A stretch of 64,000 bases of DNA from Candidatus Omnitrophota bacterium (GTDB lineage: Bacteria; Omnitrophota; Gorgyraeia; Gygaellales; Profunditerraquicolaceae). The stretch spans positions 154,584-218,583 of the forward strand of contig JAQURX010000001.1 of assembly GCA_028715415.1 (NCBI GenBank). Reading direction: 5' to 3'. A program made the translations under genes and the position numbers. Below are positions 1 to 64,000 of this stretch, piece after piece. The notes beneath the pieces are model-generated. The model saw nothing but the letters and a program-made list of their open reading frames with translations, was not told where the DNA came from and made no database searches. Positions within the stretch are counted from its first letter, which is position 1; every line of letters starts with the position of its first letter.

Positions 1-999
1 GGAAATCACTTGCATTTAGGAATTTTATTTTTTGTTAGTGGTATATTGTCCAGCATCTTAGTTTTAAACGCCCGTAAACGAAGCAGGGTCATTAAAGCGG
101 GTTTTGTTATCGGTATCACTCAGGGTGTATTATTATTTTTTGTAGATTCTTACTGGTCTTTGCCTCAGAAATATTATTTAGGAAGTTATCTGGGTATTAT
201 GGTTAACGGCCTAATTTCTAGTATTATAGTTTTGGGAGTGCTGCCTGTTTTTGAGTATCTTTTTAAAACTGCAACAAACATAAGCCTTTTGGAACTTGCG
301 GATTCAAACCATCCGCTTTTGCAGCGACTTATTATGGAAGCTCCCGGAACATATCATCATAGCCTTATTGTTGGGAATCTTTCGGAGAGCGCTTGCCATG
401 CAATCGGGGCAAATCCATTATTGGCAAGAATCGGCGCTTATTATCACGATATCGGTAAATTGCATAAGCCTGATTATTTCAGCGAGAATCAGAGCATAGA
501 TCATAGCAGGCACGATGAATTAGCTCCTTCAATGAGCAAGCTGGTGATTATGAACCATGTTAAAGAAGGGGTAGAATTAGCTAAGAAATACCATCTTAAT
601 CCGGTTTTATTGGATTTTATTCAGCAACACCATGGCAATAGCCTGGTTTATTATTTCTACAGGCGCGCTCTTGAGAATTTGGAAGAAAAAGACCAGGAAG
701 TGGAAGAAGAAGGTTTTCGTTATCCCGGCCCAAAACCGAATACCAAAGAAACAGCAGTTGTTTTATTGGCTGATTCAGTGGAGGCAGCAACACGCGCGAT
801 GAGGGATCCAAATCCGGCTAAGATTGAGGAAGTGGTGCATAAAATTATAAATAATAAGTTTATCGATGGACAGCTTGATGAGTGCGATTTAACACTAAAA
901 GATTTAGAAAAGATTTCAGCTGTATTTATCAGAATATTGGGCGGCATATATCATAGCCGTGTTTCCTATCCGGAAGAATCCAAAAGTGAATCTAGCTAA
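1..999 (+). CDS. 7TM receptor with intracellular HD hydrolase domain (PgpH/YqfF-like), C-terminal part; ORF is open to the window edge (5' truncated)
   Basis: Several hydrophobic helices followed by an HD motif (HHSLIVGN...YYHDIGK). Position upstream of ybeY matches the conserved phoH-yqfF-ybeY arrangement. Confidence 0.7.
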   Translation, partial: GNHLHLGILFFVSGILSSILVLNARKRSRVIKAGFVIGITQGVLLFFVDSYWSLPQKYYLGSYLGIMVNGLISSIIVLGVLPVFEYLFKTATNISLLELADSNHPLLQRLIMEAPGTYHHSLIVGNLSESACHAIGANPLLARIGAYYHDIGKLHKPDYFSENQSIDHSRHDELAPSMSKLVIMNHVKEGVELAKKYHLNPVLLDFIQQHHGNSLVYYFYRRALENLEEKDQEVEEEGFRYPGPKPNTKETAVVLLADSVEAATRAMRDPNPAKIEEVVHKIINNKFIDGQLDECDLTLKDLEKISAVFIRILGGIYHSRVSYPEESKSESS

Positions 1000-1477
1000 G
1001 AATCCAAGGCACATCAACAACAAAAAGCCTCCTAAAGTATTAACTATAATAATAAGAAATCTACAAAACAAAGTTTTAATTTCATCCCTTGGCATAAAAA
1101 AAGCCGTTCTTTCTACAATAACCTTGTTACAACCGGGAATAAAAGGTGAAATTTCTATTTGTTTTGTAAATGATGAAAAGATCAAGAAATTTAACCGTAA
1201 ATATATAGGCAGTAATTATCCTACGGATGTGATTGCTTTTGATATCTCAGAAGAGAAAAACGTTTTACTATCGGATATCCTAGTTTCTTCTGATGCAGCA
1301 ATCCGTAATGCAAAAACATATGAGACTTCGCCAAAATATGAGCTTTATCTTTATGTGGTCCATGGGGTGTTGCATCTTTTGGGTTTTGATGATAAGACCG
1401 TAAAGGAACGGGATTTAATGCAGAAGAAAGCTGAAACAATTCTACTAAGATTGGGTCTAAAGAATGTCAATACATAA
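959..1477 (+). CDS. ybeY: rRNA maturation endoribonuclease YbeY
   Basis: Conserved H-x3-H-x5-H zinc motif (VVHGVLHLLGFDD). Size is right after trimming the N-terminal overlap with the upstream gene; the true start is probably downstream of 959. Confidence 0.8.
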   Translation: MFPIRKNPKVNLAKNPRHINNKKPPKVLTIIIRNLQNKVLISSLGIKKAVLSTITLLQPGIKGEISICFVNDEKIKKFNRKYIGSNYPTDVIAFDISEEKNVLLSDILVSSDAAIRNAKTYETSPKYELYLYVVHGVLHLLGFDDKTVKERDLMQKKAETILLRLGLKNVNT

Positions 1478-2231
1478 GACTGAAGCTTTAGTTTTAAGAA
1501 AGCGAGATTTTCGGGAAACTTCAATAATCGCTGAGTTTTTTACAAGAGATTACGGAAAGATTAACGGTATCTTAAAAGGCATCAGAAATACCCCGGGTAA
1601 ATTTGCTAGCGACATTGAGCCGTTTTCTCACAATGAAATTATTTTTTATAAAAGCAGAAGTTCGTCATTGCATTTGGTCAGCCAAGCCGATAAAAAGAAC
1701 CATTTCGCCCCGATCAGGCAGCATATTGTAAAAACCGGGATGAGTGGTTTTATGATGGAGCTAATCGGCGCCGTAATGCAGGAAGAAGATAAGAATGAGG
1801 AAGTGTTTGATTTAGGGTTAAATTGCCTTAGCGAATTAAGCTTAACGAGCAACCCGGAAAAAGTAATGACTATTTTTAAGATTAAAATGTTATCGCTATC
1901 CGGTTTTAAGCCGCATTTTGATTCCTGCGTTTCATGTTCGCAGAAAGTATCCGGCCAGGCAAAGTTTAGCCTTATGTTAGGAGGGCTTTTGTGTCCCAAG
2001 TGCAGCCATAAAGATTCCTCGTGCCGTATGATTTTCCGGGGAACGATAGCTTCTATTTTACATATTGAAAGAAATGATTTCCGGAGTAATCTTAATCTAG
2101 GATTAAACCCGCAGATAAAAAAAGAATTGGATATGATATTGAATGCATTTTTAAATTTTCATCTTGAGCGGGAATTAAAATCGCAGAAGGTTTTAAATAA
2201 ACTGGAAAACTTCTCTTTGGCTGTTAAATAG
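1464..2231 (+). CDS. recO: DNA repair protein RecO
   Basis: N-terminal OB-fold signature (EALVLRKRDFRETS...GILKG). C-terminal Cys4 zinc finger (CVSC...CPKC). Confidence 0.8.
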   Translation: MSIHKTEALVLRKRDFRETSIIAEFFTRDYGKINGILKGIRNTPGKFASDIEPFSHNEIIFYKSRSSSLHLVSQADKKNHFAPIRQHIVKTGMSGFMMELIGAVMQEEDKNEEVFDLGLNCLSELSLTSNPEKVMTIFKIKMLSLSGFKPHFDSCVSCSQKVSGQAKFSLMLGGLLCPKCSHKDSSCRMIFRGTIASILHIERNDFRSNLNLGLNPQIKKELDMILNAFLNFHLERELKSQKVLNKLENFSLAVK

Positions 2232-2248
2232 CCGGATAGGGAGGAAAT

Positions 2249-3187
2249 ATGAAGATTGTTATTGTTGGCCCCGGAGCAATGGGTTGTTTGTTCGCAGCTT
2301 TTTTAGCCCAGAAGACTAAAGAGGAAATTTGGCTGCTTGATAAGAATAAAGAGCGGGCGCAGAGGATTAATCAAAGCGGTGTAATGGTTGAAGGGCTTTC
2401 AGGGAATTGGCAAATTAAGGTAAAGGCTACTGCTGACGCCAAAGAGATTGGTAAGGCTGATTTAGTAATGATTTGTGTCAAATCATATGATACAAAAGAA
2501 GCAATCACGGAAGCCAAGACGCTTTTTACCGATAAGACCGCCGTTGTTACTTTGCAAAATGGGATAGGAAATCTTGAGATTATTGGTGAGGTTGTTGGGG
2601 ATGCGGATATGGTGATTGCCGGTACGACAAATCTAGGCTCAACCTTGATAAGCGAAGGAAAGGTCAGGTTTGCCGGTAAAGGTGAGACGGCGATTGGTCG
2701 TCTTGATGGAAAAACTCCGGTTGAGATGCGTTTAATTCGTGAGATTTTTAATAAAATTGGTTTTGAAACTAAAATCTCCCGTGATATTAAAGGGCTCTTG
2801 TGGTCTAAGTTAATTATCAATGTTGGGATTAATCCACTTACTGCTGTTACGCGCCTTAATAACGGAGGGCTTATGGAATTTGAGGGAACGCGTAAAGTTT
2901 TAAGAGAGGCTGTTACTGAAGCGGTTCGCATCGCAAAGAGAAAAAGGATAAAGTTGATTTTTGATGACCCTTTGGCAAAGGTTGAAGCGGTTTGTGAGGC
3001 AACTGCAGCTAACGTATCAAGTATGCTTCAAGATGTTCTGCGTAAAAAACGCACGGAGATAGATTTCATTAATGGAGTCATTGTAAGGTTGGGCCAGGAA
3101 TTAGGCATCTCTGTCCCGGCAAATTCAATGTTGGTTGATTTAGTTAAGACTATTGAGGCAAGTTATAATTTTGCGGTAGAAAGATAG
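2249..3187 (+). CDS. panE: 2-dehydropantoate 2-reductase (ketopantoate reductase)
   Basis: N-terminal Rossmann motif (MKIVIVGPGAMG). ApbA/PanE-like length and C-terminal domain. Confidence 0.75.
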   Translation: MKIVIVGPGAMGCLFAAFLAQKTKEEIWLLDKNKERAQRINQSGVMVEGLSGNWQIKVKATADAKEIGKADLVMICVKSYDTKEAITEAKTLFTDKTAVVTLQNGIGNLEIIGEVVGDADMVIAGTTNLGSTLISEGKVRFAGKGETAIGRLDGKTPVEMRLIREIFNKIGFETKISRDIKGLLWSKLIINVGINPLTAVTRLNNGGLMEFEGTRKVLREAVTEAVRIAKRKRIKLIFDDPLAKVEAVCEATAANVSSMLQDVLRKKRTEIDFINGVIVRLGQELGISVPANSMLVDLVKTIEASYNFAVER

Positions 3188-3246
3188 TATATCAATAGTT
3201 TAATGAATCTGCCGTCTTTTCTCGTTCAAATTAGACTTTGCTTTAT

Positions 3247-3633
3247 GGTTTTCGCTTCCGTGCACTCAAAAATTTTTGCCGTCGGCTGCGGTTTATCCCC
3301 TTCGGGGATTTCGCCAGTAGGATTGTATAGGGGCTCAACGTCGTCGCTTCGGCTTAGCGTTCTTAAAAAAAAGCCGTCCTACGCTCCTCGTAAATCCTTT
3401 CCGACATTTGCCAAAAATTTTCTAATGTGCCTCCAGCAAAAACCATAAAGCTATAACAGTTTGCATAGTAATAAGCGTTTCAGCGGATGCCTTGGCTTGA
3501 TTCTCGCAGCATGTAGTTTGTGCGAGCGGCCATGGTTCACCCGCTATAAACTCCAGTGAGAGCGAGCGCAAACTCCAAGCGAGTCCCGCCACGGTGGGGC
3601 GGGACGAGCGGTGCTGCGAGAACAAGACAAGGC
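3247..3633 (+). repeat. Intergenic repeat element copy A; conserved core blocks interrupted by two insertions, including a GC-rich ~160 bp structured segment
   Basis: Shares ordered blocks with 60791..60990: tttttgccgt, cgtcgcttcggcttagcgttct, cgctcctcgtaaat, gccaaaaatNttctaatgtgcctNcagcaaaaacNataaa, gagaaacaagacaaggca. Confidence 0.6.
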
Positions 3634-3659
3634 AGACGCGAAAGTAATAGGTAAATTAA

Positions 3660-4496
3660 ATGTATTCCCCAAAAATAAGAAAACTACTCATAATATTCCT
3701 CATTATCGGTTGGGCGGGAACTGCTGTTTTTTTAAGTTCGCGTAAACCGGTTAAGCCTAAATCGTTGACTAGCCCGGATGTATCAATATCATCTATTAAT
3801 TCCAAGAGAACTGTTGAGCTGCTAAGTGAAGCTATTGCGTGCTTGAAGCTGCGTAAGGACAATGAAGGATTAGCGCTTTTTAATGAAGTCCTTGCAATGG
3901 ATCCTTTTAACCTGGATGCCCTTTGGGGAAAAGCAGAGATAATGAGAAGAAGGCATAAATATTCTGCTTCGGAGGAAATCCTAAAAAGGGTGATTGACGA
4001 GAATCCTACTCACGCTCCATCCTTAGTTACACTTGCTTATATAAAATATAGTGATAATAAAATAAACGAAGCTTTGGAATTAACTAATCAGGTGATTAAA
4101 AGAGGCAGTGATGATAAGGATGATATAGCGCTTGCTTATATGATGCTTGGCGCAATTAATAGCAAGCGATGTTCTGATGGATGGCTGTTCGGTAAGATTA
4201 AATATGGGACACAGATAAAACGGAATTTCGAAAAGGCTAAAGAAATTTCTCCTGACTTATCTGAAACGCATCTTTGTATGGGGACATTTTATTTAAAAGC
4301 GCCGGCTATCGCCGGAGGAGACCTTGATAAAGCAATTGAAGAACTTAATATCGCTTATAAAATGACTCCTGATTTTGCAACAGTCAATGTGCGGCTTGCC
4401 CAGGCATATAAGAAAAAGGGTGATTTGGATAAGTACAATTATTACCTAAAGCGGGCAAAGGAATTAGATCCTGAGAATGAGTTTTTAAATGAATAG
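3660..4496 (+). CDS. Membrane-anchored TPR-repeat protein
   Basis: N-terminal TM helix. Multiple TPR-like repeats (AxxxY/NP motifs). Confidence 0.55.
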   Translation: MYSPKIRKLLIIFLIIGWAGTAVFLSSRKPVKPKSLTSPDVSISSINSKRTVELLSEAIACLKLRKDNEGLALFNEVLAMDPFNLDALWGKAEIMRRRHKYSASEEILKRVIDENPTHAPSLVTLAYIKYSDNKINEALELTNQVIKRGSDDKDDIALAYMMLGAINSKRCSDGWLFGKIKYGTQIKRNFEKAKEISPDLSETHLCMGTFYLKAPAIAGGDLDKAIEELNIAYKMTPDFATVNVRLAQAYKKKGDLDKYNYYLKRAKELDPENEFLNE

Positions 4497-4505
4497 GGTA
4501 GATTA

Positions 4506-6212
4506 ATGCTTAATTTAGAGATTGCTCAGATTTTCCATGATATTGCCGATATTTTAGAGATTAAAGGAGAGAATGTTTTCCGTATTCGCGCCTATCAAAG
4601 AGCAGCGCAAACTATAGAAAGCATTCCCAATATAGAAAATTTTATCAAACAGGATAGGCTAACTGATATTGCTGGTATCGGGAAAGATCTTTCAGATCGG
4701 ATTAAAGAGTATGCTCAGACGGGTAAAATCAAGATGCTCGAGGATTTGAAAAAGAGCATTCCTGAAGGATTGCTTGATTTATTAAATATCCCTTCGGTAG
4801 GCCCTAAGACTGCAAAGCTCTTGTATGAGAAGTTAAAGATAAAAAGTATTTCTGATTTGGAAAATGCGATAAGAAAAGGGAGATTAAAGGGTATTTTTGG
4901 GATTAAAGATAAGACTGTTGAAAATATTGTTAAAGGAATTGAAATATTAAAAAGAGGCAGAGAAAGGTTAACGCTTGCCGAGGCAATGGTGGTTGGCAAT
5001 GAGTTTGTAAAGGAACTGAAAAACTTGTCGCAGGTTAAAAGCATATCAGTAGCCGGGTCTTTGCGCCGTAAAAAAGAAACAATCCGAGATATTGATATCC
5101 TTGTAATCTCAGATAATCCAAAGAAAGTTATGGATTCTTTTGTAAAGATCCCATCAGTCAGGGATATCCAGGCTTTTGGAGATACAAAGGCATCAATTCG
5201 CACTAAAGACGACGTGCAGGTAGATTGCCGGGTTGTTGAGAATAAATCTTTTGGCGCAGCCCTTTTATATTTTACCGGGTCAAAGAGCTTTAATATTAAG
5301 CTCCGCCAGTTGGCTATAAAAAAGGGTTTAAAGATAAATGAATATGGGGTATTTAAGAAAGATAAGTTTATAGGCGGGAAAACAGAAGAAGAGATCTTTA
5401 AACTTTTGGATTTATCATATATTGAGCCTGAATTAAGGGAGAATACAGGGGAAATTGAGTTTGCCCGCGAGAATAAGTTACCAAAACTAATTGAGCAAAA
5501 AGACATAAAAGGCGATTTGCACTCGCATTCAAGCTGGTCTGATGGATTAAATTCTATTGAAGAGATGGCGCAAGCTGCTAGAAAGCTCGGGTATTCTTAT
5601 ATGGCAATAACGGATCACTCTCAAAGTTTAAAGGTTGCCCGGGGGTTAAGTATCGCTGATGTAAAGAAGAAAAAAGAGGAAATTGAGAGAATAAATAAAA
5701 ATTTAAATGGTTTTAGAATTTTATTTGGCACAGAAGTTGATATTGATTCTCAGGGAAAGCTTGATTATCCCGATAGTATATTAAAAGAATTTGAAATAGT
5801 AATTGGAGCGATACATACGGGGTTTAAGCAAACACAAGCCCAGTTAACCAAAAGGATAGTGAGTGCTTGCAAAAATAAATATGTCCACATAATTGCGCAT
5901 CCTACCGGAAGGCTTTGGGGAGTGCGTGAAGCATATCCAATAGATTTAGAGGAGATATTGAAAGTAGCCAAACAGACAAATACTGCTTTGGAGATAAATG
6001 CTTTTCCTCAGCGCCTGGATTTGAATGATAGTGGTTGCCGGATGGCAAAAGAAATAGGGGTCAAAATCGCAATTGATACCGACTCTCATGCCTGCGATCA
6101 GCTTTCTGCGATGCAATTTGGCGTTGCCGTAGCAAGAAGAGCCTGGCTGTCTAAAGAGGATGTAGTAAATACTTTGCCGCTTGAAAAGCTGTTAAAGTTA
6201 GTAAAGAAATAG
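4506..6212 (+). CDS. DNA polymerase X family protein with C-terminal PHP phosphoesterase domain (PolX)
   Basis: Pol beta-like helix-hairpin-helix and nucleotidyltransferase motifs (GS..R.KETIRDIDIL). C-terminal PHP histidine motifs (HSHSSWSDG, ITDH). Confidence 0.85.
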   Translation: MLNLEIAQIFHDIADILEIKGENVFRIRAYQRAAQTIESIPNIENFIKQDRLTDIAGIGKDLSDRIKEYAQTGKIKMLEDLKKSIPEGLLDLLNIPSVGPKTAKLLYEKLKIKSISDLENAIRKGRLKGIFGIKDKTVENIVKGIEILKRGRERLTLAEAMVVGNEFVKELKNLSQVKSISVAGSLRRKKETIRDIDILVISDNPKKVMDSFVKIPSVRDIQAFGDTKASIRTKDDVQVDCRVVENKSFGAALLYFTGSKSFNIKLRQLAIKKGLKINEYGVFKKDKFIGGKTEEEIFKLLDLSYIEPELRENTGEIEFARENKLPKLIEQKDIKGDLHSHSSWSDGLNSIEEMAQAARKLGYSYMAITDHSQSLKVARGLSIADVKKKKEEIERINKNLNGFRILFGTEVDIDSQGKLDYPDSILKEFEIVIGAIHTGFKQTQAQLTKRIVSACKNKYVHIIAHPTGRLWGVREAYPIDLEEILKVAKQTNTALEINAFPQRLDLNDSGCRMAKEIGVKIAIDTDSHACDQLSAMQFGVAVARRAWLSKEDVVNTLPLEKLLKLVKK

Positions 6213-6219
6213 AATAGCT

Positions 6220-7176
6220 ATGGGGCATAAGATTCAAGAGCGCAAGGCACAAGTAAAACTTGTGTTTCTCGTTTTGTTCTTACTAGTTTTAAACGGTTGT
6301 CATAATAAGCCTCTTTACAAAGATACGCAGATAATGATGGGCACCTTCGTGGAGGTAGTTTCTCCTGAAAAAGATGCCTCTAGGGTTGTATTTGCGGAAA
6401 TAAAAAGAGTTGAAGATCTATTAAGTAAATATAAACCGAATAGCGAAGTATCGATTTTAAACAGAGCCTCTGAGCTGAAAGTAAGTCCAGAGACATTTTA
6501 TATACTTAAGAAATCCAAAGAATTCTATATTTTAAGTAATGGAGCTTTTGATATCACAACTGCTCCTCTTTCTGATTTATGGGGTTTTACTCATAAGAAA
6601 TACATCCTCCCGAAGAGGTTCCGGATTACAGATACTTTAAAATTAGTCGGATCAGATAAAATTGAATTGAATGATTCTGTTAATGTGGTAAAATTTAAAC
6701 TTTCAGGGATGAAAATTGATTTAGGCGGTATTGCCAAAGGCTATGCTTTGGATTGCGCTGTTAATAAGTTAAAAGAAGCAGGAATTAATAGTTGTTTAAT
6801 TAACATCGGCGGGCAAGTTTATTGTTTAGGAAAGAGATTTGGAAAGCCTTGGCGTATTGTTGTTCGCGATGATAAGAATAGTAAATCTTCTGAAATCCTA
6901 GAAATTGAAGATAAGTCTGTTGCTACTTCGGGTGATTATGAACAATTCTTTGAAGTTGGCAAGAAGCGATATTCGCATATATTTAATCCTAAGTCAGGTT
7001 ATCCGGCTGATTTAGGGGTTATTTCAGCAACAATTATTGCTCCTTCTGGGTTAACTGCTGATGCCTTGTCAACAGCGGTATTTGTTTTAGGAAAAGATAA
7101 AGGCCAGCTGTTAGTAAAAAAGTTTCCTGGAGTTTCAGCGAGGATTACAGAGAAAAACATAAATAAAAGAGAGTGA
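6220..7176 (+). CDS. apbE: FAD:protein FMN transferase (ApbE family) lipoprotein
   Basis: Lipobox LVLNGC. ApbE signature DLGGIAKGYA. The true start is probably a few codons downstream of 6220, after a REP-like hairpin. Confidence 0.75.
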   Translation: MGHKIQERKAQVKLVFLVLFLLVLNGCHNKPLYKDTQIMMGTFVEVVSPEKDASRVVFAEIKRVEDLLSKYKPNSEVSILNRASELKVSPETFYILKKSKEFYILSNGAFDITTAPLSDLWGFTHKKYILPKRFRITDTLKLVGSDKIELNDSVNVVKFKLSGMKIDLGGIAKGYALDCAVNKLKEAGINSCLINIGGQVYCLGKRFGKPWRIVVRDDKNSKSSEILEIEDKSVATSGDYEQFFEVGKKRYSHIFNPKSGYPADLGVISATIIAPSGLTADALSTAVFVLGKDKGQLLVKKFPGVSARITEKNINKRE

Positions 7177-7185
7177 GGAATTATT

Positions 7186-8157
7186 ATGTATGAGACATTT
7201 GTGTATCATCGTCAGAATGGGCTAAAGATGGATGTTAGCCGCGAAGAAATCAAGGACGCTGTTAAAGATGAAAATAGTTTTATTTGGGTTGATATGAAGG
7301 ATATTGACGATGAGGATATTGACATACTTACTGAGACTTTTAATCTCCACCCTCTTACCATAGAAGATTTTATTATGACCAATGCAAGGCCTAAGATTGA
7401 AAACTTTAAGGATTATTTCTTTCTTATCATGTTTTCTATGGAATCGCATGATAGAGCGCGCGGAAGAATTAATACTGCTGAATTGGATTGTTGCTTAGGG
7501 AAGAATTTCCTTGTTACGGTTCATAATAATGGTATTGTCCCATTGGCTACGATTAAAGACCGATTAAGAAAAAATTCTCCAATTATAAGAAATAACGGTG
7601 ATTTTTTTCTCTATGCGATATTAGATTGTATGGTTGATAGTTATTTCCCTATTGTAAACGAGTTTGATAATATGGTTGACGAAATGAGTGATGAATTATT
7701 TAAAGACCCAACCAATGAAACGCTTAGGAAAATTTACATGCTTAAAAATGAAATTATGTATTTACGCAGGACTATCGGCCCACAGGCTGATGTAATTAAT
7801 TTAATAACCCGTAGTGAATTCCCATTTATTTCTCCGGCAAGTGCTGTTTATTATAGGAATATTTATGATAATCTTGTGCGTCTTAATGATATTGTAGGAA
7901 CTTCAAGAGATGTTGTTACAGGAGCTATGGAAGCGTATGTTTCAGTAGTGTCCAACAGGCTAAATGAAATTATGAAGACTCTGACAGTTATTGCGACAAT
8001 TGCTATGCCTCTTACCCTTGTTGCAAGCATCTATGGGATGAATTTTAAGCATATGCCGGAGCTTTCTAGTAAATATGGGTATCCTATGGTAATCGGGATT
8101 ATGGTGCTAATAGGTGGGTCAATGATATTTTATTTTAAAAAGAGAAAATGGATTTAA
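7186..8157 (+). CDS. corA: Magnesium/cobalt transporter CorA
   Basis: C-terminal two TM helices with the YGMNF signature. Confidence 0.85.
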   Translation: MYETFVYHRQNGLKMDVSREEIKDAVKDENSFIWVDMKDIDDEDIDILTETFNLHPLTIEDFIMTNARPKIENFKDYFFLIMFSMESHDRARGRINTAELDCCLGKNFLVTVHNNGIVPLATIKDRLRKNSPIIRNNGDFFLYAILDCMVDSYFPIVNEFDNMVDEMSDELFKDPTNETLRKIYMLKNEIMYLRRTIGPQADVINLITRSEFPFISPASAVYYRNIYDNLVRLNDIVGTSRDVVTGAMEAYVSVVSNRLNEIMKTLTVIATIAMPLTLVASIYGMNFKHMPELSSKYGYPMVIGIMVLIGGSMIFYFKKRKWI

Positions 8158-8170
8158 AGAGGTAAAACTT

Positions 8171-9001
8171 ATGGAAAAAAAGATTTCGGTAAATGATATT
8201 TTATCGTTAAAAGGCAAGAGAAAAATTACTATGCTTACTGCTTATGATTATCCCTTAGCTTTATTGGAAGATAGGGCTGGGATTGATATTATTTTGGTTG
8301 GGGACTCAGTGGCAAATGTTGTTTTGGGCTTGGATTCAACTACTAAAGTTGGCATGAATGAAATGTTGCATCATGCTAAAGCTGTAACGCGTGCCGTAAA
8401 GCAATCTCTTGTTATAGGTGATATGCCGTTTGATTCTTATCAGGTAAATCCTCAGGAATCTATGAAGAATGCCGCTAGGTTTATAAATGAGGCAAAATGC
8501 GACGCCATAAAATTAGAATGGTTTGATAAATGTATTGAGGTTGCGCAGGGAATAGTTAAGTCAGGTATTCCTGTCATGGGCCATATTGGCTTAACTCCTC
8601 AGACTGTAGATAAAATAGGTGGTTTTAAAGTCCAAGGTAAAGATGCCGAGGCTGCCAAGAGATTGATTGAGCAGGCAGTGGGATTAGAAAAGGTAGGTTG
8701 TTTTTCTATCGTCCTTGAATGCGTTCCGGATAAGATTGCAGAGCTTATTACGAATAAGTTAAAAATACCCACAATCGGGATTGGCGCAGGCAAATATTGC
8801 GATGGTCAAGTTTTGGTAGTAAATGATCTTTTAGGATTGTTTGACCGCTTTACTCCTAAATTTGTCAAGAAGTACGTTAATCTTTCTCCCCTAATAACAG
8901 AAGCTTTTGAAACTTATAAGAGAGAAGTGTTGGAAGAAAAATTTCCCCAATCAGAGCACAGTTTTACCATTAAAGAGGAAGAATTAAAAAAAATTCAGTA
9001 G
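8171..9001 (+). CDS. panB: 3-methyl-2-oxobutanoate hydroxymethyltransferase
   Basis: PanB motifs (KITMLTAYDY, ILVGDS, GIGAG). Confidence 0.85.
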   Translation: MEKKISVNDILSLKGKRKITMLTAYDYPLALLEDRAGIDIILVGDSVANVVLGLDSTTKVGMNEMLHHAKAVTRAVKQSLVIGDMPFDSYQVNPQESMKNAARFINEAKCDAIKLEWFDKCIEVAQGIVKSGIPVMGHIGLTPQTVDKIGGFKVQGKDAEAAKRLIEQAVGLEKVGCFSIVLECVPDKIAELITNKLKIPTIGIGAGKYCDGQVLVVNDLLGLFDRFTPKFVKKYVNLSPLITEAFETYKREVLEEKFPQSEHSFTIKEEELKKIQ

Positions 9002-9015
9002 TGTTTGCTTGAGTT

Positions 9016-9735
9016 ATGAAAAAGAAAACAACATTTAAGGTTATCGTTGCTATTATCTTTATCGTTCTTGGCGTATTGTTTGTTGCAAGATTTGCTGGCC
9101 CGGAGGTGTTACGGGCCTATATTCGAAGCGGTATTGGGGATTGTGAACAAATCCCTATTTTATGCAGGGCTCCGGATGGCAATGTAATCCGCGGTTCCAT
9201 TAATAAGGAATACTATGATCAATTGCGTCCTTTTAGATTCGCCAAGATGGAAATCTTTGCGCCAAAGAATTTCAATGTTATACAAGAAAAGATTAAACGG
9301 CTTTCATATAAAAAGCATCCTCGTTGGCAAAAGTCAGCTTCAATTTATATTCTTCATGAAAATAAGGATTATTTTATAAATTTGTTTCCCCAGTTAAGAA
9401 AAGCAGGCATTAATAACGATCAAGTATATATTGAGAGGCTAATGAATGCTAAATTGCCTGAGGTGAATAATCTTGTAGATGCATTTTTTGTAATTATGAA
9501 AGGGATTTTCACCCCGGATGTCGGTAATCAGAAGACGGTGCTGATGAAGCGTTTCGTAATAGAAGATAAAAGAGGTTTTATTAATTATAATATAGGCCCG
9601 GTTAATAATTATTTTGATTGCAATTTCTTTGATGATAACGGAGCTTATTTTAAAGTTTACATAAAAGACATAGGTGCAAAGCTTGACCTGGAAAAGGTTT
9701 TGACAATAGTCTCCAGCGTAAGGGAAGCAGATTGA
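9016..9735 (+). CDS. Hypothetical membrane-anchored protein
   Basis: N-terminal TM/signal anchor. No recognisable motifs. Confidence 0.35.
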   Translation: MKKKTTFKVIVAIIFIVLGVLFVARFAGPEVLRAYIRSGIGDCEQIPILCRAPDGNVIRGSINKEYYDQLRPFRFAKMEIFAPKNFNVIQEKIKRLSYKKHPRWQKSASIYILHENKDYFINLFPQLRKAGINNDQVYIERLMNAKLPEVNNLVDAFFVIMKGIFTPDVGNQKTVLMKRFVIEDKRGFINYNIGPVNNYFDCNFFDDNGAYFKVYIKDIGAKLDLEKVLTIVSSVREAD

Positions 9736-9849
9736 ATTAGCTTGACTTTTTATTCAATCTGCGCTAATAATAATAATCTATTTATTCCGGTACAAATCAT
9801 TATGTAGTGGAAAGGGTTGGAGGTTTTTTGTTTCATGGAAGTTAATTTG

Positions 9850-11142
9850 ATGGATAAAATTGTATCTTTGTGTAAGCGCAGAGGTTTTATATTTCAATCA
9901 TCCGATATCTACGGTGGGCTTTCCAATACTTGGGATTATGGCCCTTATGGTGTCGAGTTAAAGAATAATCTTAAGCGTGCCTGGTGGCGTTCCTGTGTTT
10001 ACGAAAGAGATGATATCTTGGGAATGGATGCTGCGATTCTTATGCATCCAAAGGTCTGGGAAGCAAGTGGGCATGTGCAAAACTTTTTTGACTTAAAGAG
10101 TGATTGCAAAACCTGCAAAAAGCGTTTTAAAACCGAAGATTTAAAAGATAAGAAGAAATGCCCTGAGTGCGGCGGAGAATTGACTGATTCAAGGCCTTTT
10201 AATCTTATGTTTAAAACGCATCAGGGCCCTATAGAAGCTGACGAAAATCTAATTTATCTAAGGCCGGAAACAGCACAAGGTATGTTTGTTAATTTTTTAA
10301 ACATACTTGATTCAAGGCACCCAAAATTGCCTTTTGGTTTGGCTCAGATAGGTAAATCCTTCCGTAACGAAATTACCCCCGGGAACTTTACTTTCCGCAC
10401 GCGAGAATTTGAACAAATGGAGATAGAATATTTTGTTAAGCCAGAGGATGCCCAGAAGAAGTACGAGGAATGGATTGAGTATCGTTTTGCCTGGTATCTT
10501 GCTTTAGGGCTAGATAAGGAAAAGATTAGGCGCCGTCAGCATGGAAAGGATGAACTTGCGCATTATGCTTTGGCTTGTACAGACATAGAATATAGCTTTC
10601 CTTTTGGTTGGTCGGAATTGGAAGGGATTGCTAACCGGACTGATTTTGATTTAAAGCAGCATTCGCAGACAAGCGGTAAAGAATTAAAGTTTTTTGATGA
10701 TGCGGCAAAAGAAAAATACTATCCTTATATAATTGAGCCTTCTGGTGGAGTGGATAGGAGTGTTTTAGCCTTCTTAGTGGATTCTTTCCGCGAAGAAAAG
10801 GTTAAAGATGATACTAGAGTGGTGTTAAAACTTCATAAGGACCTTGCTCCTACAAAGATTGCAGTCTTGCCTTTGTTAAGAAATCGTCCTGAAATTGTAG
10901 AATTAGCAAGGAAGATATCTAAGGATTTGAAAAAGAGCTTTGTTACGGTGTATGATGATACTGGAGCAATCGGCAAGCTTTACAGAAGGCAAGATGAAGT
11001 AGGGACGCTTTATTGTGTAACAGTTGATGTACAATCTTTAGAAGATAAGCAGGTAACGGTTCGTGATCGTGATACGATGTTGCAAGAGCGTATTGGGGTT
11101 GATAAATTGAAAGAGTATCTGGGAGAGAAGTTAACTAACTAG
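9850..11142 (+). CDS. glyQS: Glycine--tRNA ligase, single-chain alpha2 (GlyQS) type
   Basis: Class II aaRS motifs and a GlyRS N-terminus (MDKIVSLCKRRGFIFQSSDIYGG). The start is taken at an internal Met of ORF 9817..11142. Confidence 0.8.
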   Translation: MDKIVSLCKRRGFIFQSSDIYGGLSNTWDYGPYGVELKNNLKRAWWRSCVYERDDILGMDAAILMHPKVWEASGHVQNFFDLKSDCKTCKKRFKTEDLKDKKKCPECGGELTDSRPFNLMFKTHQGPIEADENLIYLRPETAQGMFVNFLNILDSRHPKLPFGLAQIGKSFRNEITPGNFTFRTREFEQMEIEYFVKPEDAQKKYEEWIEYRFAWYLALGLDKEKIRRRQHGKDELAHYALACTDIEYSFPFGWSELEGIANRTDFDLKQHSQTSGKELKFFDDAAKEKYYPYIIEPSGGVDRSVLAFLVDSFREEKVKDDTRVVLKLHKDLAPTKIAVLPLLRNRPEIVELARKISKDLKKSFVTVYDDTGAIGKLYRRQDEVGTLYCVTVDVQSLEDKQVTVRDRDTMLQERIGVDKLKEYLGEKLTN

Positions 11143-11162
11143 CGAGGAGGGTTTTAAAAGAA

Positions 11163-13913
11163 ATGGCAACAAAAAATGTTTATTCTTTTGGAGGCGGCAA
11201 GGCTGATGGTAATGAGAGTATGAAAAATCTCTTGGGTGGCAAAGGCGCCAACCTTGCAGAGATGGCAGGAAATAAAGACTTGAAATTACCTGTTCCTCCG
11301 GGATTCTCAATTACTACTGAAGTTTGTGTTTTTTATTATAAAAATAAAAAGACTTATCCTAAGGGCTTAAAAGAAGAAGTTGAAAAAGCATTAGAGAAAG
11401 TTGAAAAATTAATGGGTAGAAAATTCGGCGACCCAGCAAACCCCTTGCTTGTTTCTGTTCGTTCCGGCGCAAGAAAATCAATGCCCGGTATGATGGAAAC
11501 GGTTTTAAATGTCGGGTTAACTGAAAAAACTATCCCTGGCTTAATAAAGCAGGCAGGTGGGAATGCGCGTTTTGTTTATGACGCTTACAGGCGTTTGATT
11601 ATGATGTATTCCGACGTAGTTATGGAAAAAGCTGCAGGTATCGAGCCAAAGGAAGAGCAGGGTATCCGTAAGCAATTAGAAAGGATTATGGATGCTGTAA
11701 AGAAAGAAAAAGGATATAAGAGCGATACCGATTTAACTGTGGATGACCTTAAAAAATTAACTGCTAACTTTAAGTTGAAAGTTAAAGAAGTTTTAGGTAA
11801 AGATTTTCCAGATGATCCTATGCAACAGCTTTGGGGTGGGATTGGCGCTGTATTTTCTTCTTGGAATGGCAAGCGTGCAATTAGTTACCGCCGCATTGAA
11901 AATATCCCCGATGAATGGGGAACAGCGGTTAATGTTCAGACCATGGTTTTTGGAAATATGGGAGATGATTCGGCAACGGGTGTTGCTTTTTCGCGAAATC
12001 CCGGCAACGGAGAGAATAACTTCTATGGAGAGTATTTAATTAATGCACAAGGTGAGGATGTGGTTGCCGGTATTCGTACGCCAGCGCCTCTTAATTCATA
12101 TTCTACTTCGGAACATAATAAGAATCTTTTGACTTTGGAAAAAGGCATGCCAAGCCTTTATAAGGAATTGGTAGGGTATCGTAACCGCCTTGAAAAGCAT
12201 TATCGCGATATGCAGGATATTGAATTTACCATTGAAAAAGGCAGGTTATTTATGTTGCAGTGCCGTGTAGGTAAGCGTAACGGCCCGGCAGCAGTGCGTA
12301 TGGCAGTTGATATGGTAAAGGAAAAGTTTATTACAAAAGAAGAAGCGATAACGAGAGTTACTCCTGCTCAGTTAGATGAATTATTGCATCCAATAATTGA
12401 TCCAAAAGCAGAGGCGGTTAACAAGCCAGTAGCAAAAGGTTTGCCTGCAGGCCCAGGTGGCGCATGCGGACAGATTGTTTTTAGCGCTGCGGAAGCTGTT
12501 GAGTGGAAGAAGCAAGGTAAAAAAGTAATTCTTTTGCGCGAAGAAACAAATCCTGAAGATGTTGACGGGATGCGCGCAGCTGAGGCAATTTTAACTGCCA
12601 GAGGCGGCATGACTTCCCACGCAGCGTTAGTTGCCCGTGGCTGGGGAAAATGCTGTATTGTTGGATGCGCAGGATTACATATTGATTATGAAAAAAGAGA
12701 GCTTCGTGTTGATAGTAAGGTTCTAAAGGAAGGCGAATGGTTGACTTTAAATGGCACAAAAGGGAATGTTTATGCTGGAAAACTTCCGATGATGGATGCT
12801 ACCGAAGAAAATGTGTTATTGACCACTTTCTTAAATATGTGTGGGCAAGTTAAGAAATTAGGAATTCGTACTAACGCAGAAACACCTGAAGACGCAATAA
12901 AAGCTCGTCAGTTTGGCGCTGAAGGTATCGGGTTGTTCAGGACTGAACATATGTTCTATGGCAAAGGTTCAGATGAACCACTTTTTGTTTTACGTAAGAT
13001 GATAGTTTCAAAGACTGAAGAAGAGAGGAAAAAGGCGGTTAGTGAGTTATTCCCTTATGTAAAAAAAGATATTAAGGGTACCTTAGAGGCAATGGACGGG
13101 TTTCCAGTAGTTATACGTTTACTGGATCCTCCATTACATGAGTTTGTTCCTCGCGAAGAAGCAAAGCTTCAGGAACTAGCCAAGGATTTAAATATTTCTA
13201 TGGAAGAGCTTTCTAAACGAGCAGATAATTTACATGAATCTAACCCGATGATGGGCCATCGCGGTGTTCGTTTAGGGGTTACTTACCCTGAAGTAAGCGC
13301 TATGCAGATTCAGGCGATCCTTGAGTCCGCAGCAGAGCTTATTAAAGAAGGCAAAAAGCCTTATCCGGAAATCATGATTCCGGTTGTCTGCGATGTAAAA
13401 GAGCTTGATGACCAGATGGCTATTGCCAAAAAAATATATGAAGATGTTTTAAAAAAATACGGACTTAAGCAGGTAAAGCATATGTTCGGTACAATGATAG
13501 AGATTCCTCGAGCTGCTTTAGTTGCGAATGAGTTAGCAGTCGTTGCTCAATTTTTCTCATTTGGTACTAATGATCTTACTCAGATGGGATTTGGTTTCTC
13601 AAGGGATGATATCGGCGGTTTCTTACCTGATTATTTGAAAAAAGGCATATTAGCCGACGATCCATTCCAAACTGTTGATCAGAAAGGTATTGGCGAGTTA
13701 ATCAAAATAGCAATTGAAAGAGGACGCAAGACACGTAAAGACCTTGAAATTGGTATCTGCGGCGAACATGGTGGAGACCCTCGTACGGTTGAATTTTGCC
13801 ATAATGTAGGGATGAATTATGTTAGTTGTTCACCGTTTAGAGTCCCAATTGCGAAGTTAGCAGCAGCACAGGCAGCGTTAAAGAATAAAACGAAAACGAA
13901 GAAGAAAAAATAA
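11163..13913 (+). CDS. ppdK: Pyruvate, phosphate dikinase
   Basis: 916 aa. PEP-utilising His domain (GGMTSHAALVARGWGKCCIVG). PPDK N-terminal ATP-grasp and C-terminal TIM barrel. Confidence 0.9.
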   Translation: MATKNVYSFGGGKADGNESMKNLLGGKGANLAEMAGNKDLKLPVPPGFSITTEVCVFYYKNKKTYPKGLKEEVEKALEKVEKLMGRKFGDPANPLLVSVRSGARKSMPGMMETVLNVGLTEKTIPGLIKQAGGNARFVYDAYRRLIMMYSDVVMEKAAGIEPKEEQGIRKQLERIMDAVKKEKGYKSDTDLTVDDLKKLTANFKLKVKEVLGKDFPDDPMQQLWGGIGAVFSSWNGKRAISYRRIENIPDEWGTAVNVQTMVFGNMGDDSATGVAFSRNPGNGENNFYGEYLINAQGEDVVAGIRTPAPLNSYSTSEHNKNLLTLEKGMPSLYKELVGYRNRLEKHYRDMQDIEFTIEKGRLFMLQCRVGKRNGPAAVRMAVDMVKEKFITKEEAITRVTPAQLDELLHPIIDPKAEAVNKPVAKGLPAGPGGACGQIVFSAAEAVEWKKQGKKVILLREETNPEDVDGMRAAEAILTARGGMTSHAALVARGWGKCCIVGCAGLHIDYEKRELRVDSKVLKEGEWLTLNGTKGNVYAGKLPMMDATEENVLLTTFLNMCGQVKKLGIRTNAETPEDAIKARQFGAEGIGLFRTEHMFYGKGSDEPLFVLRKMIVSKTEEERKKAVSELFPYVKKDIKGTLEAMDGFPVVIRLLDPPLHEFVPREEAKLQELAKDLNISMEELSKRADNLHESNPMMGHRGVRLGVTYPEVSAMQIQAILESAAELIKEGKKPYPEIMIPVVCDVKELDDQMAIAKKIYEDVLKKYGLKQVKHMFGTMIEIPRAALVANELAVVAQFFSFGTNDLTQMGFGFSRDDIGGFLPDYLKKGILADDPFQTVDQKGIGELIKIAIERGRKTRKDLEIGICGEHGGDPRTVEFCHNVGMNYVSCSPFRVPIAKLAAAQAALKNKTKTKKKK

Positions 13914-13920
13914 CCTTAAG

Positions 13921-13990
13921 TTTCATGTTGCAGGTTTCAGGTTTCAAGTCTTGCCTGAAACTTGCAACTTGAAACTTGTAACCTGAAATC
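13921..13990 (+). terminator. Palindromic REP-like element downstream of ppdK, a probable terminator hairpin (no strong U-tract)
   Basis: Imperfect inverted repeat gttgcaggtttcagg ... cctgaaacttgcaac. Related in sequence to the 15531 and 17994 elements. Confidence 0.45.
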
Positions 13991-13999
13991 CGTTAAACT

Positions 14000-14815
14000 A
14001 TGGAAGCCTTAAAAACTTATTTAAAAGATATTAGGAATATACCTTTATTATCTGCAAGCGAAGAAGTTGATTTGAGTAAAAAGATAAAAAAAGGCGATGA
14101 GCACGCTCGCAAAGCGATGATTCGTGCGAATCTTAGGCTTGTGATTAATATCGCTAAACGGTATATGCATTTGGGTATTCCTTTATTGGATTTAATTGAA
14201 GAAGGTAATTTGGGGTTAATGAAAGCGGTAGATAGGTTTGATGCTAAGAAAGGTTTTCGTTTTTCAACTTATGCTGCTTGGTGGATAAAGCAGGGGATTA
14301 CGCGTTCAATTGCCGAGCAAGGCAAGATGATTCGTGTCCCGGTTTATATGAATGATTTGATTGCTAAATGGCGTAAGAAAAAAGAACACCTTGCGCAAAA
14401 AAATAAAGCAATTCCAAGCGATGAAGAAATTGCAAAGCGTCTTAAGCTGTCAAAAGACAAAGTAGAGCAAATAAATTTCTGGATTGCAAGTACAACTTCT
14501 TCTCTGGATGCTCCTATTGGGGAAGATAATGAAAGCCAGGTTTCTGATTTAATTGAAGATACAGATGCTGTTGCCCCTGATGCTGGAATTGAAAAAATGT
14601 TTGATAAAGAAAGATTGAGCAGCATTTTAGAAATAATGTCTGAAAGAGAGCGAAGTGTTTTAGATATGCGTTTTGGTTTAATTGATAGTAAGCCTCATAC
14701 TTTAGCCGAAGTGGCTAAAAAACTCGGAGTTTCCCGCGAAAGAGTGCGGCAGATTGAAGAGTTGGCTTTGAAAAAATTAAGGAAATTTGTAAAAACGCAG
14801 GAGGCTCAGAAATAA
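14000..14815 (+). CDS. RNA polymerase sigma-70 family factor (group 2/3 type, no region 1.1)
   Basis: Region 2 (YAAWWIKQGITRSI) and region 4 HTH (LAEVAKKLGVSRERVRQIEELAL). Confidence 0.8.
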   Translation: MEALKTYLKDIRNIPLLSASEEVDLSKKIKKGDEHARKAMIRANLRLVINIAKRYMHLGIPLLDLIEEGNLGLMKAVDRFDAKKGFRFSTYAAWWIKQGITRSIAEQGKMIRVPVYMNDLIAKWRKKKEHLAQKNKAIPSDEEIAKRLKLSKDKVEQINFWIASTTSSLDAPIGEDNESQVSDLIEDTDAVAPDAGIEKMFDKERLSSILEIMSERERSVLDMRFGLIDSKPHTLAEVAKKLGVSRERVRQIEELALKKLRKFVKTQEAQK

Positions 14816-14837
14816 AAAAGCAGGAGGGAAGTGTTTA

Positions 14838-15371
14838 ATGAAGAATAAACTTAAATTGGAATCATTTATCAGAAATATCCCCGACTTTCCCAAACCGGGG
14901 ATTTTATTTCGCGATATTTCTACTTTGATTCAAAATAAAAAAGCTTTTAAGGAAGCCGTAGATAAAATGGCTGAGAAATATAAAGGTAAAAAAATTGATG
15001 CTGTTGTTGCGGTTGAGGCGCGAGGTTTTATACTTGGAGGTGCAATTGCGCATAAGCTTGGGGTTGGATTTATTCCCGTGCGGAAAAAAGGCAAGCTTCC
15101 CTGGAAAACAGATTCTGTTACTTACGATTTGGAGTATGGTACTGATACTTTGGAAATACATCAAGATGCCTTAAATCCTGGAGATAAAGTATTAATTGTA
15201 GATGATCTCTTGGCTACTGGAGGCACTGTAAAGGCAGTAACAGAATTAGTAGAGCAGAAAAGAGCAAAAATTTCAGGTATTGTGTTCTTGGTTGAGTTGT
15301 TTGATTTAGGCGGAAAGAATAAGCTAAAGAATTATCCGGTACATTCTTTGATAAAATTTCCCGGACATTAA
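14838..15371 (+). CDS. apt: Adenine phosphoribosyltransferase
   Basis: PRTase motif VLIVDDLLATGGT. 177 aa. Confidence 0.85.
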   Translation: MKNKLKLESFIRNIPDFPKPGILFRDISTLIQNKKAFKEAVDKMAEKYKGKKIDAVVAVEARGFILGGAIAHKLGVGFIPVRKKGKLPWKTDSVTYDLEYGTDTLEIHQDALNPGDKVLIVDDLLATGGTVKAVTELVEQKRAKISGIVFLVELFDLGGKNKLKNYPVHSLIKFPGH

Positions 15372-15379
15372 TTATATTT

Positions 15380-15453
15380 GCCCCTGTAGCTCATAAGGAT
15401 AGAGCAGCAGTTTCCTAAACTGCGTGCGGCAGGTTCGATTCCTGCCAGGGGCA
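15380..15453 (+). tRNA. tRNA-Arg (anticodon CCU)
   Basis: Manual cloverleaf: 7-bp acceptor GCCCCTG/CAGGGGC, D-stem GCTC/GAGC, anticodon stem GCAGT/ACTGC with loop TTCCTAA, T-arm GCAGG-TTCGATT-CCTGC, discriminator A. No encoded CCA. Confidence 0.8.
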
Positions 15454-15530
15454 CGTTTTATACAGCTGGCAGGCATTTCGCTAAACAAATATTTATGTGC
15501 TCAATTCCTGCCAGGGGCATGTATTATAAA

Positions 15531-15604
15531 GAGCACAAGACACAAGAGCACAAGTAAAACCTGCAACTTGAAGCCTGAAACTTGTGACTGGTGACTTGTG
15601 CCCC
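15531..15604 (+). repeat. REP-like palindromic element (cacaaga/cacaagt ... acttgtgac)
   Basis: Contains cacaagacacaagagcacaagtaaaacctgcaacttgaa...acttgtgac. An inverted copy lies at 17994..18053. Confidence 0.5.
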
Positions 15605-16274
15605 AATAGGATTTAACATGTATAACTTACATACACATTCATTATTAAGTGACGGAGATTTGCTTCCATCAGAAATAGCTGTTCGGTATGCTGCGTTAGG
15701 CTATAAAGCTATTGCCATTACCGACCATGTTGATTACAGTAATTTTGAATTTGTCATTAAATCAATTCTGCAGTTTACTAAACACTGGCCTAAGAAATCT
15801 CCAATTAAAGTTTTTCCCGGTGTTGAATTTACTCATTTGCCTTTAGACCAATTTAAGCCGTTAGTCCAGCTTGCAAGGAAAAAAGGAATTAAAATTATCG
15901 TTGCTCATGGTGAAACTTCGGCCGAACCCGTGATAAAGGGGACAAATATTGCTGCTTTAAAGGCTGGTATTGATATCTTAGCGCATCCGGGTTTAATTAC
16001 CAAAGATGAGGTAATGTTTGCTAGGAGTAAGAATATTTTTCTTGAGATTACTACGCGTAAGGGGCATAGCAACACTAATCAACACGTAGCTAAGCTTGCT
16101 TTAGAGTTAGGCGCAAAATTAATCCTTAATCACGATAGCCATCAGCCGCAAGATATTATCTCAATTGAGGAGACTAAGGAAGTCGGCCGTAGATTAGGGT
16201 TATCTAATACTCAAATCTCTAGTATATATAAGGATGTAGAGGGGTTTTTGAAAAAAGTTCTTGACAATAAATGA
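15591..16274 (+). CDS. PHP-domain metal-dependent phosphoesterase
   Basis: PHP histidine motifs (LHTHSLLSDG, ITDHVDY). The probable true start is the internal Met at MYNLHTHS. Confidence 0.6.
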   Translation: MTCAPIGFNMYNLHTHSLLSDGDLLPSEIAVRYAALGYKAIAITDHVDYSNFEFVIKSILQFTKHWPKKSPIKVFPGVEFTHLPLDQFKPLVQLARKKGIKIIVAHGETSAEPVIKGTNIAALKAGIDILAHPGLITKDEVMFARSKNIFLEITTRKGHSNTNQHVAKLALELGAKLILNHDSHQPQDIISIEETKEVGRRLGLSNTQISSIYKDVEGFLKKVLDNK

Positions 16275-16473
16275 GTTATGTGTTAAAAAAAATATAACTG
16301 TGGCCATACCACTGGAGATGGTTTTAATTATAGACGGAAAGGAGGTTGAAAAAAATCAAGTCTAAAGCCATAGAAAATCCAGTGATATACATATATAGTA
16401 ATTATCTAGGAATATTTTTTTAACGCCTAGTTGAATATATTTTTTCATATTTTCTTAAAGGAGGTTAAGCAAA

Positions 16474-17886
16474 ATGAGTAAACGCTTAATATTAATTCTG
16501 GCTCTCGTATTTGTGGTCGGCATTACTGCTGGCGCATATGCAGAGGTTCAGAATGTTAAAGTTAGCGGAGATATTACCGCATACGGTATTAGCCGCAACT
16601 TACAGACTAAAGGTAACAAAGATTTTCAAAATGAAAACGCAATGGCAACCATTACCCGCGTTAGAGTTGATGCTGACCTTACTGACAATGTAACTACCAC
16701 AGTAAGATTGCTCAATGAAAGATATTGGGGTAATGAAATTGATAACGTTGGTACAAACAACGCAAATACTGATGTAGCACTTGACTTAGCCTATGTAACT
16801 TTAAAGGAATTCCTTTATTCTCCTTTAACATTTACAGTAGGTCGTCAGGAATTGCATTTTGGTAATGATATGATCGTTGGCGATGTTGATACTAACAATA
16901 ATGCCTCAACTGCAAGCCCCTTTGGGCAAAACAGAAGAGATAAGGATTTAAGCGCACGTAAAGCATTTGATGCTATCCGCGCTACATTGAATTATGATCC
17001 TTTGGTTATTGATGGTATCGTAGCTCAGGTTAGAAATAATGATCTTTATACTGCTGATGATGTAATGCTTTATGGTGTCAATGCAAATTACAAAGCCGGT
17101 AACTTCAAAATGTTAAAGAACAACATTATTGAAGGTTATTGGTTCTTAAAGCAAACTGGAAGAGAGAATGGTAGATCTGTTACTGCTGCTACTACTGGTG
17201 TTTTTGGTAAAAAAGTAGAAGATACCGTGCACGTAATTGGTGCTCGTGTTTCTACTCAACCAATGGATAACATGACTTATCAGTTAGAAGGTGCATATCA
17301 GTTTGGTAGATATGTTCCTCAAGCTGCTGCTACGCCTCCTAATCATACCGTAGCACGCAAAGCATGGGCAATTGAAACTGCTTTGACCTATGATTGGAAA
17401 AAAGTAAAATACACCCCATCTACAAGCCTTTTGTATGCTTATTTCAGCGGGGATCATGAAAATAATACTTATACAACCGCCAGAGGAGCATATAGAGGTT
17501 GGGATCCAATGTACGAGAATCAGAAATACGGTGATATTGCTAATGCTCTGTTCAATCAGACAAATGCTCATATCATCGGTGGTGTTGCAACTGCCAAACC
17601 AATGGATGATATCACCTTAAAAGGTGAATATTATGCATTTATTTGGGCAAAGCCTTACCACGATGGAGCAACTATAACCGCAACAGCAAGAGATTCAGGT
17701 GCCAACCTTATAATGACTCAGAGACGTTTCGCAGGCCAGGAAATTGATTTAACCGCGACCTACGATTATACTGAAGATGTTCAGTTAGCGTTGATGGGTG
17801 GCATGTTCTTCCCTGGAGCTTCCTTTGCTAAAGGAAACGACAGCGCAGCTACTGAAGTAATCGGTTCCATGAAGGTTACATTCTAA
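16474..17886 (+). CDS. Putative outer-membrane beta-barrel protein/porin
   Basis: Signal peptide (ALVFVVGITAGAYA). Alternating beta-strand pattern. C-terminal aromatic residue (…KVTF). Strong RBS aaggagg upstream. Confidence 0.5.
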   Translation: MSKRLILILALVFVVGITAGAYAEVQNVKVSGDITAYGISRNLQTKGNKDFQNENAMATITRVRVDADLTDNVTTTVRLLNERYWGNEIDNVGTNNANTDVALDLAYVTLKEFLYSPLTFTVGRQELHFGNDMIVGDVDTNNNASTASPFGQNRRDKDLSARKAFDAIRATLNYDPLVIDGIVAQVRNNDLYTADDVMLYGVNANYKAGNFKMLKNNIIEGYWFLKQTGRENGRSVTAATTGVFGKKVEDTVHVIGARVSTQPMDNMTYQLEGAYQFGRYVPQAAATPPNHTVARKAWAIETALTYDWKKVKYTPSTSLLYAYFSGDHENNTYTTARGAYRGWDPMYENQKYGDIANALFNQTNAHIIGGVATAKPMDDITLKGEYYAFIWAKPYHDGATITATARDSGANLIMTQRRFAGQEIDLTATYDYTEDVQLALMGGMFFPGASFAKGNDSAATEVIGSMKVTF

Positions 17887-17910
17887 TAGTACTTATGTAG
17901 AAGTAACTTG

Positions 17911-17945
17911 CCCTCGGGAGAGCAATCTCCCGAGGGTTTTTTTTA
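17911..17945 (+). terminator. Rho-independent terminator
   Basis: GC hairpin ccctcgggag-agcaatc-tcccgaggg followed by T9. Confidence 0.8.
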
Positions 17946-17993
17946 AAAGATTTTTTAGGCCAAAGTCTAGTAAACCTCTTTAATAATACTATA

Positions 17994-18053
17994 GGGCACA
18001 AGCTATCAGTCACAAGTTTCAATTTTTACTTGTGTTCTTGTGTCTTGTGACTT
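17994..18053 (-). repeat. REP-like palindromic element (inverted copy of the 15531 element)
   Basis: gtcacaagt...acttgtgttcttgtgtcttgtgac. The reverse complement matches cacaagacacaagaNcacaagta at 15541. Confidence 0.5.
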
Positions 18054-18068
18054 AAATCTCTTAAATTT

Positions 18069-19619
18069 ATGCTAAATCTCGCCTTTATCTTCCATATGCA
18101 CCAGCCGTATTACAAGAACCTTTTAACGCAAGAGACAGATATGCCTTGGGTAAGGCTTCATGGCACGAAGGACTATCTGGATATGATACAGTTGCTTTCT
18201 AAATATCCCTTGATAAAACAAACGATTAATGTTGTTCCTTCCTTGATCGAACAGGTAGAGGATTATACAAACCGTACGATTAAAGACAAATTCTTAGAGC
18301 TTTCTTATAAACATGCCAAAGATTTATCTTTTGATGACAAGAAATTTATTCTGGAAAACTTCTTTTCTATAAATAAGGATAAAGTAATTGCGAATCACCC
18401 CCGTTATTATGAATTATATTTTAAGAATATAAGGCATTTAGAATTTAGTACTCAGGATTATTTGGATTTGCAGGTTTGGTTTAATCTCGCTTGGATTGAC
18501 CCAAGCTTTAGGCAAAGTTTCCCGGAATTGCGTGAAATAGTCAGTAAGGGGCGTTTTTTTACAGAAGAAGAGAAGCATGCTGTTTTAGACAGGCAGATTT
18601 ATATATTAGAAGACATTATCCCTACTTATAAAAAGTTTATTGAAAGCAAGCAGGCAGAGGTTACCGTTACTCCGTATTACCATCCAATATTGCCTTTACT
18701 TTTTAATACAAATATAGCTAAAGAAGCAAATCTTAAAACAATTTTACCTAAAGTGGAATTTTCTTTTCCGCAAGATGCAAGAGAGCAAATAGATAGTGCA
18801 GTAAGATTCTTTAAGTTACGCTTTGGAGAAAATCTACAAGGCATGTGGCCTTCAGAAGAAGCGGTAAGTGAGCATATATTGCCTTTTATGATTGATGCCG
18901 GAATCAAGTGGATAGTGGCAGATGAAGCGATACTCTTTAAATCTCTTCACAGAAAGAAAAGAGATACCGATATTTTGTATCAGCCGCATCTTTTAAAAAG
19001 AGAAGATGGCGAGCTTAATATTGTTTTTCGTGATAGATGCCTTTCAGATTTAATCGGTTTTGTCTATCAGGCTTGGAAACCGGTTGATGCTGTAAATGAT
19101 TTTATGAAACATATGGAGAATATCTCTGAAGCATTTAAGGGGCATGACATCTTAGTTAGCATTGCAATGGACGGAGAAAATGCTTGGGAATATTTTACTA
19201 ATGATGGGCATGATTTCTTAGAGTTATTATACCAGAGGTTGTCTGAATCAAAGTTTGTTAAGACTACCACAGTTTCGGAGTATTTAAAAACGCATAAGAC
19301 TGAACATGAAATAAAGCGCCTTGCCGCTGGCTCTTGGATTTACGGAGAATTTGGAAAATGGATAGGGAATCCTCATAAAGTGAAAGCATGGGAATATTTA
19401 GCTTTAGCAAGAAAAGAATTGCAAACCTTAATTGAGAATGGAACGGATATCCCTGATTTAGCATGGAAGCAGATGTATATTTGTGAAGGTAGTGATTGGT
19501 TTTGGTGGTACGGTGAAGACCCTTATGGCGGGTTTGACAGGTTATTCAGAGTACATTTATCTAATTTTTATAAGCTGATAGGGAAAAATATTCCTGATTA
19601 TTTGAACAATCCTATTTAA
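18069..19619 (+). CDS. Glycoside hydrolase family 57 (alpha-glucan-active)
   Basis: GH57 N-terminal signature (FHMHQPYY). Catalytic region with WxxDGENxWE-like motif (AMDGENAWEYF). Confidence 0.8.
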   Translation: MLNLAFIFHMHQPYYKNLLTQETDMPWVRLHGTKDYLDMIQLLSKYPLIKQTINVVPSLIEQVEDYTNRTIKDKFLELSYKHAKDLSFDDKKFILENFFSINKDKVIANHPRYYELYFKNIRHLEFSTQDYLDLQVWFNLAWIDPSFRQSFPELREIVSKGRFFTEEEKHAVLDRQIYILEDIIPTYKKFIESKQAEVTVTPYYHPILPLLFNTNIAKEANLKTILPKVEFSFPQDAREQIDSAVRFFKLRFGENLQGMWPSEEAVSEHILPFMIDAGIKWIVADEAILFKSLHRKKRDTDILYQPHLLKREDGELNIVFRDRCLSDLIGFVYQAWKPVDAVNDFMKHMENISEAFKGHDILVSIAMDGENAWEYFTNDGHDFLELLYQRLSESKFVKTTTVSEYLKTHKTEHEIKRLAAGSWIYGEFGKWIGNPHKVKAWEYLALARKELQTLIENGTDIPDLAWKQMYICEGSDWFWWYGEDPYGGFDRLFRVHLSNFYKLIGKNIPDYLNNPI

Positions 19620-19677
19620 TTGCTAAAGGCCAATAACTTATTGACATGCAAGGGCTTTTATGTTATAAATTTTAAAA

Positions 19678-20241
19678 ATGGACAAGAAAGAGATATACGA
19701 ACATTTAGCGAAAATCTATTTAGACGCCTCCGCAAAGAAGAAGAAAAAAATAAAAACCTTTCCAAAATTCTTTACGCATATAATTGTGGTGGTTGTCGTT
19801 ATTGTATTCGCTTCTAGTTTATTTTCCCTCAAGTTTTTCTTAAAAAAGAAACCAAATAAAACTGAAATTGCTTTAATTGTGCTTCCAGAAGCGACAAAAA
19901 TCAATTTCCATTTCAATCCGGCCAAGAAAGAAGTATTAAACATTAGTTTAAATAAGTTAAATTTATCACGTTATAATAGTTTAGTTTTTTCAGTTAAGAA
20001 TACAAATTATCGTGATAAGATTTCTCTTAGGGTTGAGTTTTCAAATTCATTTAAAGAAAAATCGGAAATTTATTTTAAAGAGATTCCTCATAAGTGGCAG
20101 GAATATAGGATTAATCTTGCTCAATTCAAAGGGGTGAATGATTGGACTGAGATGTCCGATTTATCTTTTTGTGTGGAAGAATGGAATGTTCTAGAAAAAA
20201 AAGGTGTTGTTTTTATAGATAATGTAAGATTCGTGAAATAA
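19678..20241 (+). CDS. Hypothetical membrane-anchored protein
   Basis: Single TM helix after a lysine-rich N-terminus. No recognisable motifs. Confidence 0.3.
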
Positions 20242-20260
20242 TAACAAGGGAGGGTTTGAT

Positions 20261-21355
20261 ATGCGCATTATTTCTGTTGCAAATCAAAAAGGTGGTTGTG
20301 GTAAGACTACCACGGCAATAAATTTAGCCGCTTCGTTATCAGCTAATAACAGAAAAGTTTTATTGGTGGACCTCGATCCTCAGGCGCATGCTACTTGTGG
20401 GCTTAATATTAAATTTTATTTAAGTATGTATAATGTTTTATCAAAGATTACCAATAAAAAAGCTAAGCTTGATGATATCATTCAAAAAGTTGATGATAAT
20501 TTTGATATAGCTCCTTCAAATATTGTCTTAAGTACGCTTGAGCAGGAATTAGCAGGCGAGATTGGAAGGGAGTTACGGCTTTGGGAGACTTTAAACAATC
20601 TTAAGACTGATTATGATTATATTATAATTGATTGCCCTCCAAACCTTGGAATCTTGACAATAAACGCAATTCGTGCATCAGGAGAGATAATCATACCGGT
20701 TGAGGCAAGTAGGTTCTCGTTAGAGGGAGTTGACCAGTTGGCTAGTATTGTTGATTTGGTCAGAGATAGGCTTTCTCATGAGGTAAAAACGAGGATTTTG
20801 GTAACTAATTTTGACTCAAGGCTGCGCCATTCGTTTACAATGCTTGATAAGATTAAGGTGGCATTTAAGGGTAAACTTTTTAGCAATATTGTCCATGTTA
20901 ACGTAAAATTAAAGGAAGCTCAAAATGACGGTGCCCATATTTTTAAATATGATAAATATTGCAGAGGCGCAAAAGATTATTTTAGCTTGGGCAGGGAAAT
21001 AATTACTCAAGAGAAAGCTACTAGTGTTTCTTTGGTGCTAGAAAAGAAAATGAACGAACTTTTAAAAGAAAATCTTCCAAGTTTGATTGAAGTCGGGTTT
21101 TCCGTGAATGCCCCAGAAGCAAAAGAAGTGCATATAGTTGGAGAATTCAATAATTGGAAAATTGATGAAGAAAGCAAGATGGTTAATGATGGCGGTGCTT
21201 GGAGAAAAAAGTTGAATTTGGGCAAAGGTAAATACCGTTATCGTTTTGTAGTTGATGGCGCTTGGATTGAAGATACCAGTAATCCACTAAAAGAGCTTAA
21301 CCCATACGGAACCGAAGATTCTTTGATTGAGGTTACGAATAATAATATTAAATAG
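20261..21355 (+). CDS. ParA/MinD-family ATPase fused to a C-terminal CBM48/AMPK-beta glycogen-binding domain
   Basis: Deviant Walker A ([16 protein letters not shown]). C-terminal ~90 aa match the CBM48 pattern ([10 protein letters not shown]...[17 protein letters not shown]). Confidence 0.75.
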
Positions 21356-21368
21356 AGTTTAGTCTTGC

Positions 21369-21701
21369 ATGGGTGATTCTGACAACCAGAGAGAAAAAGA
21401 TTTAAAAGAAGGAAGGTTTTTTGCTATTATCTCATACATGAGTTTTTTGTGTGTAATAAGCCTTCTATTAAAAAAAGAGAATAAATTTGTTCTTTTTCAT
21501 GCAAAACAAGGATTGGCGCTTTTTGTTCTTGAGGTGGCAAGCTTTATCCTTTCAGTTATACCTATTTTTAATTGGCTCATAGGTAGTATTGGCTTTGCAA
21601 TTTTTATGCTTATGTCCTTATGGGGGATTTATGGAGTTCTAAAGGGGCGCTGTAACCGCATAATTTTAGTCTCAAATATTGCAGAGAAAATTGTACTTTA
21701 G
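21369..21701 (+). CDS. Small integral membrane protein
   Basis: Three predicted TM helices. No recognisable motifs. Confidence 0.4.
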   Translation: MGDSDNQREKDLKEGRFFAIISYMSFLCVISLLLKKENKFVLFHAKQGLALFVLEVASFILSVIPIFNWLIGSIGFAIFMLMSLWGIYGVLKGRCNRIILVSNIAEKIVL

Positions 21702-21727
21702 GATAAGCGCTTTGCGGGAGGTGTGAA

Positions 21728-22123
21728 ATGGTAGTAAAAAAGAAAACAAAGAAAAAGGTTAAAATTACAAAAAGAAAAACATCTAAGGCAAAACTTGCTA
21801 AGAAAGTTGTTAAGAAGAAGCCTTCTGTTAAACCAAAGCTGAAGAAGTCAAAGGTTGTAATTAAAAAGAAGAATTCGCAAGGCAGCTTGATTGGCGTAAT
21901 AACGCATTATTTCCCGCATGTAAGGGCTGCAGTTGTTAAGATGAAGGCTCAGTTAGCTGCAGGAGATTCGATAAAAATAAAAGGGCATACTACAGATTTT
22001 ACGCAAGTAGCATCTTCTTTGCAGATAGATCGTTTACCAATTCAATTAGCTAAAAAAGGCGATGAAATAGGCCTTTTGGTTGAATCAAGAGTCAGAAGTG
22101 GAGATTTGGTTTATAAAGTTTAG
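21728..22123 (+). CDS. Lysine-rich histone H1-like protein with C-terminal beta-rich domain
   Basis: N-terminal ~60 aa of K/A/V repeats (KKKTKKKVKITKRK...). The C-terminal domain is not assigned. Confidence 0.4.
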   Translation: MVVKKKTKKKVKITKRKTSKAKLAKKVVKKKPSVKPKLKKSKVVIKKKNSQGSLIGVITHYFPHVRAAVVKMKAQLAAGDSIKIKGHTTDFTQVASSLQIDRLPIQLAKKGDEIGLLVESRVRSGDLVYKV

Positions 22124-22150
22124 CATTATTCTTAAAAGAGAGGGGGAAGA

Positions 22151-22333
22151 ATGAGACTTTCAGAGATTGAAAAGAAAGCAAGTAATTTAGGCATAAAAGA
22201 TTACCGTAAACTCTCCAAGAAAGATTTAATTAAAGCTATCCAGAAAAAAGAAGGAAATTTTGATTGTTTTGGTAGTGCTAAAAAAAGTTGCAGCCAGACA
22301 GCTTGCTGTTGGATTAGTGATTGCGTAAAATAA
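22151..22333 (+). CDS. Small protein with Rho-N/SAP-like N-terminal motif and Cys-rich tail
   Basis: LSEIEKKASNLGIKDYRKLSKKDLIKAIQ resembles the Rho_N helix-extended-helix motif. C-terminal CFGS...CSQTACCW..DC. Confidence 0.3.
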   Translation: MRLSEIEKKASNLGIKDYRKLSKKDLIKAIQKKEGNFDCFGSAKKSCSQTACCWISDCVK

Positions 22334-22360
22334 AGCTTAAGCGTAAAAAAAGGATAAATA

Positions 22361-22546
22361 ATGAAATATAGGTGTCAAATTTGCGAAAGAGATATTGATG
22401 ATTTTGTAAGCATTGCTCATGCAAAGGCAGAAGAGTATTTAATTGAGTTGATTAGGCGCGATCACCCTGAATGGAAAGAAACCGGTCAAAACTGCCACAA
22501 ATGCGTTGAGTATTACCGAAAGCTCGTTAAAGAAACTGAGATTTAA
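22361..22546 (+). CDS. Small zinc-ribbon protein
   Basis: CxxC...H..CxxC spacing (CQICE ... CHKCVEYY). Confidence 0.3.
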   Translation: MKYRCQICERDIDDFVSIAHAKAEEYLIELIRRDHPEWKETGQNCHKCVEYYRKLVKETEI

Positions 22547-22554
22547 TTTTTTTT

Positions 22555-22585
22555 AAGGCCTGATTTTTTTTCAGGCCTTTAAAAT
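22555..22585 (+). terminator. Hairpin terminator candidate
   Basis: aaggcctga-tttttttt-tcaggcctt stem-loop directly after the stop codon. Confidence 0.5.
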
Positions 22586-22665
22586 TGGCTATTTTTGGGT
22601 AAGTACTCATAATAACTAGGGCGTTAAATGTAAGTAGATTTAAGTAAAAGAAAGGTATTATAAGT

Positions 22666-23001
22666 ATGCAGCAGCGAGGAAGGCCTAAGAAGTATAGGAT
22701 AGTGAGATTGGACCCAAGAATAAGTCAATTTAGCCCAAGGGGCCGCCCGGGAAGGCCTGATGAGATTAACTTGACTATGGATGAGTTTGAGGCAATAAGG
22801 CTTGCTGATTATATGGGAATTAGCCAAAAAGAGGCGTCAAAGTCCATGAGAATATCCCAGCAGACCTTTAGCCGGGTATTAAAAAAAGCAAGGAAATTAG
22901 TCGCAAATTTTTTAATTAACGGCACTATAATTAAAATACAAGGCGGCCAATATGTAATTAGTTCCCGTGATGATTTACTCAAAGATTATGATTCAAGGTA
23001 A
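22666..23001 (+). CDS. DUF134/UPF0251 family predicted DNA-binding protein
   Basis: Family signature (RPKKYRIVRLDPRISQFSPRG...LTMDEFEAIRLADYMGISQKEASKSMRISQQTFSRVLKKARKLVA). Confidence 0.6.
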   Translation: MQQRGRPKKYRIVRLDPRISQFSPRGRPGRPDEINLTMDEFEAIRLADYMGISQKEASKSMRISQQTFSRVLKKARKLVANFLINGTIIKIQGGQYVISSRDDLLKDYDSR

Positions 23002-23083
23002 AGAAGCCCACCAAAAAGCCACCAAAGTAAGAAGTACTTAATCCTTAAATACCCGAATTGGTACCAGAAATGAATATAAAACA

Positions 23084-23111
23084 ACTTCCTATAATATATC
23101 TTATGTTAACT
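23084..23111 (+). other. Candidate dif site (XerC/XerD chromosome dimer resolution site)
   Basis: ACTTCCTATAA-TATATC-TTATGTTAACT. Closely matches the dif consensus (XerD arm TTATGTTAAAT in E. coli). From memory it is also very close to the Bacillus subtilis dif ACTTCCTAGAATATATATTATGTAAACT. It sits exactly where gene orientation switches from + to -. Confidence 0.65.
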
Positions 23112-23289
23112 TGAGTATAGGTGAAAGATTGAATTTAACCCTTTTGCTTATATGTGGTTATGGTAATCCGATTTTTAGCTGTGGAAAACCCGTTTTCCAT
23201 TTACTTATGCTTACTTATTATATTCTTGCCTTACATTCTACTGAAGAAACATGAAAATATATAATTAGATTTACTCTGGATTTGTGCTC

Positions 23290-24432
23290 TTACATTTTCC
23301 TGGTGAAAGCGGTTATTGCAGGATAGATTAAGTTATCGCCATAGCGGTTGTTTATCTTATCAACGGCTTTTATAAGCGCTTCCCTTCTTTGATCCTCTTT
23401 GAATAAAAAGGTATAATTCTGTTCTTGAAGCTTACTGCAATTTACCCCTATCGCTCTTATTTTTGGCTTATTTTGGGCTGTTTTATCCATGATTTTTAGG
23501 CATCTTTCGCAGATTACACATCCATCATTGGTAGCTTCTTGATAGGTTTTTTGGGCCCCAAAATTGCCTATTTCTGGGCCATTTAGCCAAAGATGCACAG
23601 TTGAGGCTGTTAGATTACTGCTTCTTAAGCGCTCTGCAACCATCTCGGATAAAAGCCTGATCCAAGCTTTTATAAATACCGGGTTTTGTGAGGCCATGGG
23701 AAACGTATATGAATGGCTTATTGATTTAGGTTTTGGCTCATTGCTTAAGTCAAAATGCCCATTTGAGTGCAGTGATCCGTAAATGTTAAGGCCGTATTGG
23801 CCCAATCTTTCTTTTAAGAAGCTTGGGTTTTTCTGGTATAAATCAAGGCAGGTTTTAATGCCTGATTCATATAATGCTTGCCCAATTTTTCCTCCCATTC
23901 CGCAGAGTTTATTAATTGTAGTTTTATCTAGGATAAGGTTTAAATTTTCTTCGGTTAGTATAGTTATGCCTTTTGGTTTTTTTATTTTTGAGGCAAGTTT
24001 TGCCAGTATCCAGTTTTTTGCTATACCTATTGAAGCTGTGATGTTAAAGTTCTTAAATATTTCTTCTTGAATTTCTTCGGCTACGGTTCTCAAATCAGGT
24101 GTGTTAGGGATGTCTATTTGAAATTCATCAATTGAGGCATAGTTAACTGCAAATCCATATTCTTTGAGTAATTCTAAAATTTGCGTGGATGTCCAGATAT
24201 ACTTTGACTGGTCTGCTGCTACAAATTCTAAGTTTGGGCATATTTTAAAAGCTTCAGCTGAGGTCATTCCTGAAGAAATTCCGTATGCTTTGGCTTCATA
24301 GCTTGCAGCGCAAACTACAGTATGCATTTTGTTTCCACGCGAACCTACAATCAGGGGTTTATTTTTTAATTTAGGATTAATTGCCTGCTCAATAGATGCA
24401 AAAAAAGCATCCATATCAATATGAATAATCAT
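23290..24432 (-). CDS. dinB: Y-family DNA polymerase IV
   Basis: N-terminal catalytic motif (MIIHIDMDAFFASIEQ). Y-family palm/fingers/little-finger length. Lies in an operon downstream of lexA. Confidence 0.85.
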   Translation of the reverse strand: MIIHIDMDAFFASIEQAINPKLKNKPLIVGSRGNKMHTVVCAASYEAKAYGISSGMTSAEAFKICPNLEFVAADQSKYIWTSTQILELLKEYGFAVNYASIDEFQIDIPNTPDLRTVAEEIQEEIFKNFNITASIGIAKNWILAKLASKIKKPKGITILTEENLNLILDKTTINKLCGMGGKIGQALYESGIKTCLDLYQKNPSFLKERLGQYGLNIYGSLHSNGHFDLSNEPKPKSISHSYTFPMASQNPVFIKAWIRLLSEMVAERLRSSNLTASTVHLWLNGPEIGNFGAQKTYQEATNDGCVICERCLKIMDKTAQNKPKIRAIGVNCSKLQEQNYTFLFKEDQRREALIKAVDKINNRYGDNLIYPAITAFTRKM

Positions 24433-24436
24433 GTTT

Positions 24437-24751
24437 TTAATGTAATATTTTATTAATTCGCCAGCCGAATGTGGTATTGTTGAAGGAAATTTGGTAGGTA
24501 TCTAGTGCTGTGGTTACGGAAAAATAAATTATTGTTTCTTTGCCGGATTTTTCCTGCCAGGTGAAATTAGTTTTTTCAATCTCATATTGTTTTTTGTTCC
24601 ATATGAATGTGTGCGGATAAATTTTAGCGTTTCTAAACCAGCTTAAGACTTCAATTTTTTCGTCTAAAGCATCTGTATTGGTATTGTAATCTGTTTGCGG
24701 GATATTTCTATCCCAGCGTGCCTTTGGGCTAAATCCGGATGGTATTTCCAT
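24437..24751 (-). CDS. Hypothetical protein cotranscribed with lexA and dinB
   Basis: Tight spacing of 12 bp and 5 bp to its neighbours. No recognisable motifs. Confidence 0.4.
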   Translation of the reverse strand: MEIPSGFSPKARWDRNIPQTDYNTNTDALDEKIEVLSWFRNAKIYPHTFIWNKKQYEIEKTNFTWQEKSGKETIIYFSVTTALDTYQISFNNTTFGWRINKILH

Positions 24752-24762
24752 GGGCGCAAGCT

Positions 24763-25356
24763 CTAGTATTTTCTTATTACGGTGATTAATTTCCCGATTA
24801 CAGTAAAATCTTTGCGTATGGGCTCGTAATTTTTGTTTGCAGGTTCCAGGTATATTCCTTTAGTATTATTAATAAGCCTTTTTAGGGTTACTTCATTGTT
24901 TTCTAAAAGTGCTGCGATAATATCTCCATTTTCAGCATCAGGTTTCTTTTTAATAATTGCAAAGTCTCCTTGGATTATTCCTGCATCAATCATGCTGTCG
25001 CCAGTTACTTTTAAGGCAAAAACATCATCATAACTTAAGCGTCCAAGAAATAAATCGTTTGGATCAATATAGCCTTGTATATCTTCGTAGGCTACGTTGG
25101 GTTTACCTGCAGCTATGGAGCCTAATATAGGAATTTTCCCAAAGTTGCTATTAGTTAATTCAATGCCGCGTGATTTAAGATTTGTGCGTTTAAGGTAGCC
25201 TTTGTTTTCCAAAACAGCTAAATAATCTCTTACTGTCCCGGTTGAAGAAAAATCTAAGGCTTTGGCAATTTCCCTTATTGTTGGCGGAAGGCGCTTCTGG
25301 ATTCTTTGTTGAATGAAGTTTAGGACTTTTTGTTGTTTAGGGGTAAGTTCTTCCAT
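24763..25356 (-). CDS. lexA: LexA repressor
   Basis: N-terminal winged HTH (MEELTPKQQKVLNFIQ). C-terminal S24 peptidase with Ser (GDSM) and Lys (IKKKP) and the Ala-Gly cleavage site (SIAAGKP). The start is set at an internal Met so that the upstream palindrome is intergenic. Confidence 0.85.
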   Translation of the reverse strand: MEELTPKQQKVLNFIQQRIQKRLPPTIREIAKALDFSSTGTVRDYLAVLENKGYLKRTNLKSRGIELTNSNFGKIPILGSIAAGKPNVAYEDIQGYIDPNDLFLGRLSYDDVFALKVTGDSMIDAGIIQGDFAIIKKKPDAENGDIIAALLENNEVTLKRLINNTKGIYLEPANKNYEPIRKDFTVIGKLITVIRKY

Positions 25357-25369
25357 GGGTAGGAATATA

Positions 25370-25385
25370 CCACACATTTGTGTGG
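25370..25385 (-). promoter_or_regulatory. Candidate LexA operator (perfect palindrome)
   Basis: CCACACATTTGTGTGG, 14-29 bp upstream of the proposed lexA start. Confidence 0.5.
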
Positions 25386-25435
25386 TCTGTCAAGGGTTTT
25401 CTTAAAATAATAACCCCTCTCCCCTGCCGTATTTT

Positions 25436-25936
25436 TTACTTGGATTTAGTTAAATCAATCATTTTTACCTTGCCATGAATGGTAGAGGAGGCCGGATATG
25501 TCAGGGTAGCTAGTTTTTCGGTAGCCCCCCTTATGCGTTCACAGTTATCTTTTATGGCTGTAAGCTTAGTTTTTATTTCTTCGGTAGTTTTATCTAAGTC
25601 AAGCTCTAAAAGTTCAAGGTTGCCTCTTATAACAAAAAGCGGGTTGTTAATTTCATGGCTTAATGCCAGGGTGGTCTGTACTACAGTAGTTAATTTATTC
25701 TTTTCTATCACATCTTGCATCATGGACCAGAATAGTTTTTTTCCAACAAAAATACCCAGCATAAAGATTATTACCGTAGTAAACATTATGTACCCAACTT
25801 CTCCGGAGAATATCTTAAATGATGCAACCTTATTTACAAGAAGATAAACACATACCAAGAGCGGTATTATGCCGGTTAGGCATATTGAAGTAGTAAATTC
25901 ATTTTTTTTCTTATTTATAAGTTCTTTTGTTTCCAT
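25436..25936 (-). CDS. Membrane protein with HisKA (DHp) domain only; no HATPase_c catalytic domain
   Basis: Two TM helices then an H-box (LSHEINNPLFVIRGNLELLE). The protein ends ~60 aa later. Confidence 0.5.
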   Translation of the reverse strand: METKELINKKKNEFTTSICLTGIIPLLVCVYLLVNKVASFKIFSGEVGYIMFTTVIIFMLGIFVGKKLFWSMMQDVIEKNKLTTVVQTTLALSHEINNPLFVIRGNLELLELDLDKTTEEIKTKLTAIKDNCERIRGATEKLATLTYPASSTIHGKVKMIDLTKSK

Positions 25937-25969
25937 TTAAAGCCTCCTGTGCAGGGGGGATAAGTGGTG

Positions 25970-26437
25970 TTATTTTTCCCAATTATTTACATCGTCTTCA
26001 TTGCCTTCAGTGGCATCTTTTCCTGATGAATATAAATCATAATCTTTTCTGTTGGTGCCCGGGCTTTTGTAATGATAAGGATTACCCCATGGGTCAAGCG
26101 GCTTTTTCTCTAAATATGGGCCTTTCCAGTTTTTTGCCGAAGAGGGCGCGGTTATAAGAGCTTCAAGCCCCTCTTCTGTGGTTGGGAAAGCGCCGTTATC
26201 TAGTTCATACATCTTAAGCGCAGTAGCTATGTTAAGCTCGACATCAGCTTTGGCAACTCCTTTTCTTGCTTCTTCGGATCTGCCTGTTAACCTCGGCACG
26301 ACCATTGCTGCTAAAACACCTATAATAATGACTACTAACATCAGCTCTACCAGGGTAAAAGCTTTTCTTTTTAACATTTTTTCCTCCATTGTCACTTTAG
26401 TATTCAATCCAATTCCTGATCTTTCCTTTATCATCAA
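25970..26437 (-). CDS. gspG: Type II secretion major pseudopilin GspG
   Basis: Prepilin N-terminus (MLKRKAFTLVELMLVVIIIGVLAAM) with Glu+5. GspG C-terminal pattern (WKGPYL...DPWGNPYHY). The probable true start is an internal Met (~26377). Confidence 0.8.
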   Translation of the reverse strand: MMIKERSGIGLNTKVTMEEKMLKRKAFTLVELMLVVIIIGVLAAMVVPRLTGRSEEARKGVAKADVELNIATALKMYELDNGAFPTTEEGLEALITAPSSAKNWKGPYLEKKPLDPWGNPYHYKSPGTNRKDYDLYSSGKDATEGNEDDVNNWEK

Positions 26438-27299
26438 GGGTTATCTCGTATTTCATTGTTGAGTTATCTAAGATCTTGCCATCTGCTTTAATGGTAAAAC
26501 TACTGGATTTTACATCGATAGTGCTGTTTCCAACCAAGCTTGCCAGTAGAAGTTCTTCTTCGGTTGAGAGACTGCTGAATGAATTTAATTTGCTAATTAC
26601 CTCAGAGGTGTTTTCAAAGAAATTGTCGTCTTTGGTTGCCTCTTTGTTATCTGGACCATTACGGAATTCAATTATTGTTTTAGCCAAGCTATCGCTTAGC
26701 CCTAAGGCTTTTAATGCTTCTGTGCCAGCAGTGTTGATGTTAACTTTTCCATTACCATATATTGTAATACTATTCTTACAGGAATCAAAAACTTTTTCCT
26801 CGAAATCTTCAATATTCAAAAGTTCTTCTTTCACTCTTAATGGCTGTTTTGACCTGTAGGCAATTATTGATTCAGCTAGCTTTTGGCTGGCCGCATCGGA
26901 TAAATCAGAGGTGTTTTGTAATAGCCTTTCAATTATGTTTTGGCTGGCAGAATTCATATTAATTTTGCTTTCTTCGTCAACCAATACATAAGTTAACTTT
27001 CCTTTGCCAATTGCTATCTCTTTTTCTTCTCTTAGATTGTACAGATTGTCGTAAGCATGCTGAGTTTTTTCACCTTTTGCTTCTTTGTGATTTGCCATGT
27101 AGACGCAAGCAGCAAGTGCAAGATGCCTCGGCAGTATCCTGCCTTCTGTGCGGCGCGCTAATCTGATCTGAGTTGATATTATGTTGTATAATCCGAGAGA
27201 TAGTATTAGAAAGAAAGCTAGTACCCAGATTGAGACAACAAGGATGCTTCCCGAATTATGATATCGGTATTGGGATTGTTTTGGTGAATTCTTTATCAT
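26397..27299 (-). CDS. gspK: Type II secretion minor pseudopilin GspK
   Basis: N-terminal hydrophobic helix. GspK hallmark YVLVDEESKINMNSAS. Helix-hairpin-helix VNINTAGTEALKALGL. Confidence 0.7.
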   Translation of the reverse strand: MIKNSPKQSQYRYHNSGSILVVSIWVLAFFLILSLGLYNIISTQIRLARRTEGRILPRHLALAACVYMANHKEAKGEKTQHAYDNLYNLREEKEIAIGKGKLTYVLVDEESKINMNSASQNIIERLLQNTSDLSDAASQKLAESIIAYRSKQPLRVKEELLNIEDFEEKVFDSCKNSITIYGNGKVNINTAGTEALKALGLSDSLAKTIIEFRNGPDNKEATKDDNFFENTSEVISKLNSFSSLSTEEELLLASLVGNSTIDVKSSSFTIKADGKILDNSTMKYEITLDDKGKIRNWIEY

Positions 27300-27825
27300 T
27301 GTATTTAGCGGTAATTTTTAGCGCAAGAAACATTCCATTTTCTGGCTTCCAGCTTTCTGACCAGATGAAGGTTTTTTTAGCCTTATCGTAGGATAAACAA
27401 CTTACTGAAAAGCTTGTCATGTCCATGATTTTTTCTTCCAAGCCTTCTTTCTCGCTATCCTTACTGATATCTTTTAAATCAATTTGGCTGCGCATTAGAG
27501 CTTTTGAATTTTCGTCAAATCTATATAATATTTTGACAATTTTATTATTTATAATTGAAGGGAATGAAAATCCGCTAATGCTTCCGGAGTCTTGAGTTTC
27601 AGGATTAACAGCAAAACCGATCTCTTTTATATCAACGCTTTGTTGTAATTCTTTTGATATCTTTTCAAAAACAAGGATTGCTTCATTATAGTCTTTACTT
27701 AAATCCTGCGCACGCCTCCATATTTTTACTCCTGAAACAAAACTTGTCGCAATGCCTGTTCCGATAATTGCGAAAATTACTGTTACAACTAAAGTTTCAA
27801 CGAGAGTGAAGCCTTTGTGCCTCAT
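27256..27825 (-). CDS. gspJ: Minor pseudopilin (GspJ-like)
   Basis: Prepilin N-terminus (MRHKGFTLVETLVVTVIFAIIG). Size and position between the GspI and GspK genes. Confidence 0.55.
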   Translation of the reverse strand: MRHKGFTLVETLVVTVIFAIIGTGIATSFVSGVKIWRRAQDLSKDYNEAILVFEKISKELQQSVDIKEIGFAVNPETQDSGSISGFSFPSIINNKIVKILYRFDENSKALMRSQIDLKDISKDSEKEGLEEKIMDMTSFSVSCLSYDKAKKTFIWSESWKPENGMFLALKITAKYNDKEFTKTIPIPIS

Positions 27826-27826
27826 A

Positions 27827-28228
27827 TTATTTGCTCGCTTTTTTGCTTAAAAGGTATGTTCCTAAAGAAGCATCCTTTTTATTATTTCCTTGTTCCCATG
27901 AAACGCTGATTTGAAAATCAGTTATATTTTCTTCCAGTTCTTGAGCATTCCAGTTTAAATCCCCAATGCCCTCGTCTTTTGCTTGCGTTTGTTTTTCCGT
28001 TAAGAGCCCAAGTATATCCTGGTCTGAGGAATCAAATCCGTCTTTTGCCTGAGACCTTTTTTCTACTTCCGAGAGGACATTGTCAATGAATTCTACTTTT
28101 TGAACAATGCTATTAGAATAATCAAGTGCGGAAACAGCGCTTAGTAATGAACGCGCAATTCCTACCAGGCCGATTGCCAATATGCAGGTCGCTACCATAA
28201 GCTCAACCAATGTAAAAGCTTTTTTCAT
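27827..28228 (-). CDS. gspI: Minor pseudopilin (GspI/GspH-like)
   Basis: Prepilin N-terminus (MKKAFTLVELMVATCILAIG). 133 aa. Confidence 0.55.
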   Translation of the reverse strand: MKKAFTLVELMVATCILAIGLVGIARSLLSAVSALDYSNSIVQKVEFIDNVLSEVEKRSQAKDGFDSSDQDILGLLTEKQTQAKDEGIGDLNWNAQELEENITDFQISVSWEQGNNKKDASLGTYLLSKKASK

Positions 28229-28234
28229 AAAATT

Positions 28235-28765
28235 TTAATTTGGAATAATCAGGCTAACGGTAATATCAATCCTTAGGGTTGTTGCTTGTTCGTCTCTTGA
28301 AGAAATCGACAATTTGTCGAGTTTTATAAGAAGATTGCTATTTTGAATTCTGTTCAGGAATCCGAGCAGTTGTTCAGTATTTCCTTCAAGCCGAAGGTCG
28401 GCGCTACATTTATTATATTCTGGATTCTGTTCAAATTTATCTTGTGGCGCAAGGTTTAAAACTGAGATTCCCGATTCTTGGGTTATTTTTTCAATTTCTC
28501 TTAATAATTTCGCGACTATATCCCTTTCCTGAGTTTCAAAAGTAAGATACTTGCTATATGTTTGGTATTCCTGGGCAATTTTGTCCTTATTTTTCTGTAT
28601 GCTTATTCCTTTTTTCGCTATCGCTTCTTCTAATTTAATTTTCTTATTTAATTCAGCAATCTTTGTTCGAAAGCCTGATAGGACGATTTTATCTATAAAA
28701 AAGAATGCCAATAGGCAAACAACGAAACCAAATATTATTTTCTCTCTTTTTTTAAATTTAATCAT
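28235..28765 (-). CDS. gspM: GspM/PilO-like inner-membrane assembly protein
   Basis: Short cytoplasmic N-terminus, one TM helix, a coiled coil and a periplasmic alpha/beta domain. Position after gspL. Confidence 0.45.
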   Translation of the reverse strand: MIKFKKREKIIFGFVVCLLAFFFIDKIVLSGFRTKIAELNKKIKLEEAIAKKGISIQKNKDKIAQEYQTYSKYLTFETQERDIVAKLLREIEKITQESGISVLNLAPQDKFEQNPEYNKCSADLRLEGNTEQLLGFLNRIQNSNLLIKLDKLSISSRDEQATTLRIDITVSLIIPN

Positions 28766-30183
28766 TTGTTAGGTAGTTTAAATGCAATTTCAAAATCCGT
28801 TATTTCTTTGTCTTTAACCCTTCTCTTCCTGGTGTATTTAGTCTGTACGTCGCTAAAATAATTTGATTTTTCCAGTAAGTTGATAAACCTGAACACGTCG
28901 GATAATTGGAACGCCTGTCCTCGTAGGGTTATTGTGTTTTTGTCATCAATCCCGATAAAATTAAGCGCGATTTCTTCGGGGACTACTTTTAGCAGTTGGT
29001 TCATTATGAATAACGGTTTCTTGCGTTCAGATAGATAATTTTTGATAACTTCTGTTTTTTTGGCTTGATTTATTAATTCCTTGGCTTCTTTGTCAATAAC
29101 TCCCAGAAGTACGTCTATTCTATTAAGATAAGTCTGTTGGTTATAGATTTTTCCTAAGAATATCGCGCACACTATGCTAAATAAGTAAATTAAACTTATG
29201 CCTAAAACAAGCATTTCTTTTGTTTTTTCTCTTAAGGTTTTCTTGATTTGAATCTCAGGGAGGATGAAGGTAAGCCCATGGATCCCCTTATCTATGCAAA
29301 CCTCTGATATGGAAGTCATAGATACATCTGTAGGAATTTCGATTTTCTTTGTTTTGGAGAGTTCTTCAAAGTAATGGACAGGCGAAGATTTTACCGGGAT
29401 ATCTATCTCTTTTTCAATTACTTTGTTCAGTTCATTAATTATACTTGCTCCGGTTAAGAATATTTTAGCCGGTTTCTTATTAGCCTCTTCATTATAGAAT
29501 ATAAGCAGCGATTGTTTAATCTCTCCTAAGAGTTTCATAAGCCCTATATCATCTTTTGCTGCGATTGGATTTGCTCCTACGGGTATATTTCTTGAGAAGA
29601 GTAAGCCTTGTTTCGAGAAAACCAGGAAATCTGTATATGCAGAATCAATATCAAGGATTGCGTAGAAGTCGGTTTGATTTATTTCTGCCTTGTGGTTATC
29701 TAAAATCCATTGCAAGCTTTGATAGGAACTAAGCGCTATATTATCAGTGAAAAGCCCAGCTTTATCTAATACATTGGTTTGGCGCCTTAAAGCGTCAATT
29801 TGGATTATTGCTAAAATCACCTTTGAGTAACCCATTTCATCAACGCCGGATAGTTTGTAAGAGAAAATTATTTCTTCTCTTTTGTAAGGGACGACTCTTG
29901 CGATATGCAGCTCTATCATCTGAGATATCTCTTGAGGGTTTTGAGAAGGTAAGTGTAAATTTCTCACGGTTACAAAATCGCGAGGAATAGCGATAGAGAC
30001 TGTGTTTGCTTTTATCTTTTCTTGCCTGATAATCCCTGAGATTCTGCTTGCTATCTGTTCGTCGGTAAGGGCACTTATAGATTCAACGATGCAGTTGGTA
30101 ACAGTGGTTTGAGTTGCCAATGATTTCGTAGCAATGATTTTAAGGTACTGTTTATTGATTTCTATTGCGACAGATGTGCTCAT
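28762..30183 (-). CDS. gspL: GspL-like protein: cytoplasmic actin-like (PilM-type) domain, TM helix, periplasmic PilN-like domain
   Basis: ~320 aa cytoplasmic domain, TM segment (LVLGISLIYLFSIVCAIFLG) and a periplasmic C-terminus. Overlaps the gspM start. Confidence 0.55.
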   Translation of the reverse strand: MSTSVAIEINKQYLKIIATKSLATQTTVTNCIVESISALTDEQIASRISGIIRQEKIKANTVSIAIPRDFVTVRNLHLPSQNPQEISQMIELHIARVVPYKREEIIFSYKLSGVDEMGYSKVILAIIQIDALRRQTNVLDKAGLFTDNIALSSYQSLQWILDNHKAEINQTDFYAILDIDSAYTDFLVFSKQGLLFSRNIPVGANPIAAKDDIGLMKLLGEIKQSLLIFYNEEANKKPAKIFLTGASIINELNKVIEKEIDIPVKSSPVHYFEELSKTKKIEIPTDVSMTSISEVCIDKGIHGLTFILPEIQIKKTLREKTKEMLVLGISLIYLFSIVCAIFLGKIYNQQTYLNRIDVLLGVIDKEAKELINQAKKTEVIKNYLSERKKPLFIMNQLLKVVPEEIALNFIGIDDKNTITLRGQAFQLSDVFRFINLLEKSNYFSDVQTKYTRKRRVKDKEITDFEIAFKLPNK

Positions 30184-30184
30184 A

Positions 30185-31414
30185 TTAGTGCACCATTTGC
30201 GTAATTTGGAATGTTGGAAGTAATATGGCTAAAACGATTGTCCCTAGGATAACCCCCATTACCAGAATCATTAAAGGCTCAATTAGAGAAGTAATAAGCG
30301 CGATATCGGCTTCAATTTCCCGATTATAGGAATTATAAATTTCATCAAGCACGTCACTTAGCGTCCCTGATTCTTCTCCTACTGCAATCATCTTTGTAAA
30401 GAATTTCGGTAAGCTGGTGTAGTTCTCGGCACTTTTAGAAATCGTTTGTCCGGAAGCCACCTCTTTACAGACTTTTTTAAGCTCATCCTTTAAGGCTGGG
30501 TCTGAAATTGTAGGGATTGATACTTCTAATGATTTAAGTGCAGGGACTCCGCTTTTAATTAATAATCCGAAAGCACGCGAAAAATATGCAAGGTCTTGGT
30601 TCCTGCTTAATCTTTTAATGATAGGTAACTTAGTCCTTATCTTTACTAATATGTTAATAAAAGTAGAAGTTCCTTTTTTAAAATAGATATACAATATTAC
30701 AGCGGCTATTATGCCGGCAATAATATACCAGGTTTTATTAGAGAAGGCGCTTATTTGAAGGATTATTTTTGTAATGAGCGGCAGGTCTTTCCCAAGCCCT
30801 TCAAAAAGCGGTTTAAGTTTTGGTATGACAAAGTTTATAAGGATAAATATACTGGAAAGCCCAACCAGCATTAATAGTATTGGATACGCTAAAGCTACTC
30901 TTATTTTAGTCCTTAGGTTGTCCTCTCTTGTTAGAAAATCGCTTATCTGTTCAAGGGCGAAATCAAGCTTTCCACTTGCCTCCCCTGCTCTTATTAGATT
31001 GATAAAAAGAGTTGAAAATATATTGGGGAATTTTGCAAGTGAATCGGAGAAAGTTTTGCCTTCTTTTGTTGCGTTATAGATTTCATGGATTACTTCTCTA
31101 AAACGTTGGTTGTCGGCTTGCTCATAAATAATCCTTAAGCTGGAAAGTAACTCAACACGGGCTCTTATCAGGGTAGTTAGCTTCAGGGTAAATTGCAGGA
31201 TTTCTTTAGAAGAAATTTTCTTGTTGATGATGACTTTCGCTTTTTTTGTTTTTGAAGTTCCTGCATCAGCTGCTGTAGTATGTTCTGAAATTGAAATAGG
31301 GAAAAGCCCTTGGGAGGTTAATTTATTTACGGCATCATCCCTGTTTATTGCTTCAATATGTCCATCAACAGTTTGATGCAATCCCTTTTTTGCTTTATAG
31401 ATAAATTTTGGCAT
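30185..31414 (-). CDS. gspF: Type II secretion inner-membrane platform protein GspF
   Basis: Two GspF/PilC repeats and three TM segments. 409 aa. Confidence 0.85.
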   Translation of the reverse strand: MPKFIYKAKKGLHQTVDGHIEAINRDDAVNKLTSQGLFPISISEHTTAADAGTSKTKKAKVIINKKISSKEILQFTLKLTTLIRARVELLSSLRIIYEQADNQRFREVIHEIYNATKEGKTFSDSLAKFPNIFSTLFINLIRAGEASGKLDFALEQISDFLTREDNLRTKIRVALAYPILLMLVGLSSIFILINFVIPKLKPLFEGLGKDLPLITKIILQISAFSNKTWYIIAGIIAAVILYIYFKKGTSTFINILVKIRTKLPIIKRLSRNQDLAYFSRAFGLLIKSGVPALKSLEVSIPTISDPALKDELKKVCKEVASGQTISKSAENYTSLPKFFTKMIAVGEESGTLSDVLDEIYNSYNREIEADIALITSLIEPLMILVMGVILGTIVLAILLPTFQITQMVH

Positions 31415-31418
31415 TATT

Positions 31419-35373
<3,955 letters not shown>

Positions 35374-35382
35374 TTATTTTTT

Positions 35383-36867
35383 TTAAGTGTTTTTATTTAA
35401 CAATTCCGTTTTTACAGCTTTAAAGAAATCGGCGATCTTTTTATCCAGCTCCATTTTTATTTCAGGGGTAAGCTGTTTTTTATCTTTAATTTGTTTAATA
35501 AGTTCCGGACTTTCTTTGTATAAATATGGACAGAAGCCTTCTATATACTTTTTCAAGAACTCAACAGGAACTGCTTCTAGGATTTTTCTTTTAAAAGCGT
35601 AAAAAAGCACAATCTCTTCTTCTAACGGGATAGGATTGTTATTAGACTGCATTAATATCTGCCGCAGGGTTTCTCCGCGTTGTAGTTTCTCCGAAGCTTC
35701 TTTAGAAAGCCGGGTTCTAAGTTTTGTTAAGCGCAGCATTTCTCTGTATTGGGTATACTCAAGCCTAAGCCCGCTTCCAAGCTCTTTAATCGCTGGATAC
35801 TGGACTTTGCTTCCAATACGGGAAACTGAAAGCCCGACGTCAATTGCGGGCTTAAATCCTTCCCGGAATAGCGGGGTGCTGATATAAATTTGGCCATCAG
35901 TAATTGAGATAAGATTAGTCTGAATGTACCCGGTAATATCTCCTTGTAATGTTTCAGCAATAGGCAGGAATGTCATTGAGCCGCCACCTAATTCTTTTCT
36001 CAGCTTGGCCGCTCGTTCAAGAAGCTGGGAATGCAGATAGAAAATATCTCCCGGGTAAGCTTCTCTTCCGGGTGAGCGCTCAAGGAGTAATGACATTTGC
36101 CGATAGATCCATGCATGTTTTGTTAGATCATCAAATACAACGAGTACACTTTTTCCCGCATACATAAAGTATTCTCCCAAGGCGGATGCAACGTATGGGG
36201 CAAGGTATTGTTCGGCTGCAGGAGTGTCTGCGGAAGCAGAAACGACAATCGTATATTTTAAAGCGTCTTTATCCAAGAGAGAGTAAATAACTTTTTTTAA
36301 CGCTGTCTCCGGACCGCCTATCCAGCAATAAATACAAATAACATCTTTATCTTTCTGGTTGATGATAGAGTCTATCCCAATGCTTGATTTACCGCTTTGT
36401 CTATCCCCGATAATAAGCTCTCTTTGGCCTTTTCCAACAGGGATGATGAAATCAACAATTTTAACTCCGGTAAGCATAGATTCGGTAACCGGTTCTCTTT
36501 CCATTACTCCGGGAGCTTGCCTAAAAACAGGGTAAAAATCGCTTGCTGCAATTTCACCTTTATTATCTATCGGTTCGCAAAGGCTGTTAACAATCCTTCC
36601 GATAAACTTTTCTCCAACAGGGACATTAATGATCTCGGCAAGCGAGCTAACAATTTCTCCTACTGAAACTTTGTTTTCTTGCCCAAAAATAATTACATTA
36701 ACATCTTCTTGGGTAAAGCCGATAACCATTCCTTTGATGCCTTGGGGGAATTGAATTAATTGACCGTAGACGCAGGAGGGTAAACCATCAATCTTTATGA
36801 TGCCGTTTTTTACTTCTTTGACTGTTCCTACCTCTTTTATGTCTAATGTTGGTATGTTTATACTCAT
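35383..36867 (-). CDS. atpA: F1 ATP synthase alpha subunit
   Basis: P-loop GDRQSGKS. 494 aa. Confidence 0.9.
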   Translation of the reverse strand: MSINIPTLDIKEVGTVKEVKNGIIKIDGLPSCVYGQLIQFPQGIKGMVIGFTQEDVNVIIFGQENKVSVGEIVSSLAEIINVPVGEKFIGRIVNSLCEPIDNKGEIAASDFYPVFRQAPGVMEREPVTESMLTGVKIVDFIIPVGKGQRELIIGDRQSGKSSIGIDSIINQKDKDVICIYCWIGGPETALKKVIYSLLDKDALKYTIVVSASADTPAAEQYLAPYVASALGEYFMYAGKSVLVVFDDLTKHAWIYRQMSLLLERSPGREAYPGDIFYLHSQLLERAAKLRKELGGGSMTFLPIAETLQGDITGYIQTNLISITDGQIYISTPLFREGFKPAIDVGLSVSRIGSKVQYPAIKELGSGLRLEYTQYREMLRLTKLRTRLSKEASEKLQRGETLRQILMQSNNNPIPLEEEIVLFYAFKRKILEAVPVEFLKKYIEGFCPYLYKESPELIKQIKDKKQLTPEIKMELDKKIADFFKAVKTELLNKNT

Positions 36868-36877
36868 AATTAGAGGT

Positions 36878-37597
36878 TTAACAGCCTTTTAGGTATGGTA
36901 TTGTTTTTTGTAATTTGTTCTTAAGGCTGCCATCAATAATGAATTCGCCTATCTGGATGATAATCCCTGCAATCAAATCAGGATTTATACTTTCTTCCAT
37001 GGTAATGTCCTGGCCTAATTTAATTGAGAGGGTATTTTTTAAACGCGATATTTCCTTTTCGTTTAATTTAAAACATGAAACGATTTTAATTTTATTTGAT
37101 TTTACGGTTATTCTTGTTTTGTCAAGGTTTTCTACTTCTTGGATAAGTTCATCAATTAGCTGATATTGCAATTGCTCATTATTTTTTCCGGTAAAAGCAA
37201 GCTTTAACATTTCCATTGAAAGCTCTAAGGCCTTGTTCTTTACGTCGGAAGCTATATTTTTGCGGATTCGTTCTATCTCATCATTCCCTTGAGTAAGTAA
37301 CTTTTGTTTTTCAAGCTTTGCATCTTCTTCTGCTTTCTGGCGCAAAGAATCACAAAGCAACCTTGCTTCATCAACGATTTTTTTGGAATCAGCCCTTGCT
37401 TTATCAAATTCCGCTAATTTTAATTTTCTTGCTTCTTCAAGTTCTTTTTTTACTTGAGCTTCTCTTGCCGATAGCTCAGCCTGTAGTTCTTTAAGCCGGG
37501 TTTCCGCGTAGCCAAGATGTTTTTTATAGAGGATCCTAAGTAAGAATAGCAATCCGAAAACAGCAGCTACTTGCAGGATAATTAATTGGATAATCAT
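36878..37597 (-). CDS. atpF: Fused Fo b / F1 delta (OSCP) subunit
   Basis: N-terminal TM helix and long coiled coil (b-like). C-terminal delta signature (INPDLIAGIIIQIGEFIIDGSLKNKL). Confidence 0.65.
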   Translation of the reverse strand: MIIQLIILQVAAVFGLLFLLRILYKKHLGYAETRLKELQAELSAREAQVKKELEEARKLKLAEFDKARADSKKIVDEARLLCDSLRQKAEEDAKLEKQKLLTQGNDEIERIRKNIASDVKNKALELSMEMLKLAFTGKNNEQLQYQLIDELIQEVENLDKTRITVKSNKIKIVSCFKLNEKEISRLKNTLSIKLGQDITMEESINPDLIAGIIIQIGEFIIDGSLKNKLQKTIPYLKGC

Positions 37598-37599
37598 AG

Positions 37600-37821
37600 T
37601 TATTTAAATAGGTTAAAAACAACCAAAAGTGCAATAATAGCAATTGCTTCAGCAAAAATAAACGCGATAATCATTGAGATGAGGATTTTTGGGGCTGCTG
37701 AGGGGTTTCTCCCTACAGCTTTTACTGCAGCATAACCGATAATGCCAATTACAGCCGCGGGCCCAAGTGTGCTTAAAAACATGATTAAGGCAATCGTGAA
37801 ATTACGCATATTCCTCCACAA
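37600..37821 (-). CDS. atpE: Fo ATP synthase c subunit
   Basis: Two-helix hairpin with the conserved carboxylate (FIFAEAIAII) and GxGxGxG-like N-helix packing. Confidence 0.8.
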   Translation of the reverse strand: MWRNMRNFTIALIMFLSTLGPAAVIGIIGYAAVKAVGRNPSAAPKILISMIIAFIFAEAIAIIALLVVFNLFK

Positions 37822-38047
37822 GTATTGTTAAATCGTTTCTTGACATTTTAGCAACGCCATATTTTATCATTATACGATTTTCTTTAAGAGGATCTAGTCT
37901 TAGCGTAACAAACCCGCTTCTTAGACGGCATAAAAAAGGCTGATGGAAATCTAAAACTGTAAGCTCTCCGTCTTCTCCGGGCAAGACAGCTTCTTTTATA
38001 TTTCCCTCAAAAATGATTTTTCTTGTATCCATTAACGAAACATTCAT
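37802..38047 (-). CDS. atpC: F1 epsilon subunit, N-terminal beta-sandwich only (no C-terminal helical hairpin)
   Basis: AVLPGEDGELTVLDFHQPFLCRLRSGFVTL matches the epsilon beta-sandwich motifs. 81 aa. It is the first gene of the operon. Confidence 0.6.
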   Translation of the reverse strand: MNVSLMDTRKIIFEGNIKEAVLPGEDGELTVLDFHQPFLCRLRSGFVTLRLDPLKENRIMIKYGVAKMSRNDLTILVEEYA

Positions 38048-38101
38048 TTTTTATATTATAATATTGTTTGTTGGGCGAGTAAAGATAAATTTATAAATCT
38101 A

Positions 38102-38938
38102 TTAATGCCAGAGGGTAGCAGATAAATAGTCTTTCCAGGTAGAATTGAATTCTTCTAAAGATTTAAAGCCATAGGTTTTCTTGAATGCGCTAAACCAGTC
38201 TTGGTTAATCCCTAATTCTCTTAGCGCCCGGCAGCAATCGCCAAATTTATCTTTTCCGTATACTTTGATGAGAAAGTCTATAATGCTAGTTGATTCGGCA
38301 TAAAAAATATCCGGCATTAAAACTCCTCCGCGGGACATTTTCCCAAGGTCTTCCAAAGGCAAAAATCCGGTTTTGTTGATAAGCCATTTTGCGACAAGAA
38401 GCCTGTCTGGTCTATTTTTCTTTTCTAAAAAACAGGCAACTCCCTCGTCGAGCCAAAGGGGTATTTTCTTTTTGTATCCGACAAATTCACGGAAAATGAT
38501 ATGGCCTAATTCGTGAGGCAGGATTGTATCAAGGAAATCTTGCATATTCATATAGGAATAAATTTCACGTTTCGTTGCGTGCACTCCACCGGTGGACCAT
38601 TCCGGGTAATTCGTTTCATTTTGATAGGTTTCCTTATCTTTGTATAAATAAATCTTAGCGCGGCTATCCCAAGTCCAAAATTTACTGTAACGGATGAACC
38701 CTAGTTCTTCAGCGATATTTTTATAATAGTTTTCGGCGTGGTCAAGAATTTCATTAACATATGTTAATGAAGCATTCTGAAAGTATAAAACAAAATGTTC
38801 GCTTTTTTTGGTTTCCCAAAAAGAGGTTTTGATTTCAGCCTGGCAGGTGGAGTAAGAGATGAGAAAAATTATAGTCATTGCGAGAAGTGAGCGAAGCGAA
38901 CGACGAAGTAATCTAAGACTATAATCTATGGATTTCAC
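38102..38938 (-). CDS. Secreted putative HExxH zinc metallopeptidase-like protein
   Basis: Signal peptide. HELGH motif with a downstream E (WLDEG). Confidence 0.45.
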   Translation of the reverse strand: MKSIDYSLRLLRRSLRSLLAMTIIFLISYSTCQAEIKTSFWETKKSEHFVLYFQNASLTYVNEILDHAENYYKNIAEELGFIRYSKFWTWDSRAKIYLYKDKETYQNETNYPEWSTGGVHATKREIYSYMNMQDFLDTILPHELGHIIFREFVGYKKKIPLWLDEGVACFLEKKNRPDRLLVAKWLINKTGFLPLEDLGKMSRGGVLMPDIFYAESTSIIDFLIKVYGKDKFGDCCRALRELGINQDWFSAFKKTYGFKSLEEFNSTWKDYLSATLWH

Positions 38939-38960
38939 TTTTGGTTGGCTAAAAGAGAAT

Positions 38961-39788
38961 TTATGATTTTGGTTCTTCTTTTGGCTTCTCTTCTTCGTTT
39001 AATATCTTATCAATATCTTTCGCTTCAAATTCCTTCTCTCCCTCTTCTTCTTTCTCGAGGGGCTCTCCAGGAGTTTCCTCTCCTTCTTTGGCAGGTTTAA
39101 AGAAAGTATCTTCTTCTTTAATGGTTTTGATTTGTTTCTGCCAGATCATGTAGAAGCTCCCTCCTAGGATGCCTAAGAATAAAACAATAATAATAATAAT
39201 TTTCCAAACTGTAGATGAAGGAAAGAGCTTAACTTGATTCATGAAGCTGCGCGCTAAGACTAAGTCGGATTTTACCGAATCAAGGATTTTTAAGTTTTCT
39301 CTAAAGTCTGAGATATGGCGTTCAGGATTAGCTGGAGAGCTTAGTTGGTTTTCCTGGACTTGGTTTAATTTTGATTCAATGTTGTTTTTTAGGAAAGAGA
39401 TTCTATCGGAAAATTCAGTATTTTTTAGTAAATCATAAAGTTTGTTAATTTCTGTCTTTAGAGGGGTAATTTCAGTTTCGGGAATAGTCCAGATGTCGCG
39501 GATTTCAATATCCCTTTCAACAATTTCTCCCGGTTTTAATTCATATTCACCATAGATGTAGTAGGAGCCTTGTTGAGTGTCGTAGGCAATCTCAAGGTCT
39601 CCTTTATCAACTACGTTCTCAGGCTTAGCTTCTTTGGGCAGGTATGCTTTTACAGGGACTCTTTGGACTTGTTCTTTGGATGGGTTAACAGCGATTACCT
39701 TTAAAACGATGTTGGCATAAGCTTGGGTAGAAAGTGAAATAAAAAGGCATAAAAAAACTCCTACCATATAAAATTTAAATCTTCTCAT
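38961..39788 (-). CDS. Bitopic membrane protein: signal peptide, ~185-aa periplasmic domain, TM helix, acidic E/K-rich cytoplasmic tail
   Basis: Starts 12 bp after the giant-gene stop. TM segment VWKIIIIIVLFLGILGGSFYMIW. Tail EEGEKEFEAKD...EEPKS. Confidence 0.4.
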   Translation of the reverse strand: MRRFKFYMVGVFLCLFISLSTQAYANIVLKVIAVNPSKEQVQRVPVKAYLPKEAKPENVVDKGDLEIAYDTQQGSYYIYGEYELKPGEIVERDIEIRDIWTIPETEITPLKTEINKLYDLLKNTEFSDRISFLKNNIESKLNQVQENQLSSPANPERHISDFRENLKILDSVKSDLVLARSFMNQVKLFPSSTVWKIIIIIVLFLGILGGSFYMIWQKQIKTIKEEDTFFKPAKEGEETPGEPLEKEEEGEKEFEAKDIDKILNEEEKPKEEPKS

Positions 39789-39799
39789 TTTGCTCCTCT

Positions 39800-42700
39800 T
39801 TATTTATACTCATACCAAGTCTGCGTGACTGGTTTATTGGCAATATTATCCACCATTTTCTTATTTAATTCAAGCGTTGCTTTTAATTCTTGAGACTTAT
39901 TCTTTAAATAATCAATATCATTCTTTTTCTCAGCAGTGACCTGATATAGTTTTTCTAGATTAACTCCTGCATCTCCGGAAATCTGCTTGATTTCTTTTGA
40001 TACGCTCTTTAACTGGCTGTAAATTGAGTCTAACACGTTAGCAGATGCAGCTGCATCTTTAACATCTTTTACTAGGCTCTTGCCTAATTGTGAGAGCGCT
40101 GTTTCAATTAAGGAGAACTGAGTTTTTAAGTTGTCTGCAACATCTCTTAAGGTTGAGATGCTTGAAGTAGCCCCCATGACCGATGCAACGTTTCCGGCTA
40201 TTTGTTCAAGGTCAGCTTTGATTACTGAGATGATCATAGCATCCACCGTTCCGTAAGTAGCCTCAGAGCAAACTATTGTAAAGTCTCCTTTGCCCCATCC
40301 ACCATCGAATAAGACAGGGAACTCGTATATAGCTACTTCAGAAGTAGAACTGCTAGTTATCGGTTTCATATTTCCGGTTAAAACTAATTTGTTTTCTGCA
40401 TCATAGACTTGAATAGTTGGCTGAACGCCGGTATATGAACGGAAGCGGATAACCAAATCTTTTGTTGAACGAATAGTGTTATCTCTATTAAGAATTTCAG
40501 ATTTTTTAATTGTAGTTACTTCTTTTTGAATCGTTTGTACTGCTGGAACGATTGTGCTCGTAGTCGTAGATAATATCTGTGAAGTATCACTCTTGACAGA
40601 GGCAACTTGAGTATCTATTTTATCTTCAATTGACTTCTTAGCTTTACCTACTTTATCCGCAATGTCATCAACCTTTGTTTCAATTGTTGTTGCTGACTGT
40701 TGTAAGCTTGTTAGTTGTGAAGTTTGCTGTGCTTGTTCAACAGCCTGTGAAATATCTATTGAGGCTCCTGAAGTATATTGTCCTGCACTGTAGTTAATAA
40801 TTGCTTTTACGAAATAATGTTTTCCTGTGGCTAAACCGGTAGCTTGCCAATTAAACCAGAATATGCCTTTATTGTCACGATAATATAAGCTTCCCATTCC
40901 AGGTTCAGTAGTAGATAATGTTTTTACTAAGGTTCCATTATCATAGATTTCCAAGGTAGCTGATTTGAGGTCGTTTAAAATTTGTTGTTTGATTGTATCA
41001 CTGTCAGAATCAGATGGCCCCATTAATTTTCCTCTTCTCTCTAACCATGTGGAAGCTCTTAGTGTGTCTGTAGCTGGATTATAGCTGGTTGATAATAAAA
41101 CGTGCCATTCAACCTGAGCGCTTATTTCATTTTCAAGAAGAACTGTTTGTATTGTATCACCATCAGCGCGCCAATCAGCTGCGCGTGCAATGTAGCCTTT
41201 TTTGGACCATCTGGTAATATAATTTCCAGCTGGGTAGTCCCTAGTTTGAGGTGAAGATAAAAGAACAGCGTTAATGTTCGTAATATCAACTAACCATCCG
41301 GTTTGGTCTTCTTTTACTCCTAATTCGTCCAAATGTCCATGTGTATCGTAGTCAACAACGTCCCAAGTGATATGGTAATAGTCTGCTTTGAATTCAGGAG
41401 ATTCAATAAAAACTGTAGGATCATTTGCATTGGTTATTTTAAATCTACAGTGTTCACTCCTTGGTTCCGGAATTGTCATATTGCATTGGCCTGCTGTAGC
41501 GCCAGTATTATTGATTGTTACGGTTTTAGTATTATCCCATGAGGTACCATTAAAATATTCAAATATAACCTGTGAGATACTGCCTTTTGTAGTCCAAGTA
41601 AACGTCTCTGTTTTTCCTACGATCTTTCTCTTTTGAGCTTCGGTATCTAAGTTAGTGATTACGAAAGCACCTTTAAACCTTATATCATTTGTTGAGCTAG
41701 CAGTAATATCGGCCCTTTCGTTGTTATTTTGGTCAATCATTGTTACTTTGATGCGTATTTTGCGGCTAATTAATACATCATTTGGAATCGTCCAAGAGAA
41801 ACTATTAGTTTGGTTAGGTGCACAGTCAATAGTAGCAATAGGATATGTGATTGCAGGAGTATCTGATTCAAAATATGAAAGGCGTACTTTATTCAAGGAT
41901 AAGCCTTTTGTTCTCCACTGAATAGGAAGTATTTCTCCAACCTCATATTCTGTTTTTGCTTCTGTTCCTAAAGGAGCAATTAGTTCAAGAGCTGGCTTAG
42001 GAAGAATAATTACGCTCTTTAGTTCAGACTTGACCTTTAAGTTTAGAGGGCCATAATTTGATAAGCCGTCCTTAGCTATTAGCTGAATTGGAATTTCTGG
42101 TTGGCCTTGTCTGCCTAATAAAGAGAATAAATCAGGTATTCCTGTTCCTCCAGGTCCGGCCCATGTGTATGAACCCATACCAGCCACATTGTCATTAGGT
42201 AAACCAAAGGCAATAGAAGTAAATGAGCCGTCCGGCGGGGTCGCTGAAGTATCAACGGTATATTGCAAAGCAATACTGTCAGGGTTGATGTAACCTTCAG
42301 TAGTCCATGTTATTGTTGGCTTCTCTCCAACTGCCCAATATACTCCTGTGCCAGAAGGATATGTAAGATTTATAAGCGGAATACCTATTTCAAAGATTTC
42401 TTCGTTGCTTGTTTCCCCAAAGGCGTTAGGTTCATCGGATTTCCACTTAACGTTATCAGTTATCAAGATTTTACAATTATTAGATGGAATGGTATTCTTC
42501 TGAATATCCCAAAGGAAAGTCCCTGTGTTGCTTAAATGAAGAGCAACAGGTGAACCGTCTTTATTAAGAATATCTTCATAAGGCCCTCCATTAACTGAAT
42601 ATTGAATTCTTAAGTCGTTGTGTGTAACTCCTCCATTATCATGCCAAAGAATAGGGTATTGTTTTCCTATGCGTAGGCAGTTTGTGCCTCTTTGTACATG

Positions 42701-45700
42701 GTTTGGTGAGTCTATGAATAACTGTGGTTTAGGAAGCACAATAAATGGTTGTTCAGTGTCTCCAAATACTTTGTAGTTTGTGCCTGCTCCTAATCCCCAA
42801 TAAATATCGTTAACTCTTACTTTTACTAACCCTTGAGCTTCAAGTGGCAAAGTCCAATTTATCGAGGTAGTTGTTGGCCCCCAATATTCAGGATGACCTG
42901 GATCATATGGGACTGGTGGATTAATAGTTTGACTAGTTATAAAATTATCTTTTGACCATTGGACTATGAAAGGTCCTCTTAATTTACCAAGCGAAGTCCA
43001 ATTGATAGTTCTAGTTTCTGTTACTGTCCATGGCTGGTTGCCATCAATTCTGGAGACTGTTATTACAGGGTATAGGATAGAGAATAGCTTTGATTCTCTT
43101 TTGTATTCCGTTGGTATGCTTGGCAATTCTATAGGCCTTTTAATTACTATATAGGCGGTTCCTGGAGAATAGGTGTCACCTACTGTCCAGTCAAAAGAAC
43201 CTTCAGAATTCAATGGCCCGCCAGTATCAATGTTATGCCAATTTGTTCCATCAGTATAAGTTAGCACAACTCCATCTGGAATGTAACCTGCTGTAGTCCA
43301 TTGAATTGTGTAAGTATCACCCATGTATAGAGTTTCAGAAGCAGCATCCGGATTCGGTTTAATAAAAACAAGCACAGGCTTACCAACTCTGAAATTAATT
43401 TCTTTAGATGCGCCTGAACCTCCATCTGCTATTGGGTCATAAATTCTGATAGTTGCTTTATCATTTTGATCATCAGGATCGTTAGGTAAAGCATCAGTTG
43501 GGACCATCCAGTCAAAACTCCCCTGGTCTGTATCTAGAATGCTGGAGCTTGTAATGGGGTTGTGAATAGCAGTGAATTCGTTGTTCGTTCTATTTCTCCA
43601 TTCAAAAACCAGTTTCTTAATTGCTTTTTGTGCTCCTCCAGTTGTTTGCCAAGATATTGGATGGCCTGTTGTTCCGACGACCCATGAGTCGTTTGTAGTC
43701 GGAGAAACAATAGTTATCGTTGGTTTTGTAATTGTAAAGTTGCTATTTGATGGATCGGATACATCCTCGGGTAGCCAAGAAGTATCAACAATTTTTAGTT
43801 TAACTTGCTGCAAGGAGTTTTGTCCTTCAGGAACGATATCTCTTGGAACTTGCCATGGAAGCGTGCATTGTGAATAACCAACCTCATCTACTTTTACAAT
43901 ATCCCCATTATTAAGGTTAGTTATTTTTATCCATGAGCCTGCGGCTCCACCGTTAGTTGAGTAATAGAATTCCAAAGAGTCATTTTTGATGGCTCCGATA
44001 TTGCGCCATACAATATTATGGGTTCCATGAGCATACCAAGTTTCTGTGCCATTTGGAACTTGTAAAGCTATGTGTGGAGTACCGAAGCTTAGTTTTCCGG
44101 ATAAACCAGATACTTTTGGTGTAGAAGTAGGAGAATCTTTAATTTCGACTTTTATATAGGCATTAAAAGTTTGTGTTGTTGGAATTTGGAGATATGTTGA
44201 ACCAGTATTATCTATTGCTGCTAGAGGACAAGTCCAAGGCCCATTCTCTCCGGCTGTTGAATAATAAATGTATGTTTTACCTGAATAATCAGGCCCGGGT
44301 GTACCTCCAATCTTAATAAAGTTATTACCGAAAGTTTCCCATTTGATTTCATATATTTTACCCATAGTTAAGGTTGCGCCGTCAGTTTGGTCAGGCGGGC
44401 TAATGATGTTTAATTTTGGCAGATTAAGGATTTCAAATGGCCCTACAGAAGTTTGAGGCTTTCCTTGTAGGGTGGTTGTGCTCCCGTTTTCTCCTTCATC
44501 TGTTATTCTTAACCAAACATTTTCACCAACAGCTTCAAGAGGAATATTTGTCCATGTATATTTTCGCTCTACATTTGAAACATCGCTATCGATAGTTGTC
44601 CAGGTGCCGTTAATTCCATTAGTTGAATCAATAGAATAGTCAATTTTTAGATAGTTACTTATTGTTCCGCTTGTGCTCCATTCAATAATATTGGTGTCTC
44701 CCTTAACCCATTTTGTAATAAAAGGAGATGGTGAGCTTATGCTTATTGTAGGTTTGTTTACATAGAAATCAATAGATTCTCCGGTACAAGGATTACTTTC
44801 AATTGTTCTTGCCCCATTTTGAGCAACTCTATTAGACAATGCCGTGCCAATAACCTGAACTCTGACAGGTAAGTCTATTCTTGGAGGAATTGCATCTAAA
44901 GGAACAGTCCATGTATAGCTTCCAATCGTAGAAGAATTTGGAGTAGGTCCGACAGTACCTATAGGAATAGGAGTAGGAGTAATATCTCCATAAGAGGTTT
45001 CTTCAGCTGCGTTATATTTTAGATATTTTAGAGTAACATTAGGCCCAAACATTTTTTGGTTCGTTGCCCAGTTAATTACTAATGGCTCTCCTGCTCTTAT
45101 TGCTGTTAAGCCTTGCGGAAGAGTTACGGTAATATTAGGGGCTGGAACAATGGCAAATGATCCGTTTAGGGTATCAATTATGGTTGCTCCTACGCTATCC
45201 CAATATTTCCCCGCGTCTACAGGTGAGAATATTTTAATCTGGCATTCATTGGATATTGTTGCAGGTATAGCCCAGCTTTTGTTTCCGCTGGCAGCGTCTA
45301 AGTTTGCACCAATAAATGTCCAGGTAGAAAAGACGTTTTGAGCGTTTTTATATCTATAATATATTGAAAGAGGATGTATTTCTTTTCCCGGAGGTAAAGG
45401 CGGTAATCCATAAACATCCCAGAGAATGAAGTTTTCTTTCCCTGCTTCCCAGATATCGCCGTTTATCGGAGAGGTTAATTTTAATGACAGGACTCTTAAG
45501 TCTGTTGGAGAATCCGCGACAATGTGGTCAAAATCATTAGAAGTTATTCTTATGCGAGATTGCTCTGAAAGAATTAAAGGAATAGTTGTCGCATCCGAAG
45601 GCACTGTCCATGTCAATAAACCATTGTTGGGTGCGTTTTCGGCGATTGTATAGTAATCATTTTTATCTAGACGATGAAGTTGAATTTTAACCGTGTTAGT

Positions 45701-48700
45701 TGCTCCATTAATTCCATCAGAATTCCAGGTTAGATCATAAGTAGAGCCAATATTTAAAATAGATACAGCTGCTCCGGTAGAGTTTAATTTTACAGCATTA
45801 ACTGTAAGATAAGGGTTCACATATTCAATAACTAAGTTATTTAATACAGGTTTTTCCTGGCCGTCAGAATACAGTATTGCTTTGTATTGAAGGTATCTGG
45901 TGTTATGCGCTTCTGTATGGGCTGAATTAATAATTGTATAATAATCCGGTAGCTTAGAGTATGCTGGGTTAACTGGGGTAGAGCCGGTTTGATCGGTATA
46001 GAAGGTTAAGTCTCCTCCGAGAGTTACACTAGCTGAAGCTAATCTTGGAGTAGCTTTTCCGTCTCTAGAATGTAAAAATGCGCGGTAATAAAAATCTCCG
46101 GAATTAAAACCCGCAATATCTCGTTGGAATACGGTTAATCTTGCAGGAGTGATTTCTGTGGCGAGATTGGCTTGGGCATATCCGCCAGTTGTGGCTAATT
46201 GCCAAGCTGCCCCTGTCCAGTAATACCACTGCCATCCGTCGCGGGAAATCTGGTATTTAATTTCAAGTTCATCGCCTGTTCCCGAAGGTATGTCTTTTAC
46301 CGGATTAAACGAATCAATCTTGACTCCCTTATTTAAGTTGAAATCATAATTGTAGTATACGCCCATTACCGGTTGAATGCATGGGTTATCAGTGGAATAT
46401 CCATAGTTAACATTTGAGTAGTCTTGTTCGCTCATATAGGTTAAAGATTGGATTATGTCTGTAGCAGTTCCAAAGTTATAATTACTTCTGACTTCCTCTT
46501 GTGTTAAAGCTCTGTTATAAAAACGAACTTCATCAAGCCTTCCGTTTAAATAGCCCCACGAACTGCCAAAAGTATTACCAGAAGTGTAGCCGTTAGCAAA
46601 GCCCAGGCCTAGAGGAGCATTAGTATTTAATGCGTATTTTGCTCCAGATCTTGAATTAACCAGTCTGCCGTCTAAATACATTTTAGAATTGCGTTGGAAA
46701 GCCTGGGCTGTGTTTCCGTTATAAATCACTGACAAATGGTGCCAAGTGTTTAAGGAAGGCAAAGTTGTGCTAATCGTGTATTCAGTGCCATCTTTACAAC
46801 CTAAGTAGAAATATAAATAGCCATATGCGCTTCTTACAAAGAATCCCCAGTATCTGCCGTTTAAGTCGTTATAATAATCGGCTTTTCCAATTAGAACTCC
46901 CGGTTTATTGCTTTTTAACAAGAACCATAAATCAACTGTAAAGTCTGTGTTAAAGTTTTGTTCACTGTTTGGAGGAGATACTATTGAACCGAAGTTATCT
47001 GCTTGGGGTATTGAGCCATACGTATTGATTCCATTAAGGTTTAAACAGTTGCCAACCTTGCCCGGCAGCCATGAGCCATTTACTATTCCTTCGGTTGAGC
47101 CGGTGTATATTTTACCGTTATTTAGAGTATCTTCAGAAGAATCTTTTACTAATGTTGAATTCCCCTGTCCGTCTTCAAAAGACCAATATCCAATTAAATT
47201 AGTAGCATTAATAAAGTTATTCAATGAAAAATTAGGTGAAGCAGCGCTAAGGTTACCATAATAAAGATATATTCGTTGTGTATTCTTAAAAGAAAGCAAA
47301 TAAGGTATTTTGAGATAGAAAGAAGCGGTTTTATTTACGGAATCAAAACTGATAACCTTATATTTAAGTTCTTGATATCCGTCAGAAAATCTTAAGTCTG
47401 CTCCATCCGGGCGAGCCTGATTATTAGTAACGCGTTGCCAAAAAGTCGGATTGCTTGAAAGGTCCATTTTCACTAATCCTACCCAATCTTTTCTATCCTG
47501 TAAACATGAATATGAGATTTCAATCGGTTGCCTGTATGACCAGCCGCTGGTAAATAAGGAAATCTGATTAGAGTTTGTATCTACTGTGGAAGTAGGGTTT
47601 GGTGAAACATATTTATGGAATTCTTTGTGAGCTTGAATTTCAATTTGAGTTAAGGCTTTATCGTAAAGCCGAACTTCATCCATTATACCGTTAAAACAGA
47701 GGTTGCCCGCCGTATCTGCGCTTAGCCAGAAATTGGTACTATTTGAAATATCTCCTAATGGGTTGCTGCCGCTTACTAAATTAAATGCAGCTCCGTTTGG
47801 CAAGCCATCAACGAAAAATCTTCCTGTATTAGTGCTGCCATCTCTTGTGATTACCAATGCGATGTGATGCATATTGCCATCATTTATGTTGTTTGGGCCG
47901 ATAGATGAGATTATATTAGTTCCGTCATACATTTTAAGTGCGGGCCTACCTTGTTCAACACCAAATACAAATCCTTTGGTTGAATCGTATTTTCTTGCAA
48001 TTGTTCCATATAATGCAGAGGTTTGGATCCAAGCTTCAAGGCTAAAGCTTTGGTTAAAATCAAAGTCTTCCCAATCGCGGTTTAGAATTGTTCCATACCC
48101 TTCGCAATCAACATATTGATTTATCCCATTAAAGCTTAAGGCTTTTCCAATTTTTCCCGTAACCCAAGGAGAGTTATTATATAATCTTCCAGAATTCTTC
48201 CCTGTTACATCTATGATTGTATTTCCCGCACCTTCTTCAAAATCCCAATAAGCAATTAAATTAGCGCTATCTTTGTGAACATCCATTGTGCGGCTAAAGT
48301 TGCTTTCTGCGTCTATAATTTTATTTCCATAATACATTTTTATGTTGGTTATGCCTGTAGGCAGCGTCGGCATATTTACCCAGATTACTGCGTTATTGGA
48401 AGGGTGCCTATATCCTCCATATGTAAATGATTCAATGTAATATTCTAATCTTTCTCCGTTTGCATCAACAAACTTGATGTCATCTCCTTTGATCTGAGCG
48501 TAATCCCAGTAATTATACAAAGAACTGTTGATATTTACACGGACTTGATAACTATCCAGTTCATCTCCTGTATTATTTATCTGAATATTCTTCCAGTAAA
48601 AAGCAGGTTTTGTTATTACTGCTCCTCCAGTTGGGGCCAGATTGATGTTTTTGTCCATTGCATAGTCAACTACATTAGTAAAATCGTAATTAAATATTTG

Positions 48701-51700
48701 GCTGGTTAGTGATGGTCCTTTCCATTCTCCCCAGCTTATGCCATCAGTAGAAGATCTTAATTGGAATCTAACATCGGTTCCGGGCAATAAGCTTTCGCCC
48801 CAGTTTACCTTTAAGGCTCTGCTATTATCTGAGCCTAAGTTATAAGTGTTTGAAGTAATCTCTTGTTGGGCAACCGGGTATCGTGTGTAGTCTAGTTCAA
48901 GTTTGTGCAAGATTGGTACTTCGGTACTGTTGTTGCTGCTAAAGTTGAATTTATATTGGACGTATTTATCTTTTGATTTTGCAGAAGCAGCGCTATTTAT
49001 ATTAGCTGTATATTTAGTCATGCCATCAACTACTTGGGGTGCCGAAATCTGCCTAAGGTCTATAGTTTTACTCCAGGCAGTCGCGTTACTCATGTTAGAT
49101 TTATCGCTTGTCCTTATGGATGGGCTTATTGATTGCAGGCCATTTGTAAACCATCTAAATTGCCCCCAGTCCGCATGTTTTCCAATTTCTTTTACGCTTG
49201 ATATATAATCACCAAATGAAAAGGCGTATAGTTTTAAGAAATCATATCTGCTTTGCCCTCTTAATGCATAGAAATATTTTCCTCCAGGGCAGGCCAGGGT
49301 TCCGGGAGCTTTTATTCCAACCGGTAAATTAGAGAATTCTGACCAGGTATTATTCACGAAATCGTATCTTAATACAACAGAAGAAGAATAATCTTGGTTA
49401 TAGTTTGTGCCTTGTAAGACATAAAAGTAATTTCCAAATCCCGGATAAATTAATTTACTGTTGTTATTATAAAATACCGCAGGAGCAAGTGCGAATTCTC
49501 CCCAGGCAGCGGGCCCGGCAAGATTATCTTTTGTAGTGTCAAATTTATATATCGTTGGAGAATTTGCGCCTCGCATTACCCATATGTAATTACCAGAGCC
49601 CGGATAAACCATACTAGCTCCCCAGCCTATTGTATCTGGGGTTGTGCTAAATAATGTCTGCCAGCTGTCATTTATCAAGTTGTATTTTAATACCGTTGTA
49701 TTACCGCTGGGCAATGCATAAATAGAGTCGTCTTTCCATACTAAGGAAGCGCCATAACTCCATGATACCGGAGAAGATCTTTTGCTTTCCCATGTATTAT
49801 CTGCTATTGAATAACGGTAAAAACCAGTTGAACTGACTCCTTGTGCAACATATATATAAGCGTTTCCTTGGAATTCTGCTATTGTCATAACAGGTGACCA
49901 GTTGCTTAAGTCAAAATTCGGGGTTTCCAAATTATCCCATATATCCGTTTCTGTATTATAGCGTAAAAGTTTTGTTCCCGAGCCTGTATAGTTTAATACA
50001 AAGACGTATCCTTTGTAACCAATTGCAGCGCTTCTGTAGCTTAATAGTTCTGGAATCCCTTGAGGTTCGTTCCATTTGTTATCATTTGGAGAATAGCAGT
50101 AAAAACGGTCATATTGAGGATTGTAAACATAAAGCATTTCTTTTGTTCCTCCCTGTCCGTCATCTACTGTTGCTGATACGATTGAATGGGCTGAACCATT
50201 AGAGTCAGTATTGTTAAAGGGTAGTTTAGCTATGTTTTCCCATTGTTTTGAAGTGTCTGCTTCATTAAAGTTATAACGCATTAAATAAGACGCAGGGTCT
50301 CTTGGGATACAATAAAGATATCGTCCATCATCTGGCGATGTTGAGTAAAAGAGAACTGCGCCAGTGTTTGCTACCACAGCTTCATTGTCTACGGAAATCA
50401 TACTCTGGGAAGAAATGTTTGAAGTTGGGTTAGGCATACTCATTTCAAAGAAATTTGTGTCAGTTTTATCTGGGTTAACGAAGAAGAGCCTTGGTAAACC
50501 ATCTTTGTTAAGGCCATATGTTAAAACATTGCTTCTGTAGAAATTTTGAGTAAAAGGTAAGGTCATGATTTCAGACCAGTTTCCGGAAACAGTATCAAAT
50601 TCGTAGAATTTATTTCTATTTGTTTTAAAGTTGCCCACTCCGGCAAAGAACAATGATTTTCTTTCGGGGCAATATATAATTTGAGTTCCAAGGGCAAAAG
50701 TTTCCGGGCAGCTGTTTGCAGTAAGGCTCCATGTTTTAGTGTTTAAATTATATTTATATAATTTATTTGTGATCCTGCCTCCAGTTGCATAGATTGTGCC
50801 TAAATCTCCTTGTGTACTGCTTGGTACATACTCTATTTTGGAGCCATTAATTTTAAAAGGAGTGCGGATAATATCTGCCCAGCGCCCCTTAGCAACAGAA
50901 TACACCCAAATTATATCTGTAAGAGTATTAGTTGCGTAAGGGCCATAACAAACATAAATATTTTTTTGGCTATCAATTGCTGTATTCCCCGTGCGATATC
51001 CTCCCATAGGTGTATAATCCATTAATGGGTCGCTCCATGCAGAAGCGAATAGATCACCGGAATTTACAAAATCAAAATCAAACTTATAGAATGATGGGTC
51101 TGGGTATGGAAGTGTATACAAACCTTTGTAATCACCTGTTGCTACATGGCAAAGTCCCATGCGATATTGGGAAAATGGAGTAGCCCCGGCAGAGGTCTTG
51201 ATTAGTTCGTTCCATGTTCCTTGAATGTCCCCAAGAGAGCCGGCTTCCAGGCAATATCTAGCCCAGGTAAAGCCGTGTTGTTCGTCGGCATGTCCGGAGA
51301 AAGCATAGATGTATTTTCCTTTGGTTCCTAAATCAACGTAGGTTAAACTGTTTCCTCCTGAGTAACAGGCCAAATAAACCGGAGAATCTGCCAATCTCTC
51401 CCAAGTATTAGTGGTAATGTCATATCTATAGAGTATGTAACTATCTCCATTTGTAGCGTAAATATATTGTCCACTACCCGGGTAAACTAAGTTTGTCCCC
51501 GGGGTAAAATACGGCCAAGTTGTTGGAGGGCTCGCCGGTGCTAAGTTAACCCATCCATTAGTAGTATCAAAGCGATAAAAGTCTCTTGTTCGGGAATTAG
51601 AGCTCCATTGAGTGCTCCAGTTTGTACCTCGGGTTGCATATATATAAGGAATATCCATATTTGGTGTGCCTACAGATGCAGGAACGCCAACAATACAAGA

Positions 51701-53341
51701 ACCCGCTTCTTCATAAAATATATCAGGATCTATGCCATCGCTTGCAGAATAATTAGGCCTTTGTGCTTCAGGAAAATTGGCTAAAGTATTCCATACGTCA
51801 GATCCCGGTGTTTGTCCGATTGCATAACGATAAAAACCATTTGAACTATTTCCCGGGAAAAGATAAATATAATCAGTGTTGTTATCTCTTAAATAAGCCA
51901 TTTTATTGCCTGATTCGGCTACTGTAGCAGGAGTAGAGGCCAAATTTTCCCATTTATTATTAGACAGGCTGTAGCGATAAAATTTACGTTGATTTCCGGA
52001 TGGGGCATAATAAATATAGTCGCCAAAACCCGGGTAAAACATGTTTAGGTTTCTTGAATCTGTTTTATATGGTGGCGCGCAGAGCGTATTCCATCTACCC
52101 GTTGCAGTATTAAAACTCCATGGTTTTATATAGTTATAACCGGAAAAGAAAAAAGCATCTCCTGTTGAGTCGGATTGATTTGAGGTATCCGCATAGTACA
52201 TGATTGCTTTATAATTGCTTTTATCTGCAGGAAGCTCTGGAAGCTGTTCCCAATCAGCAGAGCTGTTTGTGTAATCCAGCCTGTAGAAGGTTCTGTAATT
52301 CGTGACATTGTAATCATAACCACCGTCCCCTCTGAGGGTAGCAGTTCTATAGGCGCTGTTAACATAGATATATTTTCCTCTGCCGGGATAATAGAAACCA
52401 GAGTAGCTTGATATTACGTTGTCAAAAGTGTTATTTTGATAAGGCAGCGTCTTTCCTGTTCCCCATGAGTTATCTACTAAATTAAATTTATATATAGATT
52501 TATTTGCGTTTCCTGGAGTGCAGTAAATATACTGGCTTCCTTGAGGATATAATAATGTTCCTCCGTAATTTACATTAAGATCAAGTGAGGTTGAGGTGGA
52601 CCAGTTAGTGCCTCCTACTGAGAGGTCGTATTTCATAAATTTAATGGTTTCTCCACCTATAGTTGCAAATAGCTTAGGAGTGGGATTGAATTGGTTTTGT
52701 TCAACATAAACAATACTCGCCCCCCAGCCGGCAGGCGCTAATAATTTTGCTAACAATACCCACTCGCCTAAGGGGTGTTCGCCATTTGGTAGTGTATAGG
52801 TATATGTTTCAAATGTACCACCTCCGCGGATGGCAAAAATTTTAGTTCCATCAGTGGCCATACTTACTCCAAGCCCCGCAGCAGCTGGTAAAGGCTCAAG
52901 CATCTCCCATTTCCCGTTAACAATATTGTATCTGCCAAAGTATCTACCATCACTTTCTCCGAATATGCAATATACGTATTCGTTAAGTTTTACATAAGCT
53001 GAATACAGCCCCGGTTGAGGTAAAGAATGAAGTGCTGACCAGTCTCCAAGATTCGTAAATGCATCTTTAGTCTCAATTTTAAGCTTTAAACCGGTTGCGC
53101 CATTCTTTTCAACGTTATTAAGAGTTCCATTAAAATCAGCAGAGCTCGTATCGGTTTTAGTAAATGTGTCAGCTAAAAGGGAAACATTGTTTCCTGTTGA
53201 GATATTGCTGGTTTTAGAAGAATAGCTTCCAGCAGGCCAGGATGATTGTGTTACAGTGGCAGCTTTGACATCTGAGAAAATACCGATTTGGCCAAAAATC
53301 AAAGCTTCTGCAAGAATTATTCTTAAGATTTTATTGAACAT
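39800..53341 (-). CDS. Giant secreted multidomain protein (4,513 aa): signal peptide, about 25 Kelch-like beta-propeller blades, 2 LamG/ConA-like domains, about 16 tandem Ig-like beta-sandwich repeats, coiled-coil C-terminus
   Basis: Single uninterrupted ORF with RBS GGAGG. Signal peptide MFNKILRIILAEALIFGQIGIFSDVKA. Recurring xYIYaxxGxxxxxFYRYdxxxNtW blade pattern. LamG signatures (AYWDFEEG...MDEVRLYDKALT and GYWSFEDG...LDEVRFYNRALT). Repeats ending ...s(F/Y)(T/D)W(T/M)VP.DA. Confidence 0.9.
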   Translation of the reverse strand: MFNKILRIILAEALIFGQIGIFSDVKAATVTQSSWPAGSYSSKTSNISTGNNVSLLADTFTKTDTSSADFNGTLNNVEKNGATGLKLKIETKDAFTNLGDWSALHSLPQPGLYSAYVKLNEYVYCIFGESDGRYFGRYNIVNGKWEMLEPLPAAAGLGVSMATDGTKIFAIRGGGTFETYTYTLPNGEHPLGEWVLLAKLLAPAGWGASIVYVEQNQFNPTPKLFATIGGETIKFMKYDLSVGGTNWSTSTSLDLNVNYGGTLLYPQGSQYIYCTPGNANKSIYKFNLVDNSWGTGKTLPYQNNTFDNVISSYSGFYYPGRGKYIYVNSAYRTATLRGDGGYDYNVTNYRTFYRLDYTNSSADWEQLPELPADKSNYKAIMYYADTSNQSDSTGDAFFFSGYNYIKPWSFNTATGRWNTLCAPPYKTDSRNLNMFYPGFGDYIYYAPSGNQRKFYRYSLSNNKWENLASTPATVAESGNKMAYLRDNNTDYIYLFPGNSSNGFYRYAIGQTPGSDVWNTLANFPEAQRPNYSASDGIDPDIFYEEAGSCIVGVPASVGTPNMDIPYIYATRGTNWSTQWSSNSRTRDFYRFDTTNGWVNLAPASPPTTWPYFTPGTNLVYPGSGQYIYATNGDSYILYRYDITTNTWERLADSPVYLACYSGGNSLTYVDLGTKGKYIYAFSGHADEQHGFTWARYCLEAGSLGDIQGTWNELIKTSAGATPFSQYRMGLCHVATGDYKGLYTLPYPDPSFYKFDFDFVNSGDLFASAWSDPLMDYTPMGGYRTGNTAIDSQKNIYVCYGPYATNTLTDIIWVYSVAKGRWADIIRTPFKINGSKIEYVPSSTQGDLGTIYATGGRITNKLYKYNLNTKTWSLTANSCPETFALGTQIIYCPERKSLFFAGVGNFKTNRNKFYEFDTVSGNWSEIMTLPFTQNFYRSNVLTYGLNKDGLPRLFFVNPDKTDTNFFEMSMPNPTSNISSQSMISVDNEAVVANTGAVLFYSTSPDDGRYLYCIPRDPASYLMRYNFNEADTSKQWENIAKLPFNNTDSNGSAHSIVSATVDDGQGGTKEMLYVYNPQYDRFYCYSPNDNKWNEPQGIPELLSYRSAAIGYKGYVFVLNYTGSGTKLLRYNTETDIWDNLETPNFDLSNWSPVMTIAEFQGNAYIYVAQGVSSTGFYRYSIADNTWESKRSSPVSWSYGASLVWKDDSIYALPSGNTTVLKYNLINDSWQTLFSTTPDTIGWGASMVYPGSGNYIWVMRGANSPTIYKFDTTKDNLAGPAAWGEFALAPAVFYNNNSKLIYPGFGNYFYVLQGTNYNQDYSSSVVLRYDFVNNTWSEFSNLPVGIKAPGTLACPGGKYFYALRGQSRYDFLKLYAFSFGDYISSVKEIGKHADWGQFRWFTNGLQSISPSIRTSDKSNMSNATAWSKTIDLRQISAPQVVDGMTKYTANINSAASAKSKDKYVQYKFNFSSNNSTEVPILHKLELDYTRYPVAQQEITSNTYNLGSDNSRALKVNWGESLLPGTDVRFQLRSSTDGISWGEWKGPSLTSQIFNYDFTNVVDYAMDKNINLAPTGGAVITKPAFYWKNIQINNTGDELDSYQVRVNINSSLYNYWDYAQIKGDDIKFVDANGERLEYYIESFTYGGYRHPSNNAVIWVNMPTLPTGITNIKMYYGNKIIDAESNFSRTMDVHKDSANLIAYWDFEEGAGNTIIDVTGKNSGRLYNNSPWVTGKIGKALSFNGINQYVDCEGYGTILNRDWEDFDFNQSFSLEAWIQTSALYGTIARKYDSTKGFVFGVEQGRPALKMYDGTNIISSIGPNNINDGNMHHIALVITRDGSTNTGRFFVDGLPNGAAFNLVSGSNPLGDISNSTNFWLSADTAGNLCFNGIMDEVRLYDKALTQIEIQAHKEFHKYVSPNPTSTVDTNSNQISLFTSGWSYRQPIEISYSCLQDRKDWVGLVKMDLSSNPTFWQRVTNNQARPDGADLRFSDGYQELKYKVISFDSVNKTASFYLKIPYLLSFKNTQRIYLYYGNLSAASPNFSLNNFINATNLIGYWSFEDGQGNSTLVKDSSEDTLNNGKIYTGSTEGIVNGSWLPGKVGNCLNLNGINTYGSIPQADNFGSIVSPPNSEQNFNTDFTVDLWFLLKSNKPGVLIGKADYYNDLNGRYWGFFVRSAYGYLYFYLGCKDGTEYTISTTLPSLNTWHHLSVIYNGNTAQAFQRNSKMYLDGRLVNSRSGAKYALNTNAPLGLGFANGYTSGNTFGSSWGYLNGRLDEVRFYNRALTQEEVRSNYNFGTATDIIQSLTYMSEQDYSNVNYGYSTDNPCIQPVMGVYYNYDFNLNKGVKIDSFNPVKDIPSGTGDELEIKYQISRDGWQWYYWTGAAWQLATTGGYAQANLATEITPARLTVFQRDIAGFNSGDFYYRAFLHSRDGKATPRLASASVTLGGDLTFYTDQTGSTPVNPAYSKLPDYYTIINSAHTEAHNTRYLQYKAILYSDGQEKPVLNNLVIEYVNPYLTVNAVKLNSTGAAVSILNIGSTYDLTWNSDGINGATNTVKIQLHRLDKNDYYTIAENAPNNGLLTWTVPSDATTIPLILSEQSRIRITSNDFDHIVADSPTDLRVLSLKLTSPINGDIWEAGKENFILWDVYGLPPLPPGKEIHPLSIYYRYKNAQNVFSTWTFIGANLDAASGNKSWAIPATISNECQIKIFSPVDAGKYWDSVGATIIDTLNGSFAIVPAPNITVTLPQGLTAIRAGEPLVINWATNQKMFGPNVTLKYLKYNAAEETSYGDITPTPIPIGTVGPTPNSSTIGSYTWTVPLDAIPPRIDLPVRVQVIGTALSNRVAQNGARTIESNPCTGESIDFYVNKPTISISSPSPFITKWVKGDTNIIEWSTSGTISNYLKIDYSIDSTNGINGTWTTIDSDVSNVERKYTWTNIPLEAVGENVWLRITDEGENGSTTTLQGKPQTSVGPFEILNLPKLNIISPPDQTDGATLTMGKIYEIKWETFGNNFIKIGGTPGPDYSGKTYIYYSTAGENGPWTCPLAAIDNTGSTYLQIPTTQTFNAYIKVEIKDSPTSTPKVSGLSGKLSFGTPHIALQVPNGTETWYAHGTHNIVWRNIGAIKNDSLEFYYSTNGGAAGSWIKITNLNNGDIVKVDEVGYSQCTLPWQVPRDIVPEGQNSLQQVKLKIVDTSWLPEDVSDPSNSNFTITKPTITIVSPTTNDSWVVGTTGHPISWQTTGGAQKAIKKLVFEWRNRTNNEFTAIHNPITSSSILDTDQGSFDWMVPTDALPNDPDDQNDKATIRIYDPIADGGSGASKEINFRVGKPVLVFIKPNPDAASETLYMGDTYTIQWTTAGYIPDGVVLTYTDGTNWHNIDTGGPLNSEGSFDWTVGDTYSPGTAYIVIKRPIELPSIPTEYKRESKLFSILYPVITVSRIDGNQPWTVTETRTINWTSLGKLRGPFIVQWSKDNFITSQTINPPVPYDPGHPEYWGPTTTSINWTLPLEAQGLVKVRVNDIYWGLGAGTNYKVFGDTEQPFIVLPKPQLFIDSPNHVQRGTNCLRIGKQYPILWHDNGGVTHNDLRIQYSVNGGPYEDILNKDGSPVALHLSNTGTFLWDIQKNTIPSNNCKILITDNVKWKSDEPNAFGETSNEEIFEIGIPLINLTYPSGTGVYWAVGEKPTITWTTEGYINPDSIALQYTVDTSATPPDGSFTSIAFGLPNDNVAGMGSYTWAGPGGTGIPDLFSLLGRQGQPEIPIQLIAKDGLSNYGPLNLKVKSELKSVIILPKPALELIAPLGTEAKTEYEVGEILPIQWRTKGLSLNKVRLSYFESDTPAITYPIATIDCAPNQTNSFSWTIPNDVLISRKIRIKVTMIDQNNNERADITASSTNDIRFKGAFVITNLDTEAQKRKIVGKTETFTWTTKGSISQVIFEYFNGTSWDNTKTVTINNTGATAGQCNMTIPEPRSEHCRFKITNANDPTVFIESPEFKADYYHITWDVVDYDTHGHLDELGVKEDQTGWLVDITNINAVLLSSPQTRDYPAGNYITRWSKKGYIARAADWRADGDTIQTVLLENEISAQVEWHVLLSTSYNPATDTLRASTWLERRGKLMGPSDSDSDTIKQQILNDLKSATLEIYDNGTLVKTLSTTEPGMGSLYYRDNKGIFWFNWQATGLATGKHYFVKAIINYSAGQYTSGASIDISQAVEQAQQTSQLTSLQQSATTIETKVDDIADKVGKAKKSIEDKIDTQVASVKSDTSQILSTTTSTIVPAVQTIQKEVTTIKKSEILNRDNTIRSTKDLVIRFRSYTGVQPTIQVYDAENKLVLTGNMKPITSSSTSEVAIYEFPVLFDGGWGKGDFTIVCSEATYGTVDAMIISVIKADLEQIAGNVASVMGATSSISTLRDVADNLKTQFSLIETALSQLGKSLVKDVKDAAASANVLDSIYSQLKSVSKEIKQISGDAGVNLEKLYQVTAEKKNDIDYLKNKSQELKATLELNKKMVDNIANKPVTQTWYEYK

Positions 53342-53390
53342 TTAATAGGTCCTCCCTACTACTGTTAATATATAGGTAAATAGCACGCTA

Positions 53391-54398
53391 TTATTTATTT
53401 GGCACATTAAGTTTTTCCTCAAGCTGTTTTGTTTTTTCTTTTTCAATCGCAAGCCTTCTTTGCATGGCTTCCAAAGAAACTTTATCAGCGCGGTATTTCT
53501 CATCCAAATTCTTTATTATAACTGAGTTTTCATGTGCTAGTTTAAGGTTAATTTCACCTTGTTTCTTAAGCATCTCTTTTTGAAGATTTCTTTTAAGATT
53601 AAAAGTGACTTGAGAAAAGTATACAGATATAAAGATCAGTGCTATTACTGATAAAGCCCCAGTAACAAGAAAGAACCTTTTTTTTCTTTTAAATTCCGCA
53701 TCAGGTATAGAGCTATCAATTTCAGATTTATATTTTTCAACTTCAAGTTCAACTTTTTCTATAAAACCGTTTGTGCCAAGTACTGTCTTTTTATTGAGCT
53801 CTTTATTAATAAAACCACTTCTATCTAAAGAAAATTCTTTGATAAATTCTTGATGATCTTTATTTTTTAGATATTTTTTAGTTTCTTCAATTTCACTTGA
53901 GATATTAATGTCTAAACTTGGTTTACCTAAATAATTAGCGAAACTACAATAAGGATAAAGTTCCGGCTCTTTAACAATATTTAGGATTTTAGGATTAAGA
54001 TGAATATAGGAAGCAACCTCTAAAAGATGAGTTTCTTTTTCAACTAAAACCAGTTTAAACCTTTCTTGGAAAAGATGGCCTTTTCTTTCATATTTTGAAT
54101 TGAAATATTTTGTATAGTTTGCATTTAGGTCATGCATAATATCAGAAATTGTTAGTCCAGCTTTTAATTCAATCAATAAATGTAGATGGCTTGGGATCAG
54201 GCAGAAGGCGAATAATTTAAAACCATATTGTTCTTTATATTTCTTTAATAATTCAGCGTAGGTTTTATAATCTTGGACATCTCTAAAAATTTCTTCATTA
54301 TTATCACCGCGGCTTGTTACGTAGTATAGTGCGCCTTCAATAAATTTTTTAGGGACTTTAATCATTTTAAGCCACCTTTTCTTTTTAATGCGTTGCAT
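53391..54398 (-). CDS. IS200/RAYT-like Y1 HuH transposase-domain protein fused to a TM helix and C-terminal coiled coil
   Basis: N-terminal ~140 aa with Y1 motifs (YYVTSRG...FAFCLIPSHLHLLIEL and catalytic-Tyr region GHLFQERF...VASYIHLNPK). Then TM FFLVTGALSVIALIFISVYF and a coiled coil. Confidence 0.6.
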   Translation of the reverse strand: MQRIKKKRWLKMIKVPKKFIEGALYYVTSRGDNNEEIFRDVQDYKTYAELLKKYKEQYGFKLFAFCLIPSHLHLLIELKAGLTISDIMHDLNANYTKYFNSKYERKGHLFQERFKLVLVEKETHLLEVASYIHLNPKILNIVKEPELYPYCSFANYLGKPSLDINISSEIEETKKYLKNKDHQEFIKEFSLDRSGFINKELNKKTVLGTNGFIEKVELEVEKYKSEIDSSIPDAEFKRKKRFFLVTGALSVIALIFISVYFSQVTFNLKRNLQKEMLKKQGEINLKLAHENSVIIKNLDEKYRADKVSLEAMQRRLAIEKEKTKQLEEKLNVPNK

Positions 54399-54444
54399 TT
54401 TTATTGCAACGTTGGTTTATTGCGTGGTACTTTGCAATAATTTT

Positions 54445-54475
54445 AAAAAAAAATCCCAGGCATTTTACCTGGGAT
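54445..54475 (-). terminator. Intrinsic terminator forming the expression platform of the c-di-GMP riboswitch
   Basis: On the minus strand: AATCCCAGG-UAAAAUG-CCUGGGAUU followed by U9. Lies between the aptamer and the start codon at 54398. Confidence 0.75.
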
Positions 54476-54495
54476 TGGTTGTCTTAAGTTTCAAT

Positions 54496-54583
54496 CTTCG
54501 GTAATCTGCCTGTCCCGGAATTTTCCCGGGATGCACGACTTTGCGTCCCTTGATTACTCAAGGTTTGCCTTTTCGGATAAAGA
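54496..54583 (-). promoter_or_regulatory. Cyclic-di-GMP-I (GEMM) riboswitch aptamer
   Basis: Minus-strand RNA CCGAAAAGGCAAACC-UUGAGUAAUCAA-GGGACGCAAAGUC...CCCGGGAAAAUUCCGGGA-CAGGCAGAUUACCGAAG. Carries the two GEMM-I signature blocks (GGCAAACC and GGGACGCAAAG) flanking a GNRA-loop P2 hairpin, a P3 hairpin and the 3' UUACCGA.G element, as in V. cholerae Vc2. Confidence 0.8.
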
Positions 54584-54601
54584 GCATTAATTTCTACATT
54601 A

Positions 54602-54630
54602 AGTATACCATACGCTTGATTTCTTTTCAA
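54602..54630 (-). promoter_or_regulatory. Sigma-70-type promoter for the riboswitch-led transcript
   Basis: Minus strand TTGAAA-17 bp-TATACT, ~15 bp upstream of the aptamer. Confidence 0.55.
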
Positions 54631-54659
54631 GGTGCGTGGCATTTTATCTTTTTGAGGGG

Positions 54660-54986
54660 TTAATTTGCTTTTTTTTGTTGTATGATTTTAGCTTTTTCTG
54701 TTAGCTCTTCCATACGTTTTTTTTCAATTTCCAGCTCTTTATATGTATTTTCTAAAGAAGGTTTACTATTATTGTATTTTTCCGATAATTTCTTGGTTAA
54801 GATCTCTTTTTCTTGATTAAGCGCTACTTTGAAGTCATTCTCTATTATTAAGCTAGCTGACTTGATTTCCACCTTGATACGCGCCATTTCAATAACAAAA
54901 ATAGCTACAATTATTAGAAATACAACGAATAAAATCAGATAAAAATAGTGCAGAAACTTTAGCTTTGGCATATTTAGATTGGACAT
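54660..54986 (-). CDS. Small TM plus coiled-coil protein, paralogous to the C-terminal module of the 53391..54398 fusion
   Basis: TM helix. LSEKYNNSKPSLE...LEIEKKRMEELTEKA aligns with LDEKYRADKVSLE...LAIEKEKTKQLEEKL of the Y1 fusion protein. Confidence 0.4.
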   Translation of the reverse strand: MSNLNMPKLKFLHYFYLILFVVFLIIVAIFVIEMARIKVEIKSASLIIENDFKVALNQEKEILTKKLSEKYNNSKPSLENTYKELEIEKKRMEELTEKAKIIQQKKAN

Positions 54987-55017
54987 TTTAATCTCAATTG
55001 GAACCAGATTGGACGTT

Positions 55018-55746
55018 TTAGTTGGATTTTATAATGCTTATCGTGTTCTTTACTTCTTCTGCATCATCCGCATCCGGCTTTAATTCAAGGTATTTCTCGT
55101 AATTAAAAACAGCGTTCGCGTTGTCTGTTTTTATGTCTTTGTAAAGAACAGCTAAGTTGTAATAAGCATCAGCGTTCTTTTCATCAAAAGTAAGAGATTT
55201 CCGGTATTCTTCAATAGCCTCATCATTCATCCCAGCTTTTGAATAGCTTATAGCTAGATTGTAATGGAATAAAGCTCTTTCTTTTTTTAGCGTAGTTTCA
55301 AGGTCTTTTAATTTGTTTTCAAGCGATTTCTTTTCATCAGATAATTTTCTCTGAAGCACAGCCTGGTCTTTGGTTAACTTTTTTTCATCTTGAGCTAACT
55401 GAGTTTTTTGCCGTTCTAATTCAGCTTCTTTATTTTCTAAAACTTTTTGGGCATCATCCAATTTTTTTTGCAGAGCTTCCTTTTCTTTTTGAAAATCGTT
55501 ATTTAATTTTACATAATTTAATGTGTCGGCTTGCAGTTTCTCGTTTTCTTTTGTGGTAGCCTCTTTTTCAGTTTCAACGCGCTGTTTTTCTTCGTTAACT
55601 TTTACAAGAAGTTGTTTTGTTTGATCTAATTGCCCTTTGAGTGATTTACTATTTAAGAGTAATGCTATGCTTGAGGCAATGGCAATAATGCTTAGCCCAA
55701 TTAGAGAAAAAATGAATGGTTTCGTGCGGATTAATTTATCAAACAT
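55018..55746 (-). CDS. Membrane-anchored coiled-coil/TPR protein
   Basis: N-terminal TM helix, ~130 aa coiled coil and C-terminal TPRs (AISYSKAGMNDEAIEEYRKSL...AYYNLAVLYKD). Confidence 0.5.
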   Translation of the reverse strand: MFDKLIRTKPFIFSLIGLSIIAIASSIALLLNSKSLKGQLDQTKQLLVKVNEEKQRVETEKEATTKENEKLQADTLNYVKLNNDFQKEKEALQKKLDDAQKVLENKEAELERQKTQLAQDEKKLTKDQAVLQRKLSDEKKSLENKLKDLETTLKKERALFHYNLAISYSKAGMNDEAIEEYRKSLTFDEKNADAYYNLAVLYKDIKTDNANAVFNYEKYLELKPDADDAEEVKNTISIIKSN

Positions 55747-56411
55747 TATTTTATTCTTTCTAGTTCTTTAATTCTTTGTTTTGCTTGTTCTGCTCTTGTC
55801 CCTTTGGGTGATATTCCAAGAGATTGCTTGTAATAATTAATAGCTTTGGTTCTTTCATTTTTGTCTATTGAACAGATCATTCCTAGTAAATAAGAGCTTT
55901 CAGCGTCATCAGGAACGTATTGTAAGGCTTCTTCAAAAGCTTTTTTAGCTTGGTCAAAATTGACCGCAAGGGTTTCGCTCAGTCCAAGGTTATAATAAAG
56001 CAGGTTTAAAGTAGCCTTGTCATTCTTTAACTCTTTAGCTTTTGATATTCTTTCCTTAAGTAGCCGGTTAGCTTTAGCCACTTGATCTTTAAGGATATAT
56101 TGCCACTCTAAATAATTAGCTACTCTTCTTTTTATTTGGTAGCTTTCTTCAAACAGTTTCTGCTCAATAGATTGAGATTTTATCAATGAATTTACTTGGT
56201 TTTGCAGAATGGAAGCGGAATTTTTTAGTTTTTGATTTTGTATAAATACGCTAATAAAAAGCATGCTAGATATTGCCAAAGCGACCCAGCTAATTACAAA
56301 TAAAACTAAAATTATTGTAAGCACTTTTTTGGAGTTTTTCTTCTCTGCCATATAAATTCTCCTTAAATATTTACCTGAATGGCTCTTGTAATATAGGATT
56401 GCTTGATTCAA
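55746..56411 (-). CDS. Membrane-anchored TPR protein
   Basis: TM helix then TPR repeats (YYNLGLSE...AKKAFEEALQYVPDD, YLLGMICS...AINYYKQSL). Confidence 0.5.
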   Translation of the reverse strand: MNQAILYYKSHSGKYLRRIYMAEKKNSKKVLTIILVLFVISWVALAISSMLFISVFIQNQKLKNSASILQNQVNSLIKSQSIEQKLFEESYQIKRRVANYLEWQYILKDQVAKANRLLKERISKAKELKNDKATLNLLYYNLGLSETLAVNFDQAKKAFEEALQYVPDDAESSYLLGMICSIDKNERTKAINYYKQSLGISPKGTRAEQAKQRIKELERIK

Positions 56412-57174
56412 GCATATTTATCAGGTATTCAATGTCTTTCCTGTTAGGTGCATCAGGCTTAATCCATAAGTATTGTTTAAAATGATAGATCGCTTTAGAG
56501 TTGTTATTTAGTGAATGTTTGTATAATAATCCTAAATCGTAGTGGACTTGCGCGTTTTTACGGTTGATTTTTAATGATTTAGTGTAGGCGGTTATTGCAT
56601 CTTCATAGAGTTTAGCTTGAACATAAGCAGTCCCTAATTTTTCATATAATTGAGCCATTTCAAGGTCTCTTTTGTTAGATAATGTATAAACTTTATCTTG
56701 TAACTTTTCTATTGATTCTTTTGACTTTTCTCTTTCTTTCTCTAGAGTTTTCTTTAAAATCAGCCGTTCGTCATTCATATTTTTGGAAAGTTTCTCAAAA
56801 TTAGTCAGTTCCGCCTGCTTTTGCTTAAGTTCATCGGTTTTTAGGTTCAATTCTTTGATTATCTCCTCAAGTTGATTCCTTAAGCGTTCTTCATTTGTTT
56901 GTATTGATTTAATTTTGCTTTCCGCTTTTATACCAGGATTATCAACTTTTACCTGAGTTGGTTGTTGCGGTAGTTTGTTTTCTTTTACGGATATTTTAAC
57001 TTTATCTTTATTCTTATCTTTTATAACATCATTTATAAGGTTGATGGTATCTTTTTGGGATACGGGATTAATCTGTTGAGATTCTTTGGCTTGGGCAAAA
57101 GCAACTCTTTGAAGTCCTAAGGCTATCAATATTGCTAATATTGTGACCCAGGCTTTCTTTTCGTTTTCTCTCAT
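56371..57174 (-). CDS. Secreted/periplasmic coiled-coil/TPR protein
   Basis: Signal peptide, coiled coil and TPRs (LYEKLGTAYVQAKLYEDAITAYTKSL...VHYDLGLLYKH). Confidence 0.5.
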   Translation of the reverse strand: MRENEKKAWVTILAILIALGLQRVAFAQAKESQQINPVSQKDTINLINDVIKDKNKDKVKISVKENKLPQQPTQVKVDNPGIKAESKIKSIQTNEERLRNQLEEIIKELNLKTDELKQKQAELTNFEKLSKNMNDERLILKKTLEKEREKSKESIEKLQDKVYTLSNKRDLEMAQLYEKLGTAYVQAKLYEDAITAYTKSLKINRKNAQVHYDLGLLYKHSLNNNSKAIYHFKQYLWIKPDAPNRKDIEYLINMLESSNPILQEPFR

Positions 57175-57188
57175 TTTCCCTTTCCTTA

Positions 57189-59108
57189 TTAAAATTCTTT
57201 AATTCCTTTAAGTTTCTCTTGCACTTCAGTTTGTTTCGTATCCGGTTTAATTGAACTACCGGAAGTTTTTGGAGTTTGCAATGCTTCTAAGACGGCCTCT
57301 TCTTTCTTTGGCGACATCTTAATTTCTCCAACCTTTCTTTCAATAATATCCTCTTTAGTATCTTCTGCGACGATATCATAGGGAATCATTCTTTCAGGTT
57401 CGGTGCCTTGGAATAAATTCTCTCCGGAGATTAGATGTGGAGTAAGAAATACTATTAATTCTGTTCTCTTTTTTTGCTGGGCGTCAGAGCCAAAAGCAGC
57501 TCCAATAAGCGGTATTTTTGAAAACCACGGAAGTCCTACCCTATCTCTTCTGCTTTCATTTTTCATTAAGCCTGCAATCATAATCATGGTACCGTCTTTT
57601 ACTTTTACTACAGTTTCAGCTTCAGAAGTTTCTACGATTGGGATAGTGCTTTTTAGCGCAGTAGTAATTGTTTCCCTGACTGAACTGACTTCGGGTTTGA
57701 TTTTCATTGTAATATAGCCATCTTTATTAATCGTAGGAACAACGCTCAATTTAACACCGACGTCTATGAATTGGACGTTTTCTGAGGTGATTGTAGTAAC
57801 GTCAGATTGGCTTTGGGATTGTGAAATATAGGCTTCGCGGGAGCCAACCATAATTTTTGCCTCTTGGTTATTAATTGCAGCAATGCGGGGCCTGGAAAGT
57901 ATTTTTGTGGCTCCTATTGTATTAAGGAATTGCAGTGTGGTTGTGAATCTGTCTGCGGCAAGCGTTCCGAAAGTAAAGGTATAATTTGCAGCTGTTAATA
58001 ATGGCGAAGGTGTAAATGAAGGCGAAGCAGGAAGCGTACCTTTTAAGTCAATGCCGTGTATATTTTTATCTTGAATTAGTTTTTCCCAGCTGATTCCTCT
58101 TTGGTATTCATCTTTTAAGGTGATTTGCACGATTTCCGCTTCAATAAATACCTGTCGGGATTCTTCATCAATAGCCTTAACCATGCGCTTTAATTTCTTC
58201 ATTTTATCCGGCAGGTCACTAATGATAAGTTTTCCTGAGCGTTCATCAACAAAAACTTCACCCGGGCCGGTAGTTATTGCGCTTGCTATTTGAGTTTTTA
58301 TATCAGCGGGTTTTGCGTATTTAATATCAAATATTTCGGTTTGAGGAGATCGATCCAGGTCTTTGACAGTTTTCTCCATCTGATCTAATTTTTCTGGGAT
58401 ATCCAACATAATTATTGTGCCGGTTGCTTCGTCAACGATAATCTTACCAATGTCAGATTTAATTTGGCCAAGCGCATTAAATATGGTTGCCGGCTTTGCA
58501 AAATTCAATTTAAGGCTTCTGTATTTTCTTTTTTCATTGTATTTTTTTCCATATAGTCGTTCGTATTCGGAGGAAGTCATTATGTTTATTATTTCATTAT
58601 TTCTATCCGCGGCTAAATCTTGGCTTACTAAGACTACGTCAAGAGCGTCTTCAAAAGAAAGGTTATTTAAGAAGATGTTTACTCTCCCAGCGACACTCTT
58701 AGTTGGGACAATTGTGACTCCCATTTTTAAAGAAAGAATCCTAAAAAGCTCGTTGATATCAATCCCTTTTAAGTCAAGAGAGAGTCTTTCTTCTCCATCA
58801 ACTTTTACGCCTTTTGTAATTTCTTCTTCTGAAGCGACTTTGGTAGTACTAGAAGAAGAAATTGGCAGCAAAGCTGGATTTGTTGAAGGGTTATCAGTAG
58901 GATCCCTGGTGTCTTTTTGTTGTTCACTCGTTTGAGGAATTGGAGAGTTGTTGGGGAGAGGTGTATTTGCTGTAGGATTGCTTGGTTGCTGTGTACTGCC
59001 AGATTGAGCCTGTTGTGCATTATCCTGAGTAAAAGCATTTTTTAAAGAAATTAAGCCCAGTAATAAAATGAAAATTAATACAGTAGTTTTTTTATTAAAT
59101 AAGTTCAT
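57189..59108 (-). CDS. gspD: Secretin (GspD/PilQ family) with N-terminal Ser/Pro/Thr-rich linker and a ~90-aa C-terminal extension
   Basis: Signal peptide, N0/N1-like domains and the secretin core (LSRPRIAAINNQEAKI..., VVKVKDGTMIMIAGL, PLIGAAFGS). Confidence 0.85.
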   Translation of the reverse strand: MNLFNKKTTVLIFILLLGLISLKNAFTQDNAQQAQSGSTQQPSNPTANTPLPNNSPIPQTSEQQKDTRDPTDNPSTNPALLPISSSSTTKVASEEEITKGVKVDGEERLSLDLKGIDINELFRILSLKMGVTIVPTKSVAGRVNIFLNNLSFEDALDVVLVSQDLAADRNNEIINIMTSSEYERLYGKKYNEKRKYRSLKLNFAKPATIFNALGQIKSDIGKIIVDEATGTIIMLDIPEKLDQMEKTVKDLDRSPQTEIFDIKYAKPADIKTQIASAITTGPGEVFVDERSGKLIISDLPDKMKKLKRMVKAIDEESRQVFIEAEIVQITLKDEYQRGISWEKLIQDKNIHGIDLKGTLPASPSFTPSPLLTAANYTFTFGTLAADRFTTTLQFLNTIGATKILSRPRIAAINNQEAKIMVGSREAYISQSQSQSDVTTITSENVQFIDVGVKLSVVPTINKDGYITMKIKPEVSSVRETITTALKSTIPIVETSEAETVVKVKDGTMIMIAGLMKNESRRDRVGLPWFSKIPLIGAAFGSDAQQKKRTELIVFLTPHLISGENLFQGTEPERMIPYDIVAEDTKEDIIERKVGEIKMSPKKEEAVLEALQTPKTSGSSIKPDTKQTEVQEKLKGIKEF

Positions 59109-59112
59109 ATGT

Positions 59113-59760
59113 TTATCTTAACTCCCATTCTAACTGGTCTTTTCCTAAAATAACCTTTTCCTTAAGAATCTTTTTTATAAAAAGTTGCTTAAGCTGGTCT
59201 CCTGTGCTTAAAAGGTATGTTTTTTGGTCTTTAGAATCTTCAATCATTGCTTGAGGTTTATCTGACCAAAGAATTCCTACCAATTTAAGGCTACTTACTA
59301 TTTCTCCCATTTCAGGAGCAATTTTTGGAGGAGTGCCTACAGGAGCAGAAGGCGTATAAGTAAAAATGTTGTGTTTTTTTGCCAAGGCAATCGTGTCTGT
59401 TATGTTTGCTTCTTGTTTTTTAAGCATATCATCTTTTGTTTCGTAAATCGCTGCTTCTGCTTTTACTTGCTCAAGCCTCTTTTTTGAATTCGCCCCAAGC
59501 TTTATGAAATCCAGAATAAAGAATATTGTCAGGATACCGCAGAAAACAATAATTATCTTATTCGCAGTCCTTAAGTTAATAAATTGAGATAGGTTTTTGT
59601 TGCCTTGAAGCGTTTTTAATCCGGCAACAAAGTCTTTTAAGTTAAATTGTTTCTTTGCTCGTTCAGGTGGCACCTCCATGTTCTTTTCTGTCGATTGAGG
59701 ATTTTCAATTATTTTTAAAAGTTTTTCTTCGGGTGTTGAATTGTCTTTTTCTATTGGCAT
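59113..59760 (-). CDS. GspC/PilP-like inner-membrane secretin-associated protein (putative)
   Basis: Cytoplasmic N-terminus, one TM helix and a periplasmic beta-rich C-terminal domain. Immediately upstream of the secretin gene. Confidence 0.4.
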   Translation of the reverse strand: MPIEKDNSTPEEKLLKIIENPQSTEKNMEVPPERAKKQFNLKDFVAGLKTLQGNKNLSQFINLRTANKIIIVFCGILTIFFILDFIKLGANSKKRLEQVKAEAAIYETKDDMLKKQEANITDTIALAKKHNIFTYTPSAPVGTPPKIAPEMGEIVSSLKLVGILWSDKPQAMIEDSKDQKTYLLSTGDQLKQLFIKKILKEKVILGKDQLEWELR

Positions 59761-59763
59761 TTT

Positions 59764-60594
59764 TTAAGCGGTTACTTTAACTTCTTTTGAAATTAAATCC
59801 TGGATTATCCCTGCATCAACTACCGGCTTATTTTCCATGACAAGAGTTTTAAGCGCGTTGTGACAAAGCATTCCGATTCTGCGCGGGTAACCTTGGGTAT
59901 AAGAAAATATTTCTGAAATTGCCTCATCAGTAAACAAAGGAACTGGCTGAGTGTCCCCTGCTGCTTTAAGGCGAAACTCAATCATCTCTTTTGTTTCTTC
60001 TTCATCAAGTGGATTTAAAACATATTTAAGGCTTATGCGGTCCCAGAGATTTTTTATTGAGCGGATACTGGGAAGTAATTCCATTTGAGCAAGTAAAACT
60101 ACTTGGAGTAATTTGTATTCATTGGTTTCATAATTTAAAAGGACTCTCAGCGCTTCTAATGAAACGGTATTTAATTTCTGCGCTTCATCAATTAATAAGA
60201 CAACTGTCTTTTTTTCTTCAACGCCTTTTTGGAAAAGATATTTTTTGATTGCTTCCTTGTAATCAAGGATTGTGGGATTTGGTGAAAGGATGTCAATCTT
60301 GAAAGTCCTGATTAATGAATCAAGGAAAATTTGTTCAGTGTCAAATGTTGGATCAAGCACCATGTGAAAGATTATGTCTTCTCTTTCTTTTAACATTTGA
60401 AATACTTTTCTTGAAAGCGTAGTCTTGCCGGTTCCTACATCACCTAAGATAACATTAAGCCCGCGCTTTAAACGTATCTCAATCATGAGGCGCATCAATG
60501 CGGCTTTATGTTCTTTTGATTCATAAAAGAAATTTGGGTCCGGGCTTGTGGAGAAGGGTTCTTTATCTAATCCGAGTATTTTAAAGTAGCTCAT
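59764..60594 (-). CDS. gspA: ExeA/GspA-like AAA ATPase
   Basis: N-terminus FKILGLDKEPFSTSPDPNFFY. Walker A GDVGTGKTT. Walker B LLIDEAQ. Confidence 0.75.
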   Translation of the reverse strand: MSYFKILGLDKEPFSTSPDPNFFYESKEHKAALMRLMIEIRLKRGLNVILGDVGTGKTTLSRKVFQMLKEREDIIFHMVLDPTFDTEQIFLDSLIRTFKIDILSPNPTILDYKEAIKKYLFQKGVEEKKTVVLLIDEAQKLNTVSLEALRVLLNYETNEYKLLQVVLLAQMELLPSIRSIKNLWDRISLKYVLNPLDEEETKEMIEFRLKAAGDTQPVPLFTDEAISEIFSYTQGYPRRIGMLCHNALKTLVMENKPVVDAGIIQDLISKEVKVTA

Positions 60595-60790
60595 CTTTTG
60601 AAGAAGAAACCTTTATTTGGGTAAGATTTATTTTATGTCGCATTCTCTTTATTCGTAAAGTATTACGACACTTCTAAACTTGAATTAATTATAGTAAAAA
60701 GAATCACAATTAGCAAGAAGTTTTATTAATAATTTAATTTATATTATATTCTATTTGTCGTTTACTAAATTAGTCTCTTGTTCTATAGTT

Positions 60791-60990
60791 TTTGCTTCAG
60801 GCACTGAATATTTTTGCCGTGCGCTGCGATTTACCACGTCGCTTCGGCTTAGCGTTCTCTTGGGAGCCGTCCTTCGCTCCTCGTAAATTCTTGCGCACTA
60901 ATGTTAATAGCTGTGCCAAAAATCTTCTAATGTGCCTTCAGCAAAAACTATAAAACAAACACAGCTTTTAAGTGAGAAACAAGACAAGGC
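60791..60990 (+). repeat. Intergenic repeat element copy B (compact copy)
   Basis: Same ordered conserved blocks as 3247..3633, without the two insertions. Confidence 0.6.
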
Positions 60991-61053
60991 ATCAAGAGAA
61001 AAATTAACATTTTCTAATTAGATGCTAATAATATCGTAACCTATTGAAATTAT

Positions 61054-61521
61054 TTATCTTTTGCGCCTGAATATGGAGAGAATTAGGAAGATGACAAGGT
61101 AGCTTGCTATGCCAAGGACTAGAGCAATTACGACGTAACCTACTATTACAGGAAGGCCAATCTTTAATAGAGATATTTTAAACAAGTTTGCCCAGTGGAA
61201 GTCTTTTAAAAAGATAAACCACTCTTCTTTTATTTTGTGCCATTCAGTATTAAAAATAAATGAACCTACTTTTATTGCAGACAAAAAAGTTACGAAGCTT
61301 AGCCAGGTATTTGTAAGCAGGCTTCCAATTAATGCACTTGCCCTGTTTGCTTTTAATGCTAATGCTAAAAAAATTGCAGCAACAGGCCCTGTGCCTGGAA
61401 GGATTCCCGCGAAGATTCCAATTCCAAACCCAAGCGCTATTCTTTGAGGCGTATCATTAATTAAAAATAATTTTTCATAAACTTTTTTAAAGAAAACTTT
61501 TATTTTATTTTTTTCTGGCAT
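61054..61521 (-). CDS. DUF2062-like small membrane protein
   Basis: IALGFGIGIFAGILPGTGPVAAIFLALALKANRASALIGSLLTN matches the DUF2062 core. Confidence 0.45.
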   Translation of the reverse strand: MPEKNKIKVFFKKVYEKLFLINDTPQRIALGFGIGIFAGILPGTGPVAAIFLALALKANRASALIGSLLTNTWLSFVTFLSAIKVGSFIFNTEWHKIKEEWFIFLKDFHWANLFKISLLKIGLPVIVGYVVIALVLGIASYLVIFLILSIFRRKR

Positions 61522-61530
61522 CTTCTTCCT

Positions 61531-62499
61531 TTAAGGTTTTTTATTGTTAAGAGTTTTTGGTTTGATATTTACTCCGGCAAGACTTTCTAACCCATGGGAA
61601 TCTTGGGTCCAGCCATTATGTAAGCCGTATCTCTCCATTGAAATTTCAGCTTCTTTATATTCTTCTAAAGTTATCTTCCGGGAAATCTCCTTAAATTCAT
61701 TTGATTTGTAATAAGGCGTATATTGGCTCATGAGGCTTATGTAAGTTTCGGGAGAAATTTCACTTGCGATAAATTTCATAATATCTTCTGTCCCGGAAAT
61801 ATTATTAGGCAGGACTAAATGCCGGATAATTAATCCCCTCTCCATTATTCCATCTTGGTTAAATTTTGCAACACCTACTTGGTTGTGCATTTCTTTTATT
61901 GCTTCCTGATTATGCTTTGGATATTCTGGTGCGTTAGAATATTTAAGAGACATTTGAGGATCATGATAGCGCATGTCCGCAAGATAAATATCAATAATTC
62001 CATTAAGCGCTTTTATTGTTTTAACAGATTCATATCCGCTAGTGTTGTAAACAATCGGTAATTTTAGTCCCTTATCTATCGCAATTATGAGTGACTTTAG
62101 AATTTGTGGAAGAATATGTGTGGGGGTTACTAGATTAATGTTGTGGCAATTTAATTCTTGTAAATGGAGCATGATTTGCGCTAGGTCTTCAAAATTTGTT
62201 TCTTTTCCTTGTTCTGATTGGCTAAATTTATAATTTTGGCAATACACGCAATTCATATTGCATCCGGAAAAAAAGATTGTTCCTGAGCCATTTGTCCCTG
62301 AGATTGGCGGCTCTTCCCCGTGATGAGCCATAAAGCTGTATACTCTTGGGAAAATCCCGGTTTTACAAAATCCAGTTTCATTTTTTAAACGATTAACTTT
62401 ACATTTGCGCGGGCAGATACTGCAGGATTTTAATGAGTTAAAAAGCTTGTCAGTTATATTTTGCAATAAACCGTTATCAAACGCTGATTTGGCCAGCAT
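61531..62499 (-). CDS. Radical SAM protein (PflX/pyruvate-formate-lyase-activase-like family)
   Basis: CxxxCxxC cluster (CNMNCVYC) preceded by an N-terminal CSICPRKC motif typical of PflX-like enzymes. Confidence 0.65.
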   Translation of the reverse strand: MLAKSAFDNGLLQNITDKLFNSLKSCSICPRKCKVNRLKNETGFCKTGIFPRVYSFMAHHGEEPPISGTNGSGTIFFSGCNMNCVYCQNYKFSQSEQGKETNFEDLAQIMLHLQELNCHNINLVTPTHILPQILKSLIIAIDKGLKLPIVYNTSGYESVKTIKALNGIIDIYLADMRYHDPQMSLKYSNAPEYPKHNQEAIKEMHNQVGVAKFNQDGIMERGLIIRHLVLPNNISGTEDIMKFIASEISPETYISLMSQYTPYYKSNEFKEISRKITLEEYKEAEISMERYGLHNGWTQDSHGLESLAGVNIKPKTLNNKKP

Positions 62500-63001
62500 A
62501 AATTTCCCTTATTTGATTAAAGATATTAATGTATTCTTTTGTTCTGTAGTCTGCATAAGTCCATTTTAAAGGGATAAAAGAGCCATTCTTATAGGAGAGA
62601 GTTATTTCTGCAAAGATCCCCTTTGATAAGTAGATGCGGTGGGCATAATCTTTTGTGGTGGCTAAAACAAGCTTAGGCAGGTCAAGGTATCCGGGGTCAA
62701 TATTAATTAACCGTTTGTTTTTTTCAGAGAGTTTCTCTTCTATTGTATTAGTGTAGATTTTTATCTGAGGCAGCTCATTAGGAAGGATTAATTTTTTAAA
62801 ACTGACAAACTTTCTGTTTAGGGGTTTTCCGAATTCTTCTTCATAATAATTTGTATAGTTGAAAGGCAAGACTTTACTTTCAAAATCAATCCTGCCGAAT
62901 TTCTTCTCTAAGATCTTTTCAGCCTTTGTTAGCTGCGATAGGTCTTTAAAGATGAAACCGGATATTAATTTTACCGGCGTAATTTTTTTAATTTCACCCA
63001 T
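62477..63001 (-). CDS. Hypothetical protein (possibly DUF4416 family)
   Basis: No catalytic motifs. Overlaps the radical SAM gene start by 23 bp. Confidence 0.35.
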   Translation of the reverse strand: MGEIKKITPVKLISGFIFKDLSQLTKAEKILEKKFGRIDFESKVLPFNYTNYYEEEFGKPLNRKFVSFKKLILPNELPQIKIYTNTIEEKLSEKNKRLINIDPGYLDLPKLVLATTKDYAHRIYLSKGIFAEITLSYKNGSFIPLKWTYADYRTKEYINIFNQIREIYAGQISV

Positions 63002-63073
63002 ACGAAAAAACGGGGCCAGAATTATTTTTTATTTAGAATAATTCTGGCCCCATATCCTATGTTCTTCACACTG

Positions 63074-63436
63074 TTAATTACTTGGAATGAATTGATTGAT
63101 ATACTGCGAAATCTTCTTTTTTTGTGCTTCTTTTATTTCGTTAAAAAATATTGCTATGTTAAATCCGCCGGTTGAGTTATCCTCGGTTCTTACTAAAACA
63201 CCTTTGCATTCAACCGAATAGCTCTTACTGCCTTTACCAGTTGAGACTGGGAGCGTTAGTTTAATAGCCACTTTAGTAAATGGAGGAATATATTTATTAA
63301 TATGGCAATATGCGCCTACACAGCTGACATTTTGAGTGTCAGTTGTAAAATCATAGCCATTAACCGCTAGATTAATCGGCAAGCGGTGCGATAAACGAGG
63401 ATGTTCCCTTCGTTCTGATTTTCTTATCTTTGTCAT
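63074..63436 (-). CDS. PilZ-domain c-di-GMP-binding protein
   Basis: RxxxR (RREHPR) and (D/N)xSxxG (NVSCVG) motifs. The start is taken at internal Met MTKIRKSERR to avoid overlap with the upstream zinc-ribbon ORF. Confidence 0.55.
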   Translation of the reverse strand: MTKIRKSERREHPRLSHRLPINLAVNGYDFTTDTQNVSCVGAYCHINKYIPPFTKVAIKLTLPVSTGKGSKSYSVECKGVLVRTEDNSTGGFNIAIFFNEIKEAQKKKISQYINQFIPSN

Positions 63437-63438
63437 TT

Positions 63439-63624
63439 TTATTTCTTCTCTTCTTTTCCTTTTTTCAGGAAAGCGCTCCAGCATTTTTTGCTGCAGTAGT
63501 ATTTGCCGTTACGATAATATCTTTTTGTTTTTTTAATCGGTTTGTTGCAGCTTAAGCAATTAGTCTGCTTCTCTGCTTTTGGTTTTTCTTCTTGTGCTGG
63601 TGCGTTAGTTGGTGTTTCAGCCAT
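63439..63624 (-). CDS. Small Cys-rich zinc-ribbon protein
   Basis: CLSC...C..KC spacing. Lysine-rich. Confidence 0.35.
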   Translation of the reverse strand: MAETPTNAPAQEEKPKAEKQTNCLSCNKPIKKTKRYYRNGKYYCSKKCWSAFLKKGKEEKK

Positions 63625-63642
63625 TTCTTTGTTTTCCTTTCG

Positions 63643-63987
63643 TTAGATTTTGCCTAATTTTAGGTTTATGTATTCCGATAAATAATTCTTCTCAGCTGGG
63701 TCAATCTCAATAAATTCTATACCCAGCCTGTTTCTGTTTGAATGAGGCATAGGGGAAGAAAAAACTACACGACCCACAGGTCTTAATATTTTAGCAGCAA
63801 TTTCAATTTCTAACATTATCAGGTTTGAAGGAGCGATAAACAAATTGTTAATAAAACCAATTCCTCCAAGGCTGATATTGTCGCTTATGGCGTTATCAAA
63901 ATGTGTTGAACCGCGGATTTGATAGCGTAAAGGAGCGTGTAAACCAATCCTCTGGAACCGTCTTTTTTCCTCTTTTTGCTTCTCCAT
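63643..63987 (-). CDS. PilZ-domain c-di-GMP-binding protein
   Basis: RxxxR (RRFQR) and DNISLGG motifs. Confidence 0.6.
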   Translation of the reverse strand: MEKQKEEKRRFQRIGLHAPLRYQIRGSTHFDNAISDNISLGGIGFINNLFIAPSNLIMLEIEIAAKILRPVGRVVFSSPMPHSNRNRLGIEFIEIDPAEKNYLSEYINLKLGKI

Positions 63988-64000
63988 GCAACTATTATAT

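Follow-up and report, generated by a model that had tools for sequence, protein, structure and literature searches.

A probably exapted RAYT-like Y1 domain in a membrane-protein cassette under a c-di-GMP-I riboswitch in Omnitrophota

The window, as we call the whole 64-kb stretch of Omnitrophota DNA analysed here, carries on its minus strand a gene that joins a Y1 transposase domain to a membrane helix, between an operon encoding a secretin and the gene of a giant secreted protein. The genes of this neighbourhood, in the order in which they would be transcribed, are as follows.

55018-60594, minus strand: upstream co-directional operon (Pfam, NCBIfam), its gene order the same in orthologous loci
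59764-60594, minus strand: ExeA/MshM-like AAA ATPase of that operon
59113-59760, minus strand: GspC-like protein of that operon
57189-59108, minus strand: secretin of that operon
55018-57174, minus strand: three TM-coiled-coil-TPR proteins of that operon
54660-54986, minus strand: free-standing paralog of the TM-helix module, a 108-aa ORF called as 103 aa by NCBI, last gene of the secretin/TPR operon
53391-54365, minus strand: Y1(HuH)-linker-TM-helix fusion gene, 324 aa plus stop in the ORF list, identical to the 324-aa NCBI protein P0001
39800-53341, minus strand: secreted giant protein of 4513 aa (ORF), with Kelch propellers, DUF2341 and Laminin_G_3 by Pfam and an N-terminal signal-peptide-like segment

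The fusion gene and the giant gene lie 49 nt apart and are probably co-transcribed, and the giant protein is adhesin-like. Giant orthologs of 4085-5233 aa occupy the same position in five other loci (L001, L003, L005, L006 and L008). Elsewhere the window encodes a T2SSE protein with an MshEN domain, T2SSF, a PilM-PilN fusion and a ComEA-like HHH_3 protein, and c-di-GMP receptors of both the PilZ and the MshEN kind are found in the same stretch of DNA. The reading frame of the fusion gene extends upstream to an ATG at 54398, giving a 335-aa ORF, and the likely start is M12 of that ORF (54365), since a Shine-Dalgarno (SD) sequence, AAGGTGG, lies at 54372-54378, 6 nt before this ATG, and the resulting protein agrees with the 324-aa NCBI entry. 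Between the small paralog and this start lies a leader with the following features.

54633-54642, minus strand: motif copy A, ATGCCACGCA, separated by 2 nt from the -35 hexamer downstream of it
54602-54630, minus strand: sigma-70-like promoter TTGAAA-17-TATACT (with TG), the best promoter-like site in the region, 10/12
54495-54581, minus strand: c-di-GMP-I riboswitch aptamer, Rfam RF01051 at 66.1 bits (gathering score 35; match at 54497-54579) and 99.5 bits with R1, a purpose-built covariance model
54441-54476, minus strand: intrinsic terminator, AAUCCCAGG-UAAAAUG-CCUGGGAUU followed by U9 (terminator scan, 11 pairs plus T-run), the riboswitch expression platform
54421-54430, minus strand: motif copy B, GTACCACGCA, lying after the terminator and before the SD

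The fusion gene is thus the first coding sequence after a c-di-GMP riboswitch, as the original prediction had proposed. The sigma-70-like promoter would start the riboswitch transcript, and its TTGAMA-17-TATACT layout recurs in orthologous loci. With model R1, 64 of the 77 loci that could be assessed show a same-strand aptamer 79-435 nt upstream of the gene; the Rfam match lies directly upstream in 5/6 loci and in 7/7 of another set, with scores of 54-65 bits in orthologous leaders, some of which are best matched by the clan member RF03167. In L007, the sixth locus of the six, the riboswitch is 3.9 kb downstream of the fusion gene. A terminator-like hairpin with a U-run follows the aptamer in 19/22 leaders, with a UCCCAGG/CCUGGGA-type stem in most. 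When the window leader is folded, the 3' strand of the aptamer can alternatively pair with the 3' arm of the terminator, which hints at an OFF switch in the model; in 14/19 ortholog leaders the structure string across the terminator region does not match that of the hairpin folded alone, the hairpin being often retained or extended, and minimum-free-energy folding of the window and ortholog leaders gives no consistent ON or OFF direction. Regardless of direction, the c-di-GMP level would, through termination, set transcription of the fusion gene and of the secreted-protein gene downstream. The riboswitch is the near-universal partner of the family, and the fusion cassette seems to be the core regulon of the Omnitrophota c-di-GMP-I riboswitches. 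The suggested survey of linkage to giant genes gave a divided answer: the fusion itself is conserved, whereas giant genes accompany it at about half of subfamily-1 loci.

A second recurrent element of the leader is an 11-nt quasi-palindrome, GTGCC-A/AC-GCAC, which marks the leaders of both subfamilies of the fusion. The form RYRCCACGCA has two matches in the whole window, where 0.27 would be expected. Both fall in this leader, and these copies A and B are direct repeats that bracket the riboswitch. The position of copy A is conserved in 12/19 subfamily-1 leaders examined (the window and 18 loci), and copy A is missing from most subfamily-2 leaders; the subfamily-2 equivalent of copy B, AAAGTGCCAGGCAC, is present in 25/35. 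A DNA-only metagenome scan with the terminator arm and the motif found Y1-domain genes downstream in 20/20 assessable loci, and the motif also occurs at nearby riboswitches that precede other genes. At L045 the aptamer has decayed, with the terminator and motif kept. We considered a sigma-54 -24/-12 promoter and rejected it on inspection, as TGGCAC occurs on one strand with no TTGC at the right spacing. The motif could instead belong to the riboswitch platform or serve as the operator for some unrelated transcription factor that binds as a dimer, since it is palindromic, adjoins the -35 box, precedes other genes and resembles the 5' arm of the terminator.

The fusion protein itself divides into four parts, numbered here in the 324-aa form unless otherwise stated.

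53946-54365, minus strand: RAYT-like Y1 HuH domain, residues 1-140 (Pfam, NCBIfam, PDB sequence and fold matches to 4er8 TnpA_REP, conservation tables)
53712-53945, minus strand: helical linker domain, residues 141-218 (AF2 helices 142-218, pLDDT about 90)
53607-53675, minus strand: single TM helix, residues 231-253, FFLVTGALSVIALIFISVYF... (Kyte-Doolittle scan)
53406-53606, minus strand: C-terminal charged long helix, residues 254-320 (AF2)

The Y1 hallmarks that had been predicted at the N-terminus, an HLHLL HuH motif and a catalytic-Tyr region, are indeed present: the HMMER comparison with Pfam Y1_Tnp (PF01797) gives E=4.4e-15 over residues 35-133 of the 335-aa ORF, and the best PDB fold match of the AF2 model (pLDDT 90.8) in Foldseek is 4er8_A (TnpA_REP), with E=1.5e-8 and a TM score of 0.71. 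The NCBIfam model REP_Tyr_transpos (NF047646) is matched over its full profile at 77.4 bits, a near miss of its cut-off of 80 (E=1e-21), and transpos_IS200 reaches 21 bits against a cut-off of 55. The predicted membrane helix is likewise borne out, a hydrophobic TM segment being found by Kyte-Doolittle scan in 120/120 of the best family members and at residues ~225-265 in nearly all genome loci. There is no frameshift that would part a normal RAYT from a downstream membrane protein; the fusion is one ORF, with the same length in >100 homologs. The coiled coil of ~110 aa that was expected to follow survives in reduced form: residues 222-319 form one continuous helix in the AF2 model and a long helix does follow the membrane segment, with the signature DLDEKYRADxVSxEAMxxRLxIEK, but it is about 70 aa long and its heptad signal is weak (10/19 a/d positions hydrophobic), so that a coiled coil is plausible.

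The neighbouring 108-aa protein is, as claimed, homologous to this C-terminal module, by BLASTP (30% identity, E=9e-8) and by profile-profile comparison with hhalign (99.7%, E=3.4e-25, 96 columns). A word-indexed homolog search with the small protein returned only itself, and its relatives were obtained through locus-derived orthologs, found in L001, L003, L005, L006, L008, L009, L012 and L020, and a profile search. Searching 1.84e9 representatives with the module profile gave 261 matches in only two architectures, free-standing proteins of ~100 aa and the C-termini of ~320-aa fusions; the helical C-terminus of the giant protein was rejected as a homolog of the module, no long proteins being among the best 150 of the 261 matches. 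Subfamily 2 has the same layout with a different periplasmic domain ('WETMQ'), which is 33-34% identical (E 6e-14 to 1e-23) to a secreted protein encoded just upstream of the riboswitch. The positive-inside rule is indecisive on topology (K+R 3.7 vs 3.4 on the two sides of the TM helix). Nonetheless, the free-standing homologs of the extracytoplasmic module in subfamily 2 carry signal peptides, from which we infer a cytoplasmic Y1 domain and a probably periplasmic C-terminal helix, which would pair with its free-standing paralog.

How much of the transposase chemistry remains is a separate matter. The window protein has an intact H-L-H (H60-L-H62, codons at 54180-54188) and Tyr (Y120 of YIHLNP, 54006-54008), and its H60, H62, Y120 and N124 align to H59, H61, Y115 and N119 of E. 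coli TnpA_REP. The family consensus reads PNHLHLL, HLFQER, YIHLNP and YPYSSY, the window protein having SHLH and YCSF. A near-invariant block, G96-H97-L-F-Q-E-R102 (GHLFQER), is accompanied by H122, G197 and F201; H97, R102, H122, G197 and F201 are each at least 93% conserved, and G197 and F201, which belong to the LGSxxF motif of a linker that also bears a YPYSS-type serine motif, are invariant in 71/71. The catalytic triad is kept in 106 of the 120 best close homologs (88%), with H, H or Y missing in 14 (12%), among them P0080 and P0068, which still have the riboswitch and the giant gene. Among species representatives it is intact in 15/21 of subfamily 1 (lost in 6/21, 29%) and in 14/43 of subfamily 2 (lost in 29/43, 67%), and the losers in both subfamilies retain the same cassette. 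Such frequent loss in an unchanged context makes binding the likelier conserved activity than cleavage, and in TnpA_REP the GTAG tetranucleotide is read by the segment to which the most conserved block corresponds (PMC6006769). On these residue patterns, the conserved activity of the Y1 domain would be nucleic-acid binding and not strand transfer. At the same time, the full triad in the window protein and in most of subfamily 1 is under apparent purifying selection, so catalysis may still matter there, and some residual nuclease activity of the window protein is conceivable.

The homolog search returned 3258 proteins; the best 120 are all 285-388 aa long, nearly all cover at least 94% of the query at 39-52% identity, and they come mostly from one contig each. 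The fusion was located at 75 genome loci, of which about 70 belong to species representatives of Omnitrophota, with a conserved synteny of secretin/TPR operon, small paralog, riboswitch, fusion gene and secreted protein. The 64-kb window holds no TnpB, second copy of the gene, REP family or terminal inverted repeat (TIR): GGGGWSAS TIRs give 3 matches against 4.6 expected, the nearest 4 kb away, and the scan for repeats of the REP/REPIN type, with its GT[AG]G-tagged hairpins, found just the local 10-nt motif, twice, on the 5' side. The missing TnpB partner had been predicted, and the gene's neighbours are the giant gene and the small TM protein. The predicted lack of flanking subterminal hairpins holds for IS200-like hairpins, none of which flanks the gene in an inverted-repeat scan, but the 10-11-nt quasi-palindrome does occur twice in the 5' leader. 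Phylum-wide occurrence as a full-length fusion at 40-52% identity, the synteny, the single gene per contig and the absence of IS ends, REPs, TIRs and TnpB in the window together indicate that the fusion gene is a conserved host gene and not a mobile element. The original view of a domesticated, membrane-tethered HuH protein is thereby upheld, and no identical copies with IS200-like ends were found in the 64 kb. Databases label the protein 'transposase' or 'REP element-mobilizing transposase RayT'.

TnpA_REP of E. coli (YafM, PDB 4ER8), the best sequence and fold match, shares the HuH motif and the Tyr and Asn of YIxxNP, and it is likewise a single-copy domesticated Y1 protein. TnpA_REP acts as a monomer, and its target is a short tag together with a palindrome. 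It is a soluble protein of 165 aa with REP/BIME flanks genome-wide, whereas the fusion gene has no REPs in the 64 kb, extends the domain by a 78-aa helical linker and by one TM and one periplasmic helix, often loses the triad within its family and sits under a c-di-GMP riboswitch. Compared with IS200/IS605 TnpA, the window protein has the HuH motif and nucleophilic Tyr in common (lost in many relatives), but those enzymes have a Y---Q motif and a core of ~130-150 aa where the fusion has RAYT-type YIHLNP and 324 aa with a TM helix; they also have subterminal hairpins at both ends, tnpB and many copies, which the fusion gene lacks (copies being judged within the 64 kb). Another relative is TnpA_Y1 subclass 2.1, defined by Quentin et al. 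(2018; PMC6006769) and probably the same group that De Nocera et al. (2013) named TIRYTs, characterised by NH[YF]H or NHVH, FQ, Y[IV]HLNP and SS, no REP and a C-terminal HTH (Bac_DnaA_C, HTH_23 or HTH_28). FQ replacing WQ/WE, Y[IV]HLNP, an extended C-terminus and the lack of REPs are common to both, and the (N/S)HLH motif and the serines that follow the Tyr helix correspond in part. The differences are the middle HuH residue (L in the fusion family, Y/F/V in subclass 2.1), the TM helix and extracytoplasmic module in place of an HTH (none by Pfam), the GGGG[AT][CG]A[CG] terminal inverted repeats (none at the fusion gene), a distribution in epsilon-, beta- and deltaproteobacteria as against Omnitrophota, and the riboswitch control of the fusion gene. 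Two relatives from outside Omnitrophota, L079 and L082, share an LG(S/D)xxF linker, and L082 ends in a weak HTH_23/HTH_28 match. As these non-TM relatives fit the subclass 2.1 motifs, and one ends in an HTH by that weak match, we suggest that a DNA-binding tail was swapped for a membrane anchor.

Overall, we believe the locus is best described, with reasonable though far from complete confidence, as an exapted RAYT-like Y1 domain in a single-pass inner-membrane protein, part of a phylum-wide Omnitrophota cassette. The cassette would comprise, in order, a sigma-70-type promoter, a c-di-GMP-I riboswitch with its terminator, the quasi-palindromic motif, a Y1-linker-TM-X' gene and one or more secreted-protein genes, with a paralog X of the extracytoplasmic module X' encoded free-standing just upstream, and the fusion would be a bitopic, mostly non-catalytic nucleic-acid-binding regulator or tether. 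By analogy, the likeliest single role, though one of low probability, is that of a ToxR-like, membrane-tethered, operon-specific regulator or tether that would read GTGCC(A/AC)GCAC in its own leader, for which GTGCCACGCAC or GTGCCAGGCAC would be candidate sequences, and such recognition would couple secreted-protein expression to the envelope. ToxR/ToxS, TcpP/TcpH and CadC, our working analogy, likewise combine a cytoplasmic nucleic-acid-binding domain, a single TM helix, a periplasmic domain and a small partner encoded nearby, with operators near their own or an adjacent promoter, where the candidate operator of the fusion also lies; their DNA-binding domain is an OmpR-type winged helix, whereas here the fold is HuH/Y1, DNA binding is putative, and the small partner and the periplasmic module are paralogs. 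The element might be read in double-stranded form, or as a small hairpin formed by RNA or by the non-template strand; HuH domains are, to our knowledge, known to bind ssDNA, not dsDNA or RNA. A fuller version of this model is speculative and, as a whole, rather unlikely: the HuH domain would do the DNA or RNA reading in a membrane-tethered regulator or tether of a new class, made only on riboswitch read-through, that holds or activates transcription of very long secreted-protein genes at the membrane beside their secretion machine, possibly by reading a small hairpin that the non-template strand forms in a paused elongation complex, in the style of RfaH and ops, with the periplasmic module reporting the state of the envelope via its paralog.

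The best of the alternatives, itself improbable, holds that the protein is a structural or assembly part of the secretin/type IV pilus-like (MSHA/T2SS-like) machine encoded next to it. Fusion and paralog would then form a bitopic pair like GspL/GspM or PilN/PilO through their periplasmic helices, and the Y1 fold would only dock a protein such as an MshE-like ATPase, with no nucleic acid involved. The small paralog ends the AAA-GspC-like-secretin-TPR operon in the window and in five orthologous loci, the MshEN-bearing T2SSE, T2SSF and PilM-PilN proteins are at hand, the arrangement resembles that of GspL/GspM in having a cytoplasmic domain, a TM helix and a periplasmic domain alongside a small, paralogous bitopic protein, and loss of catalytic residues is tolerated. 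However, subfamily 2 and about half of subfamily 1 do not lie beside the secretin operon and have small secreted proteins as neighbours, the family-conserved block coincides with the DNA-reading segment of TnpA_REP (PMC6006769), and the fusion gene is separated from transcription of the secretin operon by a promoter, riboswitch and terminator of its own. Less likely again is a catalytically active membrane-tethered ssDNA endonuclease, which would process ssDNA at the membrane during uptake through the secretin or pilus of a predatory or epibiotic cell or, alternatively, carry out a programmed rearrangement, for instance by cutting out the DNA between motif copies A and B with its promoter, riboswitch and terminator. 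The intact H60, H62, Y120 and N124, the triad retained in most close homologs, the ComEA-like protein and secretin in the window, and the direct repeats around the riboswitch speak for this idea, but the triad is lost in the many representatives counted above with the same cassette, most subfamily-2 leaders are without copy A, and no locus shows a clean A-B deletion, L045 having kept its terminator and motif. Our search for a natural deletion variant among loci without the aptamer likewise found none. An active or recent mobile element (IS200/IS605, RAYT/REPtron or TIRYT) lying downstream of the riboswitch by chance is very improbable: the database names and a Y1_Tnp domain with intact triad speak for it, against orthologs at 40-52% identity in the same synteny across species, the lack of TnpB, hairpins, REP family, nearby GGGGWSAS TIRs or a second copy in the 64 kb, and a TM-plus-periplasmic module found in no known IS transposase (the word 'transmembrane' is absent from PMC6006769).

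Returning to the exapted, membrane-anchored Y1 protein, its regulatory setting extends a familiar pattern. Regulons of c-di-GMP-I (GEMM-I) riboswitches control adhesins and pili in Vibrio, Clostridioides and Geobacter, and here too a class I aptamer with a terminator platform stands upstream of surface or adhesion genes; unlike in those regulons, the first regulated gene encodes an exapted transposase-domain membrane protein, an arrangement of which we found no report in the searchable literature. Nor does the searchable giant-gene literature mention a c-di-GMP riboswitch layer. A 2026 preprint took transposases flanking giant genes as a sign of mobility, and the 'transposase' label in public databases can mislead analyses of mobile DNA around the giant genes of Omnitrophota. 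In this context, the family represents a clear prokaryotic transposase exaptation, in which a RAYT-like Y1 domain is a fixed host membrane protein throughout the phylum and many lineages show decay of its catalytic residues. The family also ties second-messenger control to giant and secreted proteins that are thought to mediate attachment or predation.

The open reading frame at 53391..54398 (335 aa), in a part of the window where all genes lie on the minus strand, most likely starts at its second ATG (54365), because AAGGTGG (54372-54378) precedes that codon and the identical NCBI protein has 324 aa; residue numbers here refer to the 324-aa form. The Y1 hallmarks read in this fusion protein by the original prediction are borne out by a Pfam Y1_Tnp match (E=4.4e-15). 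The NCBIfam model for REP-associated tyrosine transposases is matched over its full length at 77.4 bits, slightly below its cut-off of 80, and the IS200 model gives only 21 bits. The sole PDB sequence match is E. coli TnpA_REP (4ER8), in which H59/H61, Y115 and N119 align with our H60/H62, Y120 and N124; Y115 is catalytic and N119 a metal ligand (PMC3479197). A confident AlphaFold model from 38 homologs (pLDDT 90.8) is globular over residues 1-218 and continues as a single unbroken helix (222-319), and Foldseek ranks 4er8_A first (E=1.5e-8, TM 0.71), followed by ISDra2, IS608 and IS200 transposases. At two related loci, ordinary soluble RAYT-like ORFs directly adjoin the membrane-anchored form:

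L006:8867-9439, plus strand: 190 aa, HFH and YIIANP
L007:9078-9767, minus strand: 229-aa Y1_Tnp protein

A strongly hydrophobic segment occupies residues 231-253 and has an equivalent in 120 of 120 close homologs and nearly all genome loci, so the predicted TM helix stands. The ~110-aa coiled coil said to follow it does not stand at that length: the post-TM part is a charged helix of ~70 residues with a weak heptad signal, for which "coiled coil" is plausible only. The neighbouring 108-aa protein (54660..54986, minus strand), proposed to be homologous to this C-terminal module, matches residues 231-318 (242-329 in the 335-aa ORF) at 30% identity (E=9e-8). Composition by itself can produce matches between TM or helical sequences, and we therefore made a stricter profile-profile test, in which the corresponding small ORFs of eight orthologous loci matched the C-terminal modules of 120 homologs (probability 99.7%, E=3.4e-25, 96 columns), upholding the homology. 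The fusion signature even recurs near-verbatim in some small proteins, such as DLDEKYRADLVSFEAMHKRLEIEK at the related locus L009. Among 1.84 billion representatives the module profile matched 261 proteins, the best 150 of which take two main forms, free-standing (~76-133 aa) or at the C-terminus of ~290-349-aa proteins; about ten of these 150 are 151-271 aa long with the module C-terminal and are probably fusion ORFs cut short where a contig ends. Given the profile-profile homology and the two main forms, the module is a specific family, not a generic coiled coil.

A c-di-GMP-I riboswitch is the near-universal partner of the fusion gene, which, as originally described, is the first CDS downstream of it. 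The leader contains:

54633-54642, minus strand: motif copy A, 2 nt upstream of the -35 box
54497..54579, minus strand: c-di-GMP-I aptamer (Rfam, 66 bits)
54476..54441, minus strand: 11-bp hairpin plus U9, 3' of the aptamer (terminator scan)
54421-54430, minus strand: motif copy B, between terminator and SD

Of the promoter-like sites in the region the best is TTGAAA-17-TATACT with TG, which stops 20 nt short of the aptamer on its upstream side. A covariance model made from seven aptamers that Rfam had verified detects a same-strand aptamer upstream of the gene in 64 of 77 assessable loci, at 79-435 nt (median 132), and Rfam confirms it in 7/7 tested loci of the more distant subfamily. A terminator-like hairpin and U-run follow the aptamer in 19 of the 22 leaders examined, most sharing a UCCCAGG/CCUGGGA-type stem. 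In the window's minimum-energy fold the 3' strand of aptamer P2 pairs with the terminator loop and 3' arm, a pairing under which c-di-GMP would act as an OFF signal; this folding behaviour is not uniform among orthologous leaders. Several aptamers in the L006, L007, L027, L039 and L044 leaders have c-di-GMP-I-GGC (RF03167) rather than RF01051 as best model, at 59-63 bits, barely above the threshold of 59, and ligand specificity may differ between lineages. At L045 (4670-5071) the aptamer has decayed to AGGGCAAAC, with the terminator and GTGCCAGGCAC motif kept upstream of the Y1-TM gene and an ORF of >3195 aa 3' of it.

The genome loci split into a ~305-350-aa class, that of the window (subfamily 1), and a ~380-450-aa class (subfamily 2), in which the TM is followed by a globular domain that bears a WETMQ signature and matched no Pfam family. 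The gene just 5' of the riboswitch encodes a free-standing homolog of this domain with a signal peptide (33-34% identity, E 6e-14 to 1e-23), and small signal-peptide proteins (125-180 aa) are encoded 3' of the gene. Examples of subfamily-2 genes with their free-standing paralogs are:

L027:10001-11305 with L027:8952-9557
L044:8479-9747 with L044:7490-8176
L062:10001-11206 with L062:9102-9674

Both subfamilies thus share one order: an extracytoplasmic module X, the riboswitch, the Y1-TM-X' gene and a further gene, whose product begins signal-peptide-like in 19/22 cases judged by eye. The signal peptide on X makes a periplasmic X' and a cytoplasmic Y1 domain the most likely topology; taken alone, the positive-inside rule does not decide it. 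From the shared gene order, function probably centres on an interaction between X and X'.

The leader motif RYRCCACGCA, which may be a key element, has two occurrences in the whole 64 kb (0.27 expected), both of them in the fusion-gene leader and on the gene's strand. Subfamily-1 orthologs share this layout, and many add a third copy at codons 3-6; 25 of 35 subfamily-2 loci carry AAAGTGCCAGGCAC 3' of the terminator, frequently as tandem copies (39 copies in these leaders against about 0.4 expected). The motif, ~100-fold enriched in the leaders of loci L001-L024 and L026-L076, is a quasi-palindrome (GTGC-CAS-GCAC / GTGCC-N-GGCAC) whose middle base may be inverted where riboswitches nearby stand ahead of other genes. 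A DNA-only pattern of terminator arm, U7 and motif, scanned over 241 million metagenome records, returned 21 loci, and the next ORF has a Y1 domain in 20/20 assessable cases (hmmsearch E 1e-13 to 1e-88). The Y1 domain itself may read this motif, as an operator or as a hairpin; alternatively, an unrelated dimeric regulator may bind there, or the motif may belong to the RNA platform, given its resemblance to the 5' arm of the terminator.

The 4513-aa ORF that begins 49 nt beyond the fusion-gene stop encodes a signal-peptide-like N-terminus, Kelch propellers, DUF2341 and Laminin_G_3 domains. The suggested linkage to giant genes holds for about half of subfamily-1 members and fails for the remainder; it is therefore real, not defining. 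The MshEN ATPase and PilZ protein place several c-di-GMP receptors around the riboswitch operon:

28762-34492 and 34489-37597, minus strand: MshE-like ATPase (T2SSE with c-di-GMP-binding MshEN), T2SSF and PilM-PilN fusion, directly downstream of same-strand F-type ATP synthase genes
63074-63484, minus strand: PilZ protein at the window's end

With secretin and pilus genes adjacent, the fusion protein and its paralog might be a GspL/GspM-like structural pair of that machine, which we consider unlikely.

Several other features lie in the window. An intergenic element of ~135 nt occurs twice, 57.5 kb apart, at ~85-90% identity, one copy standing upstream of the AAA-ATPase/secretin operon; it contains an inverted repeat (60778-60804 / 60932-60958), matched no Rfam family and could be a small RNA, regulatory region or MITE. 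A tRNA 3' end (15435-15465) is duplicated 66 nt downstream (87% identity), and ACTTG-rich repeats form 28-37-nt inverted repeats either side of an Alginate_exp porin gene (16474-17886), which looks like an integration scar or insertion beside a tRNA. Adjacent LexA and Pol IV (IMS) genes form an SOS module near a ComEA-like double HHH_3 protein.

3342-3475 and 60836-60975, plus strand: ~135-nt element
15380-15531, 13953-13993, 15534-15603, 17994-18049: tRNA duplication and ACTTG repeats
23290-25377 and 26397-27299, minus strand: LexA, Pol IV (IMS) and ComEA-like genes

The window's own protein keeps the full H60/H62/Y120 triad, as a still-active membrane nuclease or an agent of programmed rearrangement would, but the triad is intact in only 14 of 43 subfamily-2 species representatives (15 of 21 in subfamily 1), and we regard such activity as quite improbable. 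Among close homologs 14 of 120 are without one of the three residues; P0080 (Y to H) and P0068 (H60E), database homologs with a broken triad, keep riboswitch and giant gene. Replacements among the representatives are varied (R-x-E...Q, Q-x-D, S-x-S, H-x-H...H and others). G96, H97, R102, H122, P125, G197 and F201 are conserved at 88-100%, and the block GHLFQER aligns with the W94-Q95...R segment of TnpA_REP, assigned to GTAG tag recognition (PMC6006769). Catalysis appears dispensable for the family, and because the triad is often lost while these other residues stay, we infer that the conserved trait is nucleic-acid recognition or another surface, not strand cleavage.

Rather than an IS, the fusion gene is a conserved gene of the host, in keeping with the domestication originally proposed. 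The best 120 of 3258 database homologs are 285-388 aa long and 39-52% identical, nearly all with at least 94% query coverage, belong to Omnitrophota where named and lie mostly on one contig each. The window's order (ExeA/MshM-like AAA ATPase, GspC-like, secretin, TPR proteins, small TM protein, gap, fusion gene, 4085-5233-aa gene) recurs in 5/6 contexts looked up, with an Rfam c-di-GMP-I-clan match in the gap in 5/5 loci of window-type order, and a scan of one genome per species gave 75 loci, ~70 of them Omnitrophota. As first reported, TnpB and IS200-like subterminal hairpins were not found in the 64-kb window; nor were a second fusion-gene copy, a REP family or TIRYT-type inverted repeats, and a mobile element is barely credible.

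Outside Omnitrophota only a few relatives were recovered (from Nitrosomonas, a second proteobacterium and a Thermoanaerobacterales MAG), none with a TM segment; both proteobacterial relatives, L079 and L082, share the LG(S/D)xxF linker, and L082, from Nitrosomonas, has a weak C-terminal HTH_23/HTH_28 match. The family shares FQ, Y[IV]HLNP and the lack of REPs with TnpA_Y1 subclass 2.1, described with HTH tails and never in a transmembrane form (Quentin et al. 2018, PMC6006769). It also has a serine motif after the Tyr helix (consensus YPYSSY, YCSF in the window's protein), and the middle residue of its HuH motif is L in place of the Y, F or V of the subclass. On these motifs the Omnitrophota proteins look like subclass-2.1 relatives whose DNA-binding tail was swapped for a membrane anchor and periplasmic module. 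Literature searches (Omnitrophota riboswitches; c-di-GMP riboswitch plus transposase; transmembrane HuH/IS200) returned no description of the family, and a giant-gene preprint that places T2SS-like loci upstream and PilZ genes downstream of giant genes nowhere mentions a transposase-like gene or riboswitch. TnpA_Y1 domestication itself is known; what is new here is a domesticated TnpA_Y1 in a new architecture and regulatory context.

Overall, the best-supported reading is an exapted, bitopic, c-di-GMP-gated protein, whose cytoplasmic HuH fold would bind nucleic acid while its periplasmic module would pair with the free-standing paralog. The fusion protein would then serve secreted-protein genes as a regulator or tether specific to its operon, with a logic similar to that of ToxR/ToxS and, for the short strand-specific leader element, perhaps analogous to RfaH/ops.

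Follow-up and report, generated by a model that had tools for sequence, protein, structure and literature searches.

A c-di-GMP-I riboswitch with its own promoter and terminator, predicted to act as an OFF switch, ahead of a giant-protein gene unit in Candidatus Omnitrophota

The Omnitrophota, a phylum of ultra-small bacteria that are uncultivated and probably depend on hosts, encode the largest proteins known, and we know of no account of how their giant genes are regulated. What might control such a gene is the question raised by the locus described here, which lies in a stretch of 64,000 nucleotides (the window) from a Candidatus Omnitrophota MAG and includes a gene for a 4,513-aa protein. 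Giant secreted proteins of this phylum have been described with T2SS/T4P-like machinery and small pilZ genes on their flanks, and a link of giant-gene loci to c-di-GMP has been suggested (West-Roberts et al. 2023, bioRxiv 10.1101/2023.11.21.568195). The window has the layout of those loci, whereas its protein is smaller than their giants of at least 30,000 aa; neither that study nor a 2026 survey of complete Omnitrophota genomes mentions a riboswitch or a RAYT-like gene. The riboswitch class found here and its mechanism are already known, and its phylum-wide link to Omnitrophota giant genes appears to be unreported. A conserved riboswitch class ahead of these genes would be a first concrete regulatory handle on them, tying the PilZ and GGDEF hints noted earlier in giant-gene loci to a defined mechanism, and in vitro work on synthetic RNA needs no culture of the organism.

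The only riboswitch match that Rfam cmscan returned in the entire window is RF01051 (c-di-GMP-I), at 54579..54497 on the minus strand, with 66.1 bits against a gathering score of 35 (E 1e-10) and spanning the full model (positions 1-87 of 87); our own covariance model gives this aptamer 91 bits. RNAalifold revealed compensatory changes in 14 of 21 aptamer pairs among 27 homologues, with P2 and P3 seated on a short junction helix, and the leader folds better than 200/200 shuffles (z = -4.6). The sequence-only reading had proposed a GEMM-I riboswitch here, to be given up should neither an RF01051 match nor a covarying fold be found, and both are present. The ligand pocket, read from the alignments and named by its positions G20, A47 and C92 (PMC11218506), is invariant at A47 and C92 and nearly so (at least 90%) at G20 among the 27 homologues. 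The register of P1 differs by 1 nt between homologues. P2 carries a GUAA tetraloop, the canonical 11-nt receptor (CUAAG/UAUG) of P3 is deleted or gapped in the RF01051 alignment, and tandem C:G pairs are present in P3; GUAA loops dock on tandem C:G pairs.

Upstream of the aptamer stands a sigma-70-type promoter (-35 TTGAAA at 54630..54625, -10 TATACT at 54607..54602, extended -10 TG), which the first reading had called near-consensus and which, at 10/12 matches, is the best promoter match of the region. Downstream lies the intrinsic terminator that had likewise been proposed, a hairpin AAUCCCAGGUA-AAA-UGCCUGGGAUU (54476..54452) and its U9 tract (54453..54445), and a scan of the window leader from this terminator to the start codon found no further sigma-70 promoter. 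The element is thus confirmed, at the level of sequence, as a c-di-GMP-I riboswitch with its own promoter and terminator, with c-di-GMP as its presumed ligand. The features of the locus are collected in Table 1.

Table 1. Features of the riboswitch leader, the downstream gene unit and the other putative c-di-GMP inputs (positions in the window)
Feature	Position	Strand	Basis
GspE/PilB-type ATPase, MshE-type c-di-GMP-binding N-terminal domain	31419..33092	-	Pfam T2SSE, MshEN
278-aa Peptidase_MA_2 (HExxH) metallopeptidase	38102..38938	-	54.8 bits vs cutoff 32.4
275-aa protein: signal sequence, one TM segment, acidic C-terminal tail	38961..39788	-	ORF
Giant gene, 4,513 aa: signal-peptide-like N-terminus, Kelch, DUF2341 and LamG domains	39800..53341	-	ORF and domain search
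324-aa RAYT-like HUH (Y1) protein, one predicted TM, C-terminal coiled coil	53391..54365	-	Pfam Y1_Tnp
5′ UTR 8-bp hairpin (ACGUUGCA-AUAAAAA-UGCAACGC)	54390..54412	-	inverted repeat
Leader motif, downstream copy (AAGTACCACGCA), terminator-RBS interval	54421..54432	-	motif search
Intrinsic terminator: 11-bp stem AAUCCCAGGUA/UGCCUGGGAUU, AAA loop, U9	54445..54476	-	hairpin -15.6 kcal/mol
Predicted antiterminator, 3′ strand (CAAUC..GGUAA..UGCCUG)	54457..54477	-	free MFE, duplex folding
Predicted antiterminator, 5′ strand (CAGGCA..UUACC..GAUUG), the aptamer P3/P1 3′ strand	54492..54512	-	free MFE
c-di-GMP-I (GEMM-I) aptamer	54497..54579	-	RF01051 and covariation
Aptamer P3	54539..54503	-	model alignment
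Aptamer P2 hairpin, GUAA cap	54563..54548	-	model alignment
Pocket nucleotides (Vc2 numbering)	G20 = G54569, A47 = A54542, C92 = C54501	-	alignments
Sigma-70-type promoter TTGAAA, 17-nt spacer, (TG)TATACT	54602..54630	-	10/12 matches
Leader motif, upstream copy (AAATGCCACGCA), adjoining the -35 box	54633..54644	-	motif search
Two single-domain PilZ proteins	63484..63074, 63987..63643	-	38.4 and 37.9 bits vs cutoff 22.5

That the aptamer senses 3′3′-cGAMP, or whatever ligand the c-di-GMP-I-GGC variant binds, instead of c-di-GMP is highly improbable. RF01051 is the best-scoring model for the window, where position 20 is G, not A, and position 47 is A, not G; several orthologous aptamers do score marginally above the RF03167 c-di-GMP-I-GGC threshold (59.7-61.3 vs GA 59), but A47 is found in every aligned orthologue and the RF03167 consensus differs there. 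Additionally, c-di-GMP receptors (PilZ twice, MshEN) are encoded in the same locus. Position G20 acts as a selectivity factor and not as a hard filter (PMC9262584), which leaves some room for another dinucleotide; a change at position 20 is the key difference of 3′3′-cGAMP riboswitches (PMC9481103), and cGAMP specificity (GEMM-Ib, which needs A at this position) is rejected because the window has G54569. Membership of RF03167, which needs G at position 47 (the variant-defining position, read from the Rfam consensus GACGCGAAG), is rejected because the window and 27/27 aligned homologues have A.

The first gene behind the switch starts at ATG 54365, preceded by an RBS (AAGGUGG, 54378..54372), and its 324-aa product is 100% identical to database protein P0001. 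The start had earlier been put at 54398, 33 nt away, and the terminator about 50 nt before it; with the start codon at 54365, that distance becomes about 80 nt. The product matches Pfam Y1_Tnp (PF01797, 56.3 bits vs threshold 23) and scores 77.4 bits with NCBIfam REP_Tyr_transpos, just under the cutoff of 80, which places it in the superfamily and not in the equivalog. Its family profile matches the TnpA_REP structure 4ER8 (E 3e-4), and the alignment places H60-L-H62 of the HUH motif and the tyrosine Y120 opposite HMH and the Y of DYIYINP, whereas a direct phmmer search of the protein itself against PDB returned no match. His replaces the catalytic Tyr in 3/25 family members, so the family may be able to do without catalysis. 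The Y1-TM-coiled-coil fusion seen at first reading stands, with the Pfam match (56 bits) followed by a hydrophobic segment, a predicted TM at about residues 229-250, and a coiled coil. More than 3,000 homologues were found, mostly in Omnitrophota.

Behind this gene, the giant gene with its own RBS (GGGAGG), the bitopic acidic-tail protein and the HExxH protein are all as first described. The gaps between the four genes are 49, 11 and 22 nt in order of transcription, and no terminator was found in the window between the first gene and the giant gene; all four genes are presumably co-transcribed. The C-terminus of the giant protein was checked for a PEP-CTERM motif as a possible anchor and has none, and the 275-aa bitopic protein has no match in Pfam or NCBIfam.

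The promoter-aptamer-terminator module recurs 5′ of a homologous RAYT-like gene in about 50 related Omnitrophota loci, and a large homologous secreted-protein ORF follows on the same strand in 31 of the 36 loci with enough flank. The pairing of the switch with a giant gene is conserved in related genomes, and control of the giant-gene operon, as first proposed, is predicted. The promoter is conserved along with the aptamer, with at least 9/12 matches in 38/50 leaders, a mean score of 8.98 against 6.56 in control windows (p=6e-8) and TATACT as the -10 box in 21 leaders. In four further loci (L031, L046, L023 and L015) the switch is found 3′ of the transposase-like gene, and in the first three of these it stands directly ahead of small ORFs and the large gene. 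The module is absent from the distant Y1 homologues L066-L079.

The sign of the switch can be approached from its fold. In OFF switches of this class, the aptamer can form together with the terminator, with an antiterminator as their competitor, whereas in ON switches the two are mutually exclusive (PMC9262584). Mutually exclusive P1/terminator pairing had been expected here, but 22 nt separate the aptamer from the terminator on its 3′ side, and folding lets both coexist; a fold of the window with the aptamer enforced retains the full terminator, and the gap is 10-53 nt in 44 related leaders, with overlap in none. The free MFE structure of the window is an antiterminator (-50.1 kcal/mol vs -45.3 for aptamer plus terminator), whose 3′ strand takes in the 5′ arm, the loop and the start of the 3′ arm of the terminator. 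Since aptamer and terminator coexist and the antiterminator excludes the aptamer, the ligand should promote termination. We consider it probable that a transcription-terminating class-I OFF switch (Cd1-like) heads the RAYT-like/4,513-aa/bitopic/metallopeptidase unit; this polarity is a computational prediction, and we infer both c-di-GMP binding and the sign of regulation in vivo. In C. difficile, 7/7 functional class-I switches are OFF terminators (PMC6366702).

The antiterminator complementarity greatly exceeds that of shuffled controls. Forbidding the terminator costs -0.6 kcal/mol in the window against 9.6±2.6 with a shuffled aptamer, and on average 2.45 kcal/mol in real leaders against 5.91 with shuffled aptamers (Wilcoxon p=1e-8); duplexes between the aptamer 3′ strand and the terminator average -15.75 kcal/mol for cognate pairs against -8.45±2.85 for shuffled terminators. 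Duplex folding was used instead of ungapped complement matching, which was noisy owing to indels in the helices. The antiterminator covaries at positions 7, 8 and 10, and its discriminating position shows A-U 8, G-C 26 and G-U 3 times, counts that are not independent events because they come from optimised duplexes of related sequences. Furthermore, an interruption of the near-palindrome in the aptamer strand (UACC) is matched in the terminator by its complement (GGUA) and not by a copy. In the window, only about 0.6-5 kcal/mol separate the competing folds, the figure varying with the boundaries chosen. Sequestering the aptamer 3′ strand raises the terminator probability of the window from 0.57 to 0.93. 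Equilibrium folding is ambiguous in many relatives: the same sequestration raises the probability in only 16/43 leaders, the terminator being dominant either way in most (median 0.92 vs 0.95), and the best terminator-free fold does without the aptamer 3′ strand in 17/44. In a MAFFT alignment of spacer-trimmed platforms, the terminator 5′ arm is out of register.

The sequence-only reading had favoured positive control of the LapA/CdrA type. In such an ON switch (LapA/CdrA-like or Bc2-like), c-di-GMP would block the terminator and induce a giant surface protein; the sign predicted from terminator-aptamer coexistence and the antiterminator 54512..54492/54477..54457 is the reverse. ON switches of class I do exist, an example being Bc2, which precedes a collagen adhesin in B. 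thuringiensis (PMC6366702). Induction would also suit the MshEN ATPase of the same locus if c-di-GMP activates it, and the terminator is the equilibrium default in many relatives, as it is in ON switches. Such a design, however, needs nucleotides shared between terminator and aptamer, which here are separated and fold together in the window as in its relatives; the one alternative pairing that is conserved and covaries does away with the terminator at the aptamer's expense, and no structure in which a bound aptamer blocks the terminator was found among the folds examined. We regard induction by c-di-GMP as very unlikely.

A largely ligand-insensitive attenuator, with a constitutive ('locked OFF') terminator and read-through set by, for example, a protein that binds the leader motif AAAGTRCCASGCA, is distinctly unlikely as well. 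The predicted stability of the terminator in most relatives, with or without sequestration, would suit an attenuator, as would the tight linkage of the leader motif to the module and one locus (L038) that retains promoter, terminator and motif and has lost the aptamer interior; Bc1 is a 'locked OFF' precedent (PMC11218506). Against this, strong purifying selection acts on the aptamer, whose pairs show compensatory changes, the pocket nucleotides are invariant or nearly so across about 50 loci, and the antiterminator complementarity covaries; a ligand-blind element is unlikely because neither the selection on the aptamer nor this covariation would be maintained. The Cd1 antiterminator, too, is only transiently stable, yet it is kinetically functional (PMC9262584).

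On the preferred OFF reading, transcription would start about 7-10 nt past the TATACT box and the aptamer (54579..54497) would fold first. Without c-di-GMP, the emerging segment 54477..54457 would invade the aptamer 3′ strand (54512..54492) to form the antiterminator, using up the 5′ arm, the loop and the start of the 3′ arm of the terminator, so that RNA polymerase could enter the operon. With c-di-GMP bound in the pocket (G54569, A54542, C54501), the 3′ strand would be locked in P3/P1, allowing the terminator (54476..54452 with U9) to form and transcription to stop about 80 nt short of the start codon. At high c-di-GMP the giant-protein operon would then be repressed, and the giant protein is predicted to be made in the low-c-di-GMP state.

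The closest known counterpart is Cd1 (Cdi-1-3) of C. difficile flgB, which has the same aptamer class and the same OFF design, with an antiterminator drawn from the aptamer 3′ strand (PMC9262584). Cd1 heads the 23-kb flgB operon (PMC6366702), and the window switch likewise heads a very long multi-gene operon; in both, the antiterminator is thermodynamically marginal or transient. Phylum and cargo differ, flagellar genes in Cd1 against a RAYT-like gene and a giant secreted protein, as read from sequence alone, in the window. Unlike in Cd1, the antiterminator 3′ strand of the window is the terminator's own upper stem and loop, and the leader has an additional conserved motif on both sides of the switch. 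In C. difficile, a c-di-GMP-I OFF switch also represses zmpI (CD2830), whose product is a secreted zinc metalloprotease that acts on surface adhesins (PMC6366702). The window operon similarly ends in an HExxH metallopeptidase of the MA family, a likeness that does not imply processing of the giant protein; whereas the C. difficile adhesins answer to class-II ON switches of their own, one predicted OFF switch in the window would serve both the large protein and the peptidase. Class-I switches directly ahead of large surface or adhesion genes, as here, are also known from Bacillus thuringiensis (Bc2/Cap) and Vibrio cholerae (Vc1/gbpA), of which Bc2 is an ON switch (PMC6366702) while the window element is predicted to be OFF. 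The LapA/LapD/LapG and CdrA systems of Pseudomonas share with our proposal the control of a giant surface adhesin by c-di-GMP, but theirs is positive and at the protein level (LapD/LapG proteolysis; FleQ transcription), whereas that of the window would be negative and at the RNA level. In LapA/CdrA-type control, high c-di-GMP favours adhesin display.

The GspE/PilB-type ATPase with its MshEN domain, which also matches NF053729 (64.1 bits vs cutoff 38), is by its sequence a second, protein-level c-di-GMP input to the locus. The two PilZ proteins noted earlier on the minus-strand block likewise score above their cutoff, and c-di-GMP could act on these and on the secretion/pilus ATPase in addition to the switch. 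MshEN ATPases are usually c-di-GMP-activated, and the OFF sign fits awkwardly with this ATPase if the giant protein is its cargo. Because a conserved motif flanks the switch, other inputs may dominate.

That leader motif and the membrane-anchored RAYT-like protein are two further elements that travel with the switch. The motif occurs twice in the window, where chance would give 0.54 matches, and accompanies the riboswitch in about 30 related loci. RAYT proteins process REP palindromes that flank their genes; the motif here occurs 1-3 times 5′ of the Y1-like gene and is partly palindromic (GTGCC-W-GGCAC) in many loci, and non-palindromic in the window's clade. It was set aside as a sigma-54 promoter, since its GG-to-GC spacing, judged by eye, is 8 and not 10, and the window copies have no GG.

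A wider proposal, unlikely as a whole, is that an inverse two-tier c-di-GMP circuit times giant secreted proteins across the phylum, and that the membrane-anchored HUH protein binds the REP-like AAAGTRCCASGCA motif. If so, low c-di-GMP would lead to read-through and production of the giant protein with its RAYT-like partner, and a rise in c-di-GMP would turn transcription off and activate the MshEN secretion/pilus ATPase and the PilZ proteins; the giant secreted proteins are treated in this proposal as putative prey-attachment proteins. Binding of the motif that brackets the cassette, if real, would add a protein input, or would alternatively explain the variable position of the cassette, which may lie on either side of the HUH gene and is in some cases duplicated or decayed. 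A candidate sequence for binding by the HUH domain is AAAGTACCACGCAA.

The leader upstream of the RAYT-like (Y1-like) gene, the first gene of the operon, almost certainly carries a c-di-GMP-I aptamer, as the sequence-only reading had claimed. In an Rfam scan of the whole window, the RF01051 match reached 66.1 bits (E 1e-10; gathering score 35) and covered the full model, and the sole other match was one tRNA, with no second riboswitch. The sigma-70-type promoter and the intrinsic terminator of that reading were likewise recovered, and the leader fold is exceptionally stable (z = -4.6; 0/200 shuffles equally stable). Because of the RF01051 match, the promoter, the terminator and the fold stability, the original observation is regarded as real. 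The P2 loop is GUAA, a GNRA tetraloop, and the 11-nt canonical tetraloop receptor is absent from P3, appearing as gaps in the RF01051 alignment.

Features of the riboswitch locus and its surroundings
Feature	Position	Strand	Remarks
108-aa TM + coiled-coil ORF	54986..54660	-	just 5′ of riboswitch
AAAGTRCCASGCA, first copy	54644..54633	-	just 5′ of -35 box
Promoter	TTGAAA 54630..54625; TATACT 54607..54602	-	17-nt spacer; TG extension; top-scoring in region (promoter scan)
c-di-GMP-I aptamer	54579..54497	-	RF01051
Pocket nucleotides	G54569, A54542, C54501	-	G20, A47, C92 (Vc2 numbering)
Terminator	54476..54452	-	AAUCCCAGGUA-AAA-UGCCUGGGAUU, then nine U (terminator scan)
AAAGTRCCASGCA, second copy	54432..54421	-	terminator-RBS interval
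8-bp hairpin	54412..54390	-	ACGUUGCA-AUAAAAA-UGCAACGC; 5′ UTR, directly ahead of RBS
First gene (Y1_Tnp protein)	54365..53391	-	after riboswitch
Giant gene (4,513-aa protein)	53341..39800	-	after riboswitch
275-aa bitopic protein; Peptidase_MA_2 protein		-	after riboswitch
F1-type ATPase genes	38047..33089	-	between giant-gene operon and MshE-like secretion ATPase
GspE/PilB-type ATPase	33092..31419	-	MshE-type c-di-GMP-binding N-domain (NF053729, 64 bits vs cutoff 38)
LexA repressor gene, small ORF, Y-family (ImpB/MucB/DinB-type) polymerase gene	25377..23290	-	
ExeA-like AAA ATPase, secretin, three TPR proteins		-	minus-strand block
GspF, PilM/N, PilO, pseudopilins		-	minus-strand block
AAAGTRCCASGCA in relatives	L004 2089, 2304; L017 5672, 5932; L018 5645, 5931		also ~30 other loci

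As for the ligand, some orthologues score marginally higher on RF03167 (c-di-GMP-I-GGC), whose consensus departs at one pocket position (GACGC-G-AAG). This position is A in every Omnitrophota sequence, which argues against the GGC identity, and the aptamers are therefore canonical at G20, A47 and C92, the positions named in PMC11218506. Position 20, being G in the window, also speaks against a cGAMP-type variant.

Searching species-representative genomes with a profile of the first-gene product gave 79 loci, most of them from Omnitrophota. In about 50, our own covariance model, built on 27 aligned aptamers, placed an aptamer directly 5′ of the orthologue; the same model found none in L066-L079, the distant non-Omnitrophota homologues. 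Rfam confirmed the aptamer in 11 of 14 loci checked, and RNAalifold predicted the P2 and P3 helices from the 27 sequences; 14 of the 21 pairs show compensatory changes. The promoter is conserved at equal distance in 38/50 leaders (match of at least 9/12; control windows average 6.6), with a -10 box that is mostly TATACT. In L038 (~4870..5070), the module is decayed: promoter, terminator and motif are intact, and the aptamer interior is deleted, leaving the junction AAGGGCAAAC/TGCCCGA.

The reading had assumed mutually exclusive P1 and terminator pairing, but the window leader, folded with the Rfam aptamer enforced, retains the entire terminator; the two are separated by 22 nt (10-53 nt in relatives, n = 44). 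The unconstrained minimum-energy fold instead joins CAGGCA/UUACC/GAUUG (54512..54492), the P3/P1 3′ strand of the aptamer, to CAAUC/GGUAA/UGCCUG (54477..54457), which comprises the 5′ arm, the loop and the beginning of the 3′ arm of the terminator. This pairing is the predicted antiterminator, with a fold energy of -50.1 kcal/mol versus -45.3 kcal/mol for aptamer plus terminator. Tests of energy cost, duplex strength and covariation show that it is designed rather than accidental. Forbidding the terminator cost on average 2.45 kcal/mol in real leaders versus 5.91 with a dinucleotide-shuffled aptamer (Wilcoxon p = 1e-8), the window giving -0.6 versus 9.6±2.6 kcal/mol, and the terminator-free fold engaged the aptamer 3′ strand in 27/44 leaders. 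The optimal duplex between this strand and its own terminator averaged -15.75 kcal/mol versus -8.45±2.85 for shuffled terminators. Three positions of the pairing covary; at the one that tells most, leaders with A have a U partner in 8/8 cases and those with G have C in 26/29 and U in 3/29. The aptamer strand GGCAGnYUGCC is nearly palindromic, and a mere copy in the terminator would therefore seem complementary as well; in the leaders whose strand departs from the palindrome, with UACC (the window, L002, L019, L037 and L051), the terminator holds the complement GGUA...UGCC and no copy.

These folds make an OFF switch, in which c-di-GMP would promote termination, the likely polarity, contrary to the polarity and mechanism first proposed: the terminator can coexist with the aptamer, and the antiterminator competes with both. 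At equilibrium, sequestering the 3′ strand raises terminator probability in the window from 0.57 to 0.93; such a rise occurs in only 16/43 leaders, the terminator being dominant in most. The choice is probably kinetic, and the antiterminator can form ahead of the completed terminator 3′ arm. Cd1, the C. difficile switch before the flgB operon, is an OFF switch of the same layout, with a terminator compatible with the aptamer and an antiterminator as competitor, whereas the pilM switch is ON with mutually exclusive structures (PMC9262584). The Cd1 antiterminator, too, is stable only transiently (PMC9262584). In a sub-clade (L035, L040, L041, L044 and L057), the aptamer 3′ end is divergent, with GGUUGCUAG in place of CCGA, the terminator differs (ACCAGCC...GGCUGGU), and GCAGCUAAC, a spacer element, shows complementarity to the aptamer strand; in this group the same switch is wired differently.

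The first gene starts at ATG 54365 rather than at the ORF's first ATG, 54398, the start originally assigned: AAGGUGG, a Shine-Dalgarno sequence, lies 7 nt upstream, and the 324-aa product is identical to database protein P0001, annotated from a Candidatus Omnitrophica/Omnitrophota MAG. The in-frame ATG 54398 falls inside the 5′ UTR hairpin and is probably unused. The gene is also present on a Logan contig (run SRR22315506). The N-terminal HUH domain of its product scores 56 bits with Pfam Y1_Tnp and, against a cutoff of 80, 77.4 bits with NCBIfam REP-associated tyrosine transposase; it is followed by KRKKR, a hydrophobic segment and a conserved C-terminal coiled coil. The family profile matches E. 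coli TnpA_REP (4ER8), and both the HUH motif and the tyrosine align; His replaces this tyrosine in 3/25 family members. The upstream 108-aa ORF is paralogous to the TM and coiled-coil tail (30% identity over 88 aa, E 9e-8), which makes the Y1-like protein look like a fusion of an HUH domain with a TM/coiled-coil module.

The 12-14-nt motif AAAGTRCCASGCA accompanies the leader: of its exact matches across 850 kb of loci, almost all are no more than ~250 nt away from an aptamer, usually 10-20 nt past the U-tract, in 1-3 copies per locus that flank the promoter-riboswitch-terminator module on both sides or follow the terminator. In many loci it is a partial palindrome (GTGCC-W-GGCAC), and it may act as an operator or serve the neighbouring RAYT-like HUH protein as a REP-like site; a sigma-54 promoter was rejected on spacing.

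The giant gene is probably co-transcribed with the first gene, in agreement with the targets first named: the terminator scan of the window found no terminator between them, they are 49 nt apart, and an RBS of its own (GGGAGG) precedes the giant gene. Subsequent gaps are 11 and 22 nt, with no convincing terminator in the window as far as 28000. The giant protein has a signal-peptide-like N-terminus and Kelch, DUF2341 and LamG domains. Among the 36 related loci that offered 4 kb or more of downstream sequence, a same-strand open frame of at least 1,000 aa follows in 31, most reaching the end of the fetched DNA, and in 30 the frame is homologous to the giant protein, the closest homologues being collinear from the N-terminus. 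The module shifts position between genomes. In L031 (7544..7632), L046 (1542..1684) and L023 (9545..9632), aptamer, terminator and motif sit 3′ of the Y1-like gene, immediately 5′ of small ORFs and a large gene; in L015 (4791..4885), the module lies 5′ of an ORF of 378 aa or more with a signal peptide; and L045 has the riboswitch-Y1 unit twice in tandem (5788..5874, 8054..8141). From these placements, the large secreted protein is therefore the regulated cargo in most cases.

Thus the riboswitch and its targets stood, and the polarity, mechanism and start codon did not; the analogy to LapA/CdrA fails in mechanism and probably in sign. Established precedents (Cd1/flgB, zmpI and Bc2/Cap; PMC6366702) exist for this class of aptamer, for OFF switches that act through a terminator, and for control over long operons or over genes encoding surface proteins and proteases. 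What appears new is the phylum-wide position before Omnitrophota giant genes, together with the RAYT-like partner: neither a 2023 preprint on the giant genes nor a 2026 survey of complete Omnitrophota genomes makes mention of a riboswitch, and a literature search combining Omnitrophota/Omnitrophica with riboswitch returned nothing relevant. The switch, made of familiar parts, gives a testable regulatory handle on this enigmatic class of genes.

The genes of the minus-strand block form a T2SS/T4P-like locus, the two PilZ proteins reported earlier among them, and their layout matches that described for Omnitrophota giant-gene loci, which also have T2SS-like genes and pilZ beside giant genes (10.1101/2023.11.21.568195). 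Since the GspE/PilB-type ATPase bears an MshE-type N-domain, c-di-GMP input is predicted at the protein level too, possibly with a sign opposite to that of the riboswitch. The F1-type genes have an unusual order (epsilon, 81 aa and N-domain only; b/delta fusion; alpha; gamma; beta), with no a or c subunit genes adjoining the cluster. The LexA and Y-family polymerase genes, which close the pilus/secretion block, form an SOS mutagenesis-type cassette.
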